From NCBI GenBank assembly GCA_049644325.1, contig JBARRR010000039.1, positions 19,867 through 83,866 on the forward strand: 64,000 nt of DNA. The letters run 5' to 3'. A model generated the notes under the pieces. It ran no database searches. It was not told the origin of the DNA and saw only the letters and a list, made by a program, of their open reading frames with translations. Source of the stretch: Candidatus Dormiibacterota bacterium. Its GTDB lineage: Bacteria; Chloroflexota; Dormibacteria; DASZGP01. The translations under genes were made by a program, and so were the position numbers. Shown piece by piece: positions 1 to 64,000 of this stretch (the first letter of the stretch is position 1; every line of letters starts with the position of its first letter).

Positions 1-1
1 C

Positions 2-3000
2 AACCGCGACACTAACGACCCGCAGACGGAGCAGAGCATATACGGGCACTTCAACGGTGAGTCGGGTCAGATGGTCGCCCAGGCTGACAACAACTTCGGC
101 AAGGCCGGGGTCTGCCCGCTCTGCCGCTACATCCCGATCAAGGCCGGCGACGAGGCCATCGACCGGCCCGACCGCGTCGCCGAGGCGATCGTCTACGCCG
201 CCGACAACGGGGTCAAGGTGATGGACGTGACCACCGCCGCGCTGGGCATCACGCCCCAGGTCCAGGCCGCCGTCGACTATGCCTGGCACAAGGGCATGGT
301 GATGGCCTGGGCGTCGAACGACTTCGAGTCCGCCGACCATACCGACGGCATGTTCTACCCCCACACCTGGCCTGGCAACGCCCTGACGGGGGACCACTCC
401 ACCAGGGGCGCCAACATCAACTGCACCGCACTGCCCGGCAACCCACCCAGCTGCCCTGCTTTCTACGCCACCAACACCACCTTCACGTCGCGCTCCTCGC
501 TGACCTCCTACGGGCCTCACAACCTCTTCTCGGTGCCCACCAACGACGGCTCCACGTCCTCAGGCATACCCACCCAAGCCGGGGTGGCGGCGCTGGTAGC
601 GTCCGAGGGCCTCAACGCCGTCGACGCCCACGTGCTCAGCTCCCAGCTCAACGCCGACGAGATCAAGCAGGTGGTTCGCGCCACGTCGACCTACATCGCG
701 TCGCCCAGCACCAACGCCGGGCCGCCGCTGTGCCCCACCTGCTTCCAGGGGATCACAGGGGCCACCTTCAACATCCAGTACGGGTACGGGCGCCCCAACG
801 TCTTCGCCGCCGACCAGGCGGTGGCCGGGGGCCATGTGCCGCCGACGGCTGACATCCGCTCCCCGAACTGGTACCAGGAGGTCGATCCCACCAAGCAGTC
901 GAAGCTGCACGTCACCGCCGACGTGGCGGCGCCGCGCTCGCAGACCGGTGCCTATACGTATGAGCTCCAGTATGGGCTGGGGCCGCAGCCCACCGAGTCC
1001 CAGTTCCACACGTTCGCCGGCGGCAGCGGCAGCGCGCCGGCCAACGTCGGAGCCGACCTGGACCTGTCGCAGGTCCCGTCGTCGTTCTGGTCGGGGCAGT
1101 ACAGCGTCGACCCCGTCACACGGCTCTCGATCGAGCAGTACGACGTGACGATACGGGTCCAGGTGCACGCCAAGGACGGGACCAGCACCGACCAGACGGG
1201 GGAGGACCGCCGCGCCTTCCACCTGCGCCATGACGCCACCGAGCGCCCCGGCTTCCCCGTCCAAATTGGCACGTCGGGTGAGTCGTCGCCGGCGATGGCC
1301 GACATCGAGGGCCGGGGATGGCTGGACACCATCGTCTCCACCGCCGACGGCAGCGTCCACGCCATCCGTCCCGACGGCACCGAGGCGCCGGGCTTCCCCG
1401 TCCACACCGGGCCGGCCCCGGGGATGGACCCGGCCTACGACACCAACTACCTCAACGCGCCGGGATGGAAGAGCGGGCTGCCGCGCCCGCGCGATGGCGG
1501 CCTATCACCGCTGGCGGTGGGCGACCTCCGCCATGACGGTGGCCTGGAGATCGTGGTGTCGACTTTCTCCGGCCACACGTACGTCTGGGACGGCGCCGGA
1601 CGGCTGCTGCCCGGCTTCCCGGTGCTCAACGGCAACCCCGCGTTCTACCACATGTCGGTGCCGCCCCCCGACACGCCCTACTCCTTCGAGCCGGAGAACA
1701 TCACCGGCGGCTCGCCGGTGCTGGCCGACCTCAGCGGCGACGGCAGCCTTGACATCATCCAGGTCGCCGGTGACAACCGCATCTACGCCTGGCATGTGGG
1801 CGGTGGCGGTGTCAGCCAGGTCCCGGGGTGGCCGGTCTGCGACATCTTCGACCTCGACGGCAGCGGCAAGCCGGCGCCGATCTCCGGCGCCTGCGTCGAG
1901 CCGGCCCAGCACGGCAACTTCATCCACACCCACGACTCCAAGATCGTGCCCACGCCGGCGCTGGCCGACGTCAACGGCGACGGCCACCCGGACCTGGTGG
2001 TCGGCCTGGTCGACAGCACGTGGGACAAGACATCGCCGCTGGGCAGCAACAAGATCACCGGCTACCTCGAGGCCTTCAGCTCGCGTGGCACGCTCTCCAG
2101 CAACACGGGGGAGATTCCCGGGTGGCCGGTGGCCATCCCTGGCCTGATCCAGGGCTATGGGGTGGCCCAGGACTTCGTCACCCAGGGGGTCCAGTCGCCG
2201 GTAGTCTACGAGGCCGCCGCCGGGCCCCAGGCGGTGGTCAACCCCAACCTGTTCCTGCCCAGCAAGGTCGATGTGAGGACCGCGACGGTGTCTGGCAGCC
2301 CGTTCGCCGGCGGGGCCATCGCCCCGATCGCGAGCTCCAACATCTCGGTCGGTGGACCGCTGATCCAGTTCACCACCTCACCCAGTGTTGGCAACCTGCT
2401 GGGGACGCCGACGCCCCAGGTGGCCCAGTCGGGTTCGGCCGCCGCCGGGGTGGCCACGGGCATCACCCAGACGCCGGGCCTGGGAATACGCGTCGACAAC
2501 GGCATGGCCGCCTGGGACCCGGCTACTGGCGTGGCCCTGGCCCAGTACGGCCAGTACGTCCAGGGGCTCGGGTTCTTCACCGCCCCGGCCATCGCCGACG
2601 TGACCGGTGACGGCAGGCCCGACATTATCCAGTCCGCCGACTCCGCCGCGGTGATGGGCTTCGACGGGCTGACCGGGCAGCCGGCCGCGGCCTTCCCCAA
2701 GTGGAGCGGCGGGTTCAGCCTCTTCACGCCGGCGGTGGGTGACCTGGTCGGCAGCGGCAAGGTGGCGGTGGCGGCCAGCACTCGCGAGGGGTACCTGCAC
2801 GTCTGGGACACGCCAGGGCTGACCAGCGCCAACCACGAGGCATGGCACTGGCACCAGGACGATCGCAACACCGGTCACTACGGCACCGATACCAGGCCGC
2901 CGGCCGGCATCCGGGACCTGCTGGCCACGCAGGCGGCCTCGGGCGACACGCTCCATTTCACCGCGCCCGGCGATGACTGGAACTACGGCACGGCCGCCGC

Positions 3001-3355
3001 CTACCAGGTCCGCCGCAGTGACAAGCCCATCAACCAGGACAACTTCGGCGCCGCCACCGTGGTCGACGTCGGCCAGAAGCCGCAGGCCGCCGGCGCCTCG
3101 GAGTCGATCACCGTGCCCCACGTAGATGGCACCGTCTACTATGCCGTCCGGGCGGTGGACACCGCCGGCAACATCGGCCCGGTGCCGCTGGCGTCAGGGA
3201 CGGCCAACGGCGGCACGCCCGCCGGTGGTGGGCCGTTCTCCCTGCCCAACACCGCCGCCGGGTCGGGCGGACTGGCGGCGCCGGCCGGGCTCTTGCTGGC
3301 CCTGGTCGCGATTCGTGGAACCTTGACCTGGCGCCGGCGGAAACGGTCCGCCTGA
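2..3355 (+). CDS. Cell-surface subtilisin-like serine peptidase (S8). It is partial at the 5-prime end, because the frame is open back to the window edge. It carries FG-GAP/VCBS-like beta-propeller repeats, a C-terminal Fn3-like region and an LPXTG-like sorting signal.
   Basis: The S8 core is visible after the catalytic His: AIVYAADNGVKVMDV...MAWASNDFES (AGN-like) and GSTSSGIPTQAGVAALV (GTSMAAP-like Ser motif). There are at least five blades of the form ADLSGDGSLDIIQVAG, ADVNGDGHPDLVVG and ADVTGDGRPDIIQSA, with recurring PGFPV/PGWPV. The C-terminus is LPNTAAGSGG, a hydrophobic stretch, then RRRKRSA. There is no stop between nt 2 and 71 in this frame. Confidence 0.85.
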   Translation, partial: NRDTNDPQTEQSIYGHFNGESGQMVAQADNNFGKAGVCPLCRYIPIKAGDEAIDRPDRVAEAIVYAADNGVKVMDVTTAALGITPQVQAAVDYAWHKGMVMAWASNDFESADHTDGMFYPHTWPGNALTGDHSTRGANINCTALPGNPPSCPAFYATNTTFTSRSSLTSYGPHNLFSVPTNDGSTSSGIPTQAGVAALVASEGLNAVDAHVLSSQLNADEIKQVVRATSTYIASPSTNAGPPLCPTCFQGITGATFNIQYGYGRPNVFAADQAVAGGHVPPTADIRSPNWYQEVDPTKQSKLHVTADVAAPRSQTGAYTYELQYGLGPQPTESQFHTFAGGSGSAPANVGADLDLSQVPSSFWSGQYSVDPVTRLSIEQYDVTIRVQVHAKDGTSTDQTGEDRRAFHLRHDATERPGFPVQIGTSGESSPAMADIEGRGWLDTIVSTADGSVHAIRPDGTEAPGFPVHTGPAPGMDPAYDTNYLNAPGWKSGLPRPRDGGLSPLAVGDLRHDGGLEIVVSTFSGHTYVWDGAGRLLPGFPVLNGNPAFYHMSVPPPDTPYSFEPENITGGSPVLADLSGDGSLDIIQVAGDNRIYAWHVGGGGVSQVPGWPVCDIFDLDGSGKPAPISGACVEPAQHGNFIHTHDSKIVPTPALADVNGDGHPDLVVGLVDSTWDKTSPLGSNKITGYLEAFSSRGTLSSNTGEIPGWPVAIPGLIQGYGVAQDFVTQGVQSPVVYEAAAGPQAVVNPNLFLPSKVDVRTATVSGSPFAGGAIAPIASSNISVGGPLIQFTTSPSVGNLLGTPTPQVAQSGSAAAGVATGITQTPGLGIRVDNGMAAWDPATGVALAQYGQYVQGLGFFTAPAIADVTGDGRPDIIQSADSAAVMGFDGLTGQPAAAFPKWSGGFSLFTPAVGDLVGSGKVAVAASTREGYLHVWDTPGLTSANHEAWHWHQDDRNTGHYGTDTRPPAGIRDLLATQAASGDTLHFTAPGDDWNYGTAAAYQVRRSDKPINQDNFGAATVVDVGQKPQAAGASESITVPHVDGTVYYAVRAVDTAGNIGPVPLASGTANGGTPAGGGPFSLPNTAAGSGGLAAPAGLLLALVAIRGTLTWRRRKRSA

Positions 3356-3377
3356 CCGCCGGGCCGGCGCGCTGGCG

Positions 3378-4352
3378 CTAGGCCAGCAGCTTGTCCAGCG
3401 CCGCGGCGATCTCGTCGCCGCCGGTAGCGCCGGAGAACTTATAGGCCAGGTTGCCGCCGCGGTCGACCAGCATCACCCATGGCTCGGTGTCGAGCTTCCA
3501 CTCGGTGAAGGTGGGGGAGAGGGTGGCCTTGCTGAAGTCGGCGTTGTCCGGGCGTCCGCCCTTGTAGACCTCGATGTGGACGAAGTCCACGCCCCGGGCC
3601 CGGTAGGGTGCCTCCACGGCCTTGACCGCGTTGAGCTCCGGGGCGCAGGTGCGCGACTGGCAGAAGCCGGGAGTGCCCATGTAGATCGCGGTGACGTGGT
3701 GGGCCGCGATCGCCGCCGCGATCGAGGTGTAGTGCATGTCACTGGGCGGCGAGCCGGTGTCGATGGTGCCGATGTCGCTCACCTGTGAAGCCGTCGGGTT
3801 CTCGCTCCTTGGCGCCGGCGCCCCCACCGCGATCCCCGGGTCCTGGCCGAGGACCAGGTAGGAGAGATCGCTCTGCGCCTTGACCCCGTCCTTATCGGCC
3901 TGGACGGCGACGTGGTATTGGCCGGGCTTGTCGAACGTTTGGTAGATGGTGTAGACGCCCCGGTTGATGTTCTTGTCGGGGCTCTCGATGCCCTGACCGT
4001 GGTACGACCCCTTCTGCTGGGGGCCGATCGCCTGCGCCTGGCCGCCCGAGGTCGGCACCGTGAACACCTGGGCGATCACGGTGGCGCCTGAGATCACGCC
4101 GCCGCTGGGGTCGGTGACCAACAGGCCGATTCGCTGGTTGGGGCCGACCACGCCGCAGGCGACGCCACCACAGGGGCCGCTGGAGCTGGCGCTGGAGACG
4201 ATCACCGCCTGCAGCCCGGGCGCCGCCGATGCCGTCTGGGTGGCGCCTGTGCTGGAGGTGGCGTCGCATCCGGCAAGCGCCACGGTGGCAAGGGCCAGGC
4301 AGATCGCGTGGCGACGCCAGCGGGCGTGCGAGGTCCGAAGTCCGCTTATCAC
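3378..4352 (-). CDS. Secreted lipoprotein of unknown function, possibly thioredoxin-like (C-x4-C). The start is uncertain; the ORF stays open up to 4496.
   Basis: The lipobox LALATVALAGC is preceded by RWRRH. A GTG at 4352 gives a clean signal peptide (M-ISGLRTSHARWRRHAICLALATVALAGC). The motif FCQSRTC lies in the C-terminal half. The long N-terminal extension from the ATG at 4496 would overlap the divergent gene. Confidence 0.55.
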   Translation of the reverse strand: MISGLRTSHARWRRHAICLALATVALAGCDATSSTGATQTASAAPGLQAVIVSSASSSGPCGGVACGVVGPNQRIGLLVTDPSGGVISGATVIAQVFTVPTSGGQAQAIGPQQKGSYHGQGIESPDKNINRGVYTIYQTFDKPGQYHVAVQADKDGVKAQSDLSYLVLGQDPGIAVGAPAPRSENPTASQVSDIGTIDTGSPPSDMHYTSIAAAIAAHHVTAIYMGTPGFCQSRTCAPELNAVKAVEAPYRARGVDFVHIEVYKGGRPDNADFSKATLSPTFTEWKLDTEPWVMLVDRGGNLAYKFSGATGGDEIAAALDKLLA

Positions 4353-4369
4353 TGCCCCGATACTACGAA

Positions 4370-4909
4370 GTGGTGTTTCGATCGCGGTTAGGGATCCGCC
4401 GGCATCAGGCGGCCGCGCTGATCTCAGTTCTCTGCCTGGGCGTGGTCGGGTGCCAGGCTCCCTGGTCGGGGTCATCCCCGACCCCGCCGACGCCACCGAC
4501 GCCGGCCCCGGCCTTCTCCCTCACCGGGCTCGACGGCCAACCCCATGCCCTGAGCGACTACCGCGGCAAGGTGGCGCTGATCAACTTCTGGGCCACCTGG
4601 TGCATCCCCTGCCGGGCCGAGATCCCCGACCTCGAGCACGAGGCGCGGGTCCAGGACCCCGGCAAGGTCGTGATCCTGGGGATCGACTGGAAGGAGGGCG
4701 GACCCACGGCCCAGGCCTTCCTGACCGACATCGGCGCCCGCTACCCGGTGCTCCTCGACAGCGACGGCAAGGTCTACGACGCCTACGGTGTTCAGGGCCT
4801 GCCCCAGACGTTCATCGTCGACCGCGGAGGCGGGCTGTTGAGCTCAAGAACGGGCATCGCCAGCCGGGACCAGATCGAGAAGGAGCTGGCGGACGCGCTG
4901 GCGCACTAG
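4370..4909 (+). CDS. TlpA/ResA-like thiol:disulfide oxidoreductase lipoprotein (thioredoxin fold).
   Basis: It has a WCIPC CXXC motif, the motif ALINFWATWC and the lipobox LCLGVVGC. The ATG start at 4229 would overlap the divergent lipoprotein. An in-frame GTG at 4370/4373 gives MVFRSRLGIRRHQAAALISVLCLGVVGC. Confidence 0.8.
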   Translation: MVFRSRLGIRRHQAAALISVLCLGVVGCQAPWSGSSPTPPTPPTPAPAFSLTGLDGQPHALSDYRGKVALINFWATWCIPCRAEIPDLEHEARVQDPGKVVILGIDWKEGGPTAQAFLTDIGARYPVLLDSDGKVYDAYGVQGLPQTFIVDRGGGLLSSRTGIASRDQIEKELADALAH

Positions 4910-4923
4910 AGGGCCCATGACGA

Positions 4924-4943
4924 ATAGTGAATGGCTTCACTAT
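4924..4943. promoter_or_regulatory. Perfect 8-bp inverted repeat ATAGTGAA-N4-TTCACTAT; candidate MarR operator.
   Basis: Read directly from the sequence. It sits immediately upstream of the -35 of the marR-family gene promoter. Confidence 0.6.
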
Positions 4944-4944
4944 G

Positions 4945-4973
4945 TTGACATGCATAGTTACGGCTGCTAATAT
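4945..4973 (+). promoter_or_regulatory. Sigma-70-like promoter, TTGACA-17-TAATAT. It drives a leaderless or near-leaderless MarR-MFS transcript.
   Basis: TTGACA is at 4945-4950 and TAATAT at 4968-4973, with an exact 17-bp spacer. The ATG of the MarR gene is at 4980, only 7 nt after the -10, so there is no room for a Shine-Dalgarno sequence. Confidence 0.6.
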
Positions 4974-4979
4974 GCACGG

Positions 4980-5591
4980 ATGCAAAAAGTCTCCGAGAAG
5001 CAACTGGTCGACGATGAGCCGGTAGTCCCCGAGCTGCTCCAGCCCACCCGGTTCGAAACCGACTCCGACGGCTACCTTTACGATCCCCGCTTCCGCGAGG
5101 TCATGGCCAAGAAGGGCGTTCTCGGCGCCAGCGCGATGAGCGGCATCGAGGCGATCCGCTCCATGGTCATCGCCGGCAAGCTGACCTACGCCGGATTCGA
5201 GGACCAGCTGGCCGAGCTCGGCATCAGTCACCAGCAGTACCGCACCATGATGTGCATCAGCTACGCCGGCGAGGATGGGACCCAGCTGCATCCCATCGCC
5301 GAGTGGCTGGGGGTCACCCCCCGCAACGTCACCGGCCTGGTCGACGCCCTCGAGGCGCAGGGCCTGGCCGAGCGGGTGCCGGACCCCCGCGACCGCCGCG
5401 CCGTGATCGCCCGGCTGACGCCGGCGGGCGAGGCCAAGATCAAGAAGGGGCGGGCCGTCCACGAGGTTGCGCTGGAGCGCGTCATGGGAAGCCTTACCGA
5501 GGAAGAGAAGTTGCAGTTGAGGCACCTCAGCCTCAAGGTCCTGGCCGCGGCCGAGGAAGTCCTGGCCCAGAGGAGGAAGTCGAATGGCTGA
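4980..5591 (+). CDS. MarR-family transcriptional regulator.
   Basis: A winged-HTH is recognisable: LHPIAEWLGVTPRNVTGLVDALEAQGLAERVPDPRDRRAVIARLTPAGEA. The gene overlaps the downstream MFS gene by 8 nt. Confidence 0.85.
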   Translation: MQKVSEKQLVDDEPVVPELLQPTRFETDSDGYLYDPRFREVMAKKGVLGASAMSGIEAIRSMVIAGKLTYAGFEDQLAELGISHQQYRTMMCISYAGEDGTQLHPIAEWLGVTPRNVTGLVDALEAQGLAERVPDPRDRRAVIARLTPAGEAKIKKGRAVHEVALERVMGSLTEEEKLQLRHLSLKVLAAAEEVLAQRRKSNG

Positions 5592-7260
5592 AACCGCCAC
5601 CAAGCCCAAGAACACCGGTCAGCCCCCCACCGCCGAGGAGCACCACGCCATCATCAGCGGCCGGATGCTGACCTTCGTCGGCGTGATGGCGGCCATCTTC
5701 CTGAGCGCCCTTGACCAGACCATCGTCGGTACCGCGCTGCCCAAGGTTGTGGCCGAGCTCAATGGTTTCGATCGCTACACCTGGGTGACCACCGTCTACC
5801 TGCTGACCGCCACGGCGGTCGTCCCGGTGGTCGGCAAGATCTCCGAGCAGCTGGGGCGCAAGCGGGTCTTCCTCACCGGCATCGTCCTGTTCCTGCTCGG
5901 CTCGTTTGTCTGCGGCGCGGCCCAGACCATGACCCAGCTGATCATCTTCCGTGGACTGCAGGGCATCGGCGGCGGCATCCTCACCGGGACCGCGTTCGCG
6001 GTCATCGCCGACCTCTTTGCCCCGGCGGAGCGCGCCAAGTACACCGGTTTCATCGCCGCCACCTTCGGCCTGGCCAGCATCGTGGGGCCGTTCATCGGCG
6101 GCTACCTGACCGACAACCTCAGCTGGCGCTGGATCTTCTACGTCAACCTGCCGGTTGGCATCGCAGTGCTGACCCTGCTCTGGTTCACCTTCCCCCAGCT
6201 GCGCCACGGCAGCACTCACCCCAAGATCGACTTCCTGGGCGCCCTCGGACTCGGTGGTGGCGCGGCCCTGATCACCCTCGGAGCCTCGCTGGCCGGCACC
6301 CACGACTGGAGCTATGCCCCGGTCTGGTACCTGCTGGTGGGCGGCGTCCTGGCGATGGTGGCCACCATCTACTACGAGAGCCGGGTGCCCGAGGCGATCT
6401 TCCCGCCGGGCCTGTTCAAGAACTCGATCTTCTCGCTGTCGATGGTGATCACCTTCATCACCGGCCTCGCCATGTTCGGCAGCATCATCTACATCCCCCT
6501 GTTCCTGCAGGCCGTGGTCGGCGTCAAGGCGACCTACTCCGGGCTGCTGCTGCTGCCCCTGATGGTGGGCATGGTGGTCGGCAGCATCGGGGGTGGTCTC
6601 CTGATCACCCGCACCGGGCGCTACAAGGTGCAGGCGATCGTCGGAATGGCCTTCATGAGCGCGGGCGCCTACCTGCTGACCCTGCTCACGGTTGACTCCA
6701 CCCAGCTGGAGGTGGCCCGCGACGTGGTCCTCTTCGGTCTCGGCCTGGGGCTCAGCTTCTCGGTCTTCAACGTCGTCGCCCAGAACGCCGTCAAGACCGA
6801 GTACATCAGCTCCTCCACCAGCGCGATCCAGTTCGTCCGCCAGATCGGCGGCACCCTGGGCCTGGCGGTGCTGGGCTCGATCGTCAACCAGCAGCTCAAG
6901 GAGAAGATCCCCCAGGACGTGCCCGCCTCCGCGCTGGCCAAGATCCCGCCGCAGCTCCGGTCGCAGATCACCGATCCCCAGGTCCTCTTCAGCGACCAGA
7001 TCCAGAAGGCGATCAACGGGGTCGCCGACCCCCAGGCGAGGGCGGTGTTCGTCCAGACCATCGACCAGATCCAGCACGGCGTTCGCCTGGCGCTGGCGGA
7101 CTCGCTCCACGTGGCCTTCGAGGTCTCACTGGTGGCGCTGGTGGTCTCCCTGTTCCTGACCCTGTTCATAAGGGAGATCCCGCTGAAGAAAACGTCCGCG
7201 ATGCAGGACCGCGCCGCCCTTCGCGCCGAGGCGGCCGCAGCGGGTGAGATGGCCAGCTGA
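5584..7260 (+). CDS. MFS transporter, DHA2-like (14-TMS drug:H+ antiporter type).
   Basis: Motifs LDQTIVGTALP, GKISEQLGRKRVF and GLQGIGGG are present. The product is 558 aa with about 14 hydrophobic segments, in an operon with marR. Confidence 0.85.
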   Translation: MAETATKPKNTGQPPTAEEHHAIISGRMLTFVGVMAAIFLSALDQTIVGTALPKVVAELNGFDRYTWVTTVYLLTATAVVPVVGKISEQLGRKRVFLTGIVLFLLGSFVCGAAQTMTQLIIFRGLQGIGGGILTGTAFAVIADLFAPAERAKYTGFIAATFGLASIVGPFIGGYLTDNLSWRWIFYVNLPVGIAVLTLLWFTFPQLRHGSTHPKIDFLGALGLGGGAALITLGASLAGTHDWSYAPVWYLLVGGVLAMVATIYYESRVPEAIFPPGLFKNSIFSLSMVITFITGLAMFGSIIYIPLFLQAVVGVKATYSGLLLLPLMVGMVVGSIGGGLLITRTGRYKVQAIVGMAFMSAGAYLLTLLTVDSTQLEVARDVVLFGLGLGLSFSVFNVVAQNAVKTEYISSSTSAIQFVRQIGGTLGLAVLGSIVNQQLKEKIPQDVPASALAKIPPQLRSQITDPQVLFSDQIQKAINGVADPQARAVFVQTIDQIQHGVRLALADSLHVAFEVSLVALVVSLFLTLFIREIPLKKTSAMQDRAALRAEAAAAGEMAS

Positions 7261-7328
7261 CCCGCGGCAATCGGTTAACAAAACCCTCATATCGCGGTTG
7301 CATATTTAGTTCATCCCCTCCCTTCCTC

Positions 7329-7384
7329 AAGGGCTCTCTACCAATCACCGGGGGCGACCCCGGTGGCGAAGTCGAGAGCCCTTT
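7329..7384 (+). terminator. Nested GC-rich stem-loop followed by a T-rich tract; a likely intrinsic terminator for the MFS operon.
   Basis: The outer stem is AAGGGCTCTC...GAGAGCCCTT and the inner stem is CACCGGGGG-CGA-CCCCGGTG, followed by TTTACTATTTG. Confidence 0.5.
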
Positions 7385-7390
7385 TACTAT

Positions 7391-8947
7391 TTGTCAGGTG
7401 AGGGAGCAAGCAGGGTGAGGGACGTCGCCCGTCCGTTCACGACCGACGGCCGCCTCGGCAACCTGGCCGACCTCGGCGCGGCGCCGGTCGACGTGCTCGT
7501 CATCGGCGGCGGCATCACCGGCGCGGGCGTCGCGCTGGAGTCCGTTCGCCGGGGCTACAGCGTCGGCCTGGTCGAGGCGCGGGACTTCGCCGCCGGCACC
7601 TCCAGTCGCTCCAGCAAGCTGGTCCACGGTGGCTTCCGCTACCTGGCGCAGGGAGAGGTGGGCCTGGTTCGCGAGGCGCTCCAGGAGCGCAAGGCGCTGC
7701 GCAAGCTCTACCCCGACCTGGTCCACCCACTGCCCTTCCTGCTGCCCGTGCCGCGCCACCGCCGCGAGGCGCTGGTGCTCAAGACCGGCCTGATCCTGTA
7801 CGACCTGCTCGCCGCCGACGGCGGCTTCCCGAGGCACCGGCGCATCGGCCTGGCCGCCGCCCACGAGCTCGCGCCCGCGCTGCACCGCAGCGACATCCGT
7901 GGCGCCTGGCATTTCTACGACGGCCAGACCGATGACACGCGGCTGACCCTTCGCGTCCTCCGCCAGGCGGCCGAGGCTGGGGCCCGGGTGGCGAACTACG
8001 CGGCGGTCACCTCCGCCGCGCGTAAGGGCGAGGAGTGGCTGGTCGACGTCGACGACCGCAGCACCGGCGCGCGGTTGCAAGCGCGCGCCCGCTACCTGGT
8101 CAACGCCACCGGCGTGTGGGCTGAGGAGCTGGAGGGCCTCTCCGGCCGGCCGCCGCGGTTCCACATGGCGCCCAGCAAGGGGGTGCACCTGTCGCTGGCG
8201 GCCGCCGACCTGCCCATCGAGGTGGCCCTGGTCTTTCCCACCGGGGACGGGCGGGTCCTCTTCGCGGTACCCTGGCACGGCTATGTGATCGTGGGCACCA
8301 CCGACAACGAATACCATGGCGATGTCGTCAGTCCTGACTGCACCCCCGAGGAAGAGGCCGATGTCCTACGCGCCGTCAACCGCTTCTTCGGACTATCGCT
8401 GGGCCACGACTCGGTCCGCAGCCGCTGGGCCGGGGTCCGTCCCCTGGTTTCGACCGGCAAGGCCCGCGCCACCAAGGACCTCAGCCGCAAGCCCTGGATC
8501 GACATCGACGACCGGGGCCTGGTCACCATCACCGGCGGCAAGCTGACCACCTTCCGGCGCATGGCGATGGACGCCGTCGACCTGCTGCCCCGGCGCCGCG
8601 TGCCAGTGGCAGAGACCGGCGCAGCCCTGGCCGACGCCGTTGCCAGGCCGGCCATCGCCGCCGGCGAGCTGCTGCCGGGCGATGCCGGCTACACCCTCGC
8701 CGATGTCGCCCGCGCCTGCGACGAGGAGATGGCCCTGGAACTGGAGGACGCCCTCAGCCGGCGGCTGCGCCTCAGCTTTGTCGACGCCGCGGCGGCCTGG
8801 CAGGCGGCGCCGGCGGCGGCCCGGGTGATGGCGCAGAAGCTGGGTTGGACCGCGGTGGAGCCGCACCTGGAAAAGTTCCGCGAGCACCTTCAGCGGGAAT
8901 TCGGGATGGCCACCGAGGAGCTTCACCTGGCCGTCACCGGATCGTAG
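7391..8947 (+). CDS. glpD: FAD-dependent glycerol-3-phosphate dehydrogenase.
   Basis: It has VLVIGGGITGAGVALE (FAD-binding) and KLVHGGFRYLAQGEVGLVREALQER, matching the GlpD hallmark RLIHGGLRYLE..LVREAL. The TTG start at 7391 lies inside the upstream hairpin, so a GTG near 7414 may be the true start. Confidence 0.8.
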   Translation: MSGEGASRVRDVARPFTTDGRLGNLADLGAAPVDVLVIGGGITGAGVALESVRRGYSVGLVEARDFAAGTSSRSSKLVHGGFRYLAQGEVGLVREALQERKALRKLYPDLVHPLPFLLPVPRHRREALVLKTGLILYDLLAADGGFPRHRRIGLAAAHELAPALHRSDIRGAWHFYDGQTDDTRLTLRVLRQAAEAGARVANYAAVTSAARKGEEWLVDVDDRSTGARLQARARYLVNATGVWAEELEGLSGRPPRFHMAPSKGVHLSLAAADLPIEVALVFPTGDGRVLFAVPWHGYVIVGTTDNEYHGDVVSPDCTPEEEADVLRAVNRFFGLSLGHDSVRSRWAGVRPLVSTGKARATKDLSRKPWIDIDDRGLVTITGGKLTTFRRMAMDAVDLLPRRRVPVAETGAALADAVARPAIAAGELLPGDAGYTLADVARACDEEMALELEDALSRRLRLSFVDAAAAWQAAPAAARVMAQKLGWTAVEPHLEKFREHLQREFGMATEELHLAVTGS

Positions 8948-8993
8948 AGGCTATGACCTAGGCGATCTGACCCGATGCCGCTATGTTGGCGGC

Positions 8994-10289
8994 ATGGTCT
9001 CCGAGCTCCTCTCGCGCGGATTCCGGCGTGCACGTGCGCGCGCCGCCGGTTTCGCGCTGGTAACCGCGATCGGGCTCAGCCTTTTGGCGCCGGTGGGCGC
9101 ACTGGCGGCACCGAGCATCGCCGGCTGCCCCGTGTTCCCCGCCGACAACGTCTGGAACACCGACATCTCCTCCCTCCCGGTGCACGGGCTGAGCGGGGCC
9201 TGGCTCGGCAACATGGGGGGCGCGGGCCGCCACCTTCACCCCGACTTTGGCTCTTCGGGCGATCCCTCGGCGCCCTACGGCATCCCCTACATCGTGGTCA
9301 ACGGCTCCCACGCCAAGGTCTCGGTCACCTTCCAGTACGCCGGCGAAAGTGACAGGGGGCCCTACCCATTCGGCCCCGACACCCCCATCGAGGGCGGCCA
9401 GAACGCGGGCGGCGATCGCCATGCATTGATGGTGGACAGCAGCAGCTGCACCCTTTACGAGCTCTACAACGCGCGGTACAGCTCCGCTGGCTCAACCGCC
9501 GGGTCGGGCGCGGTCTTCAACCTCCGCGCCAACGGGCCCCTGCGCCCGGCGACGTGGACCTCGGCTGACGCCGCCGGTCTGCCGATATTGCCGGGCCTGT
9601 TGCGCCCCGAGGAGGTCCGCGCCGGGGTCGTCAACCACGCCATCCGCTTCACCGCCCAGAGCACCGACCGAAGCTTCATCTGGCCGGCGCGCCACCAGGC
9701 GGGGTCGGCCAGCAACGCCGCCCTGCCGCCGATGGGCGCCCGCTTCCGGCTCAAGGCGGGCTACGACATCTCGCACTTCCACGGCGCGGCGCAGGCGGTC
9801 CTCAACGCCATGAAGCGCTACGGATTGATCCTGGCCGACAACGGCTCCAACTGGTACTTCCAGGGCGCGGCCGACAACAGCTGGGACGACACCATGATCA
9901 ACGAGCTCAAGACTGTTCCGGCCGGCGCCTTCGACGCCGTGGACGAGTCGTCGCTGATGATCGACCCCAACTCCGGCCAGGCGCGGCAGCCCGGTGGGGC
10001 GACGGGACCGGTGTCGAACCGCGCCGCCACCTCATCGGCGCCGGCCGCTTCCGCGCCGGGCACTGCGGCGCCGGCGACCACCGCGACGGCAGACGCGACC
10101 CCATTGGAACAGCACGAGGTGGCCTTTGCGGACCCTGTCGTCGCCTCGACCGGTCGGGCCGCCACCGCCACCGGGGGTGCCCTGGCCGGCCAGTCGCCGC
10201 CGTGGCAGCTGGCCGTGGGGTTGGCGGCGGGCCTGCTGCTGGCGGTCGGCGTCGGTGGCGCCTGGCTCCTGCGCGGCCGGCTCCAGTAA
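8994..10289 (+). CDS. Secreted protein of unknown function, with an Ala/Thr-rich linker and a C-terminal membrane anchor.
   Basis: An N-terminal signal peptide is present (LVTAIGLSLLAPVGALAAPS). The C-terminus is GLAAGLLLAVGVGGAWLLRGRLQ, a hydrophobic helix with a basic tail and no LPXTG. Confidence 0.6.
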   Translation: MVSELLSRGFRRARARAAGFALVTAIGLSLLAPVGALAAPSIAGCPVFPADNVWNTDISSLPVHGLSGAWLGNMGGAGRHLHPDFGSSGDPSAPYGIPYIVVNGSHAKVSVTFQYAGESDRGPYPFGPDTPIEGGQNAGGDRHALMVDSSSCTLYELYNARYSSAGSTAGSGAVFNLRANGPLRPATWTSADAAGLPILPGLLRPEEVRAGVVNHAIRFTAQSTDRSFIWPARHQAGSASNAALPPMGARFRLKAGYDISHFHGAAQAVLNAMKRYGLILADNGSNWYFQGAADNSWDDTMINELKTVPAGAFDAVDESSLMIDPNSGQARQPGGATGPVSNRAATSSAPAASAPGTAAPATTATADATPLEQHEVAFADPVVASTGRAATATGGALAGQSPPWQLAVGLAAGLLLAVGVGGAWLLRGRLQ

Positions 10290-10455
10290 CGCCTTCGGGG
10301 TTACCCGACAAAGATCGCCCCGGCGCGGCGGCGGCGTTCTTGCATCCGTTTTTGCGCCGGTTTGGCAACAACTCCGTACAGCCATTGCGGGGCGGCGGCC
10401 GCACGCGGATGATTGTTTCTGGGACGAAGAAAGGCTGTCGAAAGGGAATACGAGC

Positions 10456-10686
10456 TTGGCCTACGTTGTCATCTGGCAGGGGAGTGGGGGTAACACCAGC
10501 CACTGCCGCGTGTTCAAGGAACAGGCTTCGGCCGAACAGGTAGCCGGTGCTCGCCGCTCCGAGGGGGCGGTCGTGACCGTGGTCGATACCCAGTGGGGAG
10601 GCCGCGCCGTTATCAGCTCAGATTTCCCCGGGGACGAATCCCAGCCGGGCGAACCGGTGGGGGCGCAAGCAGGCAGTCCCATCTAG
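10456..10686 (+). CDS. Possible small protein of about 76 aa (hypothetical). Low confidence.
   Basis: The TTG start is preceded by AAAGGGAATACGAGC. GC3 is about 75% and the translation (MAYVVIWQGSGGNTSHCRVFKEQASAEQ...) is not low-complexity. It sits in a 410-bp gap between convergent genes. Confidence 0.25.
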   Translation: MAYVVIWQGSGGNTSHCRVFKEQASAEQVAGARRSEGAVVTVVDTQWGGRAVISSDFPGDESQPGEPVGAQAGSPI

Positions 10687-10700
10687 AACCGCCGACGCGA

Positions 10701-12260
10701 TCAGACCGGGTAGACCCCGTGCTTGCGGTCGGCGCGGGCCCGGAAGCGGGTGGCATAGAGGTCGAACCGCTTGATCAGCTCAGCGCGCAGGTTGTCGGGC
10801 TCGACCACGTGGTCGACCACCAGCTCGCCGGCCAGCTTGTAGATGTCGACATCCCCGGCGTACTCCTGCTCCAGCTGGCGCCGGCGCACCGCCGCCTCCT
10901 CAGCGGAAAGCCCCTCCAGCTTCTTGGCGAAGACCGCGTTGACGGCGGCTTCCGGGCCCATCACGGCGATGTGGGCCGAAGGCAGGGCTAGGGTCGCATC
11001 GGGGTCGTAGGCTGGTCCGGCCATGGCGTAGAGACCGGCGCCGTAGGCCTTGCGCAGGATCACTGAGATCTTGGGCACCGACGCCTCGCTGACCGCGCTG
11101 ATCATCTTCGCCCCGTGGCGGATGATGCCAGCCCGCTCCACCGCCGTCCCGATCATGAAGCCGGGCACGTCGGCGAGGAAGAGGAGGGGAATGTTGAACG
11201 CGTCGCACAGCCATATGAAGCGGGCCGCCTTGTCGGCGGAGTCGACGAAGAGGACGCCGCCCTTCTGCATCGGCTGGTTGGCGACGACCCCCACGGCCCG
11301 GCCGCCCAGCCGTCCGAAGCCGGTGATCAGCTCCTTGGCGTAAAGCTTCTTGACCTCGAAGAAGGAGCCGGCGTCGACCAGGGCACTGATCACCTTGCGC
11401 ATGTCGTAGCCCTGGTTGGCCTGCTCGGGGATGGTCTGGTCAATCGGCGCCGCTCCTTCCACTGGCTCGGCCGGCTCGGTGGCGCTGACCTCCTCGCGGA
11501 AGCTCTGGGGCATGTAGGCGATGTAGTCCTTGAGGAGTGCGATTGCCTCCTCGTCATCCTTCACCAGGAAGTCACCGGAGCCGCTGACGGTGGCGTGCAT
11601 ACGGGCGCCGCCCATCTCCTCGAGCGTCACCTTCTCGCCGACCACGACCTCGGCCATCCGGGGCGAACCCAGGTACATGCTGGCGTTGCCCTCGACCAGG
11701 GCGACGACGTCGCAAAAGGCAGGGATGTACGCACCGCCGGCGGCCGACGGCCCAAAGAGGAGGCAGACCTGGGGTACCCGGCCGGACAGCGCCACCTCGT
11801 TGTGGAAAATGCGCCCGGCGTGGCGGCGGCCGGGGAACATCTCGACCTGGTCAGTGATGCGGGCGCCGGCGCTGTCGACGAGGTACAGCATCGGGATCAG
11901 GAGCCGCTGCGCGGTCTCCTGGATGCGCACGATCTTCTCCACCGTCCGTGATCCCCACGACCCCGCCTTCACGGTGGGGTCGTTGGCCATCACGCACACC
12001 GGCCGACCGGCGATGCGGCCGACCCCGGTGACGACACCATCGGCGGGCAGGTCCTCGGCGAGTACGTTGGCGTAGAGCCCGTCCTCGACGAAGGAGTCGG
12101 GGTCGAGGAGCAGCTCCAGCCGCCGGCGGACGGGCAGCTTGTTCTGCTCGGCCAGCTTCTCCCGGTGCTTGACCCCGCCGGCGGTGGCCTTGGCTTTGAG
12201 GCGGGTGTGCTTCCGGGCGCTGCTCTCCGGGGCGTGGGGGGTCTCGGCGGCCTCGCTCAC
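10701..12260 (-). CDS. Acyl-CoA carboxylase carboxyltransferase (beta) subunit. It is propionyl-CoA/methylcrotonyl-CoA carboxylase beta-like; the operon context suggests MCC beta.
   Basis: A carboxyltransferase domain is recognisable: VCVMANDPTVKAGSWG, VPQVCLLFGPSAAGGAYIPAFCD and AIALLKDYIAYMPQ. The Arg-rich ORF extension to 12518 is unlikely. The GTG at 12260 overlaps the upstream stop as GTGA. Confidence 0.8.
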   Translation of the reverse strand: MSEAAETPHAPESSARKHTRLKAKATAGGVKHREKLAEQNKLPVRRRLELLLDPDSFVEDGLYANVLAEDLPADGVVTGVGRIAGRPVCVMANDPTVKAGSWGSRTVEKIVRIQETAQRLLIPMLYLVDSAGARITDQVEMFPGRRHAGRIFHNEVALSGRVPQVCLLFGPSAAGGAYIPAFCDVVALVEGNASMYLGSPRMAEVVVGEKVTLEEMGGARMHATVSGSGDFLVKDDEEAIALLKDYIAYMPQSFREEVSATEPAEPVEGAAPIDQTIPEQANQGYDMRKVISALVDAGSFFEVKKLYAKELITGFGRLGGRAVGVVANQPMQKGGVLFVDSADKAARFIWLCDAFNIPLLFLADVPGFMIGTAVERAGIIRHGAKMISAVSEASVPKISVILRKAYGAGLYAMAGPAYDPDATLALPSAHIAVMGPEAAVNAVFAKKLEGLSAEEAAVRRRQLEQEYAGDVDIYKLAGELVVDHVVEPDNLRAELIKRFDLYATRFRARADRKHGVYPV

Positions 12261-13213
12261 GAGCCGGTCTCGGCGGTGGTCGGGACCAGCCAGGGGGCCG
12301 GCCCGGCCCGGTGCAGCCGGCCGGGGAGCTCCTTGCCCAGCGCGGTCTCCAGCTGGTTGGCCGCCTCGGTCAGAGCCTCGAGGTCCACTCCCGTCTCGTA
12401 GCCGGCGTCGTGGATCATCGCGATCAGGTCCTCGCTGCAGACGTTGCCCGTCGAATTGGGGGCGAAGGGGCAGCCGCCGATACCGCCGACCGAACCCTCG
12501 AAGGTCCGCACCCCGCACTCCAGCGCCACCAGGGCGTTGGCCAGCGCCATGCCCCGGGTGTCATGGAAGTGCATGGCGATGTCGACGTTGGGGAAGCGCT
12601 CCAGCGCCAGCGTGCTCACCGCCCGGACGCCCGAGGGGGTGGCGACGCCGATGGTGTCGCCGAAGGAGATCTCGGCGCAGCCGAATTCGACCAGCCGATC
12701 GGCCAGCGCGATCGCCCGCTCGGGGGTCACCGGCCCGTCATAGGGGCAGCCCCAGGTGACGCTGACCGAGGCATCGACCCGGACGTCGCGATCGATGGCG
12801 TCGAGGGTGATGTTGCGGATCTCGGTGAGCGTCTCCTCGACGCTGCGGTTCAGGTTGTGGCGGTTGAATCCGTCGGTGACGCCGACGTTCACCAGGACGT
12901 TGCGGACGCCGAGGTCGAGCGCGTCGCGGTAGCCGCGCATGTTGGGCACCAGCACCCGGACGCGGGCGGGATCCGCCGGCATCTCCGCCACCAGGTCGGT
13001 GCTGAGTCCGCGCAGGACCTCGGCCGCGTCGGCCATCTGCGGCACCCAGGTCGGCGAGACCAGGGCGGTGGCCTCGACCCGCGGCACCCCGGCGGCCAGC
13101 GCCGCCCGGATAAGGTCGAGCTTGACCGGGGTTGGGACCGGGTCGGGCCAGTTCTGGAAACCATCCCGAGGCCCGACCTCGATGAAGGCGACCCGGGTGC
13201 CGGGCTTGCTCAC
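12257..13213 (-). CDS. Hydroxymethylglutaryl-CoA lyase.
   Basis: It has the DRE/TIM-barrel motifs FIEVGPRDGFQN, HFHDTRGMALANALVALECGV and GGCPFAP. Confidence 0.85.
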   Translation of the reverse strand: MSKPGTRVAFIEVGPRDGFQNWPDPVPTPVKLDLIRAALAAGVPRVEATALVSPTWVPQMADAAEVLRGLSTDLVAEMPADPARVRVLVPNMRGYRDALDLGVRNVLVNVGVTDGFNRHNLNRSVEETLTEIRNITLDAIDRDVRVDASVSVTWGCPYDGPVTPERAIALADRLVEFGCAEISFGDTIGVATPSGVRAVSTLALERFPNVDIAMHFHDTRGMALANALVALECGVRTFEGSVGGIGGCPFAPNSTGNVCSEDLIAMIHDAGYETGVDLEALTEAANQLETALGKELPGRLHRAGPAPWLVPTTAETGS

Positions 13214-14001
13214 TTGCCCTTGAACTCCGGCTCCCGCTTCTCGAAGAAGGCCATCACCCCCTCCTTGGTGTCCTCGGTCAGGGTCACCAGCGCCAGCTGC
13301 GCCTGGAGGTACTCCAGGGCGGCCCGGAACTCCATGTCCTGCGTCCGGTAGAAGGAGTCGCGACCCAGCCTCATGATGATCGGCGACTTCTTCTCCAGCT
13401 TCTGGGTGATCTCGTCTACGGCGGCGTCGAGCTCGGCGTAGGGGACGACCCGGTTGACCAGCCCGATGCGCTGGGCCTCCTCGGCGTCGAAGCGCTCGCC
13501 CAGCAGCAGCATCTCCAGCAGCTTCTTGCGGGGCAGGTTCCGGAGCAGCACCGCCTGGATCATCATCGCCCAGACTCCGACATTGACCTCGGGAGTGCCA
13601 AAGGTGGCGTTATTGGCGGCGACTAGGATGTCGCAGCTGGCTGCCAGGCCCAGCCCGCCGGCCAGGGCGTGGCCGTTGATGCGGCCGACGATGGGCTTGC
13701 CCAGCTCCGTCATCAGGACGAAGAGGTCGACAAACAGGTGACGCCCGAGGTGGCGCTCGACCTCGCCCTCCTCGGGGTTGAAGGAGCTCAGGTCGGCCCC
13801 GGCGCAGAAGGCCTTGTCGCCGGCGCCGGTCAGCACGACGACCCGGACCTCGGGCTCATCCTTGGCCCAGCGGAAGGCCGCCAGCAGGTCGACCAGCATG
13901 CCGCCGCCCAGCGGGTTGCGCTGGTCGGGCCGGTTCAGCGTGATCGTGGCACGGTGGCCCTGGATGTGGACGAGGACGTTTTCGAGTTCGGGTACCGCCA
14001 T
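13210..14001 (-). CDS. Enoyl-CoA hydratase/isomerase (crotonase fold). In this context it is a candidate methylglutaconyl-CoA hydratase.
   Basis: Motifs ITLNRPDQRNPL, VVLTGAGDKAFCAGADL and GHALAGGLGLAASCD are present. There is a 4-nt overlap with the downstream lyase. Confidence 0.8.
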   Translation of the reverse strand: MAVPELENVLVHIQGHRATITLNRPDQRNPLGGGMLVDLLAAFRWAKDEPEVRVVVLTGAGDKAFCAGADLSSFNPEEGEVERHLGRHLFVDLFVLMTELGKPIVGRINGHALAGGLGLAASCDILVAANNATFGTPEVNVGVWAMMIQAVLLRNLPRKKLLEMLLLGERFDAEEAQRIGLVNRVVPYAELDAAVDEITQKLEKKSPIIMRLGRDSFYRTQDMEFRAALEYLQAQLALVTLTEDTKEGVMAFFEKREPEFKGK

Positions 14002-14022
14002 GTGCGGAGTATATTGCCGCGC

Positions 14023-14739
14023 ATGGCCGCCAACCGCCCGCTGATCGCCGACGTCCGCCGGGGGCTGGCCGCGCGGGCCGACCCCGTGCGGGCCGAGTAC
14101 CAGAAGGCCTACATGAAGTCAGCGCTGCCTTACTACGGCGTCAACAACGGCGACATGCGGCGCACCGCAAGGCGGGTTTTCGCGGAGCACCCGCTGCCTG
14201 ACTTCGCCGCCTGGCGCGACACCGCGCTGGAGCTTTGGCGCAGGGCGAGGCACCGCGAGGAGCGATACGCCGCCCTGGAGCTGCTGGGGTACCGAGCCTA
14301 CCGGGAGCACCAGGTCCTGGCGGCCCTACCCATGTATGAGGAGATGGTGGTCACCGGGGGATGGTGGGATTACGTCGATGACATCGCGGTCCACCGCCTT
14401 GGCCCCATGCTGCTGGCGTTCCCCAGGGAGATGGGCCGGGAGATTCGGGACTGGAGCAGGGACCCCGACATGTGGAAGCGGCGGGCGTCGATCATCTGCC
14501 AGGTTCTGGCCCGGGGCAGGACCGACACCGGCCTGCTCAGGGCCGCGATCCAACCCAACCTGGGGGACCGGGACTTCTTCATCCGCAAGGCAATCGGGTG
14601 GGCGCTGCGGGAGCACGCCAAGGTCGATGCCGCCTGGGTGGCGGCTTACGTCGCCGAGCATGAATCCCAGCTCAGCGGGCTGAGCCGGCGCGAGGCGCTC
14701 AAGCACATAAGTCGTCACAGCACCGCGGGCAATGTTTGA
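14023..14739 (+). CDS. DNA alkylation repair protein (AlkD/AlkC-like HEAT-repeat glycosylase family). Tentative.
   Basis: The product is about 238 aa and all-helical, with GWWDYVDDIAVHRLGPML and GWALRE. The ATG at 14023 is 21 bp from the divergent hydratase start. The ORF extension from 13669 overlaps the neighbour and is rejected. Confidence 0.5.
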   Translation: MAANRPLIADVRRGLAARADPVRAEYQKAYMKSALPYYGVNNGDMRRTARRVFAEHPLPDFAAWRDTALELWRRARHREERYAALELLGYRAYREHQVLAALPMYEEMVVTGGWWDYVDDIAVHRLGPMLLAFPREMGREIRDWSRDPDMWKRRASIICQVLARGRTDTGLLRAAIQPNLGDRDFFIRKAIGWALREHAKVDAAWVAAYVAEHESQLSGLSRREALKHISRHSTAGNV

Positions 14740-14901
14740 CACGGTCATCACGGATGCTGTCTACAATTAACGCCGCCCCCGGGAAGCCGGGCAGTGAATT
14801 TTGCAGGGATCCCGAAGACCCGAGTCGCAAGGATCGCAGACCTGATAGCTCTGCTTCGTAACCCAGAGGTCCCGTTACCAACCATCTAGGAGGTCCATCT
14901 A

Positions 14902-15210
14902 GTGAGCTATCAGGACAAGGTCCTGACCTGTCGTGACTGCGGTCAGCAGTTCACATTCACCGCAGGCGAACAGGAGTTTTACGCGTCCAAGGGTTTGCAG
15001 AACGAGCCCGGTCGGTGCCCCGACTGCCGCGCCATCCGGCGTGGTTCTCGTGGCGGCGCCGGCGCCGGCGGCAGCGCCTCACGTCAAATGTTTGACGTGG
15101 TCTGCAGCAGCTGCGGTCAGCCGACCCAGGTACCCTTCCAGCCGACGAGTGGCCGGCCGGTGTACTGCAGCGACTGCTTCAGCCGGCTGCCCGGACGCAG
15201 CTACCGGTAG
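14902..15210 (+). CDS. Small double zinc-ribbon protein (two CxxC...CxxC units).
   Basis: The two units are CRDCGQQFTF..FYASKGL..PGRCPDCR and a second CSSCGQP...YCSDCF. A GTG start is preceded by AGGAGG at -8. The gene is convergent with the helicase gene. Confidence 0.7.
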   Translation: MSYQDKVLTCRDCGQQFTFTAGEQEFYASKGLQNEPGRCPDCRAIRRGSRGGAGAGGSASRQMFDVVCSSCGQPTQVPFQPTSGRPVYCSDCFSRLPGRSYR

Positions 15211-15288
15211 AAACGATGCGGCCCTTGGGGCCGCCATCGCGGATCGAGAGGGCCCCTTCTGGGGCCCTCTCCTTTTTTGCCGCCCCGG

Positions 15289-18027
15289 CTACCCTTCGGC
15301 GGGTGCCGGCGGGTCTCCACTGGGTTCGCGGGGCGGCGCGACCCGCTCGGCCGGGGACGACTCGGTTGGCATCGAGGGATGCTCGACGTTTGTTGTTTGG
15401 CCACCGTCCGACGCTGCTGTGGTGTCGCCTGGCATGGCGCCGCGTCTCCGACGCCGGCGGCGACGCCTTCTCGACCGGCGCGGCGGATCCATGTCGCCGG
15501 TGCGCGGGCGCGTGTCGGAGCCTGCCACCGCGTCGGCCTCGCCGGCGGCGCCGTTCTCGGCGGCATCGGGGAGAGCTTCGCCTGGGGTCCAGTCGCGCAG
15601 GCGGGGCAGCCGCCGCGGCGTGGCGTCGGCGCCGCTGTCGCCGCCACCGCCGTTCTCCTCCGTCGGTGTGATCGACACCACCCGAGCCTGGCCCTCGCGG
15701 GGCTGGCGGGTGCGGCGCCGGCGGCGCTTCTGGCCCTTGGCGACGTGCGGCAGGCGGTTCCAGGGGATGATCGCGCCGCTGCGGCGAAAGCCCTCCAAAA
15801 CCTGGCGGAGGACGCGGTTGCTGCGCACCGTCTGGCTGTCGCCGACGATGATCAGCAGCCTCTTGGCTCGCGACATGGCCACGTTGATCCGGTTGTGAAC
15901 CTCGAGGAAGCCGACCATGCCACGCGGGTTGCTGCGGACCAGGTCGACGATGACGATGTCGGCCTCGGCGCCCTCGAAGGCGTCGACGGTGTCGGCCCGG
16001 AAGTCGCGATTGGTCCATTGCTTCCAGCCGCCGTACCGGCGCAGCTGCTCGCGGTACATCCCGATCAACGCGATGTTGAGGGACGGGTCGGTGCGCTCGC
16101 TCACCATCCGCACCAGACCGCGGCAGATGTTGACGTGGTTGAGGTTGTAGATCGATCCGTTGCCGGTACGCATCTCACGGACCTCGGCGCCCGCGGAGTC
16201 AATCCAGATCAGGGAGCGGGGCGCGCCCATGATCTTGGGGCGCTGGTACTTCTTGACCACCTCGCCATCGCGCAGCTGGCCGCGGTAGAAGCGCTGGCTA
16301 ACCAGGTGGCGGATCGCCGGGTGCATCCGGTGCTGGACCAGGAAAACCGTCTTGTTGGTCTCCGGCAGGGTCGAGCCCCACAGGATCTCGAAATAGCTGC
16401 TGCGGGCCAGGTGCCACTCCGGGGTGCCGCGGCGGAGCTCGCCGAGGTCCTCCTCCTCGACGACTGGAGGAAGCTGGTGGTGATCGCCGATGAGGACGAC
16501 CCGCTCGCCGAGGGCGATGAAGGGAAGGGTCTCCTCGGCGCGGGCCTTGTTGGCCTCGTCGAGGAAAGCGTAGGTGTACTGCTCGCCCCGCTGGCCCTCG
16601 GTCACCACCGCCTTGTTGCAGGTTGCCGCCACAACGCGCTCGTCGCCGGCGCGGTCCCAGGTGCCCACGCCGACGTCGTCGCCGGCGCGGAGGCGGAAGA
16701 TCTTGACGCCGACCTTCTGCAGGCGCTCGGTGGCGTCGTCGACGGCGCGGTTGGAGTGCGAGGAGATCAGGATCCGGGCGTGCGGCTGCGCCTCCAGGAT
16801 CTGGCGCACGGCCTCGACGATGACGGTCGTCTTGCCGGTGCCGGGCGGCCCTTGCAGCATCATCACCGAGCCCTGGGGCATCGCCACCACGCGACGTACG
16901 GCCTCCTGCTGCTCGAGGTTGTCCTCGATCATCTCGTTGAACAAGGGGTTCGGTAGCGCGTCGTCGCGGGGTTGGGGGATCTTCTCCGGCTCCGCCACCA
17001 GCTGCACCACGGTGGCCAGGTCGGGGTGACCGGAGAGCGCCATGTCCAGGGCGTGGCGCTGCGCCGCGGCCACCGCGCCACCTTCGATGGGGGAGACCTC
17101 GACGTTGTCGGGCAGAACCGCCGGGCGCTTGAAGGAGACCCGCAGCCGGTTGCGGTCCATCACCTCGAACGGCGCCTCGATCTCGCCGTACGGCGTGATC
17201 ACCTGGAGCTTCTGGAAGGAGTTGAAACGATCTGCCTGTCCGGGGCCCAGCTCCAGGGTCGCCTGGGTCGCCGCACCGGGGTTTTGGAAGCCCGAACCGA
17301 GCGGCTTGCCGCAGTTGGGGCACGCGCGCTGTGGCGGCTCCATGCGGTGGTGGCAGCCTGGGCACTCCAGCTCCGTCGACGCCACCGTGGCCTTGCGGCG
17401 CAGCTCCCGGGCGCGCTTCTCGCGCGCGGTCTGGAGCACGTCGAGGACGGTGTCGACCTGCTCCAGGAAGGTGCGGGCAGGCGAGGAAACTGGGATCGGC
17501 GTGAAGGTGCCCAGGTCCTCCCCGTCGCTGCCGGCGGCGGCGCCCGGGGTCCCGGGCACGCCGAAGTTGCGATACCACTGGGCCAGCTCCGAGCTCCATT
17601 CCTGGCCGACGGGGGCGAACGTGACCCTCGGGGCCTCGATCTTGGGCAGCAGCAGCCACTCGCTCTGGCTGACCTCGATCGGCTTCATGTCCTCGATTCG
17701 AAGCGCCGCGCGCTGCATGTTCATGTCGTTGGGCGGCGTGTCCACGTGGGTGGCGAAGGCGTGGTACTTGCCCGGCTGGGGCTGGAAGATGAGGGTCACC
17801 TCGTAGGCGCGACCCAGCATCAACCCGAAGGTCACCCCGGCGAAGAAGTCGCTGAGGTAGACGTAGGCGTCATCCTTGCCCTCTGACAGCGCGGCCAGCC
17901 AGGGCACGTTGGAGAGATCCACCTGGATGACCAGGTGTTCGAGCGAGTAGTCCCGAAGCGGTTCAACCGCAGGATTGTCGATGAGTGTGTTGTTGTGTCC
18001 GGGGTGCTCGGGTGGGGCTCGCTTCAC
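15289..18027 (-). CDS. Upf1-like (DNA2/NAM7-type) SF1B helicase, 912 aa. It has an uncharacterised N-terminal region of about 370 aa containing a C4 zinc ribbon, and an Arg-rich, poly-R disordered C-terminal tail.
   Basis: The helicase motifs are: motif I MLQGPPGTGKTT, motif II FLDEANKA, motif III GDHHQLPPV, motif V VQHRMHPAI and motif VI VAMSRAKRLLIIVGD. The zinc ribbon is ECPGCHHRMEPPQRACPNCG at about aa 221-240. The tail from aa 765 onward includes RRSRRRRRRRRRRG. Confidence 0.8.
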   Translation of the reverse strand: MKRAPPEHPGHNNTLIDNPAVEPLRDYSLEHLVIQVDLSNVPWLAALSEGKDDAYVYLSDFFAGVTFGLMLGRAYEVTLIFQPQPGKYHAFATHVDTPPNDMNMQRAALRIEDMKPIEVSQSEWLLLPKIEAPRVTFAPVGQEWSSELAQWYRNFGVPGTPGAAAGSDGEDLGTFTPIPVSSPARTFLEQVDTVLDVLQTAREKRARELRRKATVASTELECPGCHHRMEPPQRACPNCGKPLGSGFQNPGAATQATLELGPGQADRFNSFQKLQVITPYGEIEAPFEVMDRNRLRVSFKRPAVLPDNVEVSPIEGGAVAAAQRHALDMALSGHPDLATVVQLVAEPEKIPQPRDDALPNPLFNEMIEDNLEQQEAVRRVVAMPQGSVMMLQGPPGTGKTTVIVEAVRQILEAQPHARILISSHSNRAVDDATERLQKVGVKIFRLRAGDDVGVGTWDRAGDERVVAATCNKAVVTEGQRGEQYTYAFLDEANKARAEETLPFIALGERVVLIGDHHQLPPVVEEEDLGELRRGTPEWHLARSSYFEILWGSTLPETNKTVFLVQHRMHPAIRHLVSQRFYRGQLRDGEVVKKYQRPKIMGAPRSLIWIDSAGAEVREMRTGNGSIYNLNHVNICRGLVRMVSERTDPSLNIALIGMYREQLRRYGGWKQWTNRDFRADTVDAFEGAEADIVIVDLVRSNPRGMVGFLEVHNRINVAMSRAKRLLIIVGDSQTVRSNRVLRQVLEGFRRSGAIIPWNRLPHVAKGQKRRRRRTRQPREGQARVVSITPTEENGGGGDSGADATPRRLPRLRDWTPGEALPDAAENGAAGEADAVAGSDTRPRTGDMDPPRRSRRRRRRRRRRGAMPGDTTAASDGGQTTNVEHPSMPTESSPAERVAPPREPSGDPPAPAEG

Positions 18028-18325
18028 CGGATAGGGGTGGATCGCGAGTCTCAGCTGGGCACGCCCCGTGAGTCTGAAGCGCTCAGTGGAGGTGGCTAGA
18101 AGTCCTGGCAGATCAGCCGGCGTTCCAAAGCCCCCTCGTCGTGCTTGTTAAGAAGATACAACACGGGGCGGCTGAATGGTCATTCCCGCGGCCTAGGGTT
18201 CGGGCGAGATCACCTCGAGTTCGTTGCCATCAGGGTCCCAGATGTAGTCGGCCAGGGGCGAGGAAGAGGGCTCGACCACGGATCCTCGGCGGGGCAGCCT
18301 GGTCCAAGTCGTGGCGCGGCGACGC

Positions 18326-18706
18326 TCAGCCAGTTGGACGGGCCAGGTACTCGCCGGCCGCCGTCTGCAGGGCCTGCAGCGCCGACATCGGTCGGACGAA
18401 GTCGCGGAAGCTCGTGACTAGGCCGTCGCTGTTGAACGTCAAGACCTGGATACCGTCGAACTGCCGGTCGCCGATCCGACCGTGGACGAGGAGCGTCACC
18501 CCGTCGTCAGCTGTGTATTCCTTCACGTACCGGACGTCCTGGCACACGGCGGCCAGCATCCCGAAGATAACCAGCACTGCCTCCCTGCCCTCGAACGGCT
18601 TATGAGTGAGCGATCCGAACAACTGGACGTCGGGCGCAAACAGGTTGGCCACGCCTTCAGGGTTTCCAACCAAAGCCTGCATCAGTCCGATGATTGATCG
18701 CGTCAT
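18326..18706 (-). CDS. SnoaL-like / NTF2-fold protein.
   Basis: It is 126 aa with a fold-typical alternating pattern and no better homology signal. Confidence 0.55.
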   Translation of the reverse strand: MTRSIIGLMQALVGNPEGVANLFAPDVQLFGSLTHKPFEGREAVLVIFGMLAAVCQDVRYVKEYTADDGVTLLVHGRIGDRQFDGIQVLTFNSDGLVTSFRDFVRPMSALQALQTAAGEYLARPTG

Positions 18707-18737
18707 GTAGCCTCCGTGTCCCAGTTGAATCCCGACT

Positions 18738-19160
18738 TCACTCAGTAACTGATTCCGCCAACGCTATACATTCGACCTCGTTGCCGTCCGGGTCGTCTAC
18801 GTAGAACGTTCTTACCCCCTTGAGCACCGGATGAATCCCGTCGCGCACCTCGAGCCCGGCGGCGCGGCAGCGGTCAGCCAGCTCCTCGTAGCGGTCGGGG
18901 GCGACCGAGAAGGCCATGTGGTGCAGTGGTCGCCGGGGCTTCTCACCCGGGAACGGCGAATCCGGCTCAGGGTGGGGGACGAGGACGATCATCTGGGGCA
19001 CCCCGACGTCGGTCTCCGCGGCCAGCAGGAACCGTGGCGGGATGTCCTGACGCTGCTCCATCATGGTCAGGCCGAAGACGTCACGGTAGAAGCCGTAGCT
19101 CTTCTCGAGGTCGTGGCTCCAGAGCACGATCTCGGCGATGCCGGTCACCGGGCCACTCAT
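18738..19160 (-). CDS. VOC-family protein (glyoxalase / bleomycin-resistance fold).
   Basis: It has IAEIVLWSHDLEKSYGFYRDVFGL and a C-terminal FYVDDPDGNEVECI. Confidence 0.8.
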   Translation of the reverse strand: MSGPVTGIAEIVLWSHDLEKSYGFYRDVFGLTMMEQRQDIPPRFLLAAETDVGVPQMIVLVPHPEPDSPFPGEKPRRPLHHMAFSVAPDRYEELADRCRAAGLEVRDGIHPVLKGVRTFYVDDPDGNEVECIALAESVTE

Positions 19161-19206
19161 GTTTGACAGCTTAGCTTCGGCGCCGTCGCCTGACCGGAGC
19201 GCCTGG

Positions 19207-20643
19207 TCAGCTGTAGAGCGGGTCGGCCGGCACCTCGTGGGGGTGGAACTGGCCGGTGTGCTTGGCCTCCTCGATCACCGCCGCCGAGACCGCCGGCGCG
19301 ACGCGGCGATTGAACACCGACGGCACCACGTACTCGGGGCCGAGCTCGTCGGGGGAGACGATGTCGGCGATCGCCTGGGCGGCCGCCAGCTTCATGTTGT
19401 CCGTGATGTAGCGGGCGCCGCAGTCGAGCACGCCGCGGAAGATGCCGGGGAAGGCGAGCACGTTGTTGATCTGGTTGGGGTAGTCGGAACGCCCGGTGGC
19501 CATCACCGCCACCAGGCCCTCAGTAAGCTCGGGACGGATCTCGGGATCGGGGTTGGCCAGGGCGAAGACGATGGGCAGGTCGTTCATCTTGGCGACGTCG
19601 CGGGGCTGGAGCAGGCCCGGGCCGCTGACGCCCAGGAAGACGTCGGCCCCCGTCATCACCTCGGAGAGGGAGCCCTCGCGCTGGTACTGGTTGGTGCGGC
19701 CGGCGTACCACCGCTTGACGCCGGAGTCGAGAGGCTCGCGGCCTTTGAAGATGGCGCCGTGGCGGTCGACGCCGATGATGTCCATCACGCCTGCGGCCAG
19801 CAGCATCTTGGTGCACGCCACCCCGGCGGCGCCGGTGCCGGCGACCACCACCCGCAGGTCGGCCAGGTTCTTGTCGACGATCCTGAGCGCGTTGAGCAGC
19901 GCCGCCATCACCACCACCGCGGTGCCGTGCTGGTCGTCGTGGAAGACGGGGATGTCGAGGGACTCGATCAAGCGCTCCTCGACGGCAAAACAGCGCGGCG
20001 CCGAGATGTCCTCGAGGTTGATGCCGCCGAAGACCGGCGCGATCCGCTCCACCGCCTCGACGATCTCGTCGATGTCCTGGGTGTTGAGGCAGATGGGGAA
20101 GGCGTCGACGTCGCCGAACTCCTTGAACAGCATGGCCTTGCCCTCCATCACCGGGAGGGCGCCCAGCGGACCCAGGTTGCCGAGGCCGAGAACGGCGCTG
20201 CCGTCGGTGACGACTGCCACCATGTTCCGCTTGATCGTCAGCTCGCGGGCCCGAGAGGGGTCCTCGGCGATGGCCCGGCAGACGCGGGCCACGCCCGGGG
20301 TGTAGGCCATCGAGAGGTCGTCGCGGGTCTTGATCGGGACCTTGGGGACGACGCTGATCTTGCCCCCCTCGTGGAGCTTGAAGGTCCTGTCGGCATATTC
20401 GAGCACATCGACGCCCTCGACGCGCCGCATCGCCTCGACGATGGCATGGGCGTGCTCCGAGTCCCGGGCCTGCACGGTGAGCTCGCGGATGATCGATCCC
20501 GGCTCAATCTTGTCGATGTCGATGGCTCGGAGGTCGCCGTCAGCCGCGCCCACCGCCGAGGTCAGCAGACCGAGCATTCCGGGCCTGTTCTGGAGGCGGC
20601 AGCGCGCAGTGAACGCGAAACTACTAGACGGTGGCGGCAGCAC
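19207..20643 (-). CDS. NAD(P)-dependent malic enzyme with an N-terminal ACT domain.
   Basis: An ACT domain is present (NRPGMLGLLTSAVG...TVQARDSEHAHAIVEAM). The malic-enzyme core has YTPGVARVC and FNDDQHGTA-like FHDDQHGTAVV, plus an NAD-binding GTGAAG. Confidence 0.85.
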   Translation of the reverse strand: MLPPPSSSFAFTARCRLQNRPGMLGLLTSAVGAADGDLRAIDIDKIEPGSIIRELTVQARDSEHAHAIVEAMRRVEGVDVLEYADRTFKLHEGGKISVVPKVPIKTRDDLSMAYTPGVARVCRAIAEDPSRARELTIKRNMVAVVTDGSAVLGLGNLGPLGALPVMEGKAMLFKEFGDVDAFPICLNTQDIDEIVEAVERIAPVFGGINLEDISAPRCFAVEERLIESLDIPVFHDDQHGTAVVVMAALLNALRIVDKNLADLRVVVAGTGAAGVACTKMLLAAGVMDIIGVDRHGAIFKGREPLDSGVKRWYAGRTNQYQREGSLSEVMTGADVFLGVSGPGLLQPRDVAKMNDLPIVFALANPDPEIRPELTEGLVAVMATGRSDYPNQINNVLAFPGIFRGVLDCGARYITDNMKLAAAQAIADIVSPDELGPEYVVPSVFNRRVAPAVSAAVIEEAKHTGQFHPHEVPADPLYS

Positions 20644-20679
20644 CCAAGAATCCTACCTGTCGTTTAGACTCCATCCTCG

Positions 20680-21480
20680 ATGGGAAACCGGGCTCTCCAG
20701 CTCGTAACACTCATCGTCGCCGTGGCTGTCGGCGTCGGTGCGGCCTTCGGTGTGCGCGCAGTTCGAAACGTCTCCCCACAGCAGGCGTCCTCGAATACGT
20801 CAACCAGCTCCTCAACCTCGCCTTCGCCGAGCGCTAGCCCATCGATTTCGGCCTCGCCGACGCCCGCGGAATCCGCCTCGCCGGCCCCCGCGGCGTCGCC
20901 GGCGGCCCCCAGCCGGACAGGCGCCGCTTACCCGCAGCAGATCCAGGCCGGGAGCGTATACCAGTACTCCGGAAGCAGCAGCCTAGCTGCAGTAGCGAGC
21001 GACAGTTCGGACGGCGGGTCATCGGTGTGCGCCGGGATCAATACCACCAGCCAAGTTATCCCGCCTGGTTATCTGGCCGCCTACTTCGTGTCGGTGACGT
21101 TCCGGGACGGCCAGGTTATCTCATCCGGATACCTGCGCCAGGGAAGCGCCTCCAATGACTGGGGGCAGCTGCAAAACAACTCCACCAAGGATGCTAAACA
21201 GGAGTCGTCGCCGACCCCGGCTGGTACTCATACCTACTGCGTCACCAGGAGTGGTGGTGCCTGGATCACGACCGCGGACGGCGCCACTATCTACAGCACC
21301 ACGGCCGAGCCAGCCACATCGTTCGGCGGAACAACACTTAACTTCGAGTCCACCATCCAGCGCAAGGCCGACAACAGCGGTCCCGTCAAGGCGCTCAGCT
21401 TTTTTGTCCCGGGGTTCAAAGCCCTTGCCATCGACGGCCAGCCGCCGACCCAGCTCAAGGGCGCAACCAAGACCTTTTAA
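20680..21480 (+). CDS. Membrane-anchored Ser/Pro-rich extracytoplasmic protein (hypothetical).
   Basis: It has an N-terminal TM (LVTLIVAVAVGVGAAFG), a PSAS-rich linker and a globular C-terminal domain. Confidence 0.5.
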   Translation: MGNRALQLVTLIVAVAVGVGAAFGVRAVRNVSPQQASSNTSTSSSTSPSPSASPSISASPTPAESASPAPAASPAAPSRTGAAYPQQIQAGSVYQYSGSSSLAAVASDSSDGGSSVCAGINTTSQVIPPGYLAAYFVSVTFRDGQVISSGYLRQGSASNDWGQLQNNSTKDAKQESSPTPAGTHTYCVTRSGGAWITTADGATIYSTTAEPATSFGGTTLNFESTIQRKADNSGPVKALSFFVPGFKALAIDGQPPTQLKGATKTF

Positions 21481-21484
21481 CAAC

Positions 21485-22666
21485 GTGGGGCATCTCGACC
21501 TCGCCCCCCTTGCCGACCAGCTATTCGACAGCGCCGTCGACACGCGTCGCCATATTCACACCTACCCGGAGCTGGGATTCGAGGAGAAGGCCACCACCGC
21601 GCTGGTGCAGGAGCGGCTCTCGGCCCTGGGCCTGGAGGAGCTGGCCGCCGGCACCGAGACCGGCGCCGTCTTTCGCCTTAAGGGAGGTCGGCCCGGGCGC
21701 GGGGTGCTGCTCCGCGCCGACATCGATGCCCTGCCGGTGGCCGAAGAGGTGGACGTGCCGTTCCGCTCCAAGGTGGAGGGCGTCATGCATGCCTGCGGCC
21801 ACGACGCGCACGTCGCCATCCTCCTGGCCACCGCCGAGATTTTCTCGACCCTGGCGGAGGAACTGCCAGGCAGCTACGTCTTCCTATTTCAGCCGGCCGA
21901 GGAGCTGCTGGCGGGAGCCAGCCGGATGATCGAGGGCGGCGTCCTCGACGGACTCGGCGCCGAGCGGGTCCTGAGCCTCCACGTATCCAGCCCGCTCCCG
22001 CCCGGGCTGGTGGCGGTCCGCAGCGGCATCATGATGAGCCAGGCGCAGCCGATCACCGCCCGGCTGCGCGGCAGCGGCGGCCATGGCGCCCAGGCCCAGG
22101 CCGAGGGCAACGTGATCCTTGCGGTCTCGAGGCTGGCCTCGCGCCTTCCCGAGGTGGTGGAGGGGATGGAGTACGAGTGGGCGGCGTGCGCCTGCAGCAC
22201 CGGGGCCATCCGCGCCGGCACCGCCGCCAACGTCATCCCTCGCGACGCGGTACTACGGGGGTCGCTGCGCACGTATACCGCGGACCAGTACGGCGAGGCC
22301 CTGAAGCGGCTTGACGCGGTGGCCGCCGATGTCGCCTCCGAGTTCGGCGTCTCGGTCGACCTCGACCTGCCAACGCCGGTTCCGCCGGTGGAGAACCAGG
22401 CCGAGGCGGTCAGCACCTGGAGCGCGGCGGCGGCTGAGATGATCGGCGCCGCCAACGTGATCGCGATCCCGCCGGTGCCCATGAGCGACGACATCAGCGA
22501 GTTCCTCCGCCGCATCCCGGGGGTGCACTTCTTTGTCGGCGCCCGCCCCGGGACGGGCGAGCCGGCGCAGCACCACTCGTCCGAGTTCACCATCGACGAG
22601 GAGTCGATCAGGGTCGGGATCAAGACCATGGCGGCCGGGGCGGTGGCGCTGGCGGGGCGGGGGTGA
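21485..22666 (+). CDS. M20D-family amidohydrolase (hippurate hydrolase / N-acyl-amino-acid amidohydrolase-like).
   Basis: Motifs VMHACGHDAHVAILLA and RTHIHTYPELGFEE are present. The GTG start at 21485 avoids the 325-nt overlap implied by the ATG at 21155. Confidence 0.75.
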   Translation: MGHLDLAPLADQLFDSAVDTRRHIHTYPELGFEEKATTALVQERLSALGLEELAAGTETGAVFRLKGGRPGRGVLLRADIDALPVAEEVDVPFRSKVEGVMHACGHDAHVAILLATAEIFSTLAEELPGSYVFLFQPAEELLAGASRMIEGGVLDGLGAERVLSLHVSSPLPPGLVAVRSGIMMSQAQPITARLRGSGGHGAQAQAEGNVILAVSRLASRLPEVVEGMEYEWAACACSTGAIRAGTAANVIPRDAVLRGSLRTYTADQYGEALKRLDAVAADVASEFGVSVDLDLPTPVPPVENQAEAVSTWSAAAAEMIGAANVIAIPPVPMSDDISEFLRRIPGVHFFVGARPGTGEPAQHHSSEFTIDEESIRVGIKTMAAGAVALAGRG

Positions 22667-23607
22667 TGCCGGACTCGTCCGCGGAGCCGCCGGTCGGGGG
22701 CGAGCGGACGCGGGTCGGCTTCGTCGGCCTCGGCGTCATGGGCCTGCCCATGGCGCGCAACCTCAAGCAGGCCGGCTTCGACGTAACCGGTTGGGCCCGC
22801 CGGGAGGAGACGGCCGCGCGCGCTGGGGCCGAGGGCATCGAGACCCAGCCGACGCTGATCGATCTGGCCCGCGACCGCGAGTTCCTGGTGACCATGGTCA
22901 CGACCTCGCGGGACGTCGCCGACGTCGCCCTGGGCGAGGGAGGCCTGGTGGCCGCCGCCCCGGATGGCTCGGTCCTCATCGACATGAGCACGATCGCGCC
23001 GGCGACCAGCCGCCAGGTGGCGGCGGCCTGCGCCGCCCGCGGCATCGCGTTCCTCGACGCCCCCGTCAGCGGCGGCTCTTTCGGGGCCGAGGCGGGGACC
23101 CTGACGATCATGGCCGGCGGCGACGCCAGTGTCCTGGAGCGGGCGCGGCCGCTGTTCGAAGCGATGGGCGACCCGGGGCGCATCTTTCATGCCGGGCCGG
23201 TGGGCAGCGGCGAGATCATCAAGCTGGTCAACAACATGCTGGTCGGCTCGATCTCGGCCGCCACCCTTGAGGCGCTGATGGTCGGCGTCCGCGCCGGCGC
23301 CGACCTCAACACCCTGGTCGAGGTGCTCGAGGTCAGCAGCGGCGGCAGCACCCAGCTCTCCGGCCAGCTCAAGCTCCGGGCCCTCGCCGGGGAGTTCGAT
23401 CCGGGCTTCATGACCCGGCTGCTGGTCAAGGACATGAACCTGGCCGCGGACCTGGCTCGTGAGTCGGACCAGGCCACGCCGCTCACCGACCTGGCCCGCG
23501 CCCTGTTCCAGTCAGCCGTCGAGGCCGGCCACGCCGACCAGGACTACTCGGCGCTCCTCCAGGAGATGGAGCAAGCCTCGGGCACCCGCCTCCGTCTTAA
23601 CGGTTAG
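22663..23607 (+). CDS. NAD(P)-dependent oxidoreductase of the 3-hydroxyisobutyrate dehydrogenase (HIBADH) family.
   Basis: It has VGFVGLGVMGLPMARNL and GSGEIIKLVNNML. There is an ATGA overlap with the upstream gene. Confidence 0.8.
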   Translation: MMPDSSAEPPVGGERTRVGFVGLGVMGLPMARNLKQAGFDVTGWARREETAARAGAEGIETQPTLIDLARDREFLVTMVTTSRDVADVALGEGGLVAAAPDGSVLIDMSTIAPATSRQVAAACAARGIAFLDAPVSGGSFGAEAGTLTIMAGGDASVLERARPLFEAMGDPGRIFHAGPVGSGEIIKLVNNMLVGSISAATLEALMVGVRAGADLNTLVEVLEVSSGGSTQLSGQLKLRALAGEFDPGFMTRLLVKDMNLAADLARESDQATPLTDLARALFQSAVEAGHADQDYSALLQEMEQASGTRLRLNG

Positions 23608-23649
23608 TCGCAGCCACGCGGCACCCGCGCCATAGAATTCAGGGAGAGG

Positions 23650-24750
23650 ATGCGTTTACTCCACGTCGCTGACCTGCATCTCGATCGAGCCTTTGGGGGT
23701 ATGGCCTTCGCCGGGTGCGATGGCGCCCGCCGGCGCAGCCTCCTGCGCCAGGGGCTGGAATGGGCCGTCGACACCGCCATCGAGGGCAGGGCCGACGCCG
23801 TGACGATCGGCGGCGACCTCTTTGAGATCGAGCACATCACCAGTGACACTGCGGCGTTTATCGCCCGGCAACTGGGCCGGCTGGACTGTCCCGTGGTGCT
23901 GGCGGCGGGTAACCACGACCCCGCCACGGCGGCGTCGCCCTACCGGACCCTGGAGTGGGCCGCCAACGTCACCCTGGCCCTTGACCCCGTCCCTGTGCGC
24001 GTGGAGACGCCGGACGCCGTGATCTGGGCGCTGGGCTATGCCAGTCGCGAGATCGACGGCGCCGCCTTGAGGTCCTTCCATGTTCCTCCGAACGACGGTC
24101 GCGCCCAGCTGCTGGTGGTCCACGCCGTGGACCTGACCCGGATGGGGACCGACCGAGATTGGGGCAGCCTGGGCCTGCTGCAGCCGGATGTGCGGGCGAT
24201 GGGCATCGACCACGCCCTCCTCGGCCATATCCACTCCGGCCAGGCCGGCGAGCTGATGTCCTGGCCGGGCTCGCCGGTGCCGCTGGATCCCAGCGAGACC
24301 AGCGGCAACCATGGCGCCCTCTGGGTGGACGCGACCCCGGAGCGCGTGGCGGTGGAGGCGGTCGCAGCCGGCCTCAGCCGCTTCGGGGCGGTCAGCGTCG
24401 ACGTCGCCGAGGTGGCCGACTCGTCGGAGCTGGGCAGCCGGGTTCGCGAGAGGCTGGAGGCGAGCCCCGAGCGCGAACGGGCGCTGGTCAGCATCAGGCT
24501 TTACGGCCGCCGCGCCAAGAGCCTGGCGATCGAGCCGGCAGCGCTGGCGGCGGCCGCCTCCGAGTCGGTGATGGGCGCCCTGGTGGCCGACGCCACCGAG
24601 CCCGAGGTCGACCTGGCCCAGCTGGCCCAGGAGCCCAACGCCCGCGGCAGGGCGGTGGCGCGTCTACTCGAGGATGGCGGGGACGTCGGGTTGCGGGCGG
24701 CCCAGCTGGTGGTCGACGCATTCGAAGGCGACATCAGGGTCCCGGCGTGA
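23650..24750 (+). CDS. SbcD/Mre11-like metallophosphoesterase (YhaO-like DNA repair exonuclease).
   Basis: The N-terminus is MRLLHVADLHLD, with GGDLFE and AAGNHD calcineurin-like motifs. Confidence 0.75.
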   Translation: MRLLHVADLHLDRAFGGMAFAGCDGARRRSLLRQGLEWAVDTAIEGRADAVTIGGDLFEIEHITSDTAAFIARQLGRLDCPVVLAAGNHDPATAASPYRTLEWAANVTLALDPVPVRVETPDAVIWALGYASREIDGAALRSFHVPPNDGRAQLLVVHAVDLTRMGTDRDWGSLGLLQPDVRAMGIDHALLGHIHSGQAGELMSWPGSPVPLDPSETSGNHGALWVDATPERVAVEAVAAGLSRFGAVSVDVAEVADSSELGSRVRERLEASPERERALVSIRLYGRRAKSLAIEPAALAAAASESVMGALVADATEPEVDLAQLAQEPNARGRAVARLLEDGGDVGLRAAQLVVDAFEGDIRVPA

Positions 24751-24766
24751 CCATGGGAGCGGCGCG

Positions 24767-26734
24767 ATGAGACTGGTGTCGCTCCGGGTGCGGGGCTACC
24801 GAAGGTTCCACGACATCCTGGTCGACTGCGACCACGACCGGCTGCTGGTAGTCGGTCCCAACGAGGCCGGCAAGTCGACGCTGATGGAGTGCCTGCTGGC
24901 CGGGCTCTTCGGGCTGGCGCCCAGCAAGCGGGGCGGTGGCCACCAGGGAGCGCTGCGCGACGCATCACCCTGGAATGGCGAGCCCTGCGGCCTGAGCCTC
25001 GCATACCGGCTCGACAGCGGGCGCATGGTCGAGGTCGACTGGGACTTCAGCGGCGAGCGCACCCAGGTCATCGACCACACCGGGGGTGACGACATCAGCG
25101 CGGAGTTCACCGGCGGCACCCACGGCTGGCTCGACGTCGGCCAGGCGATGCTGGGTGTGTCTTCGACGGTCTTCCGCCAGTTCACCTGCGTGGGGGAGGG
25201 GGAGCTGGCGGTGATCAGCGACGATGCCGAGATCCGCGAGAGCCTGCTCCGCCTCAGCGATTCCGGGGTTGACGTGCTGGTGGAGCAGGCAATCACCCGC
25301 TTGGAGGACGCTGCCCGCCAGTCGACCATCCCCAAGGCCAACTCCGCCACCCGCCGCAACCAGCTGGAGCGCGACCTGGTCGCCGCCCAGAGGGAGCTGG
25401 ACCGGGTCACCGCGGCGCGGGCCGAGCTCGACTCCGACGTCCACGCGATTGCCCGGACCGAGTCGGCGATCGAGCGCGCCCGCGACGAGGTCGCCGGGAT
25501 GATGGCCGAGGACGACCGCCGCCAGGAGGAGCAGCGGCGCCTGAGCGCGGAGATCGAGCGGGCCTACGGCCGGCTGGCCGAGGCCGAGCTGCGCCGGGCG
25601 TCACTGAGCGCCGACGCGGATGTCCCCAAGGAGGGCCCGCCCTGGAGCGACGCCGACATCGAGACCGCCCGCCAGCTGCTGGTCAGTCCCGAGGAGGCGG
25701 GGAAGCGCCCGGGTCTGCTGCCGCTGATCGTCGGGCTGCTGCTCATCCTGGCGGGCATCGGCGGCCTCGCCGGTGGCCTGGTCGCCCAACTGGGGCCGAT
25801 GCTGGCCGCATCCGCCGCGGTGGCGGCCATTGGGGTCCTGCTCGTGACCCGAGGCGGCATGGGGGCCGCGCGGGCGCGGCTGAGAGTCGGTGCCATGACC
25901 TTCCCTGACAGGGCAGCGCTGATGATCGCCCTCGACCACCAGCGAGCGCGGCGCGAGCTGGCGCAACAGCAGAAGGCGGTTGACGACATCCAGGCGCGGC
26001 TCGACCAGCTGCTCCAGCCGGCTGCGGACATCGATGGCGGCGCGCCCCGCGAGGCCCAGGCCCGCCTCAGCGCCGCCAAGGTGCGACAGACCGAGCTGCG
26101 GCTGCAGCTGGAGCGGCAGCGCACGTCGTTGTCGGTTCGCACCAGCCAGGTCGGGGACGTCGCCGCACTCGAGGAGCAGGTGGCCGGGCTCGGAGCGCAG
26201 ATCGGCGAGCTGGAGGCGTTCGGTGAGTCGGCGCGTCTGGCGGCCCAGCACCTGAAGCAGGCGTCGGAGGAGATCCGACGCGCCTACGCGCCCAAGCTCC
26301 AGGCCTACCTTTCCCGTGACCTGCCACGGATCACGTCGGGACGCTATTCCGAGGCGGTGGTCAACGACAAGTTCGAGGTCATGGTCAGGGCTCCCGAAAC
26401 CAAACAGATGGTGGACCTGGGCCGCCTCAGCCGGGGCACCCAACAGCAGATCTACCTGCTGCTCCGTCTGGGCCTCCTCGACATCGTCGGCTCCAAGGCC
26501 GAACGGCTGCCACTGTTCCTTGACGACGCCCTCGCCCTGAGCGACGAGGACCGCCGCTCCGAGCTGCTCGCGGTGCTGGAGTCCGAGGACCGCCAGGTGA
26601 TCTACTTCACCGCGCAGGAGACCACCGCGGCATCCGCGTTCGCGGATGCGTGGCACCGCGTTCTTCTGCCCGGCCCCAGTGCCGCCGGCAGCGCGCCGCC
26701 CGAGCTCAAGGTTCTCGACTCGCCCCGGGGTTAG
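24767..26734 (+). CDS. SbcC/Rad50-like SMC-type ATPase (YhaN-like) with internal transmembrane segments.
   Basis: Walker A is VVGPNEAGKSTL, the signature-like motif is LSRGTQQQI and the Walker B/D-loop is LPLFLDDAL. There is a coiled-coil middle. Two hydrophobic helices are present: LLPLIVGLLLILAGIGGLAGGLV and LAASAAVAAIGVLLV. Confidence 0.75.
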   Translation: MRLVSLRVRGYRRFHDILVDCDHDRLLVVGPNEAGKSTLMECLLAGLFGLAPSKRGGGHQGALRDASPWNGEPCGLSLAYRLDSGRMVEVDWDFSGERTQVIDHTGGDDISAEFTGGTHGWLDVGQAMLGVSSTVFRQFTCVGEGELAVISDDAEIRESLLRLSDSGVDVLVEQAITRLEDAARQSTIPKANSATRRNQLERDLVAAQRELDRVTAARAELDSDVHAIARTESAIERARDEVAGMMAEDDRRQEEQRRLSAEIERAYGRLAEAELRRASLSADADVPKEGPPWSDADIETARQLLVSPEEAGKRPGLLPLIVGLLLILAGIGGLAGGLVAQLGPMLAASAAVAAIGVLLVTRGGMGAARARLRVGAMTFPDRAALMIALDHQRARRELAQQQKAVDDIQARLDQLLQPAADIDGGAPREAQARLSAAKVRQTELRLQLERQRTSLSVRTSQVGDVAALEEQVAGLGAQIGELEAFGESARLAAQHLKQASEEIRRAYAPKLQAYLSRDLPRITSGRYSEAVVNDKFEVMVRAPETKQMVDLGRLSRGTQQQIYLLLRLGLLDIVGSKAERLPLFLDDALALSDEDRRSELLAVLESEDRQVIYFTAQETTAASAFADAWHRVLLPGPSAAGSAPPELKVLDSPRG

Positions 26735-27900
26735 GCGCTCGCCCCGCCTCCCGGTCGGCGCTCGAGGATCCCGACCCGGGGGATGTCCTCATCGGCCCCG
26801 GACAGCGGCCACTCCGAACCAGGATTGCGGGTCAGCCACTCCAGGCCCTCGGCTGTGACCAGGTAGGTGTCCTCTGACTTGGCGCCGGGGATGGTGGGGT
26901 TCCAGGCGGTGGCCATGCCCGCCTCCAGCGTGTAGGTCTCCTCCGGCTTGGCGAAGACCTCGCGGCCGGCATAGCCGGTGGTGCCGCCCTGGTGATGCTC
27001 CTTCCAGTCGTCGTAGAAGCCGCCCGAGGCGTACGCCTGCTCACCGCCGCGGAAGGCGTCACCCAGGGTTATGCCGGGGCGGCTGCCGGCCAGGTAGGCG
27101 CGGTCGACGGCCACCACGGTGGCGTGCTTTTCCAGCAGCTCCGCCGGGGGGGCGCCGAAGCTGAGGCAGCGGGTGACGGAGGCGTGGAGGCCATGGCGTT
27201 CGGCCGTCACCGACGCGATCAGCCCGCCCTCGACCGTGGCCGGGGTAGGAACCAGGTGGCGGAAGCGCTCGGCCCGTGCCCGGGTGCCGACGAGGACCAC
27301 GCCGGCCTCGATGTCCCGGGCCTTGTGCGCGGCGGCGACCGTGCCGGCCACCTCGAGCTCGGACCAGCCTTCGCGGGCCTCCAGCAGGGCGGTCTCGAGG
27401 GCCTCGGTGGCGTCCAGGCCGAGCGCCCGGTAGCGGGAGACATCGGCCTCGCCCAGCCGCTGGCGGTCGGAGGCCAGCAGCGGCTCGGCCGCGCCCCAGC
27501 CGGGGACCGCGACGTCGCTGGCCCAGCGCGTGGCCGATGGCACCGCGGCGAGGGCCGACTGCCAGAGGGGTAGCTGGTACCAGGGCCGCACAACCACCGG
27601 CAGAGGCAGGTCGGCGAAGGGCTCGGCTCGGACCCGCGCCTCCTCGTTGTTGGGGACCAGCAGCCAGGCGCCGCTGTCGGTGACCAGCAGGCCGCAGAGC
27701 CCACGCGGGGAGTCGAGGACTACACGGTTGCCTCGGCCGCCGGTCAACCAGGCGACGTTGGCCCAGCCCTCGAGGTAGACGGCTTCGACCTCGGCCGCGC
27801 CCATGGCCGCCCGCAGCTTTGAGAGCTTGGCCCTGACCTCGGCCTGGTCGCCATGGGCCCGGGTTGCGGGGCCGGCCTCGACCAGCCCCCAGTCCGCCAT
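26731..27900 (-). CDS. M24-family metallopeptidase (Xaa-Pro aminopeptidase / creatinase-like).
   Basis: A pita-bread C-terminal domain is recognisable (HHQGGTTGYAGRE, EAGMATAWNP, SEDTYLVT). The start is taken at MADWGL (27900) to avoid overlapping the upstream gene. Confidence 0.6.
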   Translation of the reverse strand: MADWGLVEAGPATRAHGDQAEVRAKLSKLRAAMGAAEVEAVYLEGWANVAWLTGGRGNRVVLDSPRGLCGLLVTDSGAWLLVPNNEEARVRAEPFADLPLPVVVRPWYQLPLWQSALAAVPSATRWASDVAVPGWGAAEPLLASDRQRLGEADVSRYRALGLDATEALETALLEAREGWSELEVAGTVAAAHKARDIEAGVVLVGTRARAERFRHLVPTPATVEGGLIASVTAERHGLHASVTRCLSFGAPPAELLEKHATVVAVDRAYLAGSRPGITLGDAFRGGEQAYASGGFYDDWKEHHQGGTTGYAGREVFAKPEETYTLEAGMATAWNPTIPGAKSEDTYLVTAEGLEWLTRNPGSEWPLSGADEDIPRVGILERRPGGGASA

Positions 27901-27904
27901 CCGC

Positions 27905-28432
27905 CTAGCCTTGCGGGCTGGGGTTGAAGGCGACGTTGCCGGGGTCGAGCTTGCGGAAGTCCCAGCTGACGATCTTCTCGGGCTGCAGCCGCAGCCAGGC
28001 GTGGCGGCCGTCGTGGAAGACAACGTCACCGCCCATGTACCGGCGCGCAAGGATCAGCTCAGCTGTCTCCAGCTCGGGGTTCGGCTCCCCGGTTCGAGGC
28101 TGCTCGCCGATGGGCTCAACCCGGCCGATGAACTCGATGCCTCGGAGCTCGAAGTAATCGTCGCCGGTATCGACCACCACCGAAACCCGTGGGTCGCGCA
28201 TCAGGTTGGTCCACCGCTGGCTCTTGAGGATGGAGTAGAGCCAGATGCTGGCGCCATCCCACGCGTACCACATGGGCGTGACGTGGGGGCGGCCGTCGAA
28301 GCCGATCGAGCCAACCCGGCAGGTTCGCTGCTCGGCTAGCAGCTGCTCCATCTCCTCGGGCGTCAGGGCAATCCGGCGGGCCCGCCGCTGCTGCTGGGGT
28401 AGGTTGGGGGTGCTGCCCTCGGGCTCGGTCAT
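27905..28432 (-). CDS. Pyridoxamine 5-prime-phosphate oxidase family protein (PPOX class, probably F420-dependent).
   Basis: It has CRVGSIGFDGRPHVTPMWYAWDG and EKIVSWD. Confidence 0.7.
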   Translation of the reverse strand: MTEPEGSTPNLPQQQRRARRIALTPEEMEQLLAEQRTCRVGSIGFDGRPHVTPMWYAWDGASIWLYSILKSQRWTNLMRDPRVSVVVDTGDDYFELRGIEFIGRVEPIGEQPRTGEPNPELETAELILARRYMGGDVVFHDGRHAWLRLQPEKIVSWDFRKLDPGNVAFNPSPQG

Positions 28433-28690
28433 CGAGGCGGATTATGCCCGACCCGGGGCCGAGCCGCCTCCACTTCCTCGGCGTCGGGGTGGCCTATCGT
28501 GGGCATGTGTCAACGTTCCATGGCACACGATTTCGAGTTGACTTTTTGGTGCGACTGGGGGTACTGTCCCGTACAACGCACCGCGTCATGACTGATGTGT
28601 CATATTCTATGATCCGTCGGACGGACGCAGGCTTGAATCATTGTCCGGCCGGGGGTCTCTCGAACCCCCGGAGGACTACCGAGGTACCCC

Positions 28691-29896
28691 ATGATCAGCT
28701 TTGAACTGAGCGCTGAGCAGCTCGAGATGAAGCAGTGGATCCACGAGTTCGCGGAGAAGAAGATTCGCCCGGCGGCCGCGGAGTGGGACGAGAAGGAAGA
28801 GATGCCCTGGCCCATCATCCAGGAGGCGGCCGAGGTCGGCATCTACTCGGTTGACTTCCTGCAGCAGACCTTCGCTGGCGACCCCACCGGGCTGCTCGGC
28901 CCGATCGCCCAGGAGGAGCTCTTCTGGGGCGACGCCGGTATCGGGCTAGCGATCATGGGCTCCAGCCTGGCCGCCGCCGGCATCTTCGCCAGCGGGACCC
29001 CCGACCAGGTGATGCAGTGGATCCCCGAGTGCTACGGAACTCCCACCGACATCAAGCTGGGCGCTTTCGCCGTCACCGAGCCCAACGCCGGCTCCGACGT
29101 CCGCAGCCTCAAGACCACTGCCAAGCGCGACGGTGACGACTGGGTGCTGAACGGCACCAAGGTCTTCATCACCAACGGCGGCATCGCCGACACCCACGTG
29201 GTGGTGGCCTCCGTCGACCCCGAGCTGGGCGCCAAGGGCCAGGCTACCTTCGTGGTCCCCAAGGGCACCAAGGGCATCAGCCAGGGCCAGAAGCACAAGA
29301 AGCTGGGCATCCGCGCCTCCCATACGGCCGAGGTGGTCCTCGAGGAGTGCCGCATCCCGGCGGATAACCTGCTCGGCGGCGAGGAGAAGCTCGAGGCCCG
29401 GCTGGCCAAGGCCAAGGAGGGCCACGTAAGCAAGGGCTCGGGGGCGCTGCGCACCTTCGAGATGACCCGCCCGCTGGTGGGCGCTCAGGCGGTCGGCATC
29501 GCCCGCGCCGCCTACGAGTACGCGCTGGACTACGCCAAGGAGCGCGAGGCATTCGGCCGCCCCATCATCGAGAACCAGGCGATCGCCTTCAAGCTGGCTG
29601 ACATGTGCACCGAGATCGAGGCGTCTCGGATGCTGGTCTGGCACGCGGCCTGGATGGCGGCTCAGCAGAAGGACTTCGACAAGGGCCAGGGCTCGATGTC
29701 CAAGCTCAAGGCCGGCGAGACCGCGGTCTGGGTCACCGAGCAGGCCATCCAGATCCTGGGGGGTTACGGCTACATCCGCGATTACCCCGTGGAGCGCTGG
29801 TATCGCGACTCCAAGATCTACACCATTTTCGAGGGCACCTCGGAGATCCAGCGGCTGGTTATCAGCCGCGCCATCTCCGGCAACCGGGCGATGTAG
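28691..29896 (+). CDS. Acyl-CoA dehydrogenase.
   Basis: An ACAD fold is recognisable (AFAVTEPNAGSDV, YGGYGY-like GGYGYIRDYPVERWYRD). The product is 401 aa. Confidence 0.85.
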   Translation: MISFELSAEQLEMKQWIHEFAEKKIRPAAAEWDEKEEMPWPIIQEAAEVGIYSVDFLQQTFAGDPTGLLGPIAQEELFWGDAGIGLAIMGSSLAAAGIFASGTPDQVMQWIPECYGTPTDIKLGAFAVTEPNAGSDVRSLKTTAKRDGDDWVLNGTKVFITNGGIADTHVVVASVDPELGAKGQATFVVPKGTKGISQGQKHKKLGIRASHTAEVVLEECRIPADNLLGGEEKLEARLAKAKEGHVSKGSGALRTFEMTRPLVGAQAVGIARAAYEYALDYAKEREAFGRPIIENQAIAFKLADMCTEIEASRMLVWHAAWMAAQQKDFDKGQGSMSKLKAGETAVWVTEQAIQILGGYGYIRDYPVERWYRDSKIYTIFEGTSEIQRLVISRAISGNRAM

Positions 29897-29929
29897 CCGG
29901 CGGGGGTCCGCTCCCGCCCCCTGGTGGCG

Positions 29930-30760
29930 CTACGGCCTGCGGGCCCGGATCGAGAAGCTCAGCGGGATCCGCGGCCGGCCCGGTGGCATCCGGTACCAGC
30001 GGCCGGGCTCGTCGGGATCGTCTTCGTCCAGCTCCAGGATCGGCAGCATCTGGAACGGGATGCGGTCGTGCTCGTGCACAAACTCGATCACCAGGCCGGC
30101 GCCGGCGAGGGCGCTGACGACCTGGCCCAGGGTCCAGGTCCACTCGTACGTGCGCCGGTTGACGACGGCCTCCTCGCGGTCGGCATAGCTCCCCTGGCTC
30201 TCGAACTGCTGTGGGAAATGGCCGGGGAAGTAGTCGTACCTGACCTTCAGGTCGGCGAGGTCGGAGCTCTCGTCGTCGAAGGTCCAGGCGACGGGATGGC
30301 CCTCGGCGATGTAGAACGCGCCACCCGGTTCCAGGAAGTGGGCCACCACCTCGGCCCAGTGGCCGAGATCCGGCAGCCAGCCGATCACGCCCCACGAGGT
30401 GAAGACGATGTCGAAGGTCCCATCGAGGTTGTTGGGCAGGTCGTCGATCGAGGAGAGGACGAAGGTGGCGTCGACCCCGCAGGCCGCGGCCAGCCGGCGG
30501 GCCTCGTCGATCGCGGCCTCGGCAAAGTCCACGCCCGTGACCAGGGCTCCGAGGCGCGCCCAGGAGACGGTCTCGGTCCCGATGTGGCATTGCAGGTGCA
30601 GCAGTCGCCGCCCCTCAACCGGGCCCACCTCGTCGATCTCCAGGCGGTGCAGCGAGCTGCCGCCGCCGCGCAGCCGGTCGAGGTCGTAGAAGGCGGTGCC
30701 GGGGTGAAGGCGGGCCAGCTCGTTCCAGCGACGCTTGTTGACCTCCAGGTACTCGCTCAT
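29930..30760 (-). CDS. Class I SAM-dependent methyltransferase.
   Basis: Motif I is LLHLQCHIGTETVSWARLGALVTGVDF. Confidence 0.75.
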   Translation of the reverse strand: MSEYLEVNKRRWNELARLHPGTAFYDLDRLRGGGSSLHRLEIDEVGPVEGRRLLHLQCHIGTETVSWARLGALVTGVDFAEAAIDEARRLAAACGVDATFVLSSIDDLPNNLDGTFDIVFTSWGVIGWLPDLGHWAEVVAHFLEPGGAFYIAEGHPVAWTFDDESSDLADLKVRYDYFPGHFPQQFESQGSYADREEAVVNRRTYEWTWTLGQVVSALAGAGLVIEFVHEHDRIPFQMLPILELDEDDPDEPGRWYRMPPGRPRIPLSFSIRARRP

Positions 30761-30786
30761 CGGCTATCGGGCGAAGACGATCACGC

Positions 30787-31713
30787 CTACTGCACCACGA
30801 CAGTCACGGTGTAGGCGTTGCCGTTGGCGATGCCGATGCCCAGGTCGGTCCGACCGCTGGCGAGGCCTTGATATGTGGTCACGAAGCCGCTGTCGGTGCC
30901 GCCGACCTTGTCGCAGGCGACCTGCCGTAGCACCTGGGGGTTGGAAACCTCGGGGCAGCCCTCGGCGCCCCGAAAGAGGATGGGTGAGCTGGTCTGGCCG
31001 ATGGAGAGTGTGGCGATGATGTTGTGACTCTGCGAAGGCGTCACCACGACACAGCCGCGGGCACAGGGGTTGTTCTGGCCCTGGGCCGCCCCGGTGGCCC
31101 CCGCGAAGAGAGCGGGGAGGAAACGGAGCCCGAAGAAGAGGCCGACCACGATCAGCAGGACGGCGGTCCCGCTGAGCCCGGCGGCTCGCGCGCGCCGGCC
31201 ACGGCCATACATCAGGTTGCGCTCGACGTAGTCGACCTGGCCGATGCCGGGCGCCGCCTCGCCGCGCTCCAGGCGCTTGACGACGTCGCGGACCAGGCCG
31301 GCCGAGGGACTTCCCGGCGGCCGTCCCCTGGCTTCGACCACACCCCCCGGAGCGATGGTCCAGACCGCCGAGCTGACCGCCGCGCCGTCCACCGGTCCGG
31401 CCCGGGCGCTGCCGTCGACGGCGATCACCAACACCCCGGGGGCGACCCGTCGCTGGATGGCGTTGGGGGTGAGGTTCTCTGCCGCCCATACCGCCGCCGC
31501 TCGGGCAGCCTCCTGGGGGTCGACGCCGGGCTCGGTGAAGCCGATCAGCGAGGGCCGCGGCCCCAGGTGCTTGAGGGCCAGGCGGACGAAGCGGTCGCGG
31601 ATGCCGGTGAAGCGCTCGTCACTGGCGTCGATCAACCGATATCCCGAGGGCACGATACGCAGCAGCGCCGCCCGGGCCAGGTCATCGGCGGTGTAGGGCT
31701 GGTTATCCTCCAT
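30787..31713 (-). CDS. Hypothetical single-pass membrane protein with a Cys-containing extracytoplasmic C-terminal domain.
   Basis: It has one central TM (VLLIVVGLFFGLRFLPALFAG). It lies upstream of, and on the same strand as, the methyltransferase. Confidence 0.45.
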   Translation of the reverse strand: MEDNQPYTADDLARAALLRIVPSGYRLIDASDERFTGIRDRFVRLALKHLGPRPSLIGFTEPGVDPQEAARAAAVWAAENLTPNAIQRRVAPGVLVIAVDGSARAGPVDGAAVSSAVWTIAPGGVVEARGRPPGSPSAGLVRDVVKRLERGEAAPGIGQVDYVERNLMYGRGRRARAAGLSGTAVLLIVVGLFFGLRFLPALFAGATGAAQGQNNPCARGCVVVTPSQSHNIIATLSIGQTSSPILFRGAEGCPEVSNPQVLRQVACDKVGGTDSGFVTTYQGLASGRTDLGIGIANGNAYTVTVVVQ

Positions 31714-31751
31714 GTGGATACGATAGGGCGCATTCGCGAGGAGGTCTGGAC

Positions 31752-32279
31752 GTGGGCAACACGGTTGAGAACAGCATCGAGATCGACAGTCCCATCGGCG
31801 ACGTGTTCGCGTTCGTCGACGACTACCAGAACGTGACCAAGTACATCGTGGGCATGACCGAGTACAAGCCGCTGACCAAGCAGACCAGCGGCCAGGGCTC
31901 GCAATTTCGGTTCGTCAAGAAGACCACCGGGCTGCCGGACATCAAGTCAGACGTCGAGATCACCGACTGGGCCAAGGACAAGAAGATCAGCTTCAAATCG
32001 TTCGCCGGCTTTGACAACGGCGGCACCTACACGTTCTCGACCAAGGGCGGGGCGACGGTGGTCAAGCTGAGCAACTCCTACGACCTCGCCAGCCTGATGG
32101 GGGGCGGCCGCGGTGGGATCTTTGGCGGCATCGGTAAGGCCGTCGGGGGCGTCGCCTCCAAGGCGGCGGAGGGCCAGGTGCGCAAGGACCTGACCAGGTC
32201 GCTGGAGAACCTCCGCGACAAGGTGGAGGCGACAGCCAAGAAGCCCGCGGCCAAGAAAGCGGCGGCCCGAAAGGCATAG
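31752..32279 (+). CDS. SRPBCC-family (START / polyketide-cyclase-like) protein with a Lys/Ala-rich tail.
   Basis: It has SIEIDSPIGDVFAFVDDYQNVTKY. The GTG start is preceded by AGGAGG. GC is locally lower. Confidence 0.7.
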   Translation: MGNTVENSIEIDSPIGDVFAFVDDYQNVTKYIVGMTEYKPLTKQTSGQGSQFRFVKKTTGLPDIKSDVEITDWAKDKKISFKSFAGFDNGGTYTFSTKGGATVVKLSNSYDLASLMGGGRGGIFGGIGKAVGGVASKAAEGQVRKDLTRSLENLRDKVEATAKKPAAKKAAARKA

Positions 32280-32287
32280 GACAGACG

Positions 32288-33187
32288 GTGAGCCCCCGCC
32301 GGCCGGGCGGCGCCGCCGGCAAGCTCAACGCTGCTCCGACGGCGCCGGACAACGCGCCCGTCGAGCTGGAGCCCCAGTATGCCCAGGTGGGGCCGGCCAG
32401 CGTCTACCACTACGACGTGGGCACCGGCCCGGCGGTGCTGTTGCTGCACGGCTGGAACCACCACGCCGAGGCGTGGATCCGAAACGTCGGGCCGCTGTCG
32501 AAGGCCGGGTACCGCGTGGTGGTCCCCGACCTGCCCGGCTTTGGCCGGTCGGGCATGCCTCGGATCGACTACTCGCTGAAGGGCTACGCCCGCTTCGTCA
32601 CCCGCTTCCTCGACGAGCTGGGCATCGACCGGGCGACGATCGCGGGCAGCTCGATGGGCGGCGCCATTGCGCTGAAGACCGCCGCCGACCACCCTGAACG
32701 GGTCAGCGCCGTCGTCGGCGTCGACCCGGCGGGGATGTTCACCAGCGCGCCCAAGCTGTGGTCGTTGCTGGCGTCGCCGCTCCTGAGGGCTGCGGTCCGG
32801 CCCTTCGTGGGTCACCGTCGCATCCTCGAGGAGTCGCACAAGAACGCCTACTACGACCGGGCGCTGTCGTCACCTCAGCAGGTCGACGTGATGGCCGAGG
32901 CCCACCTGCAGCCGGGGTACAAGGAGCACTTCATGCGGATGGCCGAGCGCCTGACCGACTCCGAGCAGGAGCTGCTCTGGGATGTGCTGCCGCAGCTGAA
33001 GATGCCGGTGCTGGTGACCTGGGGACGCCAGGACCGGACCCTGCCGGTGCAGCACGCCTACCGGGCCGCGCAACGTATGCCCGACGCCGAGCTGATCCTC
33101 TACGACCACTGCGGGCACCTGCCGATGTACGAGAAGGCCGAGGACTTCAACCGCGACCTGGTCGACTTCCTGCGCCGGCGTCTCTGA
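32288..33187 (+). CDS. Alpha/beta hydrolase.
   Basis: It has the HGWNHH oxyanion region and a GSSMGG nucleophile elbow. Confidence 0.8.
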   Translation: MSPRRPGGAAGKLNAAPTAPDNAPVELEPQYAQVGPASVYHYDVGTGPAVLLLHGWNHHAEAWIRNVGPLSKAGYRVVVPDLPGFGRSGMPRIDYSLKGYARFVTRFLDELGIDRATIAGSSMGGAIALKTAADHPERVSAVVGVDPAGMFTSAPKLWSLLASPLLRAAVRPFVGHRRILEESHKNAYYDRALSSPQQVDVMAEAHLQPGYKEHFMRMAERLTDSEQELLWDVLPQLKMPVLVTWGRQDRTLPVQHAYRAAQRMPDAELILYDHCGHLPMYEKAEDFNRDLVDFLRRRL

Positions 33188-33226
33188 GCCGCGAGTCCAA
33201 CACCGCCTCCGCGGAGGCGGCGCCGG

Positions 33227-33619
33227 CTAAGCCCGGAGCTGCCTGAGCCGCAGCCCGGCGGCGACTAGGAGGGCCAGCGCCAGCAGGCTGAGCAGGGGGA
33301 TGTCGGTCTGGGGGTTGCCGCCGAGGTCGCGATCGATGACGTGGCTGATGACGTGGACCGTGGCGGCGATGCCACCGGCGGTGAGGCTCACGAGCAGGGC
33401 ATCGCTCCACGCCAGGGCGAGGAACAGCGCCATGCCCAGCCCCAGCTGGAACGCGCCGACGTCGTGGATGAAGTGCTGGTTGTACGGCGGGAAGACCGCA
33501 AGCCGGGCGAAGAACGACTGCGGGTCGAGGAGGGCCCAGAAACCGATGCCGAGGTTGAAGAGGCCCACAACCACCACAACCACGCGTGTGGCCAAGGTGG
33601 CCGGCTTCCCACCCCTCAT
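33227..33619 (-). CDS. Small four-TM membrane protein (hypothetical).
   Basis: The start is taken at MRGGKPATLA. It has four hydrophobic helices and lies just downstream of mmpL on the same strand. Confidence 0.45.
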   Translation of the reverse strand: MRGGKPATLATRVVVVVVGLFNLGIGFWALLDPQSFFARLAVFPPYNQHFIHDVGAFQLGLGMALFLALAWSDALLVSLTAGGIAATVHVISHVIDRDLGGNPQTDIPLLSLLALALLVAAGLRLRQLRA

Positions 33620-33654
33620 CGTTTCGCCTCCTTCGTCGATTGGCAAGCCAGGAC

Positions 33655-36600
33655 CTACTTCGCCGGCTGCATCCGGGGCCGGCCGCCGGCCTTGGCGGAG
33701 CCGCCGGTGGCTTCCAGGGCCTCGACCCGGGCCCGGCTCATGCCGAAGTGCGGCCACCAGTTCCATTTGCCGAGGAGCACCGCCACCGCGGGGACCACGA
33801 AGCTGCGCACCACAAAGGTGTCCAGCAGCAGCCCGAAGGTGATGGCGAAGCCGGTTTCGGCGATGTTGAGCACGGGCGACGTGACCATCGCCGCGAACGT
33901 TCCGGCGAAGATGATCCCTGCCGATGTGATGATTGCGCCGGTTCGGCGGATGGCGCGTCCAATGCCCTCCTTGGGATCCGCGAGAACCTCCTCGCGGACG
34001 CGCGACATCAGGAAGATGTTGTAGTCGGCGCCCACCGCCACCAGCATGACGAAGGCGAAGATGGGCACCGTCCAGTCAATCGCCCCCTTGTGCAGGAGGT
34101 ACTGCCAGACGACGGTGGTAAAGCCCATGGCGGCGGCGTACGAGACCAGCACCGACGCCAGCAGGTAGACCGGTGCCACCAGGCTGCGAAGCAGCAGGAT
34201 CAGGACCAACAGCACACCGACCAGCACCGCGATCGCCACCACCAGGAAGTCGCGGGTGAAGAGGGTGCGGAGGTTGTCGTTCTGGGGCGCGAACCCGGCG
34301 GCCAGGACGTGGGCGCTGCCCAGACGGGTCCCGGACAGGGTGGTCGAGGCGGCTGACTTCTCCTTCTGCACCCGGTCCATCGCCGCTGTGCTGAAAGGGT
34401 CGTCCTTGCCCAACACCACGATCCGGGCGGTGGTGCCGTCGCTGGAGATGAAGTAGTAGCGGGCCAGCGCCAGCTGCGGGTTGTTGAGCTGGTCGGGCGG
34501 GATGAAGAAGCTGTCGCTGCCATTGGCGGCGACGGAGTTGAGATAGTCGGCGGCCTGGCCCAGGCCGGTCTTGAGCTGTTCGGTCCCTGAGGCGATCTGG
34601 CCCACGCCGCCACTGACCTGGCTGGCGCCGCCGCTCACCTGGCTGGCGCCACCGGCCAGCTGGCCCAACTTGTCCTTGAACGTCTGCTCACCCGCCTCCA
34701 GCTGCTGCACCCCCGCCTGCGCCTGGACCAGGCCGGCGTGGAGTTGGCCGAGGCCGTCGGCAAGGCTGCCGTTGCCGGTGGCGATCTTGTCGGCGCCGGC
34801 CTTCATGCCTCGCAGGCCCGGCAGCAGCTGGTTGGTCTCGGCGTCGTACACCCCCTGGACGTGGGCCTTGGCGGTGGCGCAGTTGACGCTGATGGCGCAG
34901 GTGGGGTCGGTGTTGAGCAGGATCAGGGCGGTGTTCAAATGCTCCGTGGCCAGCTGCACGCCCCCAATGGACGCGTCCAGCCCGGCTGAGAGCTGCTTGG
35001 CGCCGTCGCGGAGCTGGGCCGAGCCAGCCTGGGCCGACGCCGAGCCTGACACCGCCTGCCCCAACCCGGAGTTCTCCTGTTGCAGGCCGGCGATGAAGGG
35101 GTCGACGCTGTTCTGCGCCTGCTGGGCGCCGCCGGCGACCTGGCCGGCGCCGTTGGCCACCTGCCCGCTGCCGTCCTTGAGCTGCTGCACGCCGCCGCTA
35201 CCCGCCTGCAGCTGGTCGCGGGCCTGCTGCAGGCCCTGGCCCACCTGGCCGGCCTGGTAGGGGATCGAGGCCTGGGGGATGCGGTCGCCACCCGGCTGGG
35301 TGAAGCTGCGCACCGACGTCACGCCGGGGACCCTGGTCTCGGACTTGGTGACGCTGTCGAGGAGGGCCAGGTCCTGGGGGTTGCGGAGGTCGTGGTCCGA
35401 CTGCACCAGGATGTAGTCGGGCAGGATCTCGCCGGCGGTGTAGTGATGGTCGAGGGTGTAGAGCCCCTGGATGCTTTCGTTGCCCTGCGGCTGGGGCGTG
35501 CGCTCGTCGTAGGTCAGCTTCATCAGCGGGTAGAGCCCGGCCAGCGCCAGCAGCGGGATCAGGGCCATGACCAGCACCTGGCGGGGCCGCGACACGATCA
35601 GCCGGGAGGCGCCACTCCAGAAGCGGCTGCTCTTCTCGTTCTCGATCTTCTGGGGCCAGAAGAAGCGCTTGCCCCCGATCGCGATCAGCGCCGGCGTCAG
35701 CGTCAGGCCCGCCACCAGGGTAATCGCCACCGACACCGCGATCGCCGGCCCGGTGGTGTTGAACAGCGACACGTTGGCCTGGGTCATGGCCAGGCCGCCG
35801 ATGACCACGGTGGCGGCGGCGGTGGCGATCGCCTCACCGACCCGCCGGGTCGCGGTCTTGAGGGCTTTGGGCTTGTCCTCCCCGCGCGACATCTGCTCTT
35901 TGAAGCGGCTGATCAGGAAGATGCAGTAGTCCGTGCCCGCGCCGAAGACGATGGCCAGTAAGAACGTCTCGGTGAACGACGCCACCTTGATGTAGTGGAG
36001 CCCGAGGAGGGCGACGATAGGCCGCACCACCAGGATCGCCAGCACGATCGTGGTCAACGGGATCAGCGGCGTCACCGGCGACCGATAGATCACCAGCAGG
36101 ATCACGATCAGCAAGATCAATGTGATGACCGTGGTCTGGCTGACGCTCGATTCGATGCTCTTCTGGAAGTCGGCGATGATCGCGGTGTCGCCGGTGACGT
36201 AGGTGGTCAGGTCGGCGGGCCGATCCTGCTTGACCAGGTCGCGGAGGAAGAACGCGTCGCCATCGGCGCTCGGGGTGCCCACCGCGGCCTTGAGCCCTAC
36301 GGGAATGTAGAGCGCCTTGCCGTCCTTGCTCTCAACCGCCGATTTGAACTCGGGGTGGGAAATGTAGTCCTGGACGAAGGCGACCCGGTCAGGATGCTGG
36401 TTGAGGCGGCCCACCACCATGGCGTAGTAGTCCCTGTCCGTCTGGGAGATGCCGTCCTTGTTCTCCAGGACCAGGATCGCGTAGCCCCCCGCGTCGGAGC
36501 CGGCGAACTTCTCGCCCATAACCTTGTAGGCCTGCATGACGTCGGCGCTGGCCGGTAGGAATGGCGTGGCGTCGCGCTTGACGACCTCCTCGAGCTGGGG

Positions 36601-36696
36601 GATGAAGATGTTGAGCAGCACGGCGGCCAGCACCCAGGCCCCGATGATTGGGTACCGAAAGCGGGTGGCGAACTCGCCGAGCCTGCGGAAGACCAT
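33655..36696 (-). CDS. MMPL-family RND transporter.
   Basis: It is 1013 aa with two 6-TM bundles and a Gly/Gln-rich repeat-containing periplasmic insert. There is an ATGA overlap with the upstream TetR gene. Confidence 0.85.
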   Translation of the reverse strand: MVFRRLGEFATRFRYPIIGAWVLAAVLLNIFIPQLEEVVKRDATPFLPASADVMQAYKVMGEKFAGSDAGGYAILVLENKDGISQTDRDYYAMVVGRLNQHPDRVAFVQDYISHPEFKSAVESKDGKALYIPVGLKAAVGTPSADGDAFFLRDLVKQDRPADLTTYVTGDTAIIADFQKSIESSVSQTTVITLILLIVILLVIYRSPVTPLIPLTTIVLAILVVRPIVALLGLHYIKVASFTETFLLAIVFGAGTDYCIFLISRFKEQMSRGEDKPKALKTATRRVGEAIATAAATVVIGGLAMTQANVSLFNTTGPAIAVSVAITLVAGLTLTPALIAIGGKRFFWPQKIENEKSSRFWSGASRLIVSRPRQVLVMALIPLLALAGLYPLMKLTYDERTPQPQGNESIQGLYTLDHHYTAGEILPDYILVQSDHDLRNPQDLALLDSVTKSETRVPGVTSVRSFTQPGGDRIPQASIPYQAGQVGQGLQQARDQLQAGSGGVQQLKDGSGQVANGAGQVAGGAQQAQNSVDPFIAGLQQENSGLGQAVSGSASAQAGSAQLRDGAKQLSAGLDASIGGVQLATEHLNTALILLNTDPTCAISVNCATAKAHVQGVYDAETNQLLPGLRGMKAGADKIATGNGSLADGLGQLHAGLVQAQAGVQQLEAGEQTFKDKLGQLAGGASQVSGGASQVSGGVGQIASGTEQLKTGLGQAADYLNSVAANGSDSFFIPPDQLNNPQLALARYYFISSDGTTARIVVLGKDDPFSTAAMDRVQKEKSAASTTLSGTRLGSAHVLAAGFAPQNDNLRTLFTRDFLVVAIAVLVGVLLVLILLLRSLVAPVYLLASVLVSYAAAMGFTTVVWQYLLHKGAIDWTVPIFAFVMLVAVGADYNIFLMSRVREEVLADPKEGIGRAIRRTGAIITSAGIIFAGTFAAMVTSPVLNIAETGFAITFGLLLDTFVVRSFVVPAVAVLLGKWNWWPHFGMSRARVEALEATGGSAKAGGRPRMQPAK

Positions 36697-37448
36697 CAGC
36701 CGGGTTTGGCCTCCGGGTCGATCGCCCTGGCCGGGGCCTGGCCGAACGGTGACGGCGTGGCAGGTGTGTCGGCCGAGTTCAGGATGTCCTCGAAGACCTC
36801 AAGCGGAGGCGTCTCTCCCGCCCACGCGTAGCTGGCGGCGGCGCTGCTCGCCCATAGGAAACCGAGACCCCGGAAGAGCCGGTCCTTGCCAAACTCGGGT
36901 TCCAGCACGTTCCGCAGCAGGACTCCATCGATGGTCGCCAGCAGGATGGCGGCGAACTCCTCCTCCGGGATGGGGGGCGCCAGTGGCAAGTCTTCGGACA
37001 GCCGGTGCACCATCGCGGTCGTCTCCGCGGTGAGGTCGCGGTACAGCTCGGCGACCTCCTTGCGCAGCCGCTCATTGGTGAAGCTGAGGCTGATCAGGTC
37101 AAAGAACAGGCGGCAGGAGTCGGATTGTGTCGCGTACTCGTCGCGGATCACCCTGAGGCTGGTCCACATCTGGGTCAGGGGATCGCCACTGACCTCTGCC
37201 ATCCCAGCCTTGATGTTGGTCAGCATCTGGTCGTTGAGGTTGCGGACCACGGCAACGAGGAGGTCCTCCTTGGTACCGAAGTAGTAGTGGATCAGACCCT
37301 GGGCCACGCCGGCCTCGGCGGCGATGTCCTTCATCGAGGTATTGCCGTAACCCTGGCGGCTCATGGCCGCGCTGGCGGCTTCGATGATGTGGCGGGCGCG
37401 CTCCTGGGCGGCGGGGCTTTGTACGGTGGCGGGGAGTGCGACGTTCAA
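36696..37448 (-). CDS. TetR/AcrR-family transcriptional regulator.
   Basis: It has an N-terminal HTH: YGNTSMKDIAAEAGVAQGLIHYYFGTKEDLL. Confidence 0.85.
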   Translation of the reverse strand: MNVALPATVQSPAAQERARHIIEAASAAMSRQGYGNTSMKDIAAEAGVAQGLIHYYFGTKEDLLVAVVRNLNDQMLTNIKAGMAEVSGDPLTQMWTSLRVIRDEYATQSDSCRLFFDLISLSFTNERLRKEVAELYRDLTAETTAMVHRLSEDLPLAPPIPEEEFAAILLATIDGVLLRNVLEPEFGKDRLFRGLGFLWASSAAASYAWAGETPPLEVFEDILNSADTPATPSPFGQAPARAIDPEAKPG

Positions 37449-37464
37449 CTTAGAAACCTCTGCT

Positions 37465-37503
37465 AGTTGATCGATCAGTCAACATTGTTTGATCATTCAA
37501 TCA
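37465..37503. promoter_or_regulatory. Two palindromes upstream of tetR; candidate TetR operators.
   Basis: The first is GTTGATCGATCAGTCAAC, which contains the palindrome TGATCGATCA. The second is TTGATCATTCAATCAA. Confidence 0.45.
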
Positions 37504-37703
37504 AGGTCGTAAACGGATGTCAAGGCCGCGGTCCCCACTGGCACAACCTACCGTGGCAAAGCTTCTAGCCCATAGGCAAAAGGACACATTCGACCGAGGC
37601 GGAGATTGAGAGTCGCGGGCCGCGCTTGACACCAACCGGCGCCGGTGCCAGCCTTCCCCGCTGGAGCGGCGCTTGGCCGCCGAGGTTCGCAGGAGGAGCG
37701 CAA

Positions 37704-38102
37704 ATGGGAGCAGCAGAGTACGCAGAGGCGGCGAGGCGCGGCTACAAGGCCTTCCAGGAGAACGACGTCGAGACCCTGCAGCAGGTGCTCGCGCCAGACG
37801 TCAAGTGGCATGGCACCGGCCGCAACCAGACGGCAGGCGACTTCGACGGCCTCGACGCCACCCTGGGCAGCTTCCTCAACCTGGCCCAGCTGACAAACGG
37901 CACCTTCGGCGTCGAGGTCCACGATGTCCTCGCCAGCGACGACCATGCGGTAGTGCTGGCCACGTCGAAAGGCGAGCGCAACGGCAAGACTCTGGAGTCG
38001 AACTACTGCCACATCTTTCACTTCAACGACAGCGGCCAGGTCAGCGAGGCCTGGGTGGTGCCGGTTGACCCGTACGCCGGGGACGATTTCTTCGCCGACT
38101 GA
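37704..38102 (+). CDS. SnoaL-like / NTF2-fold protein.
   Basis: An AGGAGGAG SD precedes the ATG. It has YKAFQENDVETLQQVLAPDVKWHG. The exact start coordinate is approximate by ±2 nt. Confidence 0.6.
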   Translation: MGAAEYAEAARRGYKAFQENDVETLQQVLAPDVKWHGTGRNQTAGDFDGLDATLGSFLNLAQLTNGTFGVEVHDVLASDDHAVVLATSKGERNGKTLESNYCHIFHFNDSGQVSEAWVVPVDPYAGDDFFAD

Positions 38103-38110
38103 GCCGACGG

Positions 38111-39031
38111 TCAGGTGACTATCGGCACCTCCGCCTCGGCTTCCACCGGGGGGCTGGTCAGCGTCACCCCCACGGAGGCGCCGACGACGAGGGCGAAGCC
38201 GACCGCCTCCAGGGGGTGCACGCCCTGGCTGAGCACGATCGCGCCGACCAGGGCGCCCATCAGCGGGTGGAGGCTGAGGAGCACGCCGAAGACGTAGGAG
38301 GGGATCCTCTTCATCGCCAGCAGCTCGACGCTGTACGGCACCGCCGAGCTGAGGATGCCGACCAGGACCCCCATCAGCAGGACCACCGGGTTGGTCAGCG
38401 TGCCGCCACCCTGCCACAGTGCGGGCGCGGTCAGCAGGATTGCGGCCACCACCATCGCCATCGCCAGGGTGTCCGCCTGCCGCCCGCCGGTCGCCACCCG
38501 CCGCCCCACCAGGACATAGAACGCCCAGCAGGCGCCGGCCGCCAGCACCCAGGCCAGGCCCACATAGTTGAGGTGGTCGGGGCCCGGCTTGCTGATGGCG
38601 ATGACGCCCGCCGCCGCCATCGCCACCCACATCAGGTCGCGCCGGCGCGGCGACAGGATGCCGGCGATCACGATCGGCCCGGTGAACTCCACCGCCACTG
38701 CGTCGCCCAGCGGCAGCAGCGCGATGCCGTAGTAGAAGGCGGTGTTCATCAGGCCCAGGACCAGGCCCAGCGCCAAGGCGTACCCCGGCCTGATGCCCCG
38801 CAGCGACCCTCGCCGTGCCAGCAGCAGCAGCAACAGCGCCCCGGCGCTGACGACGTTGCGGATCCAGCTGGCGGTCACCGGCGGGGTGAGCAGGAAGAGA
38901 CGGGTGGCATAGGCCGCGCCCAGCTGGGCCGATACCGTGCTCAGCACCACCAGGCTGGCGGCGACCAGCTTGTGTCGCGACGCCCCCACGGGCAGCGGCC
39001 GGCTATGGGTCTCTGCGGTTTCCCTAGCCAC
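38111..39031 (-). CDS. EamA/DMT-family transporter (10 TMS).
   Basis: Two EamA repeats are present. A GTG start 2 nt after the upstream stop removes the implausible Arg/Pro-rich extension. Confidence 0.7.
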   Translation of the reverse strand: MARETAETHSRPLPVGASRHKLVAASLVVLSTVSAQLGAAYATRLFLLTPPVTASWIRNVVSAGALLLLLLARRGSLRGIRPGYALALGLVLGLMNTAFYYGIALLPLGDAVAVEFTGPIVIAGILSPRRRDLMWVAMAAAGVIAISKPGPDHLNYVGLAWVLAAGACWAFYVLVGRRVATGGRQADTLAMAMVVAAILLTAPALWQGGGTLTNPVVLLMGVLVGILSSAVPYSVELLAMKRIPSYVFGVLLSLHPLMGALVGAIVLSQGVHPLEAVGFALVVGASVGVTLTSPPVEAEAEVPIVT

Positions 39032-39512
39032 GGGCGGCGGCCAGGGCTCGGTCCACGGCGTCGGCCACCGTGGGGCAAGCCTCCAGCAGCGGCTCGCCGT
39101 CGCCGGGCCTGGACGCCGACCAGGTCTCGAAGCCGAACACCGGCACCCCCAGCTTGCGAGCGATGGCGATCTCGCTGAGGGTTCCGTAACCCCCGCCGAT
39201 GGCGACCACGGCGTCCGCCGAGCGAACCAGGATGACGTTGCGGGCTTCACCGGCCCCGGTGGCGATGCGGACCTGCGCCGGCGCGATGGCCGAGGCCGTG
39301 CTCGCCGCGGGCAGCACGGCGCAGGCAAGTCCGCCGGCGGCGCGGGCGGCCTCGGTCGCCGCCAGCATCACGCCGGTCATTCCGCCGGTCAGCAGCACGG
39401 CTCCCGCCTCCGCGATGCGCGTGCCGGCTTCGGCGGCCGCGCCGTTGTATGGCGTGTCGGGGTCACCGTCGCCGCAGACGGCGACCTGCAGGGGCAGGGG
39501 ATTGGCGGACAT
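39024..39512 (-). CDS. LOG/TIGR00725-family Rossmann protein (SLOG fold).
   Basis: It has GGMTGVM and IGGGYGTLSEIA, the LOG signatures GGGxGxMG and PGGxGTxxE. Confidence 0.7.
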   Translation of the reverse strand: MSANPLPLQVAVCGDGDPDTPYNGAAAEAGTRIAEAGAVLLTGGMTGVMLAATEAARAAGGLACAVLPAASTASAIAPAQVRIATGAGEARNVILVRSADAVVAIGGGYGTLSEIAIARKLGVPVFGFETWSASRPGDGEPLLEACPTVADAVDRALAAARG

Positions 39513-39609
39513 GGACCTGGACCGAGGCTAGCATCGGGGGGTGGAGGCGGCCTGGCCGCCGGTCCCGGTGGGCAGGCCTTGAATGTAGTCCTAGAATCCG
39601 GCCATTCGC

Positions 39610-39692
39610 GTCGGCGTGGTGGAACGGTAGACACGCCAGCTTTAGGAGCTGGTCCCCGCGAGGGGGTGGAGGTTCGAGTCCTCTCGCCGACA
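39610..39692 (+). tRNA. tRNA-Leu (anticodon UAG), class II with a long variable arm.
   Basis: The acceptor stem is 7 bp, GTCGGCG/CGCCGAC. The anticodon stem is CCAGC/GCTGG with loop TTTAGGA. The variable arm is a hairpin, TCCCCGCGAGGGGGT. The T-loop is TTCGAGT with stem GGAGG/CCTCT. The discriminator is A and CCA is not encoded. Confidence 0.85.
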
Positions 39693-39779
39693 GTCTTCAC
39701 CAGCCGCGGCGCCCGCGCAGATTTCTGACGCCCTCGTCAGAAACTGTGGTACTTTGGCCACTGGCGGAAGGTTTCGGAG

Positions 39780-40703
39780 GTGCCCATGGCAACTACCACT
39801 AGCGACGTCGAGCAGGCGAGCCTGGTTCAGCTCGGCAACACCCACATCGACGAAGTCCTGACCCTGCTCGACCACGGGTTGGAGCGGCTCCCCAGCTACC
39901 GCGAGCTCTACCTCCGGTGGGAGCGCCAGCAGTGGAAGACCCAGGACCTCGACTTCACCCAGGACAGGATCGACAACGAGCGCCAGAAGGCCGAGGGCAA
40001 CACCCGCCAGCTGGAGGAGTCGGAGCGGACCTACGCCTCCTTCTGGATCGGCGAGCACCAGGTCACCGTCGACCTGCTGCCCTTCGTGATCGCCGCCCCC
40101 GACACCGAGCAGAAGCTCTTCCTCACCACCCAGGTGGTCGACGAGGCCCGCCACATGGTCTTCTTCGACCGCTTCTACTCCGAGGTCCTGGGGGTCGAGG
40201 AGGCCACCCTCCACGACCGGATCTGGGCGCAGAAGCCCCACGTCTACCGGGCCTATGACGACATCTTCTTCGGCACCCTGGCCAAACTCGCCGACGACCT
40301 CCGCCGGGAGCCCGAGAACTTCGACACCCTGGTCCGCGGCGTGACCGTGTACCACATCATCATCGAGGGCTTCCTGGCGCTCACCGGGCAGCGCTTCACC
40401 CTCGACTACCTTCGCCGCGAAGACCAGCTACCCGGCTTCCGAGCGGGGTTCACCGCGATCATGCGCGACGAGTCCCGGCACATCACCTTCGGGACCAAGT
40501 TCCTGTACGACGCGGTGCACCAGGACCCCAGGTGGGTCGGAGTGATCCAGGACCAGCTGAACCAGACGCTGCCGCTGAGCATGACGTTGCTCGAGGATTC
40601 CGATCCCACCGTCTCCGGCTACACCCAGGACGAGGTCACCACCTGGGGGATGCGTTCGCTGGAAAAGCGCCTCAAGGTCATCGGCGTCCCCTTCGGCCTG
40701 TAG
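39780..40703 (+). CDS. R2-like ligand-binding oxidase (ferritin-like, RNR small-subunit-like Mn/Fe protein).
   Basis: Diiron-carboxylate motifs are present: VDEARHMVFF, IIEGFLALTG and RDESRHITFG. The product is 307 aa. Confidence 0.75.
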   Translation: MPMATTTSDVEQASLVQLGNTHIDEVLTLLDHGLERLPSYRELYLRWERQQWKTQDLDFTQDRIDNERQKAEGNTRQLEESERTYASFWIGEHQVTVDLLPFVIAAPDTEQKLFLTTQVVDEARHMVFFDRFYSEVLGVEEATLHDRIWAQKPHVYRAYDDIFFGTLAKLADDLRREPENFDTLVRGVTVYHIIIEGFLALTGQRFTLDYLRREDQLPGFRAGFTAIMRDESRHITFGTKFLYDAVHQDPRWVGVIQDQLNQTLPLSMTLLEDSDPTVSGYTQDEVTTWGMRSLEKRLKVIGVPFGL

Positions 40704-40806
40704 GACCCCGAGCCGGCCAAGAGGCCGGTACACAACGTTTTACTGAAACTTAACAGTCACAGTGCACTTCTACCTATTCTGAGGCGTCCCGCGAACATAC
40801 ACTCAG

Positions 40807-41541
40807 GTGGCCATGGGACTCAGCGGGATCGCGGTGGCATCACACGGGTTGAGGTACTACCTCGACCAGGTCCCTGGTGGCCAGGCGATCACCCAGCAGA
40901 TCTACGCCCACAAGGCGATTGCGGTATTCGGCGTGATCGCCTTGGAGGAGGTGGGGATCCCGGTCCCGCTCCCCGGCGATGCGTTCATCGCCTTTGCCGG
41001 CCACCTGGTGGCGCGCCAGGCGCTGGACCCGGTTTCGGCTTTCCTGGCCGTGGTCCTCGGGGCGATGATCGGCTCCAGCGTCCTCTACTGGCTGGCCCGG
41101 ATCTACGGGAAGCCGTTCGTCAAGCGATACGGCCCCTACATGCACGTCAAGCAGTCGCGGATCGACCGGTTGGAGCGCTGGTTCAAGCGTTGGGGTCCGC
41201 TGGCTGTGATCTTCGGGCGCCACGTCCCCGGGTTCCGGATCGTGCTCTCGGTGTGCGCCGGGCTTTTCGGCGTCAGCTACCCGGTGTTCGTGAGCTCGGT
41301 GGCGGTCTCCGCCAGCCTCTGGGCGGGGATGTTCCTGGTCATCGGCTTCTTCCTCAGCCGCCAGATCGGCCCGTACATGGACATCACACCCCTGCACCTC
41401 CTGCCCAGCACCATCGTGATCAGCAGCAGCATCATCTACGCGCTCATCGTCAAGCGTCGGGCGACCCGCGCCGAGGCCCTGGCCGACGCGCCACTGGTGG
41501 TCAGCGACCCGCTGGTCGCCACCAGCCGGGCCCCTTTCTAA
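40807..41541 (+). CDS. DedA/SNARE-associated family membrane protein.
   Basis: It has VPLPGDAFI...RYGPY...FGRHVPGFR. Confidence 0.75.
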   Translation: MAMGLSGIAVASHGLRYYLDQVPGGQAITQQIYAHKAIAVFGVIALEEVGIPVPLPGDAFIAFAGHLVARQALDPVSAFLAVVLGAMIGSSVLYWLARIYGKPFVKRYGPYMHVKQSRIDRLERWFKRWGPLAVIFGRHVPGFRIVLSVCAGLFGVSYPVFVSSVAVSASLWAGMFLVIGFFLSRQIGPYMDITPLHLLPSTIVISSSIIYALIVKRRATRAEALADAPLVVSDPLVATSRAPF

Positions 41542-41611
41542 ACCGCAGGCCGCCCCGCTGACCTCCTCGCCGCCGCCCCCGGATTGGGGCGAACGCGAGA
41601 CCAGCGACCTG

Positions 41612-42094
41612 ATGTCCGAGCTGGAGCGGCTGGAGAAAGCTGCCGTACCCCTTCGGGCTGAGCTCGACCGACTGCGAAAGGAGGTGGACCTGGTCCGCAG
41701 CGAGCTCCGGCGCCGGGAGCGGGCAGAGCGGCTGCGCCAGCGACAGGAGGCCCGGGCGGAGATGGCCGCGGGCCAGGTGCCGAGCCTCGAAGACGCGATC
41801 TCGGGGGCGGCCGCCGGGTTCGACGACGCGGTCCTGGACGATCTCCGCTTCCTCCGTGAAAGCGCCACCGAGGTCCGCCTGGGGTACGCCTCGGCGTCAC
41901 GCCAGAGCCTCAGCTTCACCGACGGCGCCGCCACCGAGGAGGCTTTCGACGTCGGCACAGCCCGCGAGCTCTGGAAGCGCGGCTGGGAGTGGGGCACCCC
42001 TGCCGCGTCGGGGGTCCGGGTCTACCCGGTCGGCAGCCGGGCGGAGCGGGTGGTGCCCGCGGCTGAGGTCCACGTCGAGCCGCGCCAGGCCTGA
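41612..42094 (+). CDS. Hypothetical protein with an N-terminal coiled coil.
   Basis: It starts ELERLEKAAVPLRAELDRLRKEVDLVRSELRRRERAERLRQRQ. Confidence 0.45.
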   Translation: MSELERLEKAAVPLRAELDRLRKEVDLVRSELRRRERAERLRQRQEARAEMAAGQVPSLEDAISGAAAGFDDAVLDDLRFLRESATEVRLGYASASRQSLSFTDGAATEEAFDVGTARELWKRGWEWGTPAASGVRVYPVGSRAERVVPAAEVHVEPRQA

Positions 42095-42177
42095 TCGCCG
42101 CCCAGCATCGCCTCCCGGGTGGGTTGGGATAGAATCCCTAGCAGATTAGTCGGGTATTGTCCGGAAGGAGGTTCGGC

Positions 42178-42633
42178 ATGGCTGTCCAGGCATTCGACCG
42201 CACCGTCCTCAAGGTGGGCCAGGTGTTCATCATCGGCATCAACGTGGTCGCCTTTACGCTGGGGTTCGTGCTCCAGGTGAACTACGCCTGGCTGCTGGTG
42301 CCGTTGGTGGGCGTGATCATGGCCCTGGGCGTGGTCAACCCCCAGCTCAACCTCTTCCGGCAGTTCTACCTGCGGGTGCTCAAGCCCAGCGGCATCGTCA
42401 AGCCCAACGTCGCCCAGGAGGACCCGACTCCCCACCAGTTCGCCCAGGGCGTGGGCGCCAGCTTCCTCGGGTTCAGCACCGTCGCCTTCCTGCTGGGCGC
42501 CACCGGGGCCGGCTGGGTCCTGGCCTGGATCGTCATCGTCCTGGCCTTCGTCAACTTCGCCTTCGACTTCTGCGTCGGCTGCCAGGTCTACTTCCAGCTT
42601 GACCGCATGCACCTCCTGCCCCGCCGGGGGTAG
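42178..42633 (+). CDS. DUF4395-family integral membrane protein.
   Basis: It has four TMs and the C-terminal motif FAFDFCVGCQVYF. Confidence 0.65.
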   Translation: MAVQAFDRTVLKVGQVFIIGINVVAFTLGFVLQVNYAWLLVPLVGVIMALGVVNPQLNLFRQFYLRVLKPSGIVKPNVAQEDPTPHQFAQGVGASFLGFSTVAFLLGATGAGWVLAWIVIVLAFVNFAFDFCVGCQVYFQLDRMHLLPRRG

Positions 42634-42654
42634 GCGACCCCGACCCCACCGATC

Positions 42655-43059
42655 GTGATTGAGCGCCTCGGGCTCCTTGCCGTCCTCCTCCTGGGGCTGG
42701 CCGTGCTCTTTTTGGCGGTCAGGCTGGCGGCGGTCTACCGGCGTGGCAAGCGGGTCAACCGCGTGGTCGACCCCGCCTTGAGCCAAGGGCGGCCCACGGT
42801 CCTCTTCTTCACCGCGGACTACTGCACCGTCTGCCGCTACCGCCAAAAGCCGGCGCTTGACGAGCTCAAGAGCGCCCTCGACGGCGACCTCCGGGTGGTC
42901 GAGGTCGACGCCCCGGCCGAAGAGCCGCTGGTCCGTCGGTTCGGGGTCCTGACCCTGCCCAGCACGGTGGTGCTTGCCGCCGACGGCCGCGTCTCCGCCG
43001 TCAACTACGGCTTCGCACCCAGCGACCAGCTCCGCGCCCAGGTGGCCAGCGTCGGCTGA
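42655..43059 (+). CDS. Membrane-anchored thioredoxin-family protein.
   Basis: It has an N-terminal TM, the CXXC motif YCTVC and the motif LVRRFGVLTLPSTVVL. Confidence 0.7.
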   Translation: MIERLGLLAVLLLGLAVLFLAVRLAAVYRRGKRVNRVVDPALSQGRPTVLFFTADYCTVCRYRQKPALDELKSALDGDLRVVEVDAPAEEPLVRRFGVLTLPSTVVLAADGRVSAVNYGFAPSDQLRAQVASVG

Positions 43060-43087
43060 GGCCGCGGGTCCGGGGCCCGGAGCCCCG

Positions 43088-43897
43088 GTGGGGGCGTCCT
43101 TCAGCAGCCTGGCGCTGTACCACGCCTGTCCGCTCAAGTACCGCTACCTGGAGGTCGACCACCTCGATGAGCCGGCCACGCCCCCAGAGTGGCGGCGTGC
43201 GCCGGCGCGGATCGCGGAGACGGTGGCGTCGGAGCTCGACCGCCGGCTGGGGGCCGGAGTGCACGCCGCCCTTCTGCGCTGGCAGCGCCGGGTCGATGGC
43301 GGGGCGCCGCCCCGGGCCGCCGACCTGCTGGCCGTGGTGCGAGAGGAGGCCGATGGGCGGGGCCTGGCAGGGAAGGAGTTCGACGGCGCGATGACCCGGA
43401 TGGCCGCCGGCCTGGGCGCCTATGCCGAGGGGCCCTGGCCGAAACGGACGACCCTGTTCCTGGAGCAGGCGGTTCGCCACGTGATCCAGGACGCGGACGG
43501 CTTCGCCATCGAGCTCAAGCTGAGGGTCGACCGCGTCGTCCGCTACCAGCGCCGGGTGGCCATCCTCGACTTCAAGACGGTCACGCCGCACGCCTTCGAG
43601 ATGGCCATCGACGAGTGGCAGCTGCGGACCTACGTGATGGCGGCGCCGGAGCTGCTCGGGCTCGATCCGTCGCAGGTGCGGCTGTTCCTCATCGACCTGC
43701 GATCGGGCGCGGAGGCCCCGGTCGCCTCGGGCCTTGCCGCACTTGCTGGCGCGCGGCGCGAGCTGCTTCGCGCCGGGAGGGGTATCGTCGCTGGCGCCTT
43801 CGGTGTCGACGGTGTCCCCGAGCGTCCCTGCTGGGACTGTGGCTTCCGGCTGGCGTGCCCGTCGTCGCTGGCGCCCGACCCTCCTCACGCCCACTAG
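43088..43897 (+). CDS. PD-(D/E)xK nuclease with a Cas4/AddB-like 4-Cys Fe-S arrangement. It is stand-alone, with no cas context.
   Basis: There is an N-terminal Cys in YHACPLKY, the core VDRVV...ILDFKT (D...D-x-K) and EWQLRTY (QxxxY), and a C-terminal CWDCGFRLAC. The GTG start is at 43088. Confidence 0.65.
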   Translation: MGASFSSLALYHACPLKYRYLEVDHLDEPATPPEWRRAPARIAETVASELDRRLGAGVHAALLRWQRRVDGGAPPRAADLLAVVREEADGRGLAGKEFDGAMTRMAAGLGAYAEGPWPKRTTLFLEQAVRHVIQDADGFAIELKLRVDRVVRYQRRVAILDFKTVTPHAFEMAIDEWQLRTYVMAAPELLGLDPSQVRLFLIDLRSGAEAPVASGLAALAGARRELLRAGRGIVAGAFGVDGVPERPCWDCGFRLACPSSLAPDPPHAH

Positions 43898-43907
43898 ACT
43901 CGGCCCC

Positions 43908-44162
43908 ATGCCCCAGTGGGAGATAGTGGAGGAGATGCGGGAGGTGCCACCCGGCAGGGCGGGCACCCTGATCCCATCGTGGAACACCGGCTTCCCGCTG
44001 CGATCGGAGCCCCATGGCGGGCCCACCGGCGGGGTGGTGCGACCGGGTCAGAAGCTCCACGTGCTGGAGGCCCGCGACGGCCACCTGCTCGTGCAACAGG
44101 AGGCCGCCGGCCTCCACGGCTGGATACCGCGGCACATCGTCGCCCCCTGGCCCGAGCCCTAG
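43908..44162 (+). CDS. Small SH3-like domain protein (85 aa).
   Basis: It has GQKLHVLEARDGHLLVQQEAAGLHGWIPRHIV, a bacterial SH3-like pattern. It starts 10 nt after the nuclease stop. Confidence 0.45.
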   Translation: MPQWEIVEEMREVPPGRAGTLIPSWNTGFPLRSEPHGGPTGGVVRPGQKLHVLEARDGHLLVQQEAAGLHGWIPRHIVAPWPEP

Positions 44163-44178
44163 CTCGCCTGACGCACGT

Positions 44179-44883
44179 TCAGAGGAGGTGAGTCAGGCGC
44201 TTCCTCAGGAGCCGCGGTCCCGCGGGCGCCTCGTACACCGGCAGCAGCGCCGACATGGCCGCCCGGGCTTCAGCCATCACCGTGTCGACCTCCTTGCCCT
44301 CGGGTGAGATCGGGCTGCCGATGATGATCCGGACGGTCTTGCGCAGCCAGAGGTCCTGCGTCCCCGAGAGCGCCACCGGCACCACCGGGACTTGGTTGTC
44401 GACGGCGAAGTGAGCGAAGCCCGAGTGGAAGTCCTGGATCGCGCCCTCCCGGTCGCCGTAGTGCCCTTCTGGAAACAGCCCCACGGCGCCGCCTCGGTGC
44501 AGGCAGAGGTCGACGTAGTGGTACAGGGTCCGGTCACCGTGCCGCGACTGGTCGACCGCGATGTAGCCGCCAACGCTGCGCACCACGCGCCACTGGAAAC
44601 GGTGGGTGACAAGGCCCTCGGGGTTGCCCAGGAAGTGCACCCGGGGGACGACGGGCAGGGCGTAGAGCAGGACGAACGGGTCGAGCCAGTTGAGGTGGTT
44701 GGCGATGGCGATGTAGGCGCCCCCATGCGCTCCGTCGCGCGGCAGGTTCTCACGACCCTCGACTCGGAGGCGGAACACGGCTCGGAAGATGGGCAGCAGG
44801 ATGGCTCGCGCGGCGCGATACCCGGCCGTCGCCTCGCGCTGAACCGGCAGCAGGTCGGCCGAAGGTAGCCCGGCGGCCGGCAT
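44179..44883 (-). CDS. 1-acyl-sn-glycerol-3-phosphate acyltransferase (LPLAT/PlsC family).
   Basis: It has the HX4D motif in IANHLNWLDP and an FPEGH motif. Confidence 0.8.
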   Translation of the reverse strand: MPAAGLPSADLLPVQREATAGYRAARAILLPIFRAVFRLRVEGRENLPRDGAHGGAYIAIANHLNWLDPFVLLYALPVVPRVHFLGNPEGLVTHRFQWRVVRSVGGYIAVDQSRHGDRTLYHYVDLCLHRGGAVGLFPEGHYGDREGAIQDFHSGFAHFAVDNQVPVVPVALSGTQDLWLRKTVRIIIGSPISPEGKEVDTVMAEARAAMSALLPVYEAPAGPRLLRKRLTHLL

Positions 44884-44889
44884 CGCGGC

Positions 44890-45726
44890 CTAGGTCGCGG
44901 CGGTGAGAGCCTCGCTCCCCGGCGCACCAACCGACGGCGCCGCGCCGGCGGCGGCAAGGAAGTGCTCGGCGATCAGCCGGTAGACCTCGTCATGGTCGAT
45001 GTCCACCGACATCGCGTGGCCGCTGCGTTCGAAGAGTCGCACTTCGGCGGACGGGCCGATGGCCTCGGCGATGAGCGCGGCGTTGGCATACGGCACCACG
45101 CCGTCGCGCTTGCCGTGGAGGAGGAGCGCCGGCACCTTGATCGCAGGTGCCTCTTTGAGGGCCAGCCGGTACAGCGACACCAGGTCCGCGTGCGACTTCA
45201 GGGACCGCCGGTTGTAGCTGCGCAGCTGCTTCACCGCCTCCTTGTCCCAGAGGTCGACGCTACTGCGGTCCGGGTAGTGCCAGCGGAGGATGCGCCGGCC
45301 CAGGCTGATCTGCAGCTCCGCCCATCGGCCCAGGTTCACCAGGGCGGCGGTGGTGGCGACCGCGACCACGTCGGGGTTGCGTGCCGCCAGCACCAGGCTC
45401 AGGGTGCCGCCCATTGACTGGCCTCCCACGCAGACCACGCGGCACTCGCGCTTGAGGGCGTCGAGCTCCGCCTGGGCGCTGTCGATCCAGTCCTGCCATG
45501 AGGTCAGCTCCAGCTCCTCGGGGGTACGCCCATGCCCGGCGAGGAGGGCCCCGCGGACCCGGAAGCCGCGGCCAGCGAGGTATCCGCCAACGCCCCGGAC
45601 CTCCGGCGGCGTGCCGCAGAACCCGTGGATCAGGAGTGCGCCGATGTCCCCTGATCCCAGCTGGAAGGCCTCGAGGTCGCCGGGCTGCGGCGGATGGCTC
45701 CAGATCTGGTCCTTGACCCGCTCCAT
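44890..45726 (-). CDS. Alpha/beta hydrolase (esterase/lipase-like).
   Basis: It has LLIHGFCG and GGQSMGG. The start is taken at MERVKDQ. The longer ORF reaching 46242 would overlap trpD. Confidence 0.7.
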   Translation of the reverse strand: MERVKDQIWSHPPQPGDLEAFQLGSGDIGALLIHGFCGTPPEVRGVGGYLAGRGFRVRGALLAGHGRTPEELELTSWQDWIDSAQAELDALKRECRVVCVGGQSMGGTLSLVLAARNPDVVAVATTAALVNLGRWAELQISLGRRILRWHYPDRSSVDLWDKEAVKQLRSYNRRSLKSHADLVSLYRLALKEAPAIKVPALLLHGKRDGVVPYANAALIAEAIGPSAEVRLFERSGHAMSVDIDHDEVYRLIAEHFLAAAGAAPSVGAPGSEALTAAT

Positions 45727-45784
45727 TTCCCGGATAGTATCGCCCCGCCGGGGCGCCTGACTGGGTCTGCTATACAGTCTGGCC

Positions 45785-46807
45785 ATGATCCGCGACGCCA
45801 TCGCCCGGCTGATCAACGGCGACGACCTGGACCGCGCCCAGGCCGAGGCGACGATGGACGACATCATGAACGGCGATGCCACCGAGTCCCAGATCGCCGG
45901 CCTGCTGGTGGCGCTCCGGCTCAAGGGTGAGACCGTCGATGAGATCGTCGGCCTGGTCTCGTCGATGCGCTCCCACGCGCGCACCCTGACCGCGCCCGAT
46001 GGCGCCGTCGACACCTGCGGCACCGGCGGCGATGGCGCCGGCACATTCAATATCTCGACCGCCGCCGCCATCGTCGTCCGAGGCGCCGGCGCGCCGGTCG
46101 CCAAGCACGGAAATCGCTCCTCCTCCAGCCTCTGCGGCAGCGCCGACGTGCTTGAGGCGCTGGGCGTGCCGATGTCGCTGACGGCCGACCAGGTCCAGGC
46201 CTGCCTCGACGCTACCGGGATCTGCTTCATGCTGGCGCCCACCTTTCACCCCGCGATGCGGCACGCGGGGGTCCCGCGCAAGGACCTCGGCATCCGTACC
46301 GTCTTCAACATCCTCGGACCCCTGGCCAACCCGGCCATGGTCCGGCGCCAATCATTGGGCGTGGCCAGCGCCCAGATGGCGCCCCTGATGGCGAGCGTCC
46401 TCAAGGAGCTGGGCCACGAGCGAGCGCTGGTCTTCTGCGGCAATGACGGCCTCGACGAGCTGAGCGTGGCGGCGCCGTCCCGGGTCTGGGAGCTGCGCGA
46501 CGGGGAGGTTCGCGAGTACGACATCGACGGCGCGTCATTGGGACTGGCGGTGGCGCAGCCCGGCGACCTCAAGGGCGGGGACGCCGCCGCCAACGCGGTC
46601 ATCCTCAACGCCGTCCTGGACGGCGAGACGGGCTCCCGTCGCGATGTCGTGCTGCTCAACGCCGCCGCCGCCCTGGTGGCCGCGGGTGTGGCTGAGGACC
46701 TCCCCCGGGGCATCGAGAAAGCGCGCGGGTCAATCGACAGCGGCGCAGCCCGGCAGGCGCTCGCCGACCTGCGCGACACCGCCCAGTCCCTGGCCTCGGT
46801 TTCCTAG
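45785..46807 (+). CDS. trpD: Anthranilate phosphoribosyltransferase.
   Basis: It has CGTGGDGAGTFNISTAAAIV and KHGNRSSSS. Confidence 0.9.
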   Translation: MIRDAIARLINGDDLDRAQAEATMDDIMNGDATESQIAGLLVALRLKGETVDEIVGLVSSMRSHARTLTAPDGAVDTCGTGGDGAGTFNISTAAAIVVRGAGAPVAKHGNRSSSSLCGSADVLEALGVPMSLTADQVQACLDATGICFMLAPTFHPAMRHAGVPRKDLGIRTVFNILGPLANPAMVRRQSLGVASAQMAPLMASVLKELGHERALVFCGNDGLDELSVAAPSRVWELRDGEVREYDIDGASLGLAVAQPGDLKGGDAAANAVILNAVLDGETGSRRDVVLLNAAAALVAAGVAEDLPRGIEKARGSIDSGAARQALADLRDTAQSLASVS

Positions 46808-46817
46808 TCCAAGCCCC

Positions 46818-48194
46818 GTGACCGAGGACCTGGCATTCCGCTTCCCGGACGGCTTCCTCTGGGGCGCGGCCACCGCCGCCCACCACGTAGAGGGCCACAA
46901 CGACAACTGCGACTGGTGGGAGTGGGAGCTGGAGGGCGGCCATATCAAGGACGGCAGCGTCAGCGGCGCCGCCTGCGAGCACTACACCCGCTACCAGCAG
47001 GACTTCGAGATGCTCCACTCCATGGGCCACAATGCCCACCGCATCTCGATCGAATGGAGCCGGATCGAGCGCTCCCCGGGCGAGATCGACGGCCAGGCGG
47101 TGGCCCACTACCGCGACGTGCTCGAGACCCTGCGCGGGCTCGGCATCACGCCGTTGGTCAGTCTCCACCACTTCACCAGCCCCACCTGGTTCGCCCAGGC
47201 GGGCGGTTTCGAGGCCGACACCTCGGTGCGGGCCTTCCGCCGTTTCGCCCGCCTCTGCGCCCAGGAGTACGGCGACCTGGTCGACATCTGGACGACCTTC
47301 AACGAGCCCAACGTCTACGCCTACCAGGGCTATGCCATCGGCGAGTGGCCGCCGCAGAAGCAGGACCTGGGCGCCGCCTCCCGGGTCCAGCGCAACATGG
47401 TCCGCGCCCACGCCGCCGCCTTCGACGAGCTCAAGTCCGGCCCCCACGGAGGCAGTGCCCGGGTCGGTATCGCCCAGCACATGCGAGTGTTCGCGCCCAA
47501 CCGGCCCTGGCTCCCTCTCGACCGGCTGGCCGCCCGGTTACCGCACCTCGGCTTCAACCACTGGTTCCTGCGCGCCTGCACCGACGGCTACGCCGGCTTC
47601 CCGCTGGGGTTCCGCGAGCGCATACCCGAGGCGGCAGGCACCATGGACTACGTCGGCCTCAACTACTACAGCCGCGACATGGTCGCCTTCGACCCCACCC
47701 GGCCGACGTCACTCTTCTCGCACAACTTCGCCAGGCCCGGCGCCGAGCTGTCGGACTTCCAGATGGAGGTCTACCCGGAGGGCATCCACACAGTGTTGCT
47801 CGACGCCTGGCGGACCTATGGCAAGCCGATCTATATCACCGAGAACGGCGTCGCCGACGCCACCGACCGGCTGCGACCGCGGGCGCTGGTCTCGCATCTG
47901 GCGGAATGCGGCAGGGCGATGCTGGACGGCGTCGACCTGCGCGGCTACCTGCATTGGTCGACGATGGACAACTTCGAGTGGGCCGAGGGCTACCGCATGC
48001 GCTTCGGCTTGGTCGAGGTCGACTTCGAGACCCAGGAGCGGATCCCTCGACCCAGCGCCGCGCTCTACAGTCGCCTCATTGCCCAGCACGGGCTGGTCTG
48101 GAGCGACCTCCAGGATTACTACCCGCGGGCGTTACCCTACTTCGTCGGTGCCGGCAGCAGGCTCAGCCGCTCCAGGCGGAGAAGCCCCTCGTAA
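46818..48194 (+). CDS. GH1-family beta-glucosidase.
   Basis: It has TFNEPN (acid/base) and ITENG (nucleophile), with an N-terminal FLWGAATAAHHVEG. The GTG start is 11 nt after the trpD stop. Confidence 0.85.
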   Translation: MTEDLAFRFPDGFLWGAATAAHHVEGHNDNCDWWEWELEGGHIKDGSVSGAACEHYTRYQQDFEMLHSMGHNAHRISIEWSRIERSPGEIDGQAVAHYRDVLETLRGLGITPLVSLHHFTSPTWFAQAGGFEADTSVRAFRRFARLCAQEYGDLVDIWTTFNEPNVYAYQGYAIGEWPPQKQDLGAASRVQRNMVRAHAAAFDELKSGPHGGSARVGIAQHMRVFAPNRPWLPLDRLAARLPHLGFNHWFLRACTDGYAGFPLGFRERIPEAAGTMDYVGLNYYSRDMVAFDPTRPTSLFSHNFARPGAELSDFQMEVYPEGIHTVLLDAWRTYGKPIYITENGVADATDRLRPRALVSHLAECGRAMLDGVDLRGYLHWSTMDNFEWAEGYRMRFGLVEVDFETQERIPRPSAALYSRLIAQHGLVWSDLQDYYPRALPYFVGAGSRLSRSRRRSPS

Positions 48195-48769
48195 GACCGG
48201 AGCGCCCCCGAGGGATCGAAGGTCAGCCGGGCGGCGTGGCCGGTGTCGATGGCGCGGCTGAGAAGGTCGGGGGTCGCGCCCTCAGTAGCGACCGCGGTCA
48301 GCTCCCGCGCCACGACCTGGAGGATGAGGTCCTCGGCGCCGATATAGATAGTCTCCAGCCGGCGCGACTCCCCCGCGCTCAGCTCGGTTCGGGCCGCCAT
48401 CACCATCGGGAAGGCGGCCGACAGGTGGTCCAGCTCGGCCTGCGGTCCCCAGCCGAGCTCGACCTGGGTGGGGCCGTCGGGCGCCACCCGGTGGGCCAGG
48501 AGCCCGTTCCCGGTGACGGTCAGCTCCAGCTCGCACTGATCGCCCCACCCGGTGCGGCTGTGCATCAGCAGGCGCCGGGTGACCAGCCTGGCGTCGAGCT
48601 CCCAGTCCAGGGTCGTGGTGAGCGTCACCGGGTAGTCGGTCCGCATACGGCTGGTCACGCGCAGCCCGGCGCCAAAGGCGTTCACCGTCAGCGCCTCGCT
48701 GCCGGCGTCGGCGCCTGCCTGGTCGAGGATCCTATAGCTGGCCTGGTGTGGCAGGGGTAGCTGGGCCAT
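48137..48769 (-). CDS. Hypothetical protein (210 aa).
   Basis: It is a non-repetitive ORF whose 3-prime end overlaps the GH1 tail by 58 nt. It is divergent from the trmK-like gene. Confidence 0.4.
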   Translation of the reverse strand: MAQLPLPHQASYRILDQAGADAGSEALTVNAFGAGLRVTSRMRTDYPVTLTTTLDWELDARLVTRRLLMHSRTGWGDQCELELTVTGNGLLAHRVAPDGPTQVELGWGPQAELDHLSAAFPMVMAARTELSAGESRRLETIYIGAEDLILQVVARELTAVATEGATPDLLSRAIDTGHAARLTFDPSGALRSYEGLLRLERLSLLPAPTK

Positions 48770-48880
48770 GGCGCTGGGATTATGGCTACTCTTGCGCCAA
48801 AGGAGATCGCCAATGCCAGAAGCAGACGTGCCCCGGGCTCACCACATCGGCTTCCAGCCCGACCCCGAAGAGCCCAAGAA

Positions 48881-49417
48881 GTGATCCTGCTGCCGGCCCG
48901 GCTGGAGGGCGTGCTCCGGCTGGTCCCCATGACCGGCGCGGTGGCCGACATCGGTAGTGGTCACGGCGGCCTGGCGCTGGCGCTGGCGGCCAGGGGGCAG
49001 CGGGTGGTGGCCACCGAGCGCACCCCACGCACGGTAGCGGGCCTGGCCGGCGAGATCGCGCGCCGCTTGGAGGCGATTGGCAGCGACGGGGGGCCGCCGC
49101 GCCTGGGCGGTGCCACCCTCGCTACGCCGACGGTGCGGATGGGGGAGGGGCTGACGCCGCTGGCCGCGGGGGAGGTGGCCACGGTGGTGATCGCCGGCAT
49201 GGGGGCGCGGAGCATCGCGCGCATCCTGGACTCGGCAGCATGGCTGCCCCGCTGGCTGGTGCTCCAGCCGATCCAGGAGCCCGAATTGGTGGCAGCCTGG
49301 ATCGAGAGCAAGGGCTGGCCGTTCACGGTGACAGAGACACGGCAAGGCCGCCGAACGTACCGGGCCTGGCGGATCGAGGTCCCCGCCGCGGTTCGTCGTG
49401 CCCAGGCCGCCGCTTGA
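48881..49417 (+). CDS. trmK: TrmK-like tRNA (adenine-N1)-methyltransferase (class I SAM MTase).
   Basis: It has VADIGSGHGGLALALAARGQRVVATE, matching B. subtilis TrmK VMADIGSDHAYLP. Confidence 0.6.
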   Translation: MILLPARLEGVLRLVPMTGAVADIGSGHGGLALALAARGQRVVATERTPRTVAGLAGEIARRLEAIGSDGGPPRLGGATLATPTVRMGEGLTPLAAGEVATVVIAGMGARSIARILDSAAWLPRWLVLQPIQEPELVAAWIESKGWPFTVTETRQGRRTYRAWRIEVPAAVRRAQAAA

Positions 49418-49836
49418 CCCACGTCGTCATCCATACCGATGGCGGGTCGCGCGGTAACCCCGGCCCTGCGGCCATTGGCGTCGTCATCGAGGTCGAAAAG
49501 GGCGGCCAGTCGGAGGTCATCCAGGAGATCGCCGAACCGATCGGCGTGGCCAGCAACAACGTCGCCGAGTACCGTGCCATCATCCGTGGCCTGGAGGCGG
49601 CCAGGCAGCTTGGCGCTGATAGCGTCACCTCGCTGCTCGACAGCCAGCTGGTGGTGGAGCAGCTGAACGGCAACTACCGGGTCAAGCACGACGACCTGAA
49701 GCCGCTGCACGCGAGGGTCAAGCAGCTCGCCGCCGAGTTTCCCCTGGTCACCTTCCAGCACGTCAGGCGGGAGCAGAACACGGAGGCCGACCGCCTCGTC
49801 AACGCCGCCCTCGACGGCAACCCAACCTCGCCGTAG
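49414..49836 (+). CDS. rnhA: Ribonuclease HI.
   Basis: It has VVIHTDGGSRGNPGPAAIG and NNVAEYRAIIRGLEAA. The TTG start overlaps the trmK stop as TTGA. Confidence 0.75.
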   Translation: MTHVVIHTDGGSRGNPGPAAIGVVIEVEKGGQSEVIQEIAEPIGVASNNVAEYRAIIRGLEAARQLGADSVTSLLDSQLVVEQLNGNYRVKHDDLKPLHARVKQLAAEFPLVTFQHVRREQNTEADRLVNAALDGNPTSP

Positions 49837-49893
49837 CCGTCCCCGGGCCGGGGCCATCACCTACAATGCGGCGCACATGAGAGGGATGGACCG

Positions 49894-50850
49894 GTGACCT
49901 ACGGCACGATCAAGTGCCCCAACTGCGGGGCGCCCATCCCGGTCAACAGCGAGGCGTGTCAGTACTGCGGCGAGGCCCTGCCCAAGGCCGCGCCCCCACC
50001 GCCGCAGGCGACGCCTTCGGTCATGCTCAACTTCAACCAGGAGGCCTTCGACCAGGTGGCGGTCGCAAGCGCTCGCAGCTTCCTGTGGGCCTTCATCGCC
50101 ATCCCCATCGTGCTGGTGGTGATCGGGATCATCGTCGCCGTTACGGTGTTCTCGAGCCTGGGACGCAGCACCTCCAGCGGCCTGTCTCTCGGCACCTCCA
50201 GCAACGTCTCCCAGCTGCAGTCCAAGAAGTGCGAGAACTGCAGCCTGCCCAACACCACCGCCAACAACACCGACCTCTCCGGGGGCAAGTTCAGGGGCAT
50301 CAGCCTGGTCAACGGCAGCTTCCGGGGCAGCAACTTCAAGAACGCAGACCTGTCCCGGGCCGACCTCAGCAACGCCAAGATGTCCAATGCCGACCTGTCG
50401 GGGGCCGACCTCACCGGGGCGAAGCTCAGCAACGTAGACCTCAGCGGCGCCAACCTCTCTGGCGCCAAGCTGGACTCGGTCACCGCCGCCAACACCGACT
50501 TCAGCCAGGCCAACCTGAAGGAGGTGAGCATCACGGGGACGCCGGCGCTGGTCAACGCCGTCCTCAACGGGGCCGACCTGACCGGCGCCACGCTGCAGAA
50601 CGCGGACCTGACCAATGGCAAGCTCGACCACGCCAAGCTCCGCAGCGCCAGCCTGACCGACGTCAAGCTGATCAACGGCATTCTCACCGGGGCCGACCTC
50701 ACCAGCGCCAAGCTGACCCGCATCAATTTCATCAACGCCAACCTGACCGGGGCCACGACCGCCGGGGTGACGTCCACCGGGACCAGCACGTGGACCAACG
50801 CCCACTGCGTCGACGGCGGCGTGGTGCCGTTCGGCGGCAAGTGCTTCTGA
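49894..50850 (+). CDS. Pentapeptide-repeat protein with an N-terminal C4 zinc ribbon and one TM.
   Basis: The zinc ribbon is CPNCG...CQYCG and the TM is LWAFIAIPIVLVVIGIIVAV. About 30 A(D/N)LSG-type pentapeptide units follow. Confidence 0.8.
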   Translation: MTYGTIKCPNCGAPIPVNSEACQYCGEALPKAAPPPPQATPSVMLNFNQEAFDQVAVASARSFLWAFIAIPIVLVVIGIIVAVTVFSSLGRSTSSGLSLGTSSNVSQLQSKKCENCSLPNTTANNTDLSGGKFRGISLVNGSFRGSNFKNADLSRADLSNAKMSNADLSGADLTGAKLSNVDLSGANLSGAKLDSVTAANTDFSQANLKEVSITGTPALVNAVLNGADLTGATLQNADLTNGKLDHAKLRSASLTDVKLINGILTGADLTSAKLTRINFINANLTGATTAGVTSTGTSTWTNAHCVDGGVVPFGGKCF

Positions 50851-50887
50851 ACTCGGTTTAGGCGCACTCCTGGCGGGTTAAGATCTG

Positions 50888-51273
50888 GTGTTGCGTGACG
50901 AGTCGGCAAGGTGACCGCGGCGGGAGCGATCCCGTCGAGGAAAGTCCGAGCTCCGTAGAGCAGAGTGCCGGGTAACACCCGGCGGGCGTGAGCCCAGGGA
51001 AAGTGCCACAGAAAATACACAGCCTCGGCGTAAGCCGGGGTGAAGGTGAAATGGTGGAGGTAAGAGCCCACCGGCGACCGGGAGACCGGCCGGCCTGGTA
51101 AACCCCACTCGGAGCAAGACCTAAAGGAGGACGCCAAGGCTGCTCGCCAAGTCCTCGGGTTGGTCGCTGGAGGCGCCGGGTAACCGGCGCCGTAGATAGA
51201 TGGTCACCACCCCAAGGCCTTTACCGCCTAGGGGTACAGAACTCGGCTTACCGCCGGTCTCGCCACGCAACAC
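50888..51273 (+). ncRNA. rnpB: RNase P RNA, bacterial type A.
   Basis: Conserved blocks are present: GGAAAGTCCGAGCTCC, CACAGAAAATACA, GGTGAAATGGTGGAGGTAAGAGCCCACC, GGTAAACCCCACTCGGAGCAAGACC and ACAGAACTCGGCTTA. The P1 helix pairs 5-prime GTGTTGCGTGACGAG with 3-prime CTCGCCACGCAACAC. Confidence 0.9.
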
Positions 51274-51442
51274 TCCCCACCAGCCCCACCGCAAACCGGC
51301 CATTTGGTGGCCGAATCCTCAATCTGGGCCTGGGGCCTCACCCAGCGCTACATCTAGGGCTGACCGGCAGCCAGGACACACCATCTAGCGATCACGCCGG
51401 CTTCGACGGGGGCCCTAACCCAACATCTTGATGCCAATTGTG

Positions 51443-51506
51443 TTGACAGGGTGCGTTCCCAGTGCTACGTTTCGCGGCGAAGTGGTAGCAGGTGGTGAAA
51501 AGTGGG
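51443..51506 (+). promoter_or_regulatory. dcw-cluster promoter (TTGACA-17-TACGTT) followed by three GTGGN direct repeats at 10-bp spacing; these are MraZ boxes.
   Basis: TTGACA is at 51443-48 and TACGTT at 51466-71. The repeats GTGGT, GTGGT and GTGGG lie at 51482, 51492 and 51502. A second TTGACA is at 51578. Confidence 0.6.
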
Positions 51507-51620
51507 GAACGATCAGTCTTCTCTTCGTCCCCCCTCGATTGGATTCCCACTTTTCGCCCCTGCGTCCCTTCGGCACATTGACAGGGGGGCCAGCGGTCCC
51601 ATCAGACGCCCGATGAGCCG

Positions 51621-52067
51621 ATGTTCGTCGGCCAATATCGACACTCGATCGACGCCAAGGGACGGCTGGCCATCCCGGCCAAGCACCGGGAGCAGCTGCC
51701 CACGGGGTCGATCATGACCATCGCCCCAGAGAACTGCCTCCGGGTGTACCCACCACAGGAGTGGGAGCGGGTCAGCGGGGAGATGCGGCTGGGCGCCGCC
51801 AGCGACCCGATGGAGACCAACCTGGCGCGGCGGATGTTCAGCCAGGCGCACGAGATCGAGTTCGACAAGCAGGGTCGGGTCCTGATCCCGGCCTGGCTCC
51901 GGGAGGCGGCGGGCCTGGGCGCCAGTGCCCAGGTAATCGGCGTCGCCAACGTCGTCGAGATCTGGAGCGACGCGAACTGGACGGCCTTCGTCGAGCAGAC
52001 CGGCGACTTCACCGGGCTGGCCAACGCCGTTGCCGAAAAGCGGCAGGGCAGCCCCGGAAATCCCTAG
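51621..52067 (+). CDS. mraZ: Transcriptional regulator MraZ.
   Basis: It starts MFVGQYRHSIDAKGRLAIPAKHR and has a duplicated SpoVT/AbrB fold. Confidence 0.9.
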   Translation: MFVGQYRHSIDAKGRLAIPAKHREQLPTGSIMTIAPENCLRVYPPQEWERVSGEMRLGAASDPMETNLARRMFSQAHEIEFDKQGRVLIPAWLREAAGLGASAQVIGVANVVEIWSDANWTAFVEQTGDFTGLANAVAEKRQGSPGNP

Positions 52068-53100
52068 ACCGACCGGGCCAGGGGGCTCGACGCGCCACCA
52101 ACCTGTTCTTTTACACGAATCAATAGAGATCCTCCAGCCCCGGCCGGGCGCCGTCTTCTTCGACGGCACCTTTGGCGGGGGAGGGCACTCCCGGGAGATC
52201 CTCAAGCGGATCAGCCCGGGGGGAATCCTCCTGGCCATGGACCGCGACCCCGAGGCCGCAGCCCGGGCCGAGCAGCTGAAGGCGGAGCACGGTGACGCGT
52301 TCCGCTTTGTCCAAGGGAACTTTGCGGATGCCAGCGACCCACTCGAGGCGCTGGGTACGGGGCAGGCGCCGCTCGACGGCGCCTTCCTCGACCTCGGGCT
52401 CTCATCGTTCCAGCTGGACGACCCCGAACGGGGCTTCAGCTTCATGGCCGACGGCCCCCTGGACATGCGCATGGACCCCGACCAGGGCCCCAGCGCCGCC
52501 GAGGTCGTCAACCGCTACCGCGAGGCGCGGCTGAAGGCCGTGATCCGGGAGCTCGGCGACGAGCCCTGGGCCGGCCCCATCGCCGCCGCGATCGTCCGCC
52601 GCCGCCGGCGCCAGCCCTTCCAAACCACGCGGGACCTCGCCGAGCTCATCGGCGGCGTCATCCCCCGGGCCCGGTGGCCAAGGCGCATCGACCCCGCAAC
52701 CAAGACCTTCCAGGCGATCCGCATGGAGGTCAACGACGAGCTTGGTTCACTGCGCGGGGGGCTGGAGGTAATCGTCAAGCACCTGAAACCAGGTGGCCGG
52801 CTTGGGGTCGTCTCATTCCACTCTCTCGAGGACAAGGTAGTAAAGGACTTTCTCAACGTCGAAGCAAAGGACTGCATCTGTCCGCCCCAACAGCCGGTTT
52901 GCACGTGCAACCACCTGGCGAGTCTCATCATCCATCCCCCCCATCCCCTAAGGCCGGGCGAGAGCGAGATCGAGGGTAATCCTCGGTCTCGTTCTGCCCG
53001 GCTGAGGGGCGCCATCCGGCTTCCCTACAGCGGGGCCATGCCGGCAACCAGGAAAGGTCGTAGCAGAAAACGAAGAAATGATCGCTCTCAGACTGAATAA
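52030..53100 (+). CDS. rsmH: 16S rRNA (cytosine1402-N4)-methyltransferase RsmH.
   Basis: It has HQPVLLHESIEIL and FDGTFGGGGHSREIL. The only canonical start upstream of the conserved N-terminus is the TTG at 52030, which overlaps mraZ by 38 nt. Confidence 0.8.
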   Translation: MPKSGRAAPEIPRPTGPGGSTRHQPVLLHESIEILQPRPGAVFFDGTFGGGGHSREILKRISPGGILLAMDRDPEAAARAEQLKAEHGDAFRFVQGNFADASDPLEALGTGQAPLDGAFLDLGLSSFQLDDPERGFSFMADGPLDMRMDPDQGPSAAEVVNRYREARLKAVIRELGDEPWAGPIAAAIVRRRRRQPFQTTRDLAELIGGVIPRARWPRRIDPATKTFQAIRMEVNDELGSLRGGLEVIVKHLKPGGRLGVVSFHSLEDKVVKDFLNVEAKDCICPPQQPVCTCNHLASLIIHPPHPLRPGESEIEGNPRSRSARLRGAIRLPYSGAMPATRKGRSRKRRNDRSQTE

Positions 53101-53563
53101 CGCTCCCGCCCGCCGGGCGCTGAGCCCTGACTCCAGGGTTAAGCGCTCGCGTGGCCTGGTGCGTATGCGCCGCCCGCGGTCCGCGGCCAGCTTGACTGCG
53201 GTCCTGCTCGGGATCCTGCTGCTTGGCGCCTTCGGCCTGCTCTACGTTGCCGCCACCGCGTCGGCCACCCAGGCCAGCTACCAGATCAACATGCTCAAGG
53301 GTGACCAGCAGAAGCTGATCGCCCAGCAGCAGTCGACCCGCTACCAGATCTCGATGGCGACCTCCGCCGGCCGCCTCGACGGCGACGCCTCGAGGATGGG
53401 AATGGTCCCCCAGAACCAGATCCAGTACCTGCCCGGCAGCCACAACCCGGTGGCGCTGGCGGGACCGCAGCAGGCCACCCCGACCGAGCCCAAGGGCTCC
53501 TTGCTGCAGCAGCTGGCCACCATCCTGGGGCGGCCCACCGAGGCACAGGCGAAGGGGCAGTGA
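53078..53563 (+). CDS. ftsL: FtsL-like cell-division protein.
   Basis: It has a single TM (LTAVLLGILLLGAFGLLYVAA) followed by a coiled coil (QINMLKGDQQKLIAQQQ). It is in the conserved position. Confidence 0.6.
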   Translation: MIALRLNNAPARRALSPDSRVKRSRGLVRMRRPRSAASLTAVLLGILLLGAFGLLYVAATASATQASYQINMLKGDQQKLIAQQQSTRYQISMATSAGRLDGDASRMGMVPQNQIQYLPGSHNPVALAGPQQATPTEPKGSLLQQLATILGRPTEAQAKGQ

Positions 53564-53640
53564 TGAGCTGGTACCGGCCCCACCCGCCCCCGATGCGCAG
53601 CTGATGCGCCGGGGATGGGGTAAATGGGAGTCGTAACCAG

Positions 53641-55455
53641 TTGAGCGAATCGTCGCGCGGGCGCCTGCGCGTCCTCTGGTTGATGGCCGGGGCCGCCCTG
53701 CTGGCCGCGATCCTGGTTTTCCGCCTGCTCTACTGGCAGGTTGCGGAGCACCAGCGCATCTCGGCATTGGCCGCCGACCAGCACCAGGTCACGTTCAAGC
53801 TGCCGGCCCACCGTGGCCGCATCCTCGACCGCAACGGCCAGCTGCTGGCGACCGACACCCCCGTCTTCAACGTCGTCGCCGCCCCCAACCTGATCCCCCC
53901 CGACCAGCGCCCCGCCATCGCCGGGCGGCTCTCGGTGCCCCTGGGGATGGAGCCACAGGAGGTCCTCAAGCAGATCTCCCAGCCGCTCAAATTCACCTAC
54001 ATCAAGCGCAAGGTGCCCAAGGCCGTCGGTGACCGCATCGATGCGATGCACCTCACCGGCATCGCCCTGGAGGCGGACTCCCAGCGTTCCTACCTGACCA
54101 GCGTCGACGCCCCGCCGACCACCCCCGGGCCGGTAGTGCTGCAGCCCTCGCCACTGCCGCTGGCGTCGCCTTCGCCGAGTCCTTCGCCAGGGGCGCCCGC
54201 GCCGCCGCCGATCCTGCCCCACTCGCTGGCCAGCAACCTGCTTGGCTTCGTCAACAATGACGGCGCCGGCCAGTACGGGCTGGAGCAGTACTACAACAAG
54301 CAGCTGAGCGGCACCGACGGCTTCGAGGCCAGCCTCAAGACCGGCGCCAACCAGACCATCACGCTCAGCGACGAACAGCGCAAGGATCCCCAGAACGGCC
54401 TCGACCTGCAGCTGGGCATCGACAGCCAGGTCCAGTTCTTCGCCGAGAAGGCCCTAGCGGATGGGGTGCGTAAGACCGGCGCCGAGTCGGGCTCGGTGAT
54501 CGTGATGGAGCCATCTACCGGCAACATCGTCGCCTGGGCCGACTATCCCAGCTTCGACGCCAACAACTTCGGCGGCACCGACGCCAAGCTCTTCACCGAC
54601 CCGATGGTCAGCGGCCTCTACGAGCCCGGCTCGGTGATGAAGCTGGTGACCATGTCCGGAGCCCTCGACAGCGGCTCGGTGACCCCGACCACCACCTTCA
54701 ACGAGACCGGCTCCGTCAACGTCGGCGGCTTCAGCATCCGCAACTGGGACGGCAAGGCCCACGGCAACATCACCATGACCCGCGTCATCGAGCAATCACT
54801 CAACGTGGGTGCCGTCAAAGCCCAACAGATGCAGGGCACCGACAACTTCCTCAACTACCTCACCCGCTTTGGCATCGGCAAGGGCACCGGTGTCGACCTC
54901 TCCGGCGAGGTCAACCAGCAGCTGCCGGCCAAGGCCGACTGGCACGCCTCCGAGCTGGCCACCGCCAGCTTCGGGCAGGGCGTGGTGGTGACGCCGATCG
55001 AGATGGTCGACGCCGTCAACACCATCGCCAGTGGCGGCCGCCTGGTGAAGCCGCGGGTGGTCACCGCCACGATCGACGGCAGCGGCCGGCGCACCGACCT
55101 CGCCCCCGACCCGGGCACCCAGGCCGTCAGCCCGCAGACCGCCGGCCAGATGCGCGACATGATGACCAGCGTGGTCGAGCACGGCTCAGGCTGGACCGCG
55201 AAGATGCCAGGTTGGACGGGGCGGGTGGCGGGCAAGACCGGCACGGCCAACATCCCCGAGAACGGCAAGTACACCGACAAAGTGGTGGCCAGCTTCGTCG
55301 GCTTCATGCCCGCGGAGAACCCGCGCTTCACGATGATCGTGATCATGCGCAAGCCCCAGGGCGGCGGGTTCCAGCAGGAGGGCACCTTCGCCGCGGCCCC
55401 GGTCTGGAAGACGATCGCCCAGCAGATCCTCGCGCAATGGCACATCACGCCGTAG
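53641..55455 (+). CDS. ftsI: Class B penicillin-binding protein (FtsI/PBP2-like transpeptidase).
   Basis: It has an N-terminal TM, SVMK (SxxK), SLN and KTG motifs. Confidence 0.85.
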   Translation: MSESSRGRLRVLWLMAGAALLAAILVFRLLYWQVAEHQRISALAADQHQVTFKLPAHRGRILDRNGQLLATDTPVFNVVAAPNLIPPDQRPAIAGRLSVPLGMEPQEVLKQISQPLKFTYIKRKVPKAVGDRIDAMHLTGIALEADSQRSYLTSVDAPPTTPGPVVLQPSPLPLASPSPSPSPGAPAPPPILPHSLASNLLGFVNNDGAGQYGLEQYYNKQLSGTDGFEASLKTGANQTITLSDEQRKDPQNGLDLQLGIDSQVQFFAEKALADGVRKTGAESGSVIVMEPSTGNIVAWADYPSFDANNFGGTDAKLFTDPMVSGLYEPGSVMKLVTMSGALDSGSVTPTTTFNETGSVNVGGFSIRNWDGKAHGNITMTRVIEQSLNVGAVKAQQMQGTDNFLNYLTRFGIGKGTGVDLSGEVNQQLPAKADWHASELATASFGQGVVVTPIEMVDAVNTIASGGRLVKPRVVTATIDGSGRRTDLAPDPGTQAVSPQTAGQMRDMMTSVVEHGSGWTAKMPGWTGRVAGKTGTANIPENGKYTDKVVASFVGFMPAENPRFTMIVIMRKPQGGGFQQEGTFAAAPVWKTIAQQILAQWHITP

Positions 55456-55466
55456 GCTTGCGGGCG

Positions 55467-56864
55467 ATGAGCTTTCGCCTCAGTGACCTCGTGGAGGCCA
55501 CCGGTGGGCGGCTGGTCGGCGGTGACCCCGCGATCACGCTGGAGCGCCTGGTCACCGACTCGCGACAGGCAGGCCCAGGCGCCCTCTTCGTGGCCCTCGC
55601 CGGCGAGACCACCGACGGCCACCGCTTCATCCCCGCCGCCGCCGGATCCGGTGCCTCCGCCCTGCTGGCCCAGTCGCTGCCCGAGGGCACCAGCACGCCG
55701 GCGGTGCTGGTGCCTGACACCAAGCAGGCCCTGGTCGACTTCACCCGGCACCAGCTGGCCCGGCAGCCGATCAAGGTGGTGGCGGTCACCGGCAGCGCCG
55801 GCAAGACCACCACCAAGGAGATGATCGCGGCGGTTCTCTCCCGCGCGTATGAGGTGCTGAAGACCGAGGGCAACCTCAATACCTACACAGGCGTGCCGAT
55901 GAGCATTGCCCTCCTGGAGCCGCGCCACCAGGTTTTCGTGGCCGAGTACGCCATGTCCGCCCCGGGCGAGATCGTTTTCCTTTCGCACATGGCGCCGCCG
56001 GACATCGCGGTCGTCCTCAACGTCGGGTTGGCCCACGCCGGCATGCCCGGGCTGGGCAGCATTGACGCCGTCGCCGCAGCCAAGCGCGAGCTGGTCGAGG
56101 CCCTGACCGACGACGGCACCGCGGTGCTCAACGCCGACGACCCCCGGGTTCGCGCGATGGCATCCGCGACCGGCGGCGAGATCGTCTTCTTCGGCGCCGG
56201 AGCGGCGCGAGACGACAGTCCTGCCGCGCCGCAGGTTCGGGCCCAGAGCATCAGCCTCCGCGGGCTAGACGGCAGCGACTTCGAGCTGGTGCTGCCCAGT
56301 GGCCGGGCGCCGGTGCGCCTGCAGGTCCCGGGCGAGCACGCCATCAATAACGCCCTCGCCGCCGCGGCCACGGGCTTCGCCATGGATGTGCCGGTCACCG
56401 ACATCGCGGCCGCCCTGGGCGCCTTCGCGCCGTTGGCGGGGCGCATGGTCCTGCGTCCCGGACGGAAGGGCTCGACCGTCATCGACGACACATACAACGC
56501 CAGCCCTGCCGCGGTTGAGGCCGCGCTGGCGGTGCTGCTGGCCGAGCGGGGGAGGCCGCGGCTGGCGGTGCTGGGCGACATGCTGGAGCTGGGAGACACG
56601 GCCGTCGAGGCGCATCGCCGCATCGGCGCCGCCGCCGCGGGCGCCGACCTCCTGGTCGTGGTTGGCGAGATGGCGGGCGAGATCCGAGCCGGCGCAATCG
56701 GGGCGGGGATGCCGGCGGACCACGTCGCCGAGGCCGCCGTTGATGACGTCGCTGCGCTGGTCGAGCCCCGGCTCGATGACGCGCTGGTGCTGGTCAAGGC
56801 CTCCCGCGGGGTCGCCCTGGAGAAGGTGGTCGCGGCGCTGGTCGAGCCCGAGGCCGGCCGATGA
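55467..56864 (+). CDS. murF: UDP-N-acetylmuramoyl-tripeptide--D-alanyl-D-alanine ligase.
   Basis: It has TDSRQAGPGALFVAL, VTGSAGKTTTKEM, DDTYNASP and KASRG, matching E. coli MurF blocks. Confidence 0.85.
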   Translation: MSFRLSDLVEATGGRLVGGDPAITLERLVTDSRQAGPGALFVALAGETTDGHRFIPAAAGSGASALLAQSLPEGTSTPAVLVPDTKQALVDFTRHQLARQPIKVVAVTGSAGKTTTKEMIAAVLSRAYEVLKTEGNLNTYTGVPMSIALLEPRHQVFVAEYAMSAPGEIVFLSHMAPPDIAVVLNVGLAHAGMPGLGSIDAVAAAKRELVEALTDDGTAVLNADDPRVRAMASATGGEIVFFGAGAARDDSPAAPQVRAQSISLRGLDGSDFELVLPSGRAPVRLQVPGEHAINNALAAAATGFAMDVPVTDIAAALGAFAPLAGRMVLRPGRKGSTVIDDTYNASPAAVEAALAVLLAERGRPRLAVLGDMLELGDTAVEAHRRIGAAAAGADLLVVVGEMAGEIRAGAIGAGMPADHVAEAAVDDVAALVEPRLDDALVLVKASRGVALEKVVAALVEPEAGR

Positions 56865-57871
56865 AGCTGGACTTTCTGGCCCACGGTCGCGACCGGGCGG
56901 TTGACTTCTTCACCCATTTCTCGCCCTGGCCGCCGGCCGCAGCGCTGCTGCTGCCGTTGGTGGTGGGCCTGCTGCTGATGCCGCTGGGCATCGGGCTCCT
57001 GGCACGCCTGGGCTTGGGCCAGCGGGTCCGGGTTGGCGGCCCCGATGAGCACCACACCAAGGAGGGGACACCCACCGCCGGGGGCCTGATCATCGTCGCC
57101 CTGGTCCTGCTCGCGGTGCTCTTCGTCGACCGTCGGCGGGAGGTCGTGCCGGTGCTGGTGGCCATGATCCTGGGCGGCGGACTGGGCCTGGTCGACGACA
57201 TCGCTACCGTCCGTGGCGCCACCCGCGGGCTCCTCGCCCGGCAGCGGATCGTGCTCCAGGGCCTCATCAGCCTGGCCCTGGCCATCTGGTTCTTCTCGAT
57301 GGGCATGGACAGCCAGGTGGTGCCCCTGGTGGGGACATGGCACATGGGCTGGCTGATCGTGCCGGTGGCCGCGGTGGCCCTGGTGTCGGCGGCCAATGCC
57401 TTCAACCTCACCGACGGCAGCGACGGGCTGGCTGCCGGCGTGATGGTGCTGGTGGCGCTGGTGCTGGCCCTGATCGTGCGCAACCGCCACGACATTGCCC
57501 AGGTGCGGCTCCTGCTCGCCACTGCCGGGGCGCTGCTCGCCTTCCTGGTCTACAACCTGCCGCCGGCGCGCGTCTTCATGGGCGGGGTGGGCTCCGAGGG
57601 TATCGGCATGCTGCTGGCAGCCGCCAGCATCGCCGGCGGCCTGGTCTGGTTCCTGCCGCTGCTGGCGCTGGTGCCGGCGATCGAGACGCTGTCGGTGATC
57701 GTTCAAGTGGTCAGCTTCAAGACCCGGGGCAAGCGCGTGTTCAAGATGGCGCCGCTGCACCACCACTTCCAGGTCAGCGGCTGGGGGGAGTGGACGGTGG
57801 CGCTGGCAGGCTGGGCCGCGACCAGTGCGGTGGGGACCCTGGGCCTGCTGCTGGCAAAGCGGGCGGTCTGA
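56861..57871 (+). CDS. mraY: Phospho-N-acetylmuramoyl-pentapeptide transferase.
   Basis: It has NAFNLTDGSDGLAAG and ten TMs. There is an ATGA overlap with murF. Confidence 0.9.
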   Translation: MKLDFLAHGRDRAVDFFTHFSPWPPAAALLLPLVVGLLLMPLGIGLLARLGLGQRVRVGGPDEHHTKEGTPTAGGLIIVALVLLAVLFVDRRREVVPVLVAMILGGGLGLVDDIATVRGATRGLLARQRIVLQGLISLALAIWFFSMGMDSQVVPLVGTWHMGWLIVPVAAVALVSAANAFNLTDGSDGLAAGVMVLVALVLALIVRNRHDIAQVRLLLATAGALLAFLVYNLPPARVFMGGVGSEGIGMLLAAASIAGGLVWFLPLLALVPAIETLSVIVQVVSFKTRGKRVFKMAPLHHHFQVSGWGEWTVALAGWAATSAVGTLGLLLAKRAV

Positions 57872-59061
57872 TGCGTTCCAACGCGACCTCGGTGGACAAG
57901 TGGCTGCTGGCCACGGTGGCGGCGCTGTGTGCCTTCGGCCTGGTGATGGTCTTCAGCAGCTCCGAGGTTTCCGGGTACCTGGAGTACGGCAACGCCAGCT
58001 ACTACTTCCAGCGCCAGATCCTCTGGCTGGTGCTGGGAGCGGTCCTGGGCCTGCTGGCCCTGGGTTTCGACTACCACCGCCTGCGCGGCCTGGCGCCAAT
58101 CGGGGCGGTTGTAGTGGTGGCGCTCCTGGTCCTGGTCCTGGTCCCGCACATCGGCGTCGTCCGCAACGGCGCTCGTCGCTGGTTCGGGGTGGGCTCGTTC
58201 ACCTTCCAGCCGGCGGAGGCGGCCAAGATCGTGGCCATCGTCTACCTCGCTCGCTGGCTGGAGAAGTCGACCGAGCGCGTCCGCTCCTTCCGCAAAGGCC
58301 TGGTCCCGTTCCTGGTGATGCTCAGCCTGCTGCTGGGCCTGGTGCTGCTGGAGAAGGACCTGGGCACGTCTGCGATCCTGGCCGTGATCGCGGTCTCGAT
58401 GTTCCTGGTGGCGGGGGCGCGCTGGACCCACCTGGCCGGGGTGCTGGCGGTGGCGATCGGGGCGATGGCGGTCCTGATCAAGCTCGAGCCTTACCGCTAC
58501 AGCCGGATGCTCTCCTACCTCAACCCGTGGTCGGACGCCCTCAACACCGGCTTCCAGGGCGTGCAGTCGGTCCTCGCCCTGGGCTCGGGCGGCCTGTTTG
58601 GCGTCGGCCTGGGCAACAGCATCCAGAAGTACCAGTGGCTGCCCGAGGCTCACACCGACTTCATCTTCGCTATCATCGGCGAGGAACTGGGGCTGGTCGG
58701 CACCGTTCTGGTTCTGCTCCTGTTCTGCGTCCTTGCCTACCGGGGTTACCGAGCCGCCCTGCGGGCGCCAGACACCTTCGGGCTCCTGCTCGCAACGGGA
58801 ATAACGACCTGGCTTATCTTCCAGGCCTTCGTCAACATGGCGGCGGTCACACTCACCCTCCCGACCACCGGGATCCCGCTGCCCTTCATCTCCTTCGGCG
58901 GGTCCTCGCTCTCCGTTTCGCTGGCGGCGGTGGGCCTGCTGCTCAACATCTCCGCGCAGGGCGTCAAGCCCGCGGTTGGTCGACGTGCGGGTATTGATAT
59001 CGGGCGGCGGCACCGGGGGGCACATCTACCCCGCACTGGCCGTAGCGCAAGCCCTATCTGA
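57871..59061 (+). CDS. ftsW: SEDS-family peptidoglycan glycosyltransferase FtsW.
   Basis: It starts MRSNATSVDKWLL and has a SEDS core. The ATG overlaps the mraY stop by 1 nt. The C-terminal tail runs into murG. Confidence 0.85.
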   Translation: MRSNATSVDKWLLATVAALCAFGLVMVFSSSEVSGYLEYGNASYYFQRQILWLVLGAVLGLLALGFDYHRLRGLAPIGAVVVVALLVLVLVPHIGVVRNGARRWFGVGSFTFQPAEAAKIVAIVYLARWLEKSTERVRSFRKGLVPFLVMLSLLLGLVLLEKDLGTSAILAVIAVSMFLVAGARWTHLAGVLAVAIGAMAVLIKLEPYRYSRMLSYLNPWSDALNTGFQGVQSVLALGSGGLFGVGLGNSIQKYQWLPEAHTDFIFAIIGEELGLVGTVLVLLLFCVLAYRGYRAALRAPDTFGLLLATGITTWLIFQAFVNMAAVTLTLPTTGIPLPFISFGGSSLSVSLAAVGLLLNISAQGVKPAVGRRAGIDIGRRHRGAHLPRTGRSASPI

Positions 59062-60064
59062 GATCGACCCCGGCGGCGAGGTCCTCTACGTCGGCCGCAA
59101 GGGTGGTATCGAGGAGGAGATCGCGTCTGGCTGGCCGGTGACCATGGAAGGGCTGGCCATCCGTGGTGTCGAGGAAGAGGCCTGGCGGAACCTGCCCCTG
59201 GCCTACGCGCTGCCGGCGGCGGTGGTGCGGACCCGGGGCCTGATCCGGCGCTTCAAGCCGGACGCCGTGCTGGGCACCGGCGGCTACGTCACTGCGCCGG
59301 TGGGGATCGCCGCGGCCAGCAGCCGGGTACCGTTCTTTCTCCAGGAGCAGAACGCCGAGCCGGGCCGGACCACGAAGCTGCTCGCCCGGCGGGCGCGCAT
59401 GGTGGCGTCGGCCTACGACGAAACCGCCGGTCACCTGCCGGGCACCACCGTCGTGCGCACCGGCACCCCGGTCCGTCCCGAGTTCAGGCCGCCGGCGCGT
59501 GACATCTCCGCGCTTCGCCACCTCGTCGTCTTCGGGGGGAGCCAGGGGGCGCACCGCATCAACCTGGCCCTCGTCGAGAGCCTCAAGCCGGTCCTCGAGG
59601 AGCACGCCGACATGACCGTCGACCACGTCTGCGGGGCTCGCGACCACGATTGGCTCCACAGCTTCCGATCCGGGCTACCCGCCGACCTCGCCGACCGCTA
59701 CGTCCTCCAGCCCTTCGTTGAGCGCATCGACCGGCTGTTGGGCTCCGCCGACCTGGTGCTGGCGCGGGCCGGCGGCAGTGGCATCGCCGAGATGACGGCC
59801 ATGGGTCTGCCCATGATCCTGGTGCCTTTCCCGTTCGCCGGCGAGCACCAGCGGCACAACGCCGAGCCGCTGGTGGCCACCGGGGCGGCCGTCATGGTCC
59901 GTGACCGGGAGCTGAGTGGGGCCCAGGTGACGTCGATCATCAAGAGCTTCCGCAAGCCCGATGGCGGCGAGCGGCTGAGCCGGATGGCCGCCGCCAGTCG
60001 TGCCTTCGGCCGGCCCGACGCCGCCCGCGACGTTGCCCGCCTCCTCCTGGAGCGCGCTGCATGA
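58976..60064 (+). CDS. murG: UDP-GlcNAc:undecaprenyl-PP-MurNAc-pentapeptide GlcNAc transferase.
   Basis: It has VLISGGGTGGHIYPALAVA. The start is ambiguous among TTG 58976, GTG 58985 and TTG 58994. Confidence 0.85.
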   Translation: MVDVRVLISGGGTGGHIYPALAVAQALSEIDPGGEVLYVGRKGGIEEEIASGWPVTMEGLAIRGVEEEAWRNLPLAYALPAAVVRTRGLIRRFKPDAVLGTGGYVTAPVGIAAASSRVPFFLQEQNAEPGRTTKLLARRARMVASAYDETAGHLPGTTVVRTGTPVRPEFRPPARDISALRHLVVFGGSQGAHRINLALVESLKPVLEEHADMTVDHVCGARDHDWLHSFRSGLPADLADRYVLQPFVERIDRLLGSADLVLARAGGSGIAEMTAMGLPMILVPFPFAGEHQRHNAEPLVATGAAVMVRDRELSGAQVTSIIKSFRKPDGGERLSRMAAASRAFGRPDAARDVARLLLERAA

Positions 60065-61398
60065 ACGTGCACCTGGTGGGCATCGGCGGTTCGGGCATGA
60101 GCGCGCTGGCGCACCTCTACCTCGAGGCGGGTGACAGCGTCAGCGGGTCGGACGCGCAGTCGTCGACCGTCACCGACGCACTCGCCGCCGCCGGCGCGCG
60201 CGTCGCCATCGGACACGACAGTGGCAACCTCGAGGGCGCTGAGACGGTGATCGTCTCCACTGCGATTCCCGACGACAACCCCGAGCTGGTGGAGGCCCGG
60301 CGTCGGGGCCTGCGCGTGGTCAGCCGGGGGCAGGCCGCCTCGGAAGTCGCCCGCGGTCGTCGCCAGGTCGCGGTCGCCGGCACCCATGGCAAGACCACGA
60401 CCACGACGATGGTGGCGACGGCGCTGGGCGCGCTCGACCCGCTGGTCCTCAGCGGCGGCCGGCTGCCGGGCAGCCAGTACAACTCGCGCTACGGCCGCGG
60501 CAAGGTGGCGGTGATCGAGGCGGACGAGAGCGACGGCTCCTTTCTCGAGCTCACGCCCGAGCTGGCGGTGGTCACCGGCGTCGAGGCTGACCACCTCGAC
60601 CACTACCCCGACATCGCCGCCATCCGCCGCGCCTTCGAGCTCTTCGCCAGCCGCGTCACCGGCGCGCTGGTGGCCTGCGTCGACGATGCCGGCGCCGCGG
60701 CGCTGGTGGCCGCCGCGCCTGGCGACGTGATCACGTACGGGTTCGGTCCGGCGGCCCAGGTGCGCGCCGAGCAGTACGAGGCGGTCGACGGCGGCTCCAG
60801 CTTCGACGTGTCCTCGCCCTGGGGCTACGAGAAGGTCCGGCTGCCGGTCCCGGGCAGGCACAACGCCAGCAATGCGCTGGCGGCGCTGGCGGTGGCGGTG
60901 AAAATGGGGCGATCGATGGCGGAGGCGGTGAAGGCGCTGGGCAGCCTGGAGCTGCCGGGCCGCCGGCTGGAGCTGGTGGCAGAGGTCGACGGCGCCCGCG
61001 TCTACGATGACTACGGCCACCACCCCACCGAGGTGGTGGTGACCCTGGCGGCGGCGCGGGAGCTGACCCCCGGCCGCCTGGTCTGCGCCTTCCAGCCCCA
61101 CCGCTACTCGCGCCTCAGCGCCATGCTCGAGGAATTCGCCGGCTCCTTCGGCGGCGCCGACGAGCTGGTCCTGGTGCCGGTCTACAGCGCCGGCGAGGCG
61201 CCCATCGACGGCGCTACCTCCGAGGCGCTGGCAGCCGCCGTCGCCCGCAAACTCCCGGACCTGCCCGTCACCGTGCTGCCGTCGCTTGACGACCTGCCGG
61301 CCGACCTCCGGCGGCGGCTCAAGCGCGGCGACGTTGCCGTCTGCATGGGCGCCGGCGACATCTACCGCGCCAGCCGGCGACTCAGGGACGCGGCTTGA
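60061..61398 (+). CDS. murC: UDP-N-acetylmuramate--L-alanine ligase.
   Basis: It has HLVGIGGSGMSALA and GTHGKTTTT. There is an ATGA overlap with the upstream gene. Confidence 0.9.
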   Translation: MNVHLVGIGGSGMSALAHLYLEAGDSVSGSDAQSSTVTDALAAAGARVAIGHDSGNLEGAETVIVSTAIPDDNPELVEARRRGLRVVSRGQAASEVARGRRQVAVAGTHGKTTTTTMVATALGALDPLVLSGGRLPGSQYNSRYGRGKVAVIEADESDGSFLELTPELAVVTGVEADHLDHYPDIAAIRRAFELFASRVTGALVACVDDAGAAALVAAAPGDVITYGFGPAAQVRAEQYEAVDGGSSFDVSSPWGYEKVRLPVPGRHNASNALAALAVAVKMGRSMAEAVKALGSLELPGRRLELVAEVDGARVYDDYGHHPTEVVVTLAAARELTPGRLVCAFQPHRYSRLSAMLEEFAGSFGGADELVLVPVYSAGEAPIDGATSEALAAAVARKLPDLPVTVLPSLDDLPADLRRRLKRGDVAVCMGAGDIYRASRRLRDAA

Positions 61399-62342
61399 GC
61401 TCGCCGCTCTCGAGCACGATCGAATGGCTCCAGCGGGGCGCCAACCCGAACCATTCGCTGGCGCCGCATACGACCTATCGCATCGGTGGCGCCGCCGACT
61501 GGTACCTGGAGGTGGGCTCGGGGTGGTCGAGGTTGATCCGGGAGACCCGGGAGCGCGGTATCCCAGTCACCCTGCTGGGCAACGGCAGCAACGTCCTGGT
61601 CGCCGACGAGGGCGTGGAGGGACTGGTGGTCCACCCCACCGACGCCTCCATTGAGGTCCGCGGGGAGACCGTTTACGCCGGCGCCGGGGCTCGGATGGTG
61701 AAGGTTGCCCAGGCCGCCGCCGCCGCCGGGCTCACGGGCATGGAATGGGCGCTGGGCATCCCCGGCATGGTCGGTGGATCGGTCCGCAACAACGCCGGTT
61801 GCTTCGGTTCCGACATCGTCTCCACCGTGGTTGCAATCCACGGCCACGACCCGGCTGGTGAGGAACGCACCTGGACCACCGAAGAGCTGGCCTTCGTATA
61901 TCGCGGCTCGGCACTTCGCGACGGCGACCTCGCCGGGGCGGTCGTCACCGCGGCGGAGTTCGGCCTGGCGCCGGCCGACCCTGCCGGCATCAAGAGTCGA
62001 ATGGACGAAATCCAGCGCCAGCGCCGGCTGACGCAGCCGGTCAGCAAACGCAGCACCGGCAGCGTCTTCAAGAACCCTCCGGGCGACGCCGCCGCACGGC
62101 TGATCGACGCCGCCGGGCTCAAGGGCCGGACCGTCGGCGGCGCCATGGTCAGCCCCGAGCACGCCAACTTCATCGTCAACGCCGCCAACGCGCGGGCGGC
62201 CGACGTGGCCGAGCTGGTGCGGATCGTCCAGGCGACGATCGAGGACCAGAGCGGTATCCACCTAGAGCCTGAGATCGAGGCGCTGGGACGATGGCCCGGG
62301 GGTATCCCCGACGCCTTCGCGGGCCCTGCGGAGAAGACGTGA
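61395..62342 (+). CDS. murB: UDP-N-acetylenolpyruvoylglucosamine reductase.
   Basis: It has HTTYRIGGAADWYLEV and LLGNGSNVLV. The TTG start overlaps the murC stop. Confidence 0.85.
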   Translation: MSSPLSSTIEWLQRGANPNHSLAPHTTYRIGGAADWYLEVGSGWSRLIRETRERGIPVTLLGNGSNVLVADEGVEGLVVHPTDASIEVRGETVYAGAGARMVKVAQAAAAAGLTGMEWALGIPGMVGGSVRNNAGCFGSDIVSTVVAIHGHDPAGEERTWTTEELAFVYRGSALRDGDLAGAVVTAAEFGLAPADPAGIKSRMDEIQRQRRLTQPVSKRSTGSVFKNPPGDAAARLIDAAGLKGRTVGGAMVSPEHANFIVNAANARAADVAELVRIVQATIEDQSGIHLEPEIEALGRWPGGIPDAFAGPAEKT

Positions 62343-63268
62343 AGGTCGTGGTCCTGGCCGGCGGCGTGTCCGGCGAGCGCGAGGTCTCGCTGCGCTCCGG
62401 CGGGCAGGTGCTGAATGCACTGCGCAGCCTCGGCCATGAGGCCGAGATGGTGGACTTCGGCCCCGAGTGCGGCGAGGCGCTGCGCCGCATCGACCCAGAC
62501 CTCGTTTTCCCGACGCTCCATGGGCCGCTCGGAGAGGACGGCACCGCGGCCGCTGTCCTGGAGCTGCTTGACCTGCCCTACGTCGGCTCGGGCGTACTGG
62601 CAGGGGCGCTGGCGATGAACAAGGCGGCCGCCAAACGGGTGATGATCGCGGAGGGGCTGCCGACACCGGAGTTCGAGCTGGTCGAGAGCGTCGCCGATCC
62701 CCGGGTCCAGGCGGGCCACCTGGCTGCCCACCTCGGCCTGCCCCTGGCGATCAAGCCCAACTCGGGTGGTTCCAGCCTCGGCTTCAGCATCGCCCGGGAC
62801 GAGGACGCCGTCCTCGATGGTGTGGCCCTCGCCCTGGACAGCTCCGGGCCCGACGGCGCCGCCCTGGTGGAGAGCTTCAAACCGGGGATGGAGGTGACCA
62901 TTGGCGTCCTCGGCGTCCACGACCCCCAGGCCCTGCCCACCCTCGAGATCCTCGCCACCAGCGGCACATACGACTACGAAGCCAAGTACACCGCCGGCAT
63001 GAGCCAGCACGTCATCCCCGCCCGGATCCCGCCGGCCCAGGCAGAGGAGGCGCAGCGGCTGGCGCTGCGGGCTCACCACCTCGTCGGCGCTCGGGGTTTG
63101 AGCCGGGTCGACGTCATCTGTCCGCCCACCGGCGAGGTCTGGATCCTGGAGGTCAACACCATGCCGGGGATGACCGAGCTCAGCCTCTTCCCCGACGCCG
63201 CTCGCGCCGCGGGGCTGGAGTTCCCGGAGCTGATCGCCAGGCTGGTCGAGGAGGCACTGCCGGCGTGA
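62339..63268 (+). CDS. ddl: D-alanine--D-alanine ligase.
   Basis: It has VKVVVLAGGVSGEREVSLRSG and an ATP-grasp domain. The GTG overlaps the murB stop as GTGA. Confidence 0.85.
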   Translation: MKVVVLAGGVSGEREVSLRSGGQVLNALRSLGHEAEMVDFGPECGEALRRIDPDLVFPTLHGPLGEDGTAAAVLELLDLPYVGSGVLAGALAMNKAAAKRVMIAEGLPTPEFELVESVADPRVQAGHLAAHLGLPLAIKPNSGGSSLGFSIARDEDAVLDGVALALDSSGPDGAALVESFKPGMEVTIGVLGVHDPQALPTLEILATSGTYDYEAKYTAGMSQHVIPARIPPAQAEEAQRLALRAHHLVGARGLSRVDVICPPTGEVWILEVNTMPGMTELSLFPDAARAAGLEFPELIARLVEEALPA

Positions 63269-64000
63269 GCACGGGCGGAGGCCGGCGCCGCAGCCCAGCC
63301 GGCAGGAGAAGCGCGGGCGGCAGCCGTGACCTGGCGCCGCCCAGTGAGCACCGCCGGGGCCGTGGCGCCACGCGACGGTCGCGGTCCAGCGGGGCGGGCG
63401 CCGCAGGCCTCAGCCTGCCCACGATCACGCTCTCGCCAAGGCCGGTGCTGCGAGCCGCGATCCTGCTGCTGGAATTGGTCGGCCTCTTCGTCCTGGTCAA
63501 CCAGCCGGTCTTCGCCTCGACCCGGGTGGACGTCAGTGGCGCCAAGCACCTGAGCCGCCAGCACATCCTCGACCGGGCCGGCCTGAGCCCGGGGACGTCA
63601 ATCTTCCTGGTCTCGACCAGCGCGGCGCAGTCGGACCTGGCCGGCGACCCGTATGTCCGCTCGGCGACGGTCCGCACCCAGCTGCCCAACCAGGTGCGGA
63701 TTGAGGTGACGGAGTGGGAACCGCTGGCCCTGGTCACCCGCGGCAACGCCCGTTACCTCCTCAACGAGCAGGGCAACGTCCTCACCGCCACCACCGACGC
63801 CGGTCTCGGCCGCAACCCCGGCCAGCCCCGGGTGCCCATCACCGAGGAGGACACCGCCGCCCTGGCGCCGGGTCAGAGCGCGATCAACAGCCGGCTGGTG
63901 GTGGACCTCGACCAGATGCAGTCGACCTTCCCCTCGGCCTATGGCCTGACCGTCGCCAGGTTCCTGATCCAGTCCGGCGGGCAGCTGGTTGTGGAGACCA
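63265..64000 (+). CDS. ftsQ: Cell-division protein FtsQ/DivIB, partial at the 3-prime end (it runs off the window).
   Basis: A hand-translated frame from the GTG at 63265 gives an Arg-rich cytoplasmic N-terminus, the TM AAILLLELVGLFVLV and a POTRA region TRVDVSGAKHLSRQHILDRAGLSPGTSIFLV. It is not in the ORF track because no stop is reached. Confidence 0.7.
   Translation, partial: MSTGGGRRRSPAGRRSAGGSRDLAPPSEHRRGRGATRRSRSSGAGAAGLSLPTITLSPRPVLRAAILLLELVGLFVLVNQPVFASTRVDVSGAKHLSRQHILDRAGLSPGTSIFLVSTSAAQSDLAGDPYVRSATVRTQLPNQVRIEVTEWEPLALVTRGNARYLLNEQGNVLTATTDAGLGRNPGQPRVPITEEDTAALAPGQSAINSRLVVDLDQMQSTFPSAYGLTVARFLIQSGGQLVVET

Follow-up and report, generated by a model that had tools for sequence, protein, structure and literature searches.

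The 64,000-nucleotide stretch of DNA analyzed here (the window), from a Candidatus Dormiibacterota bacterium, opens within a gene for a large protein that couples a subtilisin-type protease domain to a β-propeller and ends in a tail resembling a sortase-type sorting signal. The locus raises the questions of what kind of surface protein this is, how it would be retained at the cell envelope, and whether its protease domain relies on the catalytic residues found in other subtilases.

Gene and domain architecture

A single frame, unbroken and without interruption, runs on the + strand from base 2 to the stop codon at 3353-3355. From end to end, its product shows 100% identity with P0001 (residues 277-1393), a 1393-residue protein of a 'Candidatus Dormiibacterota' MAG, and the gene is therefore truncated by the window edge, a point that the earlier note on this sequence had passed over. 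The gene start lies ~828 nt upstream of the window, with the first 276 residues beyond the 5′ edge, and the window thus holds the 3′ four-fifths of the gene, with neither the signal peptide nor the initial third of the protease domain included. The complete gene is contained in L005, the locus of the species representative (97% identical). The N-terminus of P0001 reads MVRGGMWPRGARWRQSVRVAGLTIVVAALVAPATLLASARVARA/AT and appears Sec-like by eye. The window also contains a peptidoglycan-synthesis (dcw) cluster.

The protein comprises, in order, a thermitase-like S8 domain, a β-sandwich, an FG-GAP propeller, a probable Fn3 module, a Gly/Pro-rich stalk, and finally LPNTA, to which a hydrophobic segment and RRRKR are appended. 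The features are as follows, with residues in window numbering unless P0001 is named:

2..3355, + strand: 3′ part of the coding sequence, codons 277-1393 of P0001 plus stop
2..826, + strand: C-terminal two-thirds of the S8 (thermitase-like) catalytic domain, with His at nt 47-49, oxyanion Asn at nt 317-319 and Ser at nt 557-559
845..1225, + strand: β-sandwich between protease and propeller, aa 282-408 (AlphaFold strands, pLDDT mostly >90)
1235..2881, + strand: FG-GAP β-propeller, aa ~412-960, probably eight blades (FG-GAP repeats)
1247-1261, 1388-1402, 1610-1624, 1823-1837 and 2117-2131, + strand: five PG[FW]PV motifs, at aa 416, 463, 537, 608 and 706
1523-1549, 1727-1753, 1967-1993 and 2597-2623, + strand: four canonical D-x-x-x-DG-x-x-[DE] loops
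2882..3184, + strand: probable Fn3 module, aa 961-1061, including YYAVRAVDTAGNIGP (AlphaFold β-sandwich, pLDDT 93-97)
3185..3241, + strand: Gly/Pro/Ala/Thr-rich stalk, aa 1062-1080, predicted disordered (pLDDT <50 at aa 1066-1082)
3242..3256, + strand: LPNTA, putative sortase cleavage motif (between T and A), aa 1081-1085 (TIGR01167, orthologue conservation)
3266..3331, + strand: hydrophobic membrane-spanning segment GGLAAPAGLLLALVAIRGTLTW (direct reading; model helix 1092-1116)
3332..3355, + strand: basic stop-transfer tail RRRKRSA and stop codon (sequence reading)

The earlier note had described the fusion of an S8 subtilase with an FG-GAP propeller, and this description is borne out by Pfam, PDB and hhalign matches with which the AlphaFold models agree. 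The subtilisin α/β fold of peptidase family S8 (PF00082) is recognized, the family profile aligning with solved subtilases at E 2.5e-16, and the GSTSSG serine motif reported earlier can be read at aa 183-188, followed by AGVAAL. The catalytic His, oxyanion Asn and Ser (H292, N382 and S462 of P0001; window aa 16, 106 and 186) are all invariant and align to thermitase, the His standing at a helix start and the Ser within G-[ST]-S-x-[AG]-x-P. In the P0091 model, the His begins helix 201-210, the Asn follows strand 285-289 and the Ser begins helix 358-378, which is the subtilisin topology. The domain searches proposed in the earlier note gave a divided outcome: FG-GAP and FG-GAP_3 pass their cutoffs on the window protein, but Peptidase_S8 and fn3 do not pass directly. 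Peptidase_S8 scores 17.5 bits on the window fragment and 20.2 bits on the full-length protein, both below the cutoff of 21.8, and passes the threshold in homologues. Many family members are annotated 'hypothetical protein' because the S8 model falls below threshold, and automatic annotation is thereby affected.

Between protease and propeller lies the β-sandwich, which had not been noted before. For the propeller itself, repeats above cutoff (PF01839/PF13517) coincide with a closed propeller fold, the scores being 47 bits for FG-GAP_3 (E 4e-12; cutoff 26.9) and 33.6 bits for FG-GAP (cutoff 22.1). At least five DGxxD-containing blades, each preceded by PGFPV or PGWPV, had been claimed; all five PG[FW]PV motifs are present, but strict DGxx[DE] loops number only four (aa 512, 580, 660 and 870), besides two degenerate ones (EGRGWLD at aa 436-442 and GSGKVA at aa 917-922). 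Eight blade starts of the 'SP..[AVG][DN]' type are readable and the propeller is probably eight-bladed, a blade number missed in the first reading; two of the eight blades are without an FG-GAP loop signature. Structural matches include integrin alpha and the KICSTOR complex, whose matched subunit we take to be ITFG2. The FG-GAP propellers of integrin alpha and ITFG2 display DxxxDGxxD Ca-type loops as in P0001, whose propeller differs in being fused to a protease. The best geometric fit is eight-bladed BamB, with which there is no sequence relationship.

The C-terminal Fn3-like module, in which GTVYYAVRAVDTAGNIGP is located at aa 1043-1060, likewise corresponds to a domain proposed earlier. 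Pfam fn3 (PF00041) gives no direct match to the window protein at E<=1; the assignment is supported by the confident AlphaFold β-sandwich and by homologues of the module that form 9-38 tandem copies in giant proteins, the copies in P0202 matching Pfam fn3 at 2.3e-63. Additionally, the C-terminal region of TIGR00868 (CLCA), presumably the CLCA Fn3 domain, matches the module at 6.8e-5.

Two AlphaFold models were obtained, with pLDDT 83.8 and pTM 0.88, and pLDDT 91.3 and pTM 0.92. When the whole model was compared by Foldseek, SpyCEP and ScpA (6vjb, 5xyr, 7bj3, 1xf1), streptococcal S8 proteases with LPXTG anchors, ranked highest, at ~10% identity. In common with ScpA C5a peptidase, SpyCEP and PrtP, P0001 is a large, apparently secreted S8 protein with predicted Fn3-type sandwiches after the protease and a putative LPXTG-type wall anchor. 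However, those Firmicutes virulence or nutrition factors have a PA-domain insertion, several Fn3 domains, an Asp-His-Ser triad, LPXTG and no propeller, whereas the Dormibacterota protein has no PA domain and carries its propeller mid-protein, and the PA insertion and Fn3 run of the cell-envelope proteinases are not found. The resemblance is architectural only. To our knowledge, no member of the propeller-subtilase family has been characterized, and a literature search found nothing on the combination of S8 with FG-GAP.

A glutamate at the catalytic Asp position

We know of no characterized S8 enzyme that does not carry Asp at the end of strand β1. In P0001, this position, which in S8 reads D-[ST]-G, is occupied by Glu126 (VAYMEGGVNW). 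The residue falls outside the window, and the replacement had gone unremarked in the earlier note. Full-length homologues share Glu126 in 101/101 cases, the 50 GTDB loci covering the region have it without exception, and EGG is found in 92 of the 92 close matches with a readable motif; among distant 50%-identity representatives with a readable motif (n=66), 54 have D and 12 have E. In the P0091 model the Glu directly follows strand 81-84. Furthermore, E126 aligns with the DSG/DTG column of full-architecture relatives of 30-38% identity, in which Pfam Peptidase_S8 spans profile positions 3-288, beginning at the acid-bearing strand. A profile of the N-terminal segment alone yielded no PDB match at E<=10 and no significant match to subtilisins. 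Low-stringency, low-confidence hhalign alignments to the thermitase Asp offered H238 or D231 as the catalytic Asp; both were rejected, the D231 placement because D231 lies in a predicted helix and the family alignment puts E126 on DSG/DTG. Compared with thermitase and AK.1 protease (S8A), P0001 has EGG where these enzymes have DTG, ~165 inserted residues between strand β1 and the His helix, conserved Cys pairs (CPxC, PCxxC), and ~850 further non-protease residues.

The remainder of the active site is strongly conserved. The His, oxyanion Asn and Ser, together with the motifs SNDFES and GSTS..P..AG, are invariant across >100 sequences, down to ~45% identity, and residues near the site co-vary with the acid (DSG to EGG, HGTG to H-x-[DN]-G-E, and AADE..HHN to SNDFES.DH). 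An invariant Glu at the Asp position in combination with an invariant His, Asn and Ser suggests that the clade may represent a natural Glu-His-Ser subtilase that is catalytically competent. Alternatively, the Asp-to-Glu change could mark loss of activity, the protein being a dead subtilase homologue (pseudoprotease) that serves in surface binding or adhesion. The clade as a whole does lack the defining catalytic Asp, the Pfam S8 scores are weak, and the large propeller and Fn3 are typical binding modules. Even so, we consider a pseudoprotease distinctly improbable, as invariance of the other catalytic residues and motifs would be unexpected after catalysis had been lost, the Glu itself is invariant with no sign of drift, the co-varying neighbors look like a re-tuned site, and Ser-His-Glu triads are functional in other hydrolase folds, namely the α/β-hydrolases.

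Within the subtilisin fold, the sedolisins (MEROPS S53), which have Glu in the triad, set a precedent for carboxylate swaps. In S53, Glu replaces His (Ser-Glu-Asp) and Asp replaces the oxyanion Asn, whereas P0001 keeps both His and Asn and has Glu in place of Asp; S53 models and structures gave no match to P0001. Literature searches found no report of Glu-His-Ser or Ser-His-Glu subtilases. Our proposal, to which we assign slightly less than even chances, is that the Dormibacterota/Binatota/Solirubrobacterales subtilase clade uses a Glu-His-Ser triad with re-tuned neighboring residues and is displayed by way of interchangeable anchor cassettes.

The C-terminal tail and its variation among lineages

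The earlier interpretation of the C-terminus as a sortase-type signal in three parts, LPNTA, a transmembrane segment and RRRKRSA, is supported, in that the tail passes TIGR01167 and is kept among orthologues. LPNTA, an accepted pentapeptide variant near the C-terminus, is followed by a hydrophobic stretch of 16-22 residues with one Arg inside it, and then by RRRKRSA. The match to LPXTG_anchor TIGR01167 is marginal (16.9 bits vs a cutoff of 15.9, profile positions 1-33 of 34), and on related tails the model passes 4/11 in all (the window tail and 3/10 others), the remaining 7/11 being below cutoff. The pattern [LTIV]PN[TS][AGS] is retained in 18/21 close orthologues; position 2 is Pro in all 21, position 3 is Asn in 18, position 4 is Thr in 19, and position 5 is A, S or G; the stalk flanking the motif diverges between orthologues and is not alignable. 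In sister genomes, the same cassette also terminates the product of a neighboring gene of the penicillin-amidase family, which is unrelated to the protease (LPNTS in L001, TPNTA in L007, MPTTS in L002). A six-frame scan of the 64-kb window for other LPXT tails returned only the P0001 gene. Because TIGR01167 is passed, the motif is kept while the stalk diverges, and a neighboring gene bears the same cassette, a putative sortase-type signal is the best reading of the tail. Dormibacterota have been placed with Chloroflexi in a monoderm clade (10.1101/2021.05.31.446380), and anchoring to the wall is therefore plausible; the dcw cluster in the window likewise speaks for the sorting-signal reading.

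Sortase genes themselves were sought among 6605 ORFs, drawn from the window and 63 related loci, with a His...TLxTC...Arg regular expression and with phmmer; the phmmer query, S. aureus SrtA, is poorly suited to detecting sortases of other classes. None was found by the six-frame TLxTC scan of the 64-kb window, nor by motif scan or phmmer within 10 kb of the gene in the 63 loci (1.13 Mb), the output consisting only of out-of-frame junk or matches at E>2. The top, non-significant SrtA match, a conserved downstream lipoprotein, looks to be of YtkA/redoxin type and not a sortase. PF04203 was absent from the neighborhoods of four homologues, and no paper linking Dormibacterota and sortases was found. 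These null results, together with the marginal TIGR01167 score and the subthreshold scores of most related tails, favor the view that the C-terminus is a plain type-I transmembrane anchor whose LPNTA is never cleaved, leaving the protease fixed in the cytoplasmic membrane by its hydrophobic helix and basic tail; a C-terminal transmembrane segment with a basic tail but no LPXT is also seen in further secreted proteins of the window (e.g. 8994-10289). We nevertheless think a plain anchor unlikely, for it supplies no reason why [LTIV]PN[TS][AGS] should be kept at a fixed distance from the helix while the stalk diverges, and it leaves unexplained both the same pentapeptide on an unrelated neighboring enzyme and the canonical LPATG in actinobacterial orthologues.

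With the sortase-type reading retained, the earlier suggestion of a housekeeping-type sortase, whether class E or 'Chloroflexi-type', is unsupported, because published work (PMC8225981) assigns LPNTA/LPXTA to class D (B. anthracis SrtC) and gives LAXTG as the motif favored by class E. The Ala at position 2 of LAXTG is replaced by the universal Pro of the close orthologues; a distant homologue, P0125, carries LAATG. The SrtC (class D) substrates BasH and BasI of B. anthracis have an identical LPNTA followed, as in P0001, by a hydrophobic segment and basic tail, and the class D motif there is cut on the C-terminal side of Thr and joined to diaminopimelate cross-bridges (PMC8225981). These substrates, however, are sporulation-specific and belong to another phylum, motif position 5 varies among orthologues of P0001, and no sortase of any class turned up in the window or the 63 related loci.

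Judging from the tail sequences, the anchors of the family are exchanged by lineage, with endings of LPNT[AGS], LPATG/LAATG, [AP]EFG, a Cys-rich MYXO-CTERM-like type, or none; the first reading had missed this variation. Actinobacterial members carry LPATG, LPSTG, LPDTG or LAATG at the LPNTA position, and other Dormibacterota orthologues end in [AP][ED]F[GAP], directly followed by a transmembrane segment and RRRR. A PEF-CTERM/PEP-CTERM identity for the [AP]EFG tails was rejected, NCBIfam giving it no support. The 'choice-of-anchor' families of NCBIfam similarly combine one architecture with lineage-dependent tails; none of these models matches the P0001 tail (a 9-bit partial CoaP_CTERM match excepted), and the P0001 family is not catalogued among them.

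Such diversity also bears on whether the tail might be a sorting signal for an enzyme other than a classical sortase, for example an undescribed Dormibacterota system related to the [AP]EFG handling of the sister clade. The [AP][ED]F[GAP] tails with their transmembrane segment and RRRR resemble exosortase/archaeosortase signals and match no NCBIfam model, and the extended family also includes MYXO-CTERM-like tails, so that anchor systems appear to be freely exchanged. Against this, the LPNT[AGS] cassette is laid out like a sortase signal, with motif, short spacer, helix and basic tail, the LPXTG model is matched end to end, and sortases elsewhere are proven to act on LPNTA; we rate a non-sortase system as very improbable.

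Proposed display pathway and significance

With moderate confidence, we take this Dormibacterota gene to specify a serine protease that is secreted and displayed at the cell surface, and that would follow the path outlined here. What the data establish directly is the order of domains, the three-part tail with its conservation, and the Glu in place of Asp. Export of the precursor would rely on a Sec-type signal peptide, judged by eye to span residues 1-45 of P0001; by the same inspection, the precursor appears to be without an I9-type propeptide, and the cassette of stalk, LPNTA, hydrophobic segment and RRRKR would retain this precursor in the membrane. A sortase encoded elsewhere in the genome would then cut after the Thr of LPNTA and attach the protein to peptidoglycan, displaying the enzyme on the wall of a monoderm cell. 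The thermitase-like unit is predicted to pack rigidly (pTM 0.88-0.92) on the β-sandwich, the ~eight-bladed propeller with its Ca-type loops, and Fn3, modules that, speculatively, probably bind or gate substrates. The triad would be Glu-His-Ser, presumably competent, alongside an unaltered oxyanion Asn, the Glu being placed where strand β1 ends.

Dormibacterota are abundant uncultured soil bacteria, and P0001 and its neighbors provide the phylum with a testable set of candidate sortase-type substrates, whose motif, [LT]PNT[ASG], is distinct from the housekeeping motif of actinobacteria. The family as a whole constitutes a natural experiment in which one architecture is found with a sortase-type, exosortase-like or MYXO-CTERM-like signal, or with none, according to lineage and envelope type. 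Additionally, subtilases that are intact apart from an unvarying Glu at Asp32 number in the hundreds and would offer a probe of variation in the charge-relay acid. If the enzyme proves ordinary, the gain would be that a large family without a name, with 531 representatives at E<=1e-30, has its annotation corrected. If the proposed triad is true, Glu-His-Ser would be a third natural acid solution in the subtilisin fold, beside those of S8 (Asp-His-Ser) and S53 (Ser-Glu-Asp).

Gene, neighbourhood and domain architecture

The reading frame under study (window 2-3355, +) is, on translation, open from base 2 to a stop codon at 3353-3355 and exits the window at its 5' end; a protein search matched its product exactly to residues 277-1393 of P0001, a 1393-residue 'hypothetical protein' (WBD38_02505) encoded on a 102,908-bp contig of a Candidatus Dormiibacterota MAG. 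The gene proposed in the earlier note is real, but the window covers only its last four-fifths; the sequence coding for the signal peptide and for the initial third of the protease domain lies outside. A 97% identical copy is present at L005, a locus of the GTDB species representative SMAG_U6563. The window is ~70% G+C and the locus is flanked by housekeeping genes; its conserved neighbourhood, consisting of rpe/DUF309, the protease, sometimes an anchored penicillin amidase, an opposite-strand lipoprotein, MarR, an MFS transporter and glpD, points to no specific substrate. Other features of the window are as follows.

3378-4496 (-): conserved lipoprotein with an LAGC lipobox, directly downstream of the protease and also found at the related loci L001, L002 and L003; weak YtkA-like and Redoxin hints, F-C-Q-S-R-T-C motif
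8994-10289 (+): 431-residue secreted protein without a Pfam match, whose C-terminus consists of 'PPW', a transmembrane (TM) segment and a basic tail; its orthologues at L001 22709-23995 and L003 22307-23596 come after glpD, and it may also be anchored at the surface, by a tail of another kind
23608-26734 (+): ordinary SbcCD-like pair, Metallophos then AAA_23
49837-50850 (+): ordinary pentapeptide-repeat protein (Pfam, 3.7e-37)
~51580-63400: dcw cluster read from sequence motifs (mraZ-like, ftsI-like PBP, mraY, terminal ddl), from which it follows that the organism makes peptidoglycan

An AlphaFold2 model of the 1117 window-encoded residues, built on a 78-sequence alignment, was confident (pLDDT 83.8, pTM 0.88) and resolves into six parts (window numbering).

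to ~aa 275: protease core
aa 282-408: beta-sandwich
~aa 412-960: long run of four-stranded repeats
aa 961-1061: second beta-sandwich
aa 1066-1090: disordered stalk containing LPNTA
aa 1092-1116: terminal helix

Foldseek comparison with the PDB ranked SpyCEP and ScpA, both LPXTG-anchored streptococcal subtilases, at the top, followed by propellers that include what we take to be the FG-GAP-type KICSTOR subunit ITFG2, the output naming the complex only. All strings quoted in the earlier note were located: GSTSSG at aa 183-188, PG[FW]PV five times (aa 416, 463, 537, 608 and 706), the Fn3-segment string GTVYYAVRAVDTAGNIGP at aa 1043-1060, and LPNTA (aa 1081-1085) with GGLAAPAGLLLALVAIRGTLTW and RRRKRSA after it. 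Its count of at least five DGxxD blades was too high, strict DGxx[DE] occurring only four times (aa 512, 580, 660 and 870) besides two degenerate loops; eight blade starts of the form 'SP..[AVG][DN]' are readable in the sequence. Domain models recovered the propeller with FG-GAP_3 (4e-12, 47 bits vs a cutoff of 26.9) and FG-GAP (3.5e-8). For Peptidase_S8, homologues pass but this protein falls under the gathering score of 21.8 bits (17.5 for the fragment, 20.2 at full length); searches of solved structures led to AK.1 protease and thermitase (5e-10 by phmmer, 2.5e-16 with a family profile), the thermitase match having 98% probability by hhalign. Pfam fn3 had no direct match on the C-terminal module. 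An exhaustive representative search recovered giant proteins in which this module is repeated in tandem, with 9-38 copies; the copies in one of these, P0202, match fn3 at 2.3e-63, and the 'Fn3-like' designation appears right by transitive homology and predicted fold. The giant proteins carrying this module (aa 961-1061) in tandem, P0123, P0129, P0202 and ~40 others, span 1100-5100 aa.

Like the cell-envelope proteinases, the protein combines an S8 enzyme, beta-sandwich domains and a putative wall anchor; it does not belong among them, since it lacks a PA domain, has a propeller and is only 10% identical to them. At E<=1e-30 the family comprises 531 representatives; the looser threshold of 1e-3 gives 7,884, a number inflated by Fn3 and FG-GAP repeats. 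All 59 GTDB loci derive from MAGs (18 Dormibacterota, 20 Binatota-type, 16 Actinomycetota and five with doubtful labels), and the searchable literature holds no characterised member. Several MAGs with close orthologues (L009, L029, L030, L049 and L058) carry the label Chloroflexota, 'Candidatus Solibacter' or Alphaproteobacteria, and the encoded proteins group with copies from Dormibacterota or Binatota, L009 sharing its tail with L002; mislabelling or mis-binning is the probable cause.

The catalytic acid position

Across 101 aligned full-length homologues, the residues His292, Asn382 and Ser462 (P0001 numbering) never vary; nor does Glu126, which lies in the strand expected to end in the catalytic Asp (V-A-Y-M-E-G-G-V-N-W). 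The pattern Y-x-E-G-G-[VI]-N-W is present in every GTDB locus spanning that region, and EGG in 92 of 92 close hits with a readable motif. Sequence-only tests of the Glu126/Asp equivalence on the N-terminal segment gave no decisive result; the assignment of Glu126 to the Asp position comes from a structural model and from distant relatives. In the model of the homologue P0091, Glu comes directly after strand 81-84 and Asn after strand 285-289, with His at the start of helix 201-210 and Ser at the start of helix 358-378; this modelled arrangement matches the subtilisin topology exactly. A representative search found distant relatives that share the family's insertions and propeller; these have canonical DSG, DTG or DCG at the Glu126 column (for example VVIAILDSGIRWDD...LNRGELPLP), and Pfam Peptidase_S8 aligns with them from profile position 3, the strand of the acid residue. 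D231, put forward by a low-confidence hhalign extension, was rejected as the catalytic acid: its equivalent in P0091, D160, sits inside helix 158-165.

Among more distant 50%-identity representatives the column holds D in 54 and E in 12, and neighbouring positions co-vary, HGTG giving way to H-x-[DN]-G-E and AADE..HHN to SNDFES.DH. From these patterns we infer a derived subtilase clade with a putative Glu-His-Ser triad. The fold, His, Ser and Asn of S8 enzymes are present and the Asp is not, so we class the protein among variant subtilases and not with the standard S8 enzymes. Loss of that Asp could be read as the mark of a pseudoprotease or adhesin, which we consider improbable; Glu126, His292, Asn382 and Ser462 are all strictly conserved, which at the level of sequence favours catalytic competence. 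No Glu-His-Ser subtilase is reported in the searchable literature, a negative that amounts to no more than absence of evidence.

An insertion of roughly 165 residues (within P0001 residues 1-276, upstream of the window; L005 10001-10830) separates the Glu strand from the His helix. It carries the Ca-loop-like sequences DLNGDGHFNVEDY and FDNDGNGYANDINGWNF along with a helix, ITPEDLIVAF, that does not vary. The conserved Cys pairs CPxC (314-317) and CPTC (520-523) suggest a metal site or disulfide bonds.

The C-terminal tail and its exchange across the family

The last 59 residues align end to end with the NCBIfam LPXTG_anchor model at 16.9 bits, marginal against the cutoff of 15.9, and four of 11 related tails tested, this one included, pass it. 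Comparative evidence for an anchor is stronger than this score. The pentapeptide takes the forms LPNTA, LPNTS, LPNTG, TPNTA, TPNTS, IPNTG, VPNTG, LPNSS, LPNSG, LPRTS or LPFTS in the closest 21 orthologues (62-100% identity), all of Dormibacterota type; Pro is found in all 21, Thr in 19 and Asn in 18, and the Gly/Pro-rich stalk on both sides is not conserved. At this site the actinobacterial members show the canonical forms LPATG, LPSTG, LPDTG or LAATG. In sister Dormibacterota genomes, an unrelated penicillin-amidase-family gene, absent from the window, lies immediately downstream of the protease and bears the same C-terminal cassette.

L001 14083-17103: tail LPNTS, TM, RRRRRR
L002 14098-17043: tail MPTTS (L009 likewise)
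L007 7843-11025: tail TPNTA

A dedicated sorting pathway would be expected to place one cassette on two unrelated enzymes of a genome, as seen here; a plain, uncleaved TM anchor, the reading that the marginal model score would leave room for, is in our estimation rather unlikely. No sortase was found in the 64-kb window, within 10 kb of the gene in L001-L004, or in the 59 GTDB loci (1.13 Mb in total; motif scan, and phmmer with SrtA), and no paper in the searchable literature ties Dormibacterota to sortases. The class E assignment suggested earlier is unsupported, since LPNTA/LPXTA is the motif of class D (B. anthracis SrtC with BasH and BasI) and class E favours LAXTG (PMC8225981). Dormibacteraeota fall in a monoderm clade with Chloroflexi and CPR (10.1101/2021.05.31.446380), which makes wall display physically sensible, and a sortase-type anchor on the subtilase is plausible.

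P0001 would be exported by a Sec-type signal peptide, recognised by eye, without a propeptide; its C-terminal helix, together with the basic tail, would retain it until a sortase encoded elsewhere cuts LPNTA after Thr and joins the protein to the wall. The enzyme would then stand on a stalk of ~20 residues, with protease, beta-sandwich, propeller and Fn3 module predicted to form one rigid body (pTM ~0.9); more speculatively, the propeller, which has four Ca-type loops, would probably serve to bind or gate substrates.

Across the family, the C-terminal end differs by lineage on one shared architecture.

Binatota, taken to be diderms ('delta proteobacterium' or Binatus labels): end directly after the Fn3 module
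Solirubrobacterales: most members without a TM tail
Some Actinomycetota: LPATG
One Dormibacterota clade: LPNT[AGS]
Second Dormibacterota clade (P0022-P0046, L021, L032, L052): [AP][ED]F[GAP] abutting the TM segment, then an Arg cluster (RRRR)
Distant full-architecture relatives (30-38% identity): mostly Cys-rich GCGC, TM and RRR, of the MYXO-CTERM type

The [AP][ED]F[GAP] tails match none of the NCBIfam sorting-domain models; by analogy, their layout resembles exosortase/archaeosortase signals, and they may represent a candidate undescribed signal. That the LPNTA tail itself addresses a non-sortase sorting enzyme we consider improbable. The lineage-dependent ends constitute a 'choice-of-anchor' pattern, an independent argument for the tail as a modular sorting signal. 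This anchor swapping and the substitution of Glu for Asp, neither of which formed part of the original finding, are the two main points of interest.

Follow-up and report, generated by a model that had tools for sequence, protein, structure and literature searches.

The gene at positions 15289–18027 (minus strand) of the window, the whole 64,000-nucleotide stretch of DNA analysed here, probably encodes a stand-alone, vertically inherited and phylum-restricted Upf1-like SF1B translocase of RNA or ssDNA, in which arginine tracts would tether the nucleic acid. As parts of this one reading, and with the same confidence, we suggest that the family hardly occurs outside Candidatus Dormibacterota and that the adjacent zf_Tbcl gene is an independently transcribed neighbour retained through synteny, not a helicase subunit. 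The domains follow one another in the order acidic N-terminal domain, stalk helix, C4 ribbon, 1B barrel, stalk helices, 1A and 2A, and poly-arginine tail. The two-gene system originally proposed for this locus appears to be absent, and our findings leave the understanding of this helicase class unchanged.

Domain architecture of the helicase

The ORF encodes 912 aa, from a GTG start (taken from the ORF listing) to a stop codon at 15289–15291, and a database match identified an identical protein (P0001) from a Candidatus Dormiibacterota MAG. The family is unnamed in the databases, which give it only as 'AAA domain-containing protein'. The GC content of the window is 69%, and GC3 lies between 0.82 and 0.93 along the whole length of the reading frame. 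Homologues were considered in two tiers: close orthologues (tier 1, 15 aligned sequences) and a distant clade, 33% identical (tier 2). Identity between the two tiers across the N-terminal region was 18–21%, and the long N-terminus is supported by protein-level conservation from about aa 12–16 onward at other loci.

Sequence comparison identifies the protein as a Upf1/IGHMBP2/Sen1-type SF1B helicase. The RecA-like motor domains 1A and 2A (aa ~365–756; 15760–16935, minus strand) carry SF1 motifs I, Ia, II, III, V and VI. All the motifs quoted in the original prediction, which had recognised a Upf1-type set, were found in the translation: GPPGTGKT (393–400), LDEA (489–492), GDHHQLPP (514–521), QHRMHP (565–570) and SRAKRLLIIVGD (719–730); SHSNRAVD, DEA, TVDAFEG and VAMSRAKR are also present. 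Pfam assigned AAA_11 (E 4.6e-28, 99 bits) and AAA_12 (E 1.9e-36, 126 bits), both with cut-offs of 27, and gave no significant match upstream of aa 365. Among solved structures searched with phmmer, the best relatives were IGHMBP2, Upf1/Nam7 and Sen1 (E 1e-31 to 1e-22), with the IGHMBP2 and Upf1 entries 4b3f, 4b3g, 2gk6 and 2xzl sharing the same motor motifs over aa 347–446 and 487–753 (E 8e-31 to 2e-25); Dna2 was also recovered (E 2.7e-17). The protein does not belong to the IGHMBP2 family proper (TIGR00376, 189 bits against a cut-off of 348.9), and the Pfam scan yielded no R3H or AN1 match. The original prediction had also considered that the N-terminus might be that of a RecD2 or a DUF4011 helicase; the corresponding models scored far below their cut-offs (36 bits against 500 for RecD2 and 21.6 bits against 2000 for DUF4011, Hhe).

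In Upf1 and IGHMBP2, a helical insertion, domain 1C, separates Walker A from Walker B; in IGHMBP2 it comprises residues 271–346 (PMC3505976). This insertion is absent from the dormibacterial helicase, as judged from motif spacing and alignment with IGHMBP2: the end of Walker A and motif II are 89 aa apart (98–99 aa in tier 2), and query residues 447–486 (40 aa) alone face IGHMBP2 264–369, the stretch that includes 1C. Since nidovirus nsp13 is likewise devoid of 1C, the insertion marks a subgroup and is not needed for membership of the Upf1-like helicases.

The original prediction described the 370 residues preceding the motor as matching no nameable domain. This does not hold for aa 180–350, which are modelled as a Upf1-like stalk and 1B module with an inserted zinc ribbon. 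The AF2 model of this region is confident (pLDDT 80–95 over the helices and barrel) and consists of a helix, a zinc ribbon, a β-barrel and a further helical part, with the barrel attached to RecA1 through a pair of stalk helices that precede motif I. Stalk helix a (aa 182–208, QVDTVLDVLQTAREKRA...; 17404–17484, minus strand; block pLDDT 78–95) shows no variation in tier 1 and can be aligned in tier 2. The C4 ribbon (aa 211–243; 17299–17397, minus strand; pLDDT 86–95) lies between this helix and the barrel. Its cysteines, C222-P-G-C225 and C236-P-N-C239, are invariant in both clades; the ribbon itself had thus been correctly predicted, but its spacer is of 10 residues and not 13, and Pfam zinc-ribbon matches were sub-threshold. 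The 1B barrel (aa 252–314; 17086–17274, minus strand) has five strands in the model (pLDDT 86–94), and stalk helices b (aa 317–345, with helices at 317–331 and 335–345; 16993–17079, minus strand) include the sequence AAAQRHALD...LSGHPDL, invariant in tier 1. Foldseek with aa 180–350 returned IGHMBP2 (4b3g_A, E 6.9e-4, probability 1.00) and Upf1 (9qdq_A and 2gk6_A) as top matches, with a low TM-score of 0.29 that is normalised to a 384-residue multi-domain query. Weak matches to PF23576 (SEN1_barrel) were obtained for 8 of 19 family members, and an hhalign profile-to-sequence comparison with a protein bearing the Pfam 1B domain was not significant.

The acidic α/β N-terminal domain (aa ~27–155; 17563–17949, minus strand) also has a confident model. 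However, it matched no solved structure, and no viral or PHROG relative was found; a profile search among 1.84 billion sequences recovered its 49 representatives alone. The region had been suspected of containing a degenerate NERD or PD-(D/E)xK stretch. For aa 53–78, the conserved D…(D/E)xK pattern on a restriction-endonuclease-like core was not found, the family alignment contains no conserved charged residue and no conserved acidic or lysine column, and the fold search gave no nuclease match. On these grounds, this domain is unlikely to be a nuclease.

The arginine-rich tail

The last ~150 residues form a disordered basic tail (aa 757–912; 15292–15759, minus strand; net charge +9) composed of about 19–20% R, 12–13% each of G, P and A, and 1% K. 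The original description of this tail was borne out by its retention in 15 orthologues and in the 33%-identical clade. Of 48 sequences examined, 44 were full-length homologues whose C-terminus is intact, and every one of these has one to four arginine runs. These runs are pure and 4–11 residues long, and in members with at least three runs they start about 40–55 residues apart; the homologue tails contain no RGG repeats and almost no lysine.

In the protein studied here, the first run (R768–R772; 15712–15726, minus strand) corresponds to 4–5 arginines at the same position in 10 of the 15 tier-1 orthologues. It is followed by the linear motif PRRLPRLRDWTPGE (aa 804–817; 15577–15618, minus strand), in which P804, R805, R806, L807, R809, W813, P815 and G816 are invariant in the 15 orthologues. 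WxPG[ED] likewise occurs in 15/15, and the peptide PRRLPRLRxWxPGE is a tail feature of the tier-1 clade. The main tract, RRSRRRRRRRRRR (aa 850–862; 15442–15480, minus strand), has R851 and R854–R859 invariant in the same set. With the following residue (aa 850–863, RRSRRRRRRRRRRG) it is encoded by CGC CGG TCG AGA AGG CGT CGC CGC CGG CGT CGG AGA CGC GGC. The tract is therefore not a simple nucleotide repeat, in agreement with the mixed CGN/AGR codons reported earlier.

On the sequence evidence, the tail is genuine and under selection. The possibility that it is an artefact, produced by a frameshift (as had been raised with the original prediction), by read-through or by reading GC-rich DNA off frame, has some basis in the off-frame ORFs of this 69% GC window, which are full of arginine runs, and in the last ~50 codons, in which GC3 falls to 0.67–0.80 and the protein end is poorly conserved. 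However, a single frame extends from motif VI to the stop codon in 15/15 orthologues, with PRRLPRLRxWxPG and RRRRRR invariant; the arginines of the tract are retained despite synonymous codon differences between orthologous loci; the distant clade has the same type of tail; and GC3 is 0.87–0.93 as far as the tract, to about aa 850 (0.82 over the whole tail). An artefact is thus ruled out to about aa 865, the last ~45 residues being weakly constrained, and we regard this explanation as almost certainly wrong for the tail as a whole.

Genomic context and the neighbouring zinc-finger gene

In every tier-1 locus, the same order was found: malic enzyme, helicase, (zf, AlkD-like), ECH, HMG-CoA lyase and carboxyltransferase. 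The syntenic orthologues are 70–97% identical, the Pfam labels of the flanking genes are metabolic, and almost all named homologues of the helicase are from Candidatus Dormibacteria, Dormibacteraeota or Dormibacter.

The gene adjoining the helicase (14902–15210, plus strand) encodes a 102-aa protein with two CxxC...CxxC modules, zf_Tbcl (aa 4–50) and zf_Tbcl_2 (aa 61–94), which belongs to the zf_Tbcl family (PF13451, 81.0 bits with a cut-off of 24; PF23477, 70.3 with 27; TIGR04272, 70.3 with 36). The stop codons of the two genes face one another across 78 bp (15211–15288), so the convergent arrangement was correctly described in the original prediction. This gap contains two terminator-like hairpins (15218–15281): one on the plus strand at 15246–15271, with 11 pairs (9 G-C) followed by CTTTTTTG, and one on the minus strand at 15234–15218, with 7 G-C pairs. 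Across the region, such hairpins are not above chance (three sites against 1.6 expected).

The original prediction went further and paired the two genes. In such a two-component unit, the zinc-finger protein would bind nucleic acid as a cofactor of the helicase or regulate it, at least in this clade. This would account for the convergent adjacency in 5 of the 6 informative close loci (L001, L002, L005, L010 and L013), and a clade-specific functional link, although improbable, is conceivable. A general affinity of the zf_Tbcl family for helicases is also hinted at by an unrelated genome (L019), where a DEAD-box helicase gene has a zf_Tbcl gene of 65% identity 58 nt downstream of it. However, this adjacency is part of a synteny that spans the whole region and does not count as independent evidence. 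In the sixth close locus (L004), the helicase and both flanks are kept, but the zinc-finger gene is absent, together with the AlkD-like gene with which it is co-directional, and none of the three tier-2 loci has a zinc-finger gene within 8 kb of the helicase. Two of three distant zf_Tbcl loci lack a helicase neighbour. The zf_Tbcl family, with at least 4,415 clusters in several phyla and homologues 60–70% identical in Chloroflexota, Dehalococcoidia and Eubacteriales, is orders of magnitude commoner than that of the helicase, and the 102-aa protein shares its length and architecture with thousands of members of this CxxC-x17-CxxC family, with nothing distinctive. Given also the convergent orientation and the intervening hairpins, we consider a two-component unit very unlikely.

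The helicase could instead be a DNA-repair enzyme that exposes alkylated bases or processes breaks in damaged DNA, its tail binding DNA. An AlkD-like DNA_alkylation gene (E 2.4e-59) lies two genes away, next to the zinc-finger gene, an SbcD/SbcC-like pair is found about 6 kb away (syntenic in L005), and ogt is two genes downstream of the helicase in one tier-2 locus; these neighbours would favour DNA over RNA as the substrate. The solved relatives include Dna2, and IGHMBP2 works on both DNA and RNA. However, the repair genes either are on the other strand or have further genes between them and the helicase. In L004 the AlkD-like gene is missing and in L010 it is degraded, with the helicase intact in both, and two of the three tier-2 loci have no repair neighbour. 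The closest relatives, Upf1, IGHMBP2, Sen1 and MkoA, are mainly RNA-associated. A role in repair therefore seems to us unlikely, although it merits consideration.

The original prediction also placed the locus within a defence theme. An anti-phage function, whether Mokosh-like, Nhi-like or as a single-gene sensor of foreign RNA or DNA, would fit the PADLOC matches, for which MkoA models were the best (E 1e-95 and 2.8e-75), and the next-closest relatives of the core, which are Ser/Thr-kinase–helicase fusions, as in type I MkoA. Mokosh combines a Upf1-like RNA helicase with a PLD-family nuclease, separate or fused, and the type I helicase MkoA also bears a Ser/Thr kinase domain (bioRxiv 10.1101/2022.05.11.491447). 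However, the best MkoA match is limited to motor residues 464–756, neither a PLD nuclease nor a kinase domain was detected in the protein or in a scan of ten surrounding genes (within about 6 kb), and PADLOC gave no match in those genes; the protein is thus not a member of Mokosh. The match to the Nhi-type nuclease-helicase model (18 bits, E 2e-4) covers the Walker A region only (aa 372–448), with no nuclease domain at the N-terminus. The N-terminal domain has neither a conserved catalytic residue nor a viral or PHROG link, and the locus lies in stable housekeeping synteny, not in a variable island. A defence function is thus highly improbable.

Proposed mechanism and related systems

We therefore return to the stand-alone translocase. 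By analogy with Upf1, IGHMBP2, Sen1 and nsp13, from which the substrate, polarity and role of the tail are all drawn, ATP hydrolysis would drive 5'→3' movement along a single nucleic-acid strand clamped by 1A/2A and the 1B barrel. The zinc ribbon, at the junction of stalk and 1B, probably stiffens or regulates 1B and replaces the missing wall of the channel that 1C would provide. The poly-arginine tracts may tether the enzyme to RNA or ssDNA through multivalent contacts irrespective of sequence, either loading it or keeping it bound, with RNA only slightly favoured over ssDNA. The acidic N-terminal domain may cover the tail or bring in a partner. A more elaborate scenario is a phylum-wide housekeeping helicase for RNA surveillance or remodelling, in which the new-fold N-terminal domain gates the motor, possibly charge-paired with the tail, and the spaced poly-arginine tracts, as a multivalent scaffold, gather the enzyme at ribosomes, the degradosome or condensates rich in RNA. 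We consider this scenario rather improbable; if true, it would provide a bacterial counterpart to the accessory-module targeting of eukaryotic Upf1-like helicases.

To our knowledge, the bacterial Upf1-like helicases described so far belong almost without exception to defence systems, Mokosh and Nhi among them. A member inherited vertically and located outside islands, with accessory domains of its own, would indicate that the fold also serves ordinary nucleic-acid metabolism in an uncultured soil phylum. The features that lend themselves to testing are the N-terminal domain, with its confident model and no structural relative, the zinc ribbon incorporated in the 1B/stalk regulator of a motor without 1C, and the poly-arginine tail, whose repeated runs are unusually pure and which is conserved even between homologues of 33% identity.

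From the first stalk helix through the 1B barrel and the second stalk helix to 1A and 2A, the domain order is that of IGHMBP2 (SMUBP-2) and Upf1, to which accessory nucleic-acid-binding or regulatory modules have also been added: R3H and AN1 downstream in IGHMBP2, and in Upf1 an upstream zinc-knuckle CH domain acting via 1B (PMC3505976). The dormibacterial helicase differs from them in lacking 1C, in having a C4 ribbon within the stalk/1B unit instead of a separate CH domain, a disordered poly-arginine tail in place of R3H/AN1, and an N-terminal domain without detectable relatives. The closest described domain inventory is that of nsp13, with a zinc module, stalk, 1B and two RecA domains and no 1C; there, the first two of these modulate motor activity (PMC6614802). 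In nsp13, however, a ZBD with three zincs occupies the N-terminus ahead of the stalk, whereas the dormibacterial protein has a single C4 ribbon after the first stalk helix and a separate non-zinc N-terminal domain; nsp13 lacks a basic tail and was not among the top Foldseek matches for aa 180–350. MkoA is the best PADLOC profile for the motor domains, and the kinase-helicase fusions are the nearest relatives outside the family, but the N-terminal ~700 residues of MkoA are unmatched. As for the tail, the arginine-rich segments of bacterial RNase E and the basic tails of DEAD-box proteins are disordered and of low complexity, and add non-specific RNA affinity. The dormibacterial tail is similar in composition (about 20% R, rich in G, P and A), a likeness that implies no homology, but differs in having almost no lysine, no RGG and its arginines gathered into pure runs.

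Motor, regulatory module and N-terminal domain of the helicase

The helicase gene (912 aa, GTG start; 15289..18027 in the ORF listing, minus strand) lies in a window with a G+C content of about 69%. All the motifs quoted in the original prediction were found in its translation: GPPGTGKT (aa 393–400), LDEA (aa 489–492), GDHHQLPP (aa 514–521), QHRMHP (aa 565–570) and SRAKRLLIIVGD (aa 719–730). Pfam matches were to AAA_11 and AAA_12, with no significant match upstream of aa 365, and the best solved relatives of the motor were IGHMBP2, Upf1/Nam7, Sen1, ZNFX1 and Dna2. The motor is intact and Upf1-like, with a stalk and a barrel domain (1B).

The region preceding the motor had been described as matching no nameable domain. 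This holds for aa ~27–155, which have no detectable relative, but not for aa 180–350, which correspond to a canonical stalk and 1B. The AF2 model of the latter segment was confident (pLDDT 80–95) and comprised a first stalk helix (aa 182–208), a strand and the zinc ribbon (aa 211–243), the barrel (aa 252–314) and further helices (aa 317–345). Its best PDB matches were IGHMBP2 (4b3g_A, E 6.9e-4, prob 1.00) and Upf1. In IGHMBP2, the stalk consists of residues 3–33 and 142–158, and 1B of residues 34–141 (PMC3505976). Since topology and position are the same, the model indicates that aa 180–350 are the family's own stalk and 1B regulatory module, carrying an inserted C4 ribbon. Weak SEN1_barrel matches were obtained for 8 of 19 members, and an hhalign comparison of the N-terminal profile with P0103, a helicase with the Pfam SMUBP-2 1B domain, was not significant. 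The ribbon itself is real, although its spacer is shorter than predicted (C222-PG-C225-x10-C236-PN-C239, rather than x13), and all four cysteines are invariant across the close orthologues (tier 1) and a distant clade of about 33% identity (tier 2).

The end of motif I is separated from motif II by 89 aa (98–99 aa in tier 2), and only 40 helicase residues lie opposite IGHMBP2 264–369, a segment that includes the helical insertion 1C at residues 271–346 (PMC3505976). Judged from these alignments, the helicase is without a 1C domain, and its domain inventory is therefore similar to that of nsp13, with its ZBD-stalk-1B-1A-2A layout (PMC6614802).

The N-terminal domain was poorly modelled in a first AF2 run (aa 1–384, 19 sequences; pLDDT 40–77). 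A second run (aa 1–181, 38 sequences) yielded five concordant models of a compact alpha/beta fold, with pLDDT >90 over aa 30–155 and a pTM of 0.70. No match to this domain was found in BFVD (E <= 1e-3), Pfam, PHROGs or PDB sequences, and the profile of aa 1–384 retrieved only sub-threshold zinc-ribbon look-alikes from the PDB sequences (L32 and S14; E >= 0.013). No column of the domain was invariant across the 38 sequences, and the near-invariant residues (L44, V65, L109 and P116) were all hydrophobic or proline, none being charged. The nuclease-suggestive residues E76, H94 and D96 were conserved only within tier 1. The NERD/PD-(D/E)xK-like stretch suggested in the original prediction is therefore unsupported. 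The N-terminal region is consistently acidic (charge of −5 to −18 in tier 1).

The arginine-rich tail

The tract RRSRRRRRRRRRRG was located at aa 850–863 and is encoded, as predicted, by mixed CGN and AGR codons. The PRRLPRLRxWxPG motif, R851 and R854–R859 were invariant in 15/15 tier-1 orthologues. Of 48 sequences surveyed, 44 were full-length homologues whose C-terminus was intact, and every one of these had one to four runs of 4–11 Arg; such runs were also present in the three N-terminally truncated sequences, and the single C-terminally truncated sequence retained one run of four Arg. In members with at least three runs, the run starts were ~40–55 residues apart. The tail contains ~20% Arg and 0–4% Lys and is basic in most members (+8 to +24). 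A frameshift origin, which had been raised as a possible artefact, is refuted by the conservation among orthologues, by the synonymous turnover of Arg codons between loci with retention of the Arg, and by an in-frame GC3 of 0.87–0.93 as far as the poly-Arg tract. Weak constraint is limited to the last ~45 residues of the tail only.

In the 15 tier-1 proteins, PRRLPRLR is followed by WxPG[ED], with an invariant aromatic residue (aa 804–817; window 15577–15618), and in three of the tier-2 tails examined (P0025, P0029 and P0030) F[AG]PGE directly precedes a poly-Arg run. From its sequence pattern, the WxPG[ED] motif could be a docking peptide. The tier-1 protein P0006 (997 aa) has a hydrophobic extension of ~130 residues past the tail, found in no other member, which is probably due to a lost stop codon or to an assembly or frame problem in the contig.

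Distribution and gene neighbourhood

An identical protein is on record from a Candidatus Dormiibacterota MAG, under the name 'AAA domain-containing protein'. Tier 1 comprised ~19 clusters (70–91% identity) from Dormibacteria MAGs. In tier 2 (~33% identity), query coverage by the best local alignment reached ~65% at most; a tier-2-seeded search gave at least 205 clusters, and nearly all the named matches were Candidatus Dormibacteria, Dormibacteraeota or Dormibacter. The profile of the N-terminal 384 residues yielded only 49 matches at E <= 1e-3 among 1.84 billion representative proteins. In this search, the N-terminal domain itself was matched only by the two tiers and P0132, P0136 and P0142, and in six further helicases the similarity to the query was confined to the stalk, zinc ribbon and barrel, one of these six clusters likewise being Dormibacteraeota. 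A metagenome scan with alignment A1 gave seven loci, several of which duplicate known loci and three of which end at a contig edge; a genome-collection scan with a single-protein query and over-specific patterns recovered only one near-identical MAG contig. By sequence comparison, the helicase family is small and essentially restricted to one phylum. On Upf1-like helicases of bacteria that carry an arginine-rich tail, a literature search returned nothing beyond a general review. We conclude that the protein is a genuine, phylum-restricted, uncharacterised variant within a known helicase class.

The adjoining gene (14902..15210 in the ORF listing, plus strand) encodes a 102-aa protein that is a plain member of its family, matching zf_Tbcl (PF13451, 81 bits) and zf_Tbcl_2 (PF23477/TIGR04272, 70 bits). 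No publication on zf_Tbcl, PF13451 or TIGR04272 was retrieved by literature search. Homologues of the 102-aa protein form at least 4,415 clusters, with 60–70% identity in Chloroflexota, Dehalococcoidia, Ktedonobacteraceae and Eubacteriales, a distribution far wider than that of the helicase.

All tier-1 loci shared the gene order malic enzyme, helicase, (zf_Tbcl, AlkD-like DNA_alkylation), enoyl-CoA hydratase, HMG-CoA lyase and carboxyltransferase. The zf_Tbcl gene was convergent with the helicase in five distinct tier-1 loci. In a further locus (L004), the helicase and both flanks were present and the two bracketed genes were absent, and in L010 zf_Tbcl was kept and the AlkD-like gene was reduced to a 64-aa remnant. 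No zf_Tbcl gene was found within 8 kb of the helicase in any of three tier-2 loci, where the neighbours were gyrase, glycine-cleavage genes and a PDZ/glutaredoxin-like gene, and none of three zf_Tbcl loci in other phyla had an SF1 helicase nearby, one of the three (L019) following a DEAD-box helicase gene. In our window, the stops of the two genes face each other across a 78-bp gap with two terminator-like hairpins, one per strand, the number of such sites region-wide not being above chance. The two-gene system envisaged in the original prediction is unsupported, given the absence of zf_Tbcl from L004 and all three tier-2 loci and its far wider distribution; the adjacency is inherited synteny of separately transcribed genes and not evidence for a system. 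If the zinc protein has a local partner, the AlkD-like gene (~14056–14739, plus strand; PF08713, E 2.4e-59), located ~160 nt upstream and co-directional, is more likely than the helicase.

In an unrelated metagenomic genome (L019, 2710–4333), the gene for a zf_Tbcl protein (65% identical) lies 58 nt downstream of, and on the same strand as, that for a 410-aa DEAD-box helicase; this one locus hints that RNA helicases in general may be partners of this small and widespread zinc protein. In two tier-2 loci, the ~200-aa PDZ/glutaredoxin-like gene starts 5–10 nt past the helicase stop (L007, 10816–11421; L008, 10748–11359), so it may be co-transcribed; in L008 an ECF sigma factor and then an Ogt-type methyltransferase follow (11416–12440).

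Proposed defence assignment and possible function

The best PADLOC match of the helicase was MkoA (E 1e-95), the best-scoring stretch covering only motor residues 464–756. The defining component of Mokosh is a PLD nuclease, joined in type I by a kinase domain (bioRxiv 10.1101/2022.05.11.491447), and neither was found in the protein. None of the ten flanking genes within ~6 kb matched PADLOC, their Pfam labels being metabolic, and viral contigs yielded no relative. The proposed defence architecture finds no support in these results. Membership of Mokosh, Nhi, RecD2, Hhe, the IGHMBP2 equivalog and NERD/PD-(D/E)xK was rejected on the features tested. The nearest motor relatives outside the family, by a motor-only match, were Ser/Thr-kinase-helicase fusions (P0053–P0105; 1,050–1,290 aa) from Streptomyces, Paraburkholderia and Deinococcus. 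Their layout is that of type I Mokosh MkoA, suggesting a recent common motor of housekeeping and defence helicases.

By analogy with its relatives, the protein would translocate 5'->3' on a single-stranded nucleic acid held between the motor domains (1A/2A) and 1B, driven by ATP. The zinc ribbon would stiffen or regulate 1B and may stand in for the 1C wall; in Upf1, nucleic-acid binding is abolished when 1C is deleted (PMC3505976). The Arg tracts would act as sequence-independent tethers raising affinity or loading, and the N-terminal domain, which is acidic, may either shield the tail or interact with a partner. These two features, the tail and the N-terminal domain, are the ones meriting attention. 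We would slightly prefer RNA as the substrate, because the closest relatives are associated with RNA and arginine is abundant in the tail. Single-stranded DNA is a serious alternative, favoured by the DNA-repair genes in the vicinity: a metallophosphoesterase (SbcD-like) gene (23650–24750, plus strand) is followed by a 686-aa ORF (24674–26734, plus strand), and among the products of the syntenic pair in the tier-1 locus L005 (324 aa and 672 aa) is an AAA_23 (SbcC-like) protein, so that, with the AlkD-like gene, several DNA-repair genes lie <10 kb from the helicase.

Two apparently secreted or membrane-anchored proteins with low-complexity Ala/Pro/Ser-rich stretches are encoded at 8994–10289 (431 aa) and 20680–21480 (266 aa), both on the plus strand, and had no Pfam or PADLOC match. 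An Rfam scan of the window revealed nothing relevant near the helicase gene. Elsewhere, the window carries a tRNA-Leu (39610–39692, plus strand) and a bacterial class A RNase P RNA (50899–51266, plus strand; 272 bits); a 392-aa ORF (49959..51137, minus strand) overlaps the latter gene and is therefore probably spurious.

Follow-up and report, generated by a model that had tools for sequence, protein, structure and literature searches.

A YhaO/YhaN-like nuclease and ATPase gene pair from Dormibacterota with a predicted transmembrane hairpin at the apex of a short-armed Rad50-fold ATPase

Results

Layout of the gene pair

We analyzed a 64,000-nt window of contig JBARRR010000039.1 (assembly GCA_049644325.1, Candidatus Dormiibacterota bacterium), and all coordinates given below are positions within this window. 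Two adjacent genes lie on the plus strand, as do all of the features described within them. The upstream gene (23650..24750, 366 aa) codes for a YhaO/SbcF-like nuclease of the Mre11/SbcD family that starts with MRLLHVADLHLD and ends at a TGA stop codon (24748-24750). The downstream gene (24767..26734, 655 aa) codes for a YhaN/SbcE-like ATPase of the Rad50/SbcC fold and starts with an ATG at 24767. Both open reading frames sit where an initial annotation of this DNA had placed them, and the 16-nt gap that it reported between them is confirmed. A GGGAG ribosome-binding site, read from the sequence, is located at 24755..24759, 7 nt 5' of the ATPase ATG. The start at 24674, which gives the longest open reading frame, was rejected as it overlaps the nuclease gene; the start at 24767 agrees with all homologues and with the deposited NCBI protein MGB2939178.1, which matches the ATPase at 100% identity along all 655 aa. 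Among relatives, the nuclease and ATPase genes share a 4-nt overlap, which suggests that the two proteins are co-translated as one unit.

Nuclease

The upstream gene product is an Mre11-fold di-metal phosphoesterase in which every catalytic ligand is conserved. It scores 33.8 bits against Pfam Metallophos (cutoff 21.5) and matches SbcD in the PDB (4lty) with an E value of 2e-6. In the AlphaFold2 model (pLDDT 94.2) there are phosphoesterase and capping domains and a pair of C-terminal helices (residues 331-339 and 345-359), and on the basis of this model we interpret the two helices as a putative Rad50-binding helix-loop-helix. When the model was compared with the PDB using Foldseek, the top 50 matches were all Mre11 or SbcD structures (best E 1.2e-13). 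Residues D8, H10, D56, N88, H89, H158, H193 and H195 are invariant in an alignment of 61 homologues. Specifically, this alignment shows invariant D8 and H10 in phosphoesterase motif I (D8-L-H10, 23671..23679), an invariant motif III (GNHD, G87-N-H-D90, 23908..23919), and invariant G192, H193 and H195 in motif V (G192-H-I-H195, 24223..24234). The Foldseek matches and the invariant metal ligands bear out the Mre11-like phosphoesterase that had been proposed from the sequence. The SbcD models TIGR00619 (E 4e-13, 49.8 bits, cutoff 77.65) and NF008206 (29.2 bits, cutoff 450) both score below their cutoffs, and the nuclease matches no PADLOC model.

ATPase head

The downstream gene product is a Rad50-fold ABC ATPase with N- and C-terminal half-heads that are linked by an antiparallel helical arm. 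Its AlphaFold2 model (pLDDT 83.5) has Rad50 and E. coli SbcC as the top Foldseek matches (E 7.7e-13 to 4e-10), and the ATPase sequence also matches Rad50 heads in the PDB (E 8e-6), Pfam AAA_23 (41.7 bits, over the cutoff) and Pfam PF13514 AAA_27 (residues 1-52, 32.3 bits, cutoff 22, E 9.3e-8). The Foldseek and Pfam matches agree with the earlier description of this protein as Rad50/SbcC-like, and the three motifs on which that description relied are all present. These are a Walker A motif (GPNEAGKST, residues 30-38, 24854..24880), in which N32, G35 and K36 do not vary among 67 homologues; an ABC signature (LSRGTQQQ, residues 554-561, 26426..26449), in which S555 and G557 are invariant in the homologue alignment; and a stretch that combines the D-loop with Walker B (LFLDDALALSD, residues 583-593, 26513..26545; its first seven residues, 583-589, match the LFLDDAL previously listed as the D-loop), in which all of 67 sequences share D586, D587 and D593.

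The head also has several unusual features. Its Walker B carries D586-D587, in contrast to the D-E of Rad50 and SbcC, and this DD is found in 129 of 144 family representatives. The H-loop position is occupied by A616/Q617, with a His present there in 3 of 67 sequences, and residues 553-615 match the NCBIfam RecF model TIGR00611 (E 9.7e-9, 34.8 bits, cutoff 172). The score against the Rad50 model NF003034 is 25.7 bits (cutoff 700), and the NCBIfam profile search gave no match to an SbcC model. The RecF-like Walker B, the missing H-loop His and the short arms are specific to this ATPase or to its family. Note that with a DD Walker B and no H-loop His, the ATPase cycle could differ substantially from that of SbcCD.

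Arms and apex hairpin

The AlphaFold2 model gives the ATPase arms of ~88-115 residues, with helix boundaries assigned by DSSP. The ascending arm is a single coiled-coil helix (residues 196-283, 25352..25615, pLDDT 80-96) that is ~13 nm long if a canonical coiled coil forms. The descending arm is composed of helices 382-416, 426-461 and 465-522 (25910..26332), the last of which continues into the C-terminal ATPase lobe. Where the arms meet, at the same place as the zinc hook of Rad50, there are two predicted transmembrane helices, helix 1 (residues 318-340, LPLIVGLLLILAGIGGLAGGLVA, 25718..25786) and helix 2 (residues 343-362, GPMLAASAAVAAIGVLLVTR, 25793..25852), both identified by hydropathy and both helical in the model. 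These helices of 23 and 20 residues are joined by a turn of 2-3 residues, and with so short a turn the hairpin may insert in a monotopic or re-entrant manner instead of spanning the membrane fully. There are zero charged residues between R314 and R362, giving an uncharged hairpin of ~45 residues at mid-length, with Lys/Arg on both flanks and R362, R368, R370 and R372 located after helix 2. The maximum of the Kyte-Doolittle 19-residue window is 2.55 for helix 1, which is rich in small-xxx-small motifs, and 2.2 for helix 2, which is Ala-rich, only moderately hydrophobic and less so than helix 1. The Wimley-White octanol sum over residues 317-335 is +8.1 kcal/mol, and a Wimley-White 19-residue window over 341-362 is likewise positive. 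The initial annotation had described a short coiled coil interrupted by two strongly hydrophobic helices. Hydropathy, the modelled helices and the absence of charges confirm the helices, but the coiled coil is not interrupted, since the hairpin caps the apex between the arms. An ordinary Zn-hook, which had been raised as a possible objection to this reading, is ruled out: the ATPase has no CxxC motif, and its only Cys residues (21, 42, 74 and 141) leave none after residue 141.

Among 67 homologues the charged fraction is 3% in helix 1 and 6% in helix 2 versus 27-39% elsewhere, and the hairpin varies in sequence with its hydrophobicity kept. By the Kyte-Doolittle scale a central hydrophobic block is found in 119 of 120 homologues, and 141 of 144 full-length representatives of 50% clusters have it as well (median span 49 aa, centred mid-length), which on this sequence evidence indicates that the block is more than chance. 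Insertion of the hairpin in the membrane is strongly predicted, with two hydropathy scales (Kyte-Doolittle and Wimley-White) as the only predictors used. We found no paper in the searchable literature that treats SbcEF/YhaON as a membrane protein.

Family and genomic context

Assignment of the pair as YhaO/YhaN (SbcF/SbcE)-like is supported, making it an ordinary member, and a short-arm variant, of a known but understudied family that was first reported from Bacillus (SbcE/SbcF), the YhaN/SbcE part of which we take to be COG4717. The initial annotation had arrived at the same match, and three lines of evidence agree with it: the AAA_27 score lies above the gathering score, JGI labels relatives 'uncharacterized protein YhaN' (PF13514 is present in each homologue listed), and what has been published on SbcE fits (PMC2811018). 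A comparison with the YhaN and Rad50 profile families, which it had proposed as a check, is also congruent, with AAA_27 passed (32.3 vs 22) and Rad50 NF003034 under its cutoff. The family has >11,000 clusters at 50% identity, and its representatives range from 612 to 1,282 aa (median 727), which indicates that arm length varies within the YhaN/SbcE family. The earlier view that the module belongs to Firmicutes and Actinobacteria does not hold as a limit, as members are also found in Chloroflexota including Dormibacteria, Eremiobacterota, Desulfuromonadales, Rhodothermales, Gemmatimonadota and Verrucomicrobia. SbcEF/YhaON has been counted among four SMC-like systems in Gram-positive bacteria and termed 'poorly characterized' (PMC6452273).

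At almost every locus with upstream sequence, in many phyla, an SbcD-like open reading frame is directly upstream of the ATPase gene on the same strand. A neighbourhood survey for conserved partners, as had been suggested, showed that the two-gene pair recurs and that its other neighbours are not conserved from one lineage to another. Dormibacteria relatives at 51-77% identity show full synteny, in the order malic enzyme, 3-hydroxyisobutyrate dehydrogenase-like gene, the pair, M24 peptidase, PNPOx and acyl-CoA dehydrogenase. A plasmid search returned one weak match among 72,556 plasmids, a phage search returned two weak partial matches, and the locus has no defence-island context. In Dormibacteria the pair shows the behaviour of core chromosomal genes that are inherited vertically. 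The flanking same-strand metabolic genes give no pointer to DNA repair. A long paralogue in related MAGs adjoins a PafBC-like HTH-WYL-WCX regulator, a neighbour that gives this long paralogue a circumstantial link to DNA damage.

Discussion

Proposed mechanism and alternatives

We think it probable that the pair forms a YhaO/YhaN (SbcF/SbcE)-type complex that is a paralogue of the SbcCD/Mre11-Rad50 DNA-end-processing machine and that operates as follows; we infer its stoichiometry, its binding to DNA and its nuclease and ATPase activities from homology with the latter. The hairpin would be inserted in the cytoplasmic membrane with both ends cytoplasmic, so that a nuclease2-ATPase2 head module would hang ~13-16 nm below the membrane. 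Packing of the Gly/Ala small-xxx-small hairpins in the bilayer may replace the zinc hook for apex dimerisation. ATP binding would shut the two heads around DNA and position the nuclease, as in SbcCD. Slow, switch-like ATP hydrolysis is probable, given that Walker B has Asp in place of the catalytic Glu (LFLDD, as in RecF) and that there is no H-loop His. The most likely job of the complex, by analogy with what genetic evidence points to for SbcE of B. subtilis, would be the trimming or opening of DNA ends and hairpins near the membrane, at broken chromosome ends and/or on incoming DNA.

The hairpin could instead be a buried, soluble apex-dimerisation module, with a four-helix bundle from two ATPases replacing the zinc hook of a cytoplasmic SbcCD paralogue. 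The Rad50/SMC apex is a dimerisation module that is swappable between types (PMC6969161), SbcE-YFP foci were reported on nucleoids as well as poles in a study that never calls the protein membrane-bound (PMC2811018), and the Ala/Gly-rich helix 2 would also fit tight helix packing. However, ~45 charge-free residues with Kyte-Doolittle values to 2.55, in a protein whose remainder is 27-39% charged, are far beyond what soluble helical bundles show, and a variable sequence with kept hydrophobicity is typical of lipid-facing helices. Lys/Arg clusters at both hairpin flanks also speak against a soluble bundle, as does the complete insolubility in E. coli of both full-length SbcE and its isolated central domain (PMC2811018). 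With all of these points considered, we regard the soluble bundle as unlikely. A similarly low probability is given to the pair being an anti-phage or anti-plasmid defence module, that is, a membrane-posted SMC-like sensor with a nuclease that would destroy DNA during its injection, akin to components of Lamassu, Gabija and MADS, and not a repair system. PADLOC does match the ATPase to mad3 (E 8.4e-20, residues 2-295) and more weakly to GajA, LmuB, PtuA and JetC, Foldseek matches Lamassu LmuB and JetC, a membrane-posted nuclease would be well sited to meet entering DNA, and SbcE influences transformation (PMC2811018). The curated NCBIfam MAD3 model NF047739, however, has a cutoff of 420 bits and gives only 14.7, the other PADLOC matches are limited to the generic P-loop N-terminus, the nuclease has no PADLOC match, and the neighbouring genes include no methyltransferase and no other MADS or Lamassu partner. 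Synteny in Dormibacteria down to 51% identity, with housekeeping flanks and no variable island, the virtual absence of the pair from plasmids and phages, and the very wide distribution of the family in a stable two-gene organization also argue against defence.

Finally, in regards to the pair being a standard SbcCD, with divergence and short length as the only departures from a canonical Mre11-Rad50 orthologue, this is highly improbable, and the lack of a zinc hook, which defines that group, already refutes it. The automatic JGI names do include 'DNA repair exonuclease SbcCD ATPase/nuclease subunit', and the nearest solved structures are those of SbcCD and Mre11-Rad50. Against this, the apex is hydrophobic with no CxxC hook, the Walker B is DD with no H-loop His, the SbcD models fall far under their cutoffs (TIGR00619, 49.8 vs 77.65; NF008206, ~29 vs 450) with no SbcC match, and the ATPase has 655 aa versus about 1,050 aa for SbcC. 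The missing hook, hydrophobic apex, DD Walker B and missed curated cutoffs also uphold the distinction from canonical SbcCD that was drawn in the initial annotation.

Significance

A membrane tether for the YhaO/YhaN-type complex, if real, would be a distinct solution for holding Rad50 arms together and would tie DNA-end processing to the cell envelope. A more speculative extension, which we hold only tentatively, is that the whole YhaN/SbcE family might consist of membrane-anchored Mre11-Rad50 machines, with the transmembrane hairpin as apex dimeriser, the heads patrolling a 13-40 nm shell under the membrane, and a slow, RecF-like DD-type ATPase switch gatekeeping DNA that crosses or touches the membrane (transforming, conjugative and phage DNA, and membrane-tethered chromosome ends). 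If this family-wide reading is true, the Dormibacterial short-arm form would be a minimal version that is attractive for structural work. A compact 655-aa YhaN form exists and is modelled by AlphaFold2 with good confidence, and conservation of the module, which comprises an obligatory Mre11-like partner, a DD Walker B and a hydrophobic apex, extends well past the Firmicutes. For annotation, a YhaO/YhaN (SbcF/SbcE)-like pair is preferable to 'AAA family ATPase' or 'SbcCD'.

Comparison with known systems

Lamassu LmuB, Wadjet JetC and MADS Mad3 share with the ATPase an SMC/Rad50-like head and coiled coil, as seen by structural and profile similarity. In contrast to these systems, the locus lacks their partner genes and lies in a core chromosomal region rather than a defence island, and none of the three proteins is described with a transmembrane apex. 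Membership in MADS was rejected, as the MAD3 cutoff is missed, the PADLOC mad3 match covers the N-terminal half only and the neighbours are metabolic, versus an 8-gene mad operon with a methyltransferase; Lamassu (LmuB with an LmuA effector and a kleisin-like LmuC) was also rejected, with LmuB matched at E 5e-6 only and no third conserved gene. RecF of the RecFOR pathway has a DD Walker B and a weak, switch-like ATPase. The likeness of our ATPase to RecF lies in the signature-to-D-loop region (553-615) that matches TIGR00611 and in a Walker B that ends in DD; unlike this ATPase, RecF is without a coiled-coil arm, membrane segment or partner nuclease.

The pair shares more with SbcCD/Mre11-Rad50 (E. 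coli cryo-EM structures 6s6v and 7yzp, and the archaeal and eukaryotic complexes), specifically the Mre11 fold with all metal ligands, the capping domain and C-terminal helix pair, the bipartite ABC head, the antiparallel coiled coil and the adjacent genes. It differs in having a predicted transmembrane hairpin in place of the apical CxxC zinc hook, DD rather than DE in Walker B, no H-loop His and far shorter arms, and in missing the curated SbcC and SbcD model cutoffs.

In regards to SbcE/SbcF of B. subtilis (Krishnamurthy et al. 2009/2010, PMC2811018), the host here is an uncultured Dormibacterota (Chloroflexota-related) MAG rather than a Firmicute, and the locus has no yhaM-like exoribonuclease downstream. 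Its ATPase has 655 aa versus 963 aa, with arms of ~90-115 residues versus heptad-repeat arms of ~300, and identity with long family members is about 25-35% and confined to the heads. Genetic work places SbcE in double-strand-break repair and transformation, with double-strand-break sensitivity, reduced transformation and foci at the poles of competent cells all reported (PMC2811018); SbcEF is dispensable in B. subtilis for survival of nick-derived breaks (bioRxiv 10.1101/2025.02.28.640380). The two systems are nevertheless built alike. In both, an SbcD-like nuclease gene lies immediately upstream of the SMC/Rad50-like ATPase gene, with the B. subtilis proteins SbcE and YhaO interacting in yeast two-hybrid (PMC2811018), and in both the ATPase motifs (Walker A, Walker B and signature) are deviant, with those of SbcC the nearest. 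The central domain of SbcE was described as unique, hydrophobic and without CxxC (PMC2811018), and the Dormibacterota ATPase likewise has two helical arms around a hydrophobic, CxxC-less central domain whose position is conserved.

The nuclease and ATPase gene pair

The two co-oriented nuclease and ATPase genes that the initial annotation assigned to 23650-26734 are indeed located there. The YhaO/SbcF-like nuclease gene, ORF A (23650-24750, + strand), codes for a 366-residue protein that begins with MRLLHVADLHLD and carries GGDLF, GNHD and GHIH. A TGA stop codon (24748-24750, + strand) closes the gene and is followed by a GGGAG ribosome-binding site (24755-24759, + strand) and then by the YhaN/SbcE-like ATPase gene, ORF B (24767-26734, + strand), which codes for 655 residues from an ATG start. 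The longest possible ORF B opens at 24674, within ORF A; we take 24767 as the correct start because all homologues begin at the equivalent position (MRL..LR[VI]RGFRR) and MGB2939178.1, deposited as 'AAA family ATPase [Candidatus Dormiibacterota bacterium]', is identical to ORF B (100% over 655 residues). By tblastn, each of the two genes occurs only once in the window.

Scanning 22500-28500 for promoters and terminators gave no sigma-70-like promoter and only three terminator-like sites, two of which fall within coding sequence. The gap 5' of the nuclease gene is 42 nt, which suggests that this gene may be co-transcribed with the upstream metabolic genes. At the other end, the last four nucleotides of the ATPase gene (26731-26734), drawn from its final Gly codon and its stop codon (26732-26734), are shared with the 3' end of a convergent M24 (Xaa-Pro/creatinase-type) peptidase gene (26731-28050, - strand), and a terminator therefore has no intergenic room.

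The nuclease scores above the Pfam Metallophos threshold, matches the NCBIfam SbcD and Mre11 models below threshold, and aligns by sequence to PDB chains of SbcD and Mre11. Among 61 aligned homologues, the most distant at 21% identity, D8, H10, G55, D56, G87, N88, H89, D90, H158, G192, H193, H195 and G207 are invariant; these columns represent all five phosphoesterase motifs of Mre11 and every metal ligand. The best 50 Foldseek matches in the PDB to its AlphaFold2 model (pLDDT 94.2) are all Mre11/SbcD (E 1e-13 to 1e-10, TM ~0.6). The model closes with two helices (331-339 and 345-359) that we infer to be the helix-loop-helix by which Mre11/SbcD proteins grip the Rad50 coiled coil.

Architecture and catalytic motifs of the ATPase

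The motifs previously read from the ATPase, GPNEAGKST (residues 30-38), LSRGTQQQ (554-561) and LFLDDAL (583-589), are all present. Comparison with YhaN and Rad50 family models, proposed earlier as a check, placed the protein above the Pfam thresholds for both AAA_27 and AAA_23, and Rad50 head constructs in the PDB match its N- and C-termini. The nearest Foldseek matches to its AlphaFold2 model (pLDDT 83.5) are Chaetomium Rad50, archaeal Rad50 and E. coli SbcC, followed by Lamassu LmuB, SMC, MukB and JetC. DSSP analysis of the model divides the protein into an N-terminal half-head (residues 1-190), a single unbroken helix (196-283), a short helix (295-306), a hydrophobic hairpin of two helices (318-340 and 343-362), a small beta-hairpin (372-379), a descending arm of three helices (382-416, 426-461 and 465-522) and a C-terminal half-head (523-635). 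The hydrophobic hairpin is thus modelled at the apex joining the ascending and descending arms, which is the site of the Rad50 zinc hook. Cysteines occur only at positions 21, 42, 74 and 141, so the ATPase has no CxxC. At 0.15 nm per residue the arm of ~88-115 residues has an estimated length of ~13-16 nm.

Two catalytic motifs deviate from those of related ATPases. Rad50, SbcC and SMC carry a D-E Walker B in which the Glu is the catalytic base. The Walker B of the ATPase is LFLDD (residues 583-593 segment, window 26513-26545), whose D586 and D587 do not vary among 67 sequences; 'DD' also occurs in 129 of 144 family representatives. The H-loop position, which follows the conserved Q610-V-I-Y-F-T615, is occupied by Ala-Gln (FTAQE; residues 614-619, window 26606-26623), with His at this position in just 3 of the 67 sequences. 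The RecF model TIGR00611 matches residues 553-615 (E 9.7e-9). RecF, whose own Walker B is DD, is a weak ATPase that acts as a dimerisation switch. These motifs suggest that turnover may be slow and switch-type rather than that of an SbcC-like motor.

Predicted membrane insertion of the hydrophobic hairpin

The transmembrane call for the hairpin comes from several indirect tests (hydropathy, charge and conservation). Its Kyte-Doolittle peaks in a 19-residue window are 2.55 and 2.2, relative to the classical transmembrane threshold of 1.6, and there are no charged residues between R314 and R362. Among 67 homologues, charged residues make up 3% and 6% of the two helices versus 27-39% of all other segments, and mean hydropathy is +1.96 and +1.73 versus negative values elsewhere. 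Few segments of the protein have a majority identity as low as that of these helices (0.40 and 0.49). Retention of character while sequence varies is a pattern typical of lipid-facing helices, as these would be. Hydropathy, the charge-free stretch and conservation among homologues thus bear out the two strongly hydrophobic helices described from the sequence. Basic residues flank the hairpin on both sides (K313 and R314 before helix 1; R362, R368, R370 and R372 after helix 2), a positive-inside pattern which implies that both ends are cytoplasmic; no topology other than in-in would leave the ATPase heads in the cytoplasm. Helix 1 is also rich in small-xxx-small motifs (AGIGG, GGLAG and GLAGG), consistent with close helix-helix packing. 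The central domain of B. subtilis SbcE is likewise rich in hydrophobic residues, and both this domain on its own and full-length SbcE are entirely insoluble on expression (PMC2811018).

Two other arrangements of the hairpin were weighed against a full membrane span. The turn between the helices has only 2-3 residues, which makes a re-entrant or monotopic hairpin possible. A soluble four-helix bundle, to be set against the same hydropathy and charge profile, is improbable. On the Wimley-White octanol scale helix 1 sums to +8.1 kcal/mol and the window over 341-362 is also positive; we give this scale little weight because the soluble M24 peptidase also scores +6.4. Overall, membrane insertion of the hairpin is the best reading of the combined indirect tests.

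Family breadth

A word-indexed search recovered 120 homologues, and in 119 of them a hydrophobic block lies centrally, at mid-length. When 1.84 billion cluster representatives were searched with a profile, 11,084 proteins reached E<=1e-30 and 31,606 reached E<=1e-10. Among the 144 full-length proteins within the top 150 of this search, a positional hydropathy criterion finds the block in 141, with a median span of 49 residues and, where measured, a center at 0.50 +/- 0.02 of protein length. A stricter test for an uncharged run of at least 35 residues is passed by 67 of the 144, an under-count because many homologues bear charges in a longer loop. Judged from these sequences, the hydrophobic apex is a feature of the family. 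The distribution that had been proposed, Firmicutes and Actinobacteria, holds for both groups (Clostridia, Oscillospiraceae, Mollicutes and Actinomycetes) and is too narrow, as relatives also occur in Chloroflexota (Dormibacteria, Limnocylindria, Anaerolineae and others), Eremiobacterota, Vulcanimicrobiota, Desulfuromonadales and other Deltaproteobacteria, Rhodothermales, Gemmatimonadaceae, Verrucomicrobiia and Patescibacteria.

Gene neighborhood

In 86 loci of relatives, the co-directional gene immediately 5' of the ATPase gene is a nuclease homologue in every case where upstream sequence is present and similarity is detectable, and gene calls agree with this order. The survey for conserved partners suggested by the initial annotation identified the nuclease as the only constant one; clustering of flanking ORFs from the 86 loci found no third gene common to several lineages, giving only lineage-specific synteny and low-complexity shadow ORFs. 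In the Dormibacteria the entire neighborhood is kept down to 51% ATPase identity, in the order malic enzyme, hypothetical protein, (M20 peptidase), NAD-binding dehydrogenase, nuclease and ATPase, with the convergent M24 peptidase, PNPOx and acyl-CoA dehydrogenase on the 3' side. This conservation of gene order indicates that the pair is a vertically inherited core gene in this class and not a mobile island. Among 72,556 plasmids tblastn gave a single weak match, and among 50,697 phage records it gave two that were weak and partial.

Several other features of these loci were observed. In Limnocylindria and other Chloroflexota (L026-L085) an EamA-family (DMT) membrane transporter gene directly follows the YhaN-like gene, in the same orientation, at 34 loci (for example L049:6488-7429), which is probably lineage-specific synteny and not a functional partnership. 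Other Dormibacterota/Chloroflexota MAGs (L012-L025 and L054; for example L025:3682-4749, - strand, and L013:2359-6657) contain a long YhaN paralogue with a tblastn span of ~3.1-3.2 kb, a size that fits the ~1,065-residue homologues P0051-P0055. This paralogue is paired with a YhaO-like nuclease of its own that shares 33-38% identity with the nuclease described here, and at 13 loci a divergent HTH-WYL-WCX (PafBC-like) regulator lies directly upstream, which hints at DNA-damage-responsive control of the paralogue. Within the window, a gene at 20680-21480 (+ strand) codes for a 266-residue protein that has an N-terminal hydrophobic segment, then a long Ser/Pro/Ala-rich low-complexity linker, and no Pfam match; related Dormibacteria have a 268-275-residue gene at this position, also without a Pfam match. 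The sole Rfam/ARAGORN matches in the window are a bacterial class A RNase P RNA (50899-51266, + strand, 272 bits) and a tRNA-Leu gene (39610-39692, + strand).

Proposed mechanism

The folds, catalytic residues, architecture, missing hook, conserved hydrophobic apex, gene pairing and core-gene context are observed for the pair. In the proposed model the hairpin would insert in the membrane with in-in topology and an A2B2 complex would dimerise at its apex inside the bilayer. The heads would close on DNA in an ATP-dependent manner, DNA ends or hairpins would be cleaved close to the membrane, and ATP hydrolysis would be slow. The pair is very likely a membrane-anchored paralogue of Mre11/Rad50 within the YhaO/YhaN family; a function in processing DNA ends at the membrane, whether for repair, for incoming DNA or for both, is one that we propose with middling confidence, and family membership and function taken together form a probable explanation. 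Membrane anchoring of YhaN/SbcE is not described in the literature found by searching. The idea follows directly from hydropathy, and automated database annotations of YhaN probably already reflect a membrane anchor.

Comparison with known systems

Among defence systems, the PADLOC 'mad3' model matches ATPase residues 2-295 (window 24767-25651; E 8.4e-20). We rejected MADS since the curated NCBI MAD3 model scores 14.7 bits versus a cutoff of 420 and the mad operon is absent at the locus. The PADLOC mad3 model may be broad enough to catch YhaN-family proteins, making it a possible source of false defence-system calls. Lamassu was rejected as well, as its defining features are lacking and its partner genes are absent at the locus.

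Of the systems described so far, B. subtilis SbcE/SbcF (YhaN/YhaO) is the nearest. SbcE is an SMC-like protein most similar to SbcC, with a unique central domain that has no CxxC, and its gene adjoins the SbcD-like yhaO, the two products interacting in yeast two-hybrid assays (PMC2811018). Loss of SbcE causes sensitivity to double-strand breaks that worsens with deletion of recN or sbcC, and mildly lowers transformation; the protein forms polar foci in competent cells (PMC2811018). Later work still terms SbcEF poorly characterised (PMC6452273) and finds it dispensable for repair of nick-derived breaks (bioRxiv 10.1101/2025.02.28.640380). The adjacent SbcD-like gene, hydrophobic central domain, lack of CxxC and AAA_27 match of the pair agree with its earlier assignment to YhaO/YhaN. 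The two differ in size, as SbcE has 963 residues with arms of ~300 whereas the ATPase described here has 655 with arms of ~90-115. Canonical SbcCD was rejected because the hook is absent and the curated models score below cutoff; the absence of CxxC likewise sustains the original view that this is not an SbcCD with an ordinary Zn-hook. Specifically, canonical SbcCD has a zinc hook, a DE Walker B and an H-loop His, whereas the pair has none of the three. Thus, the pair is a new short-arm representative of a known family, from an uncultured phylum.
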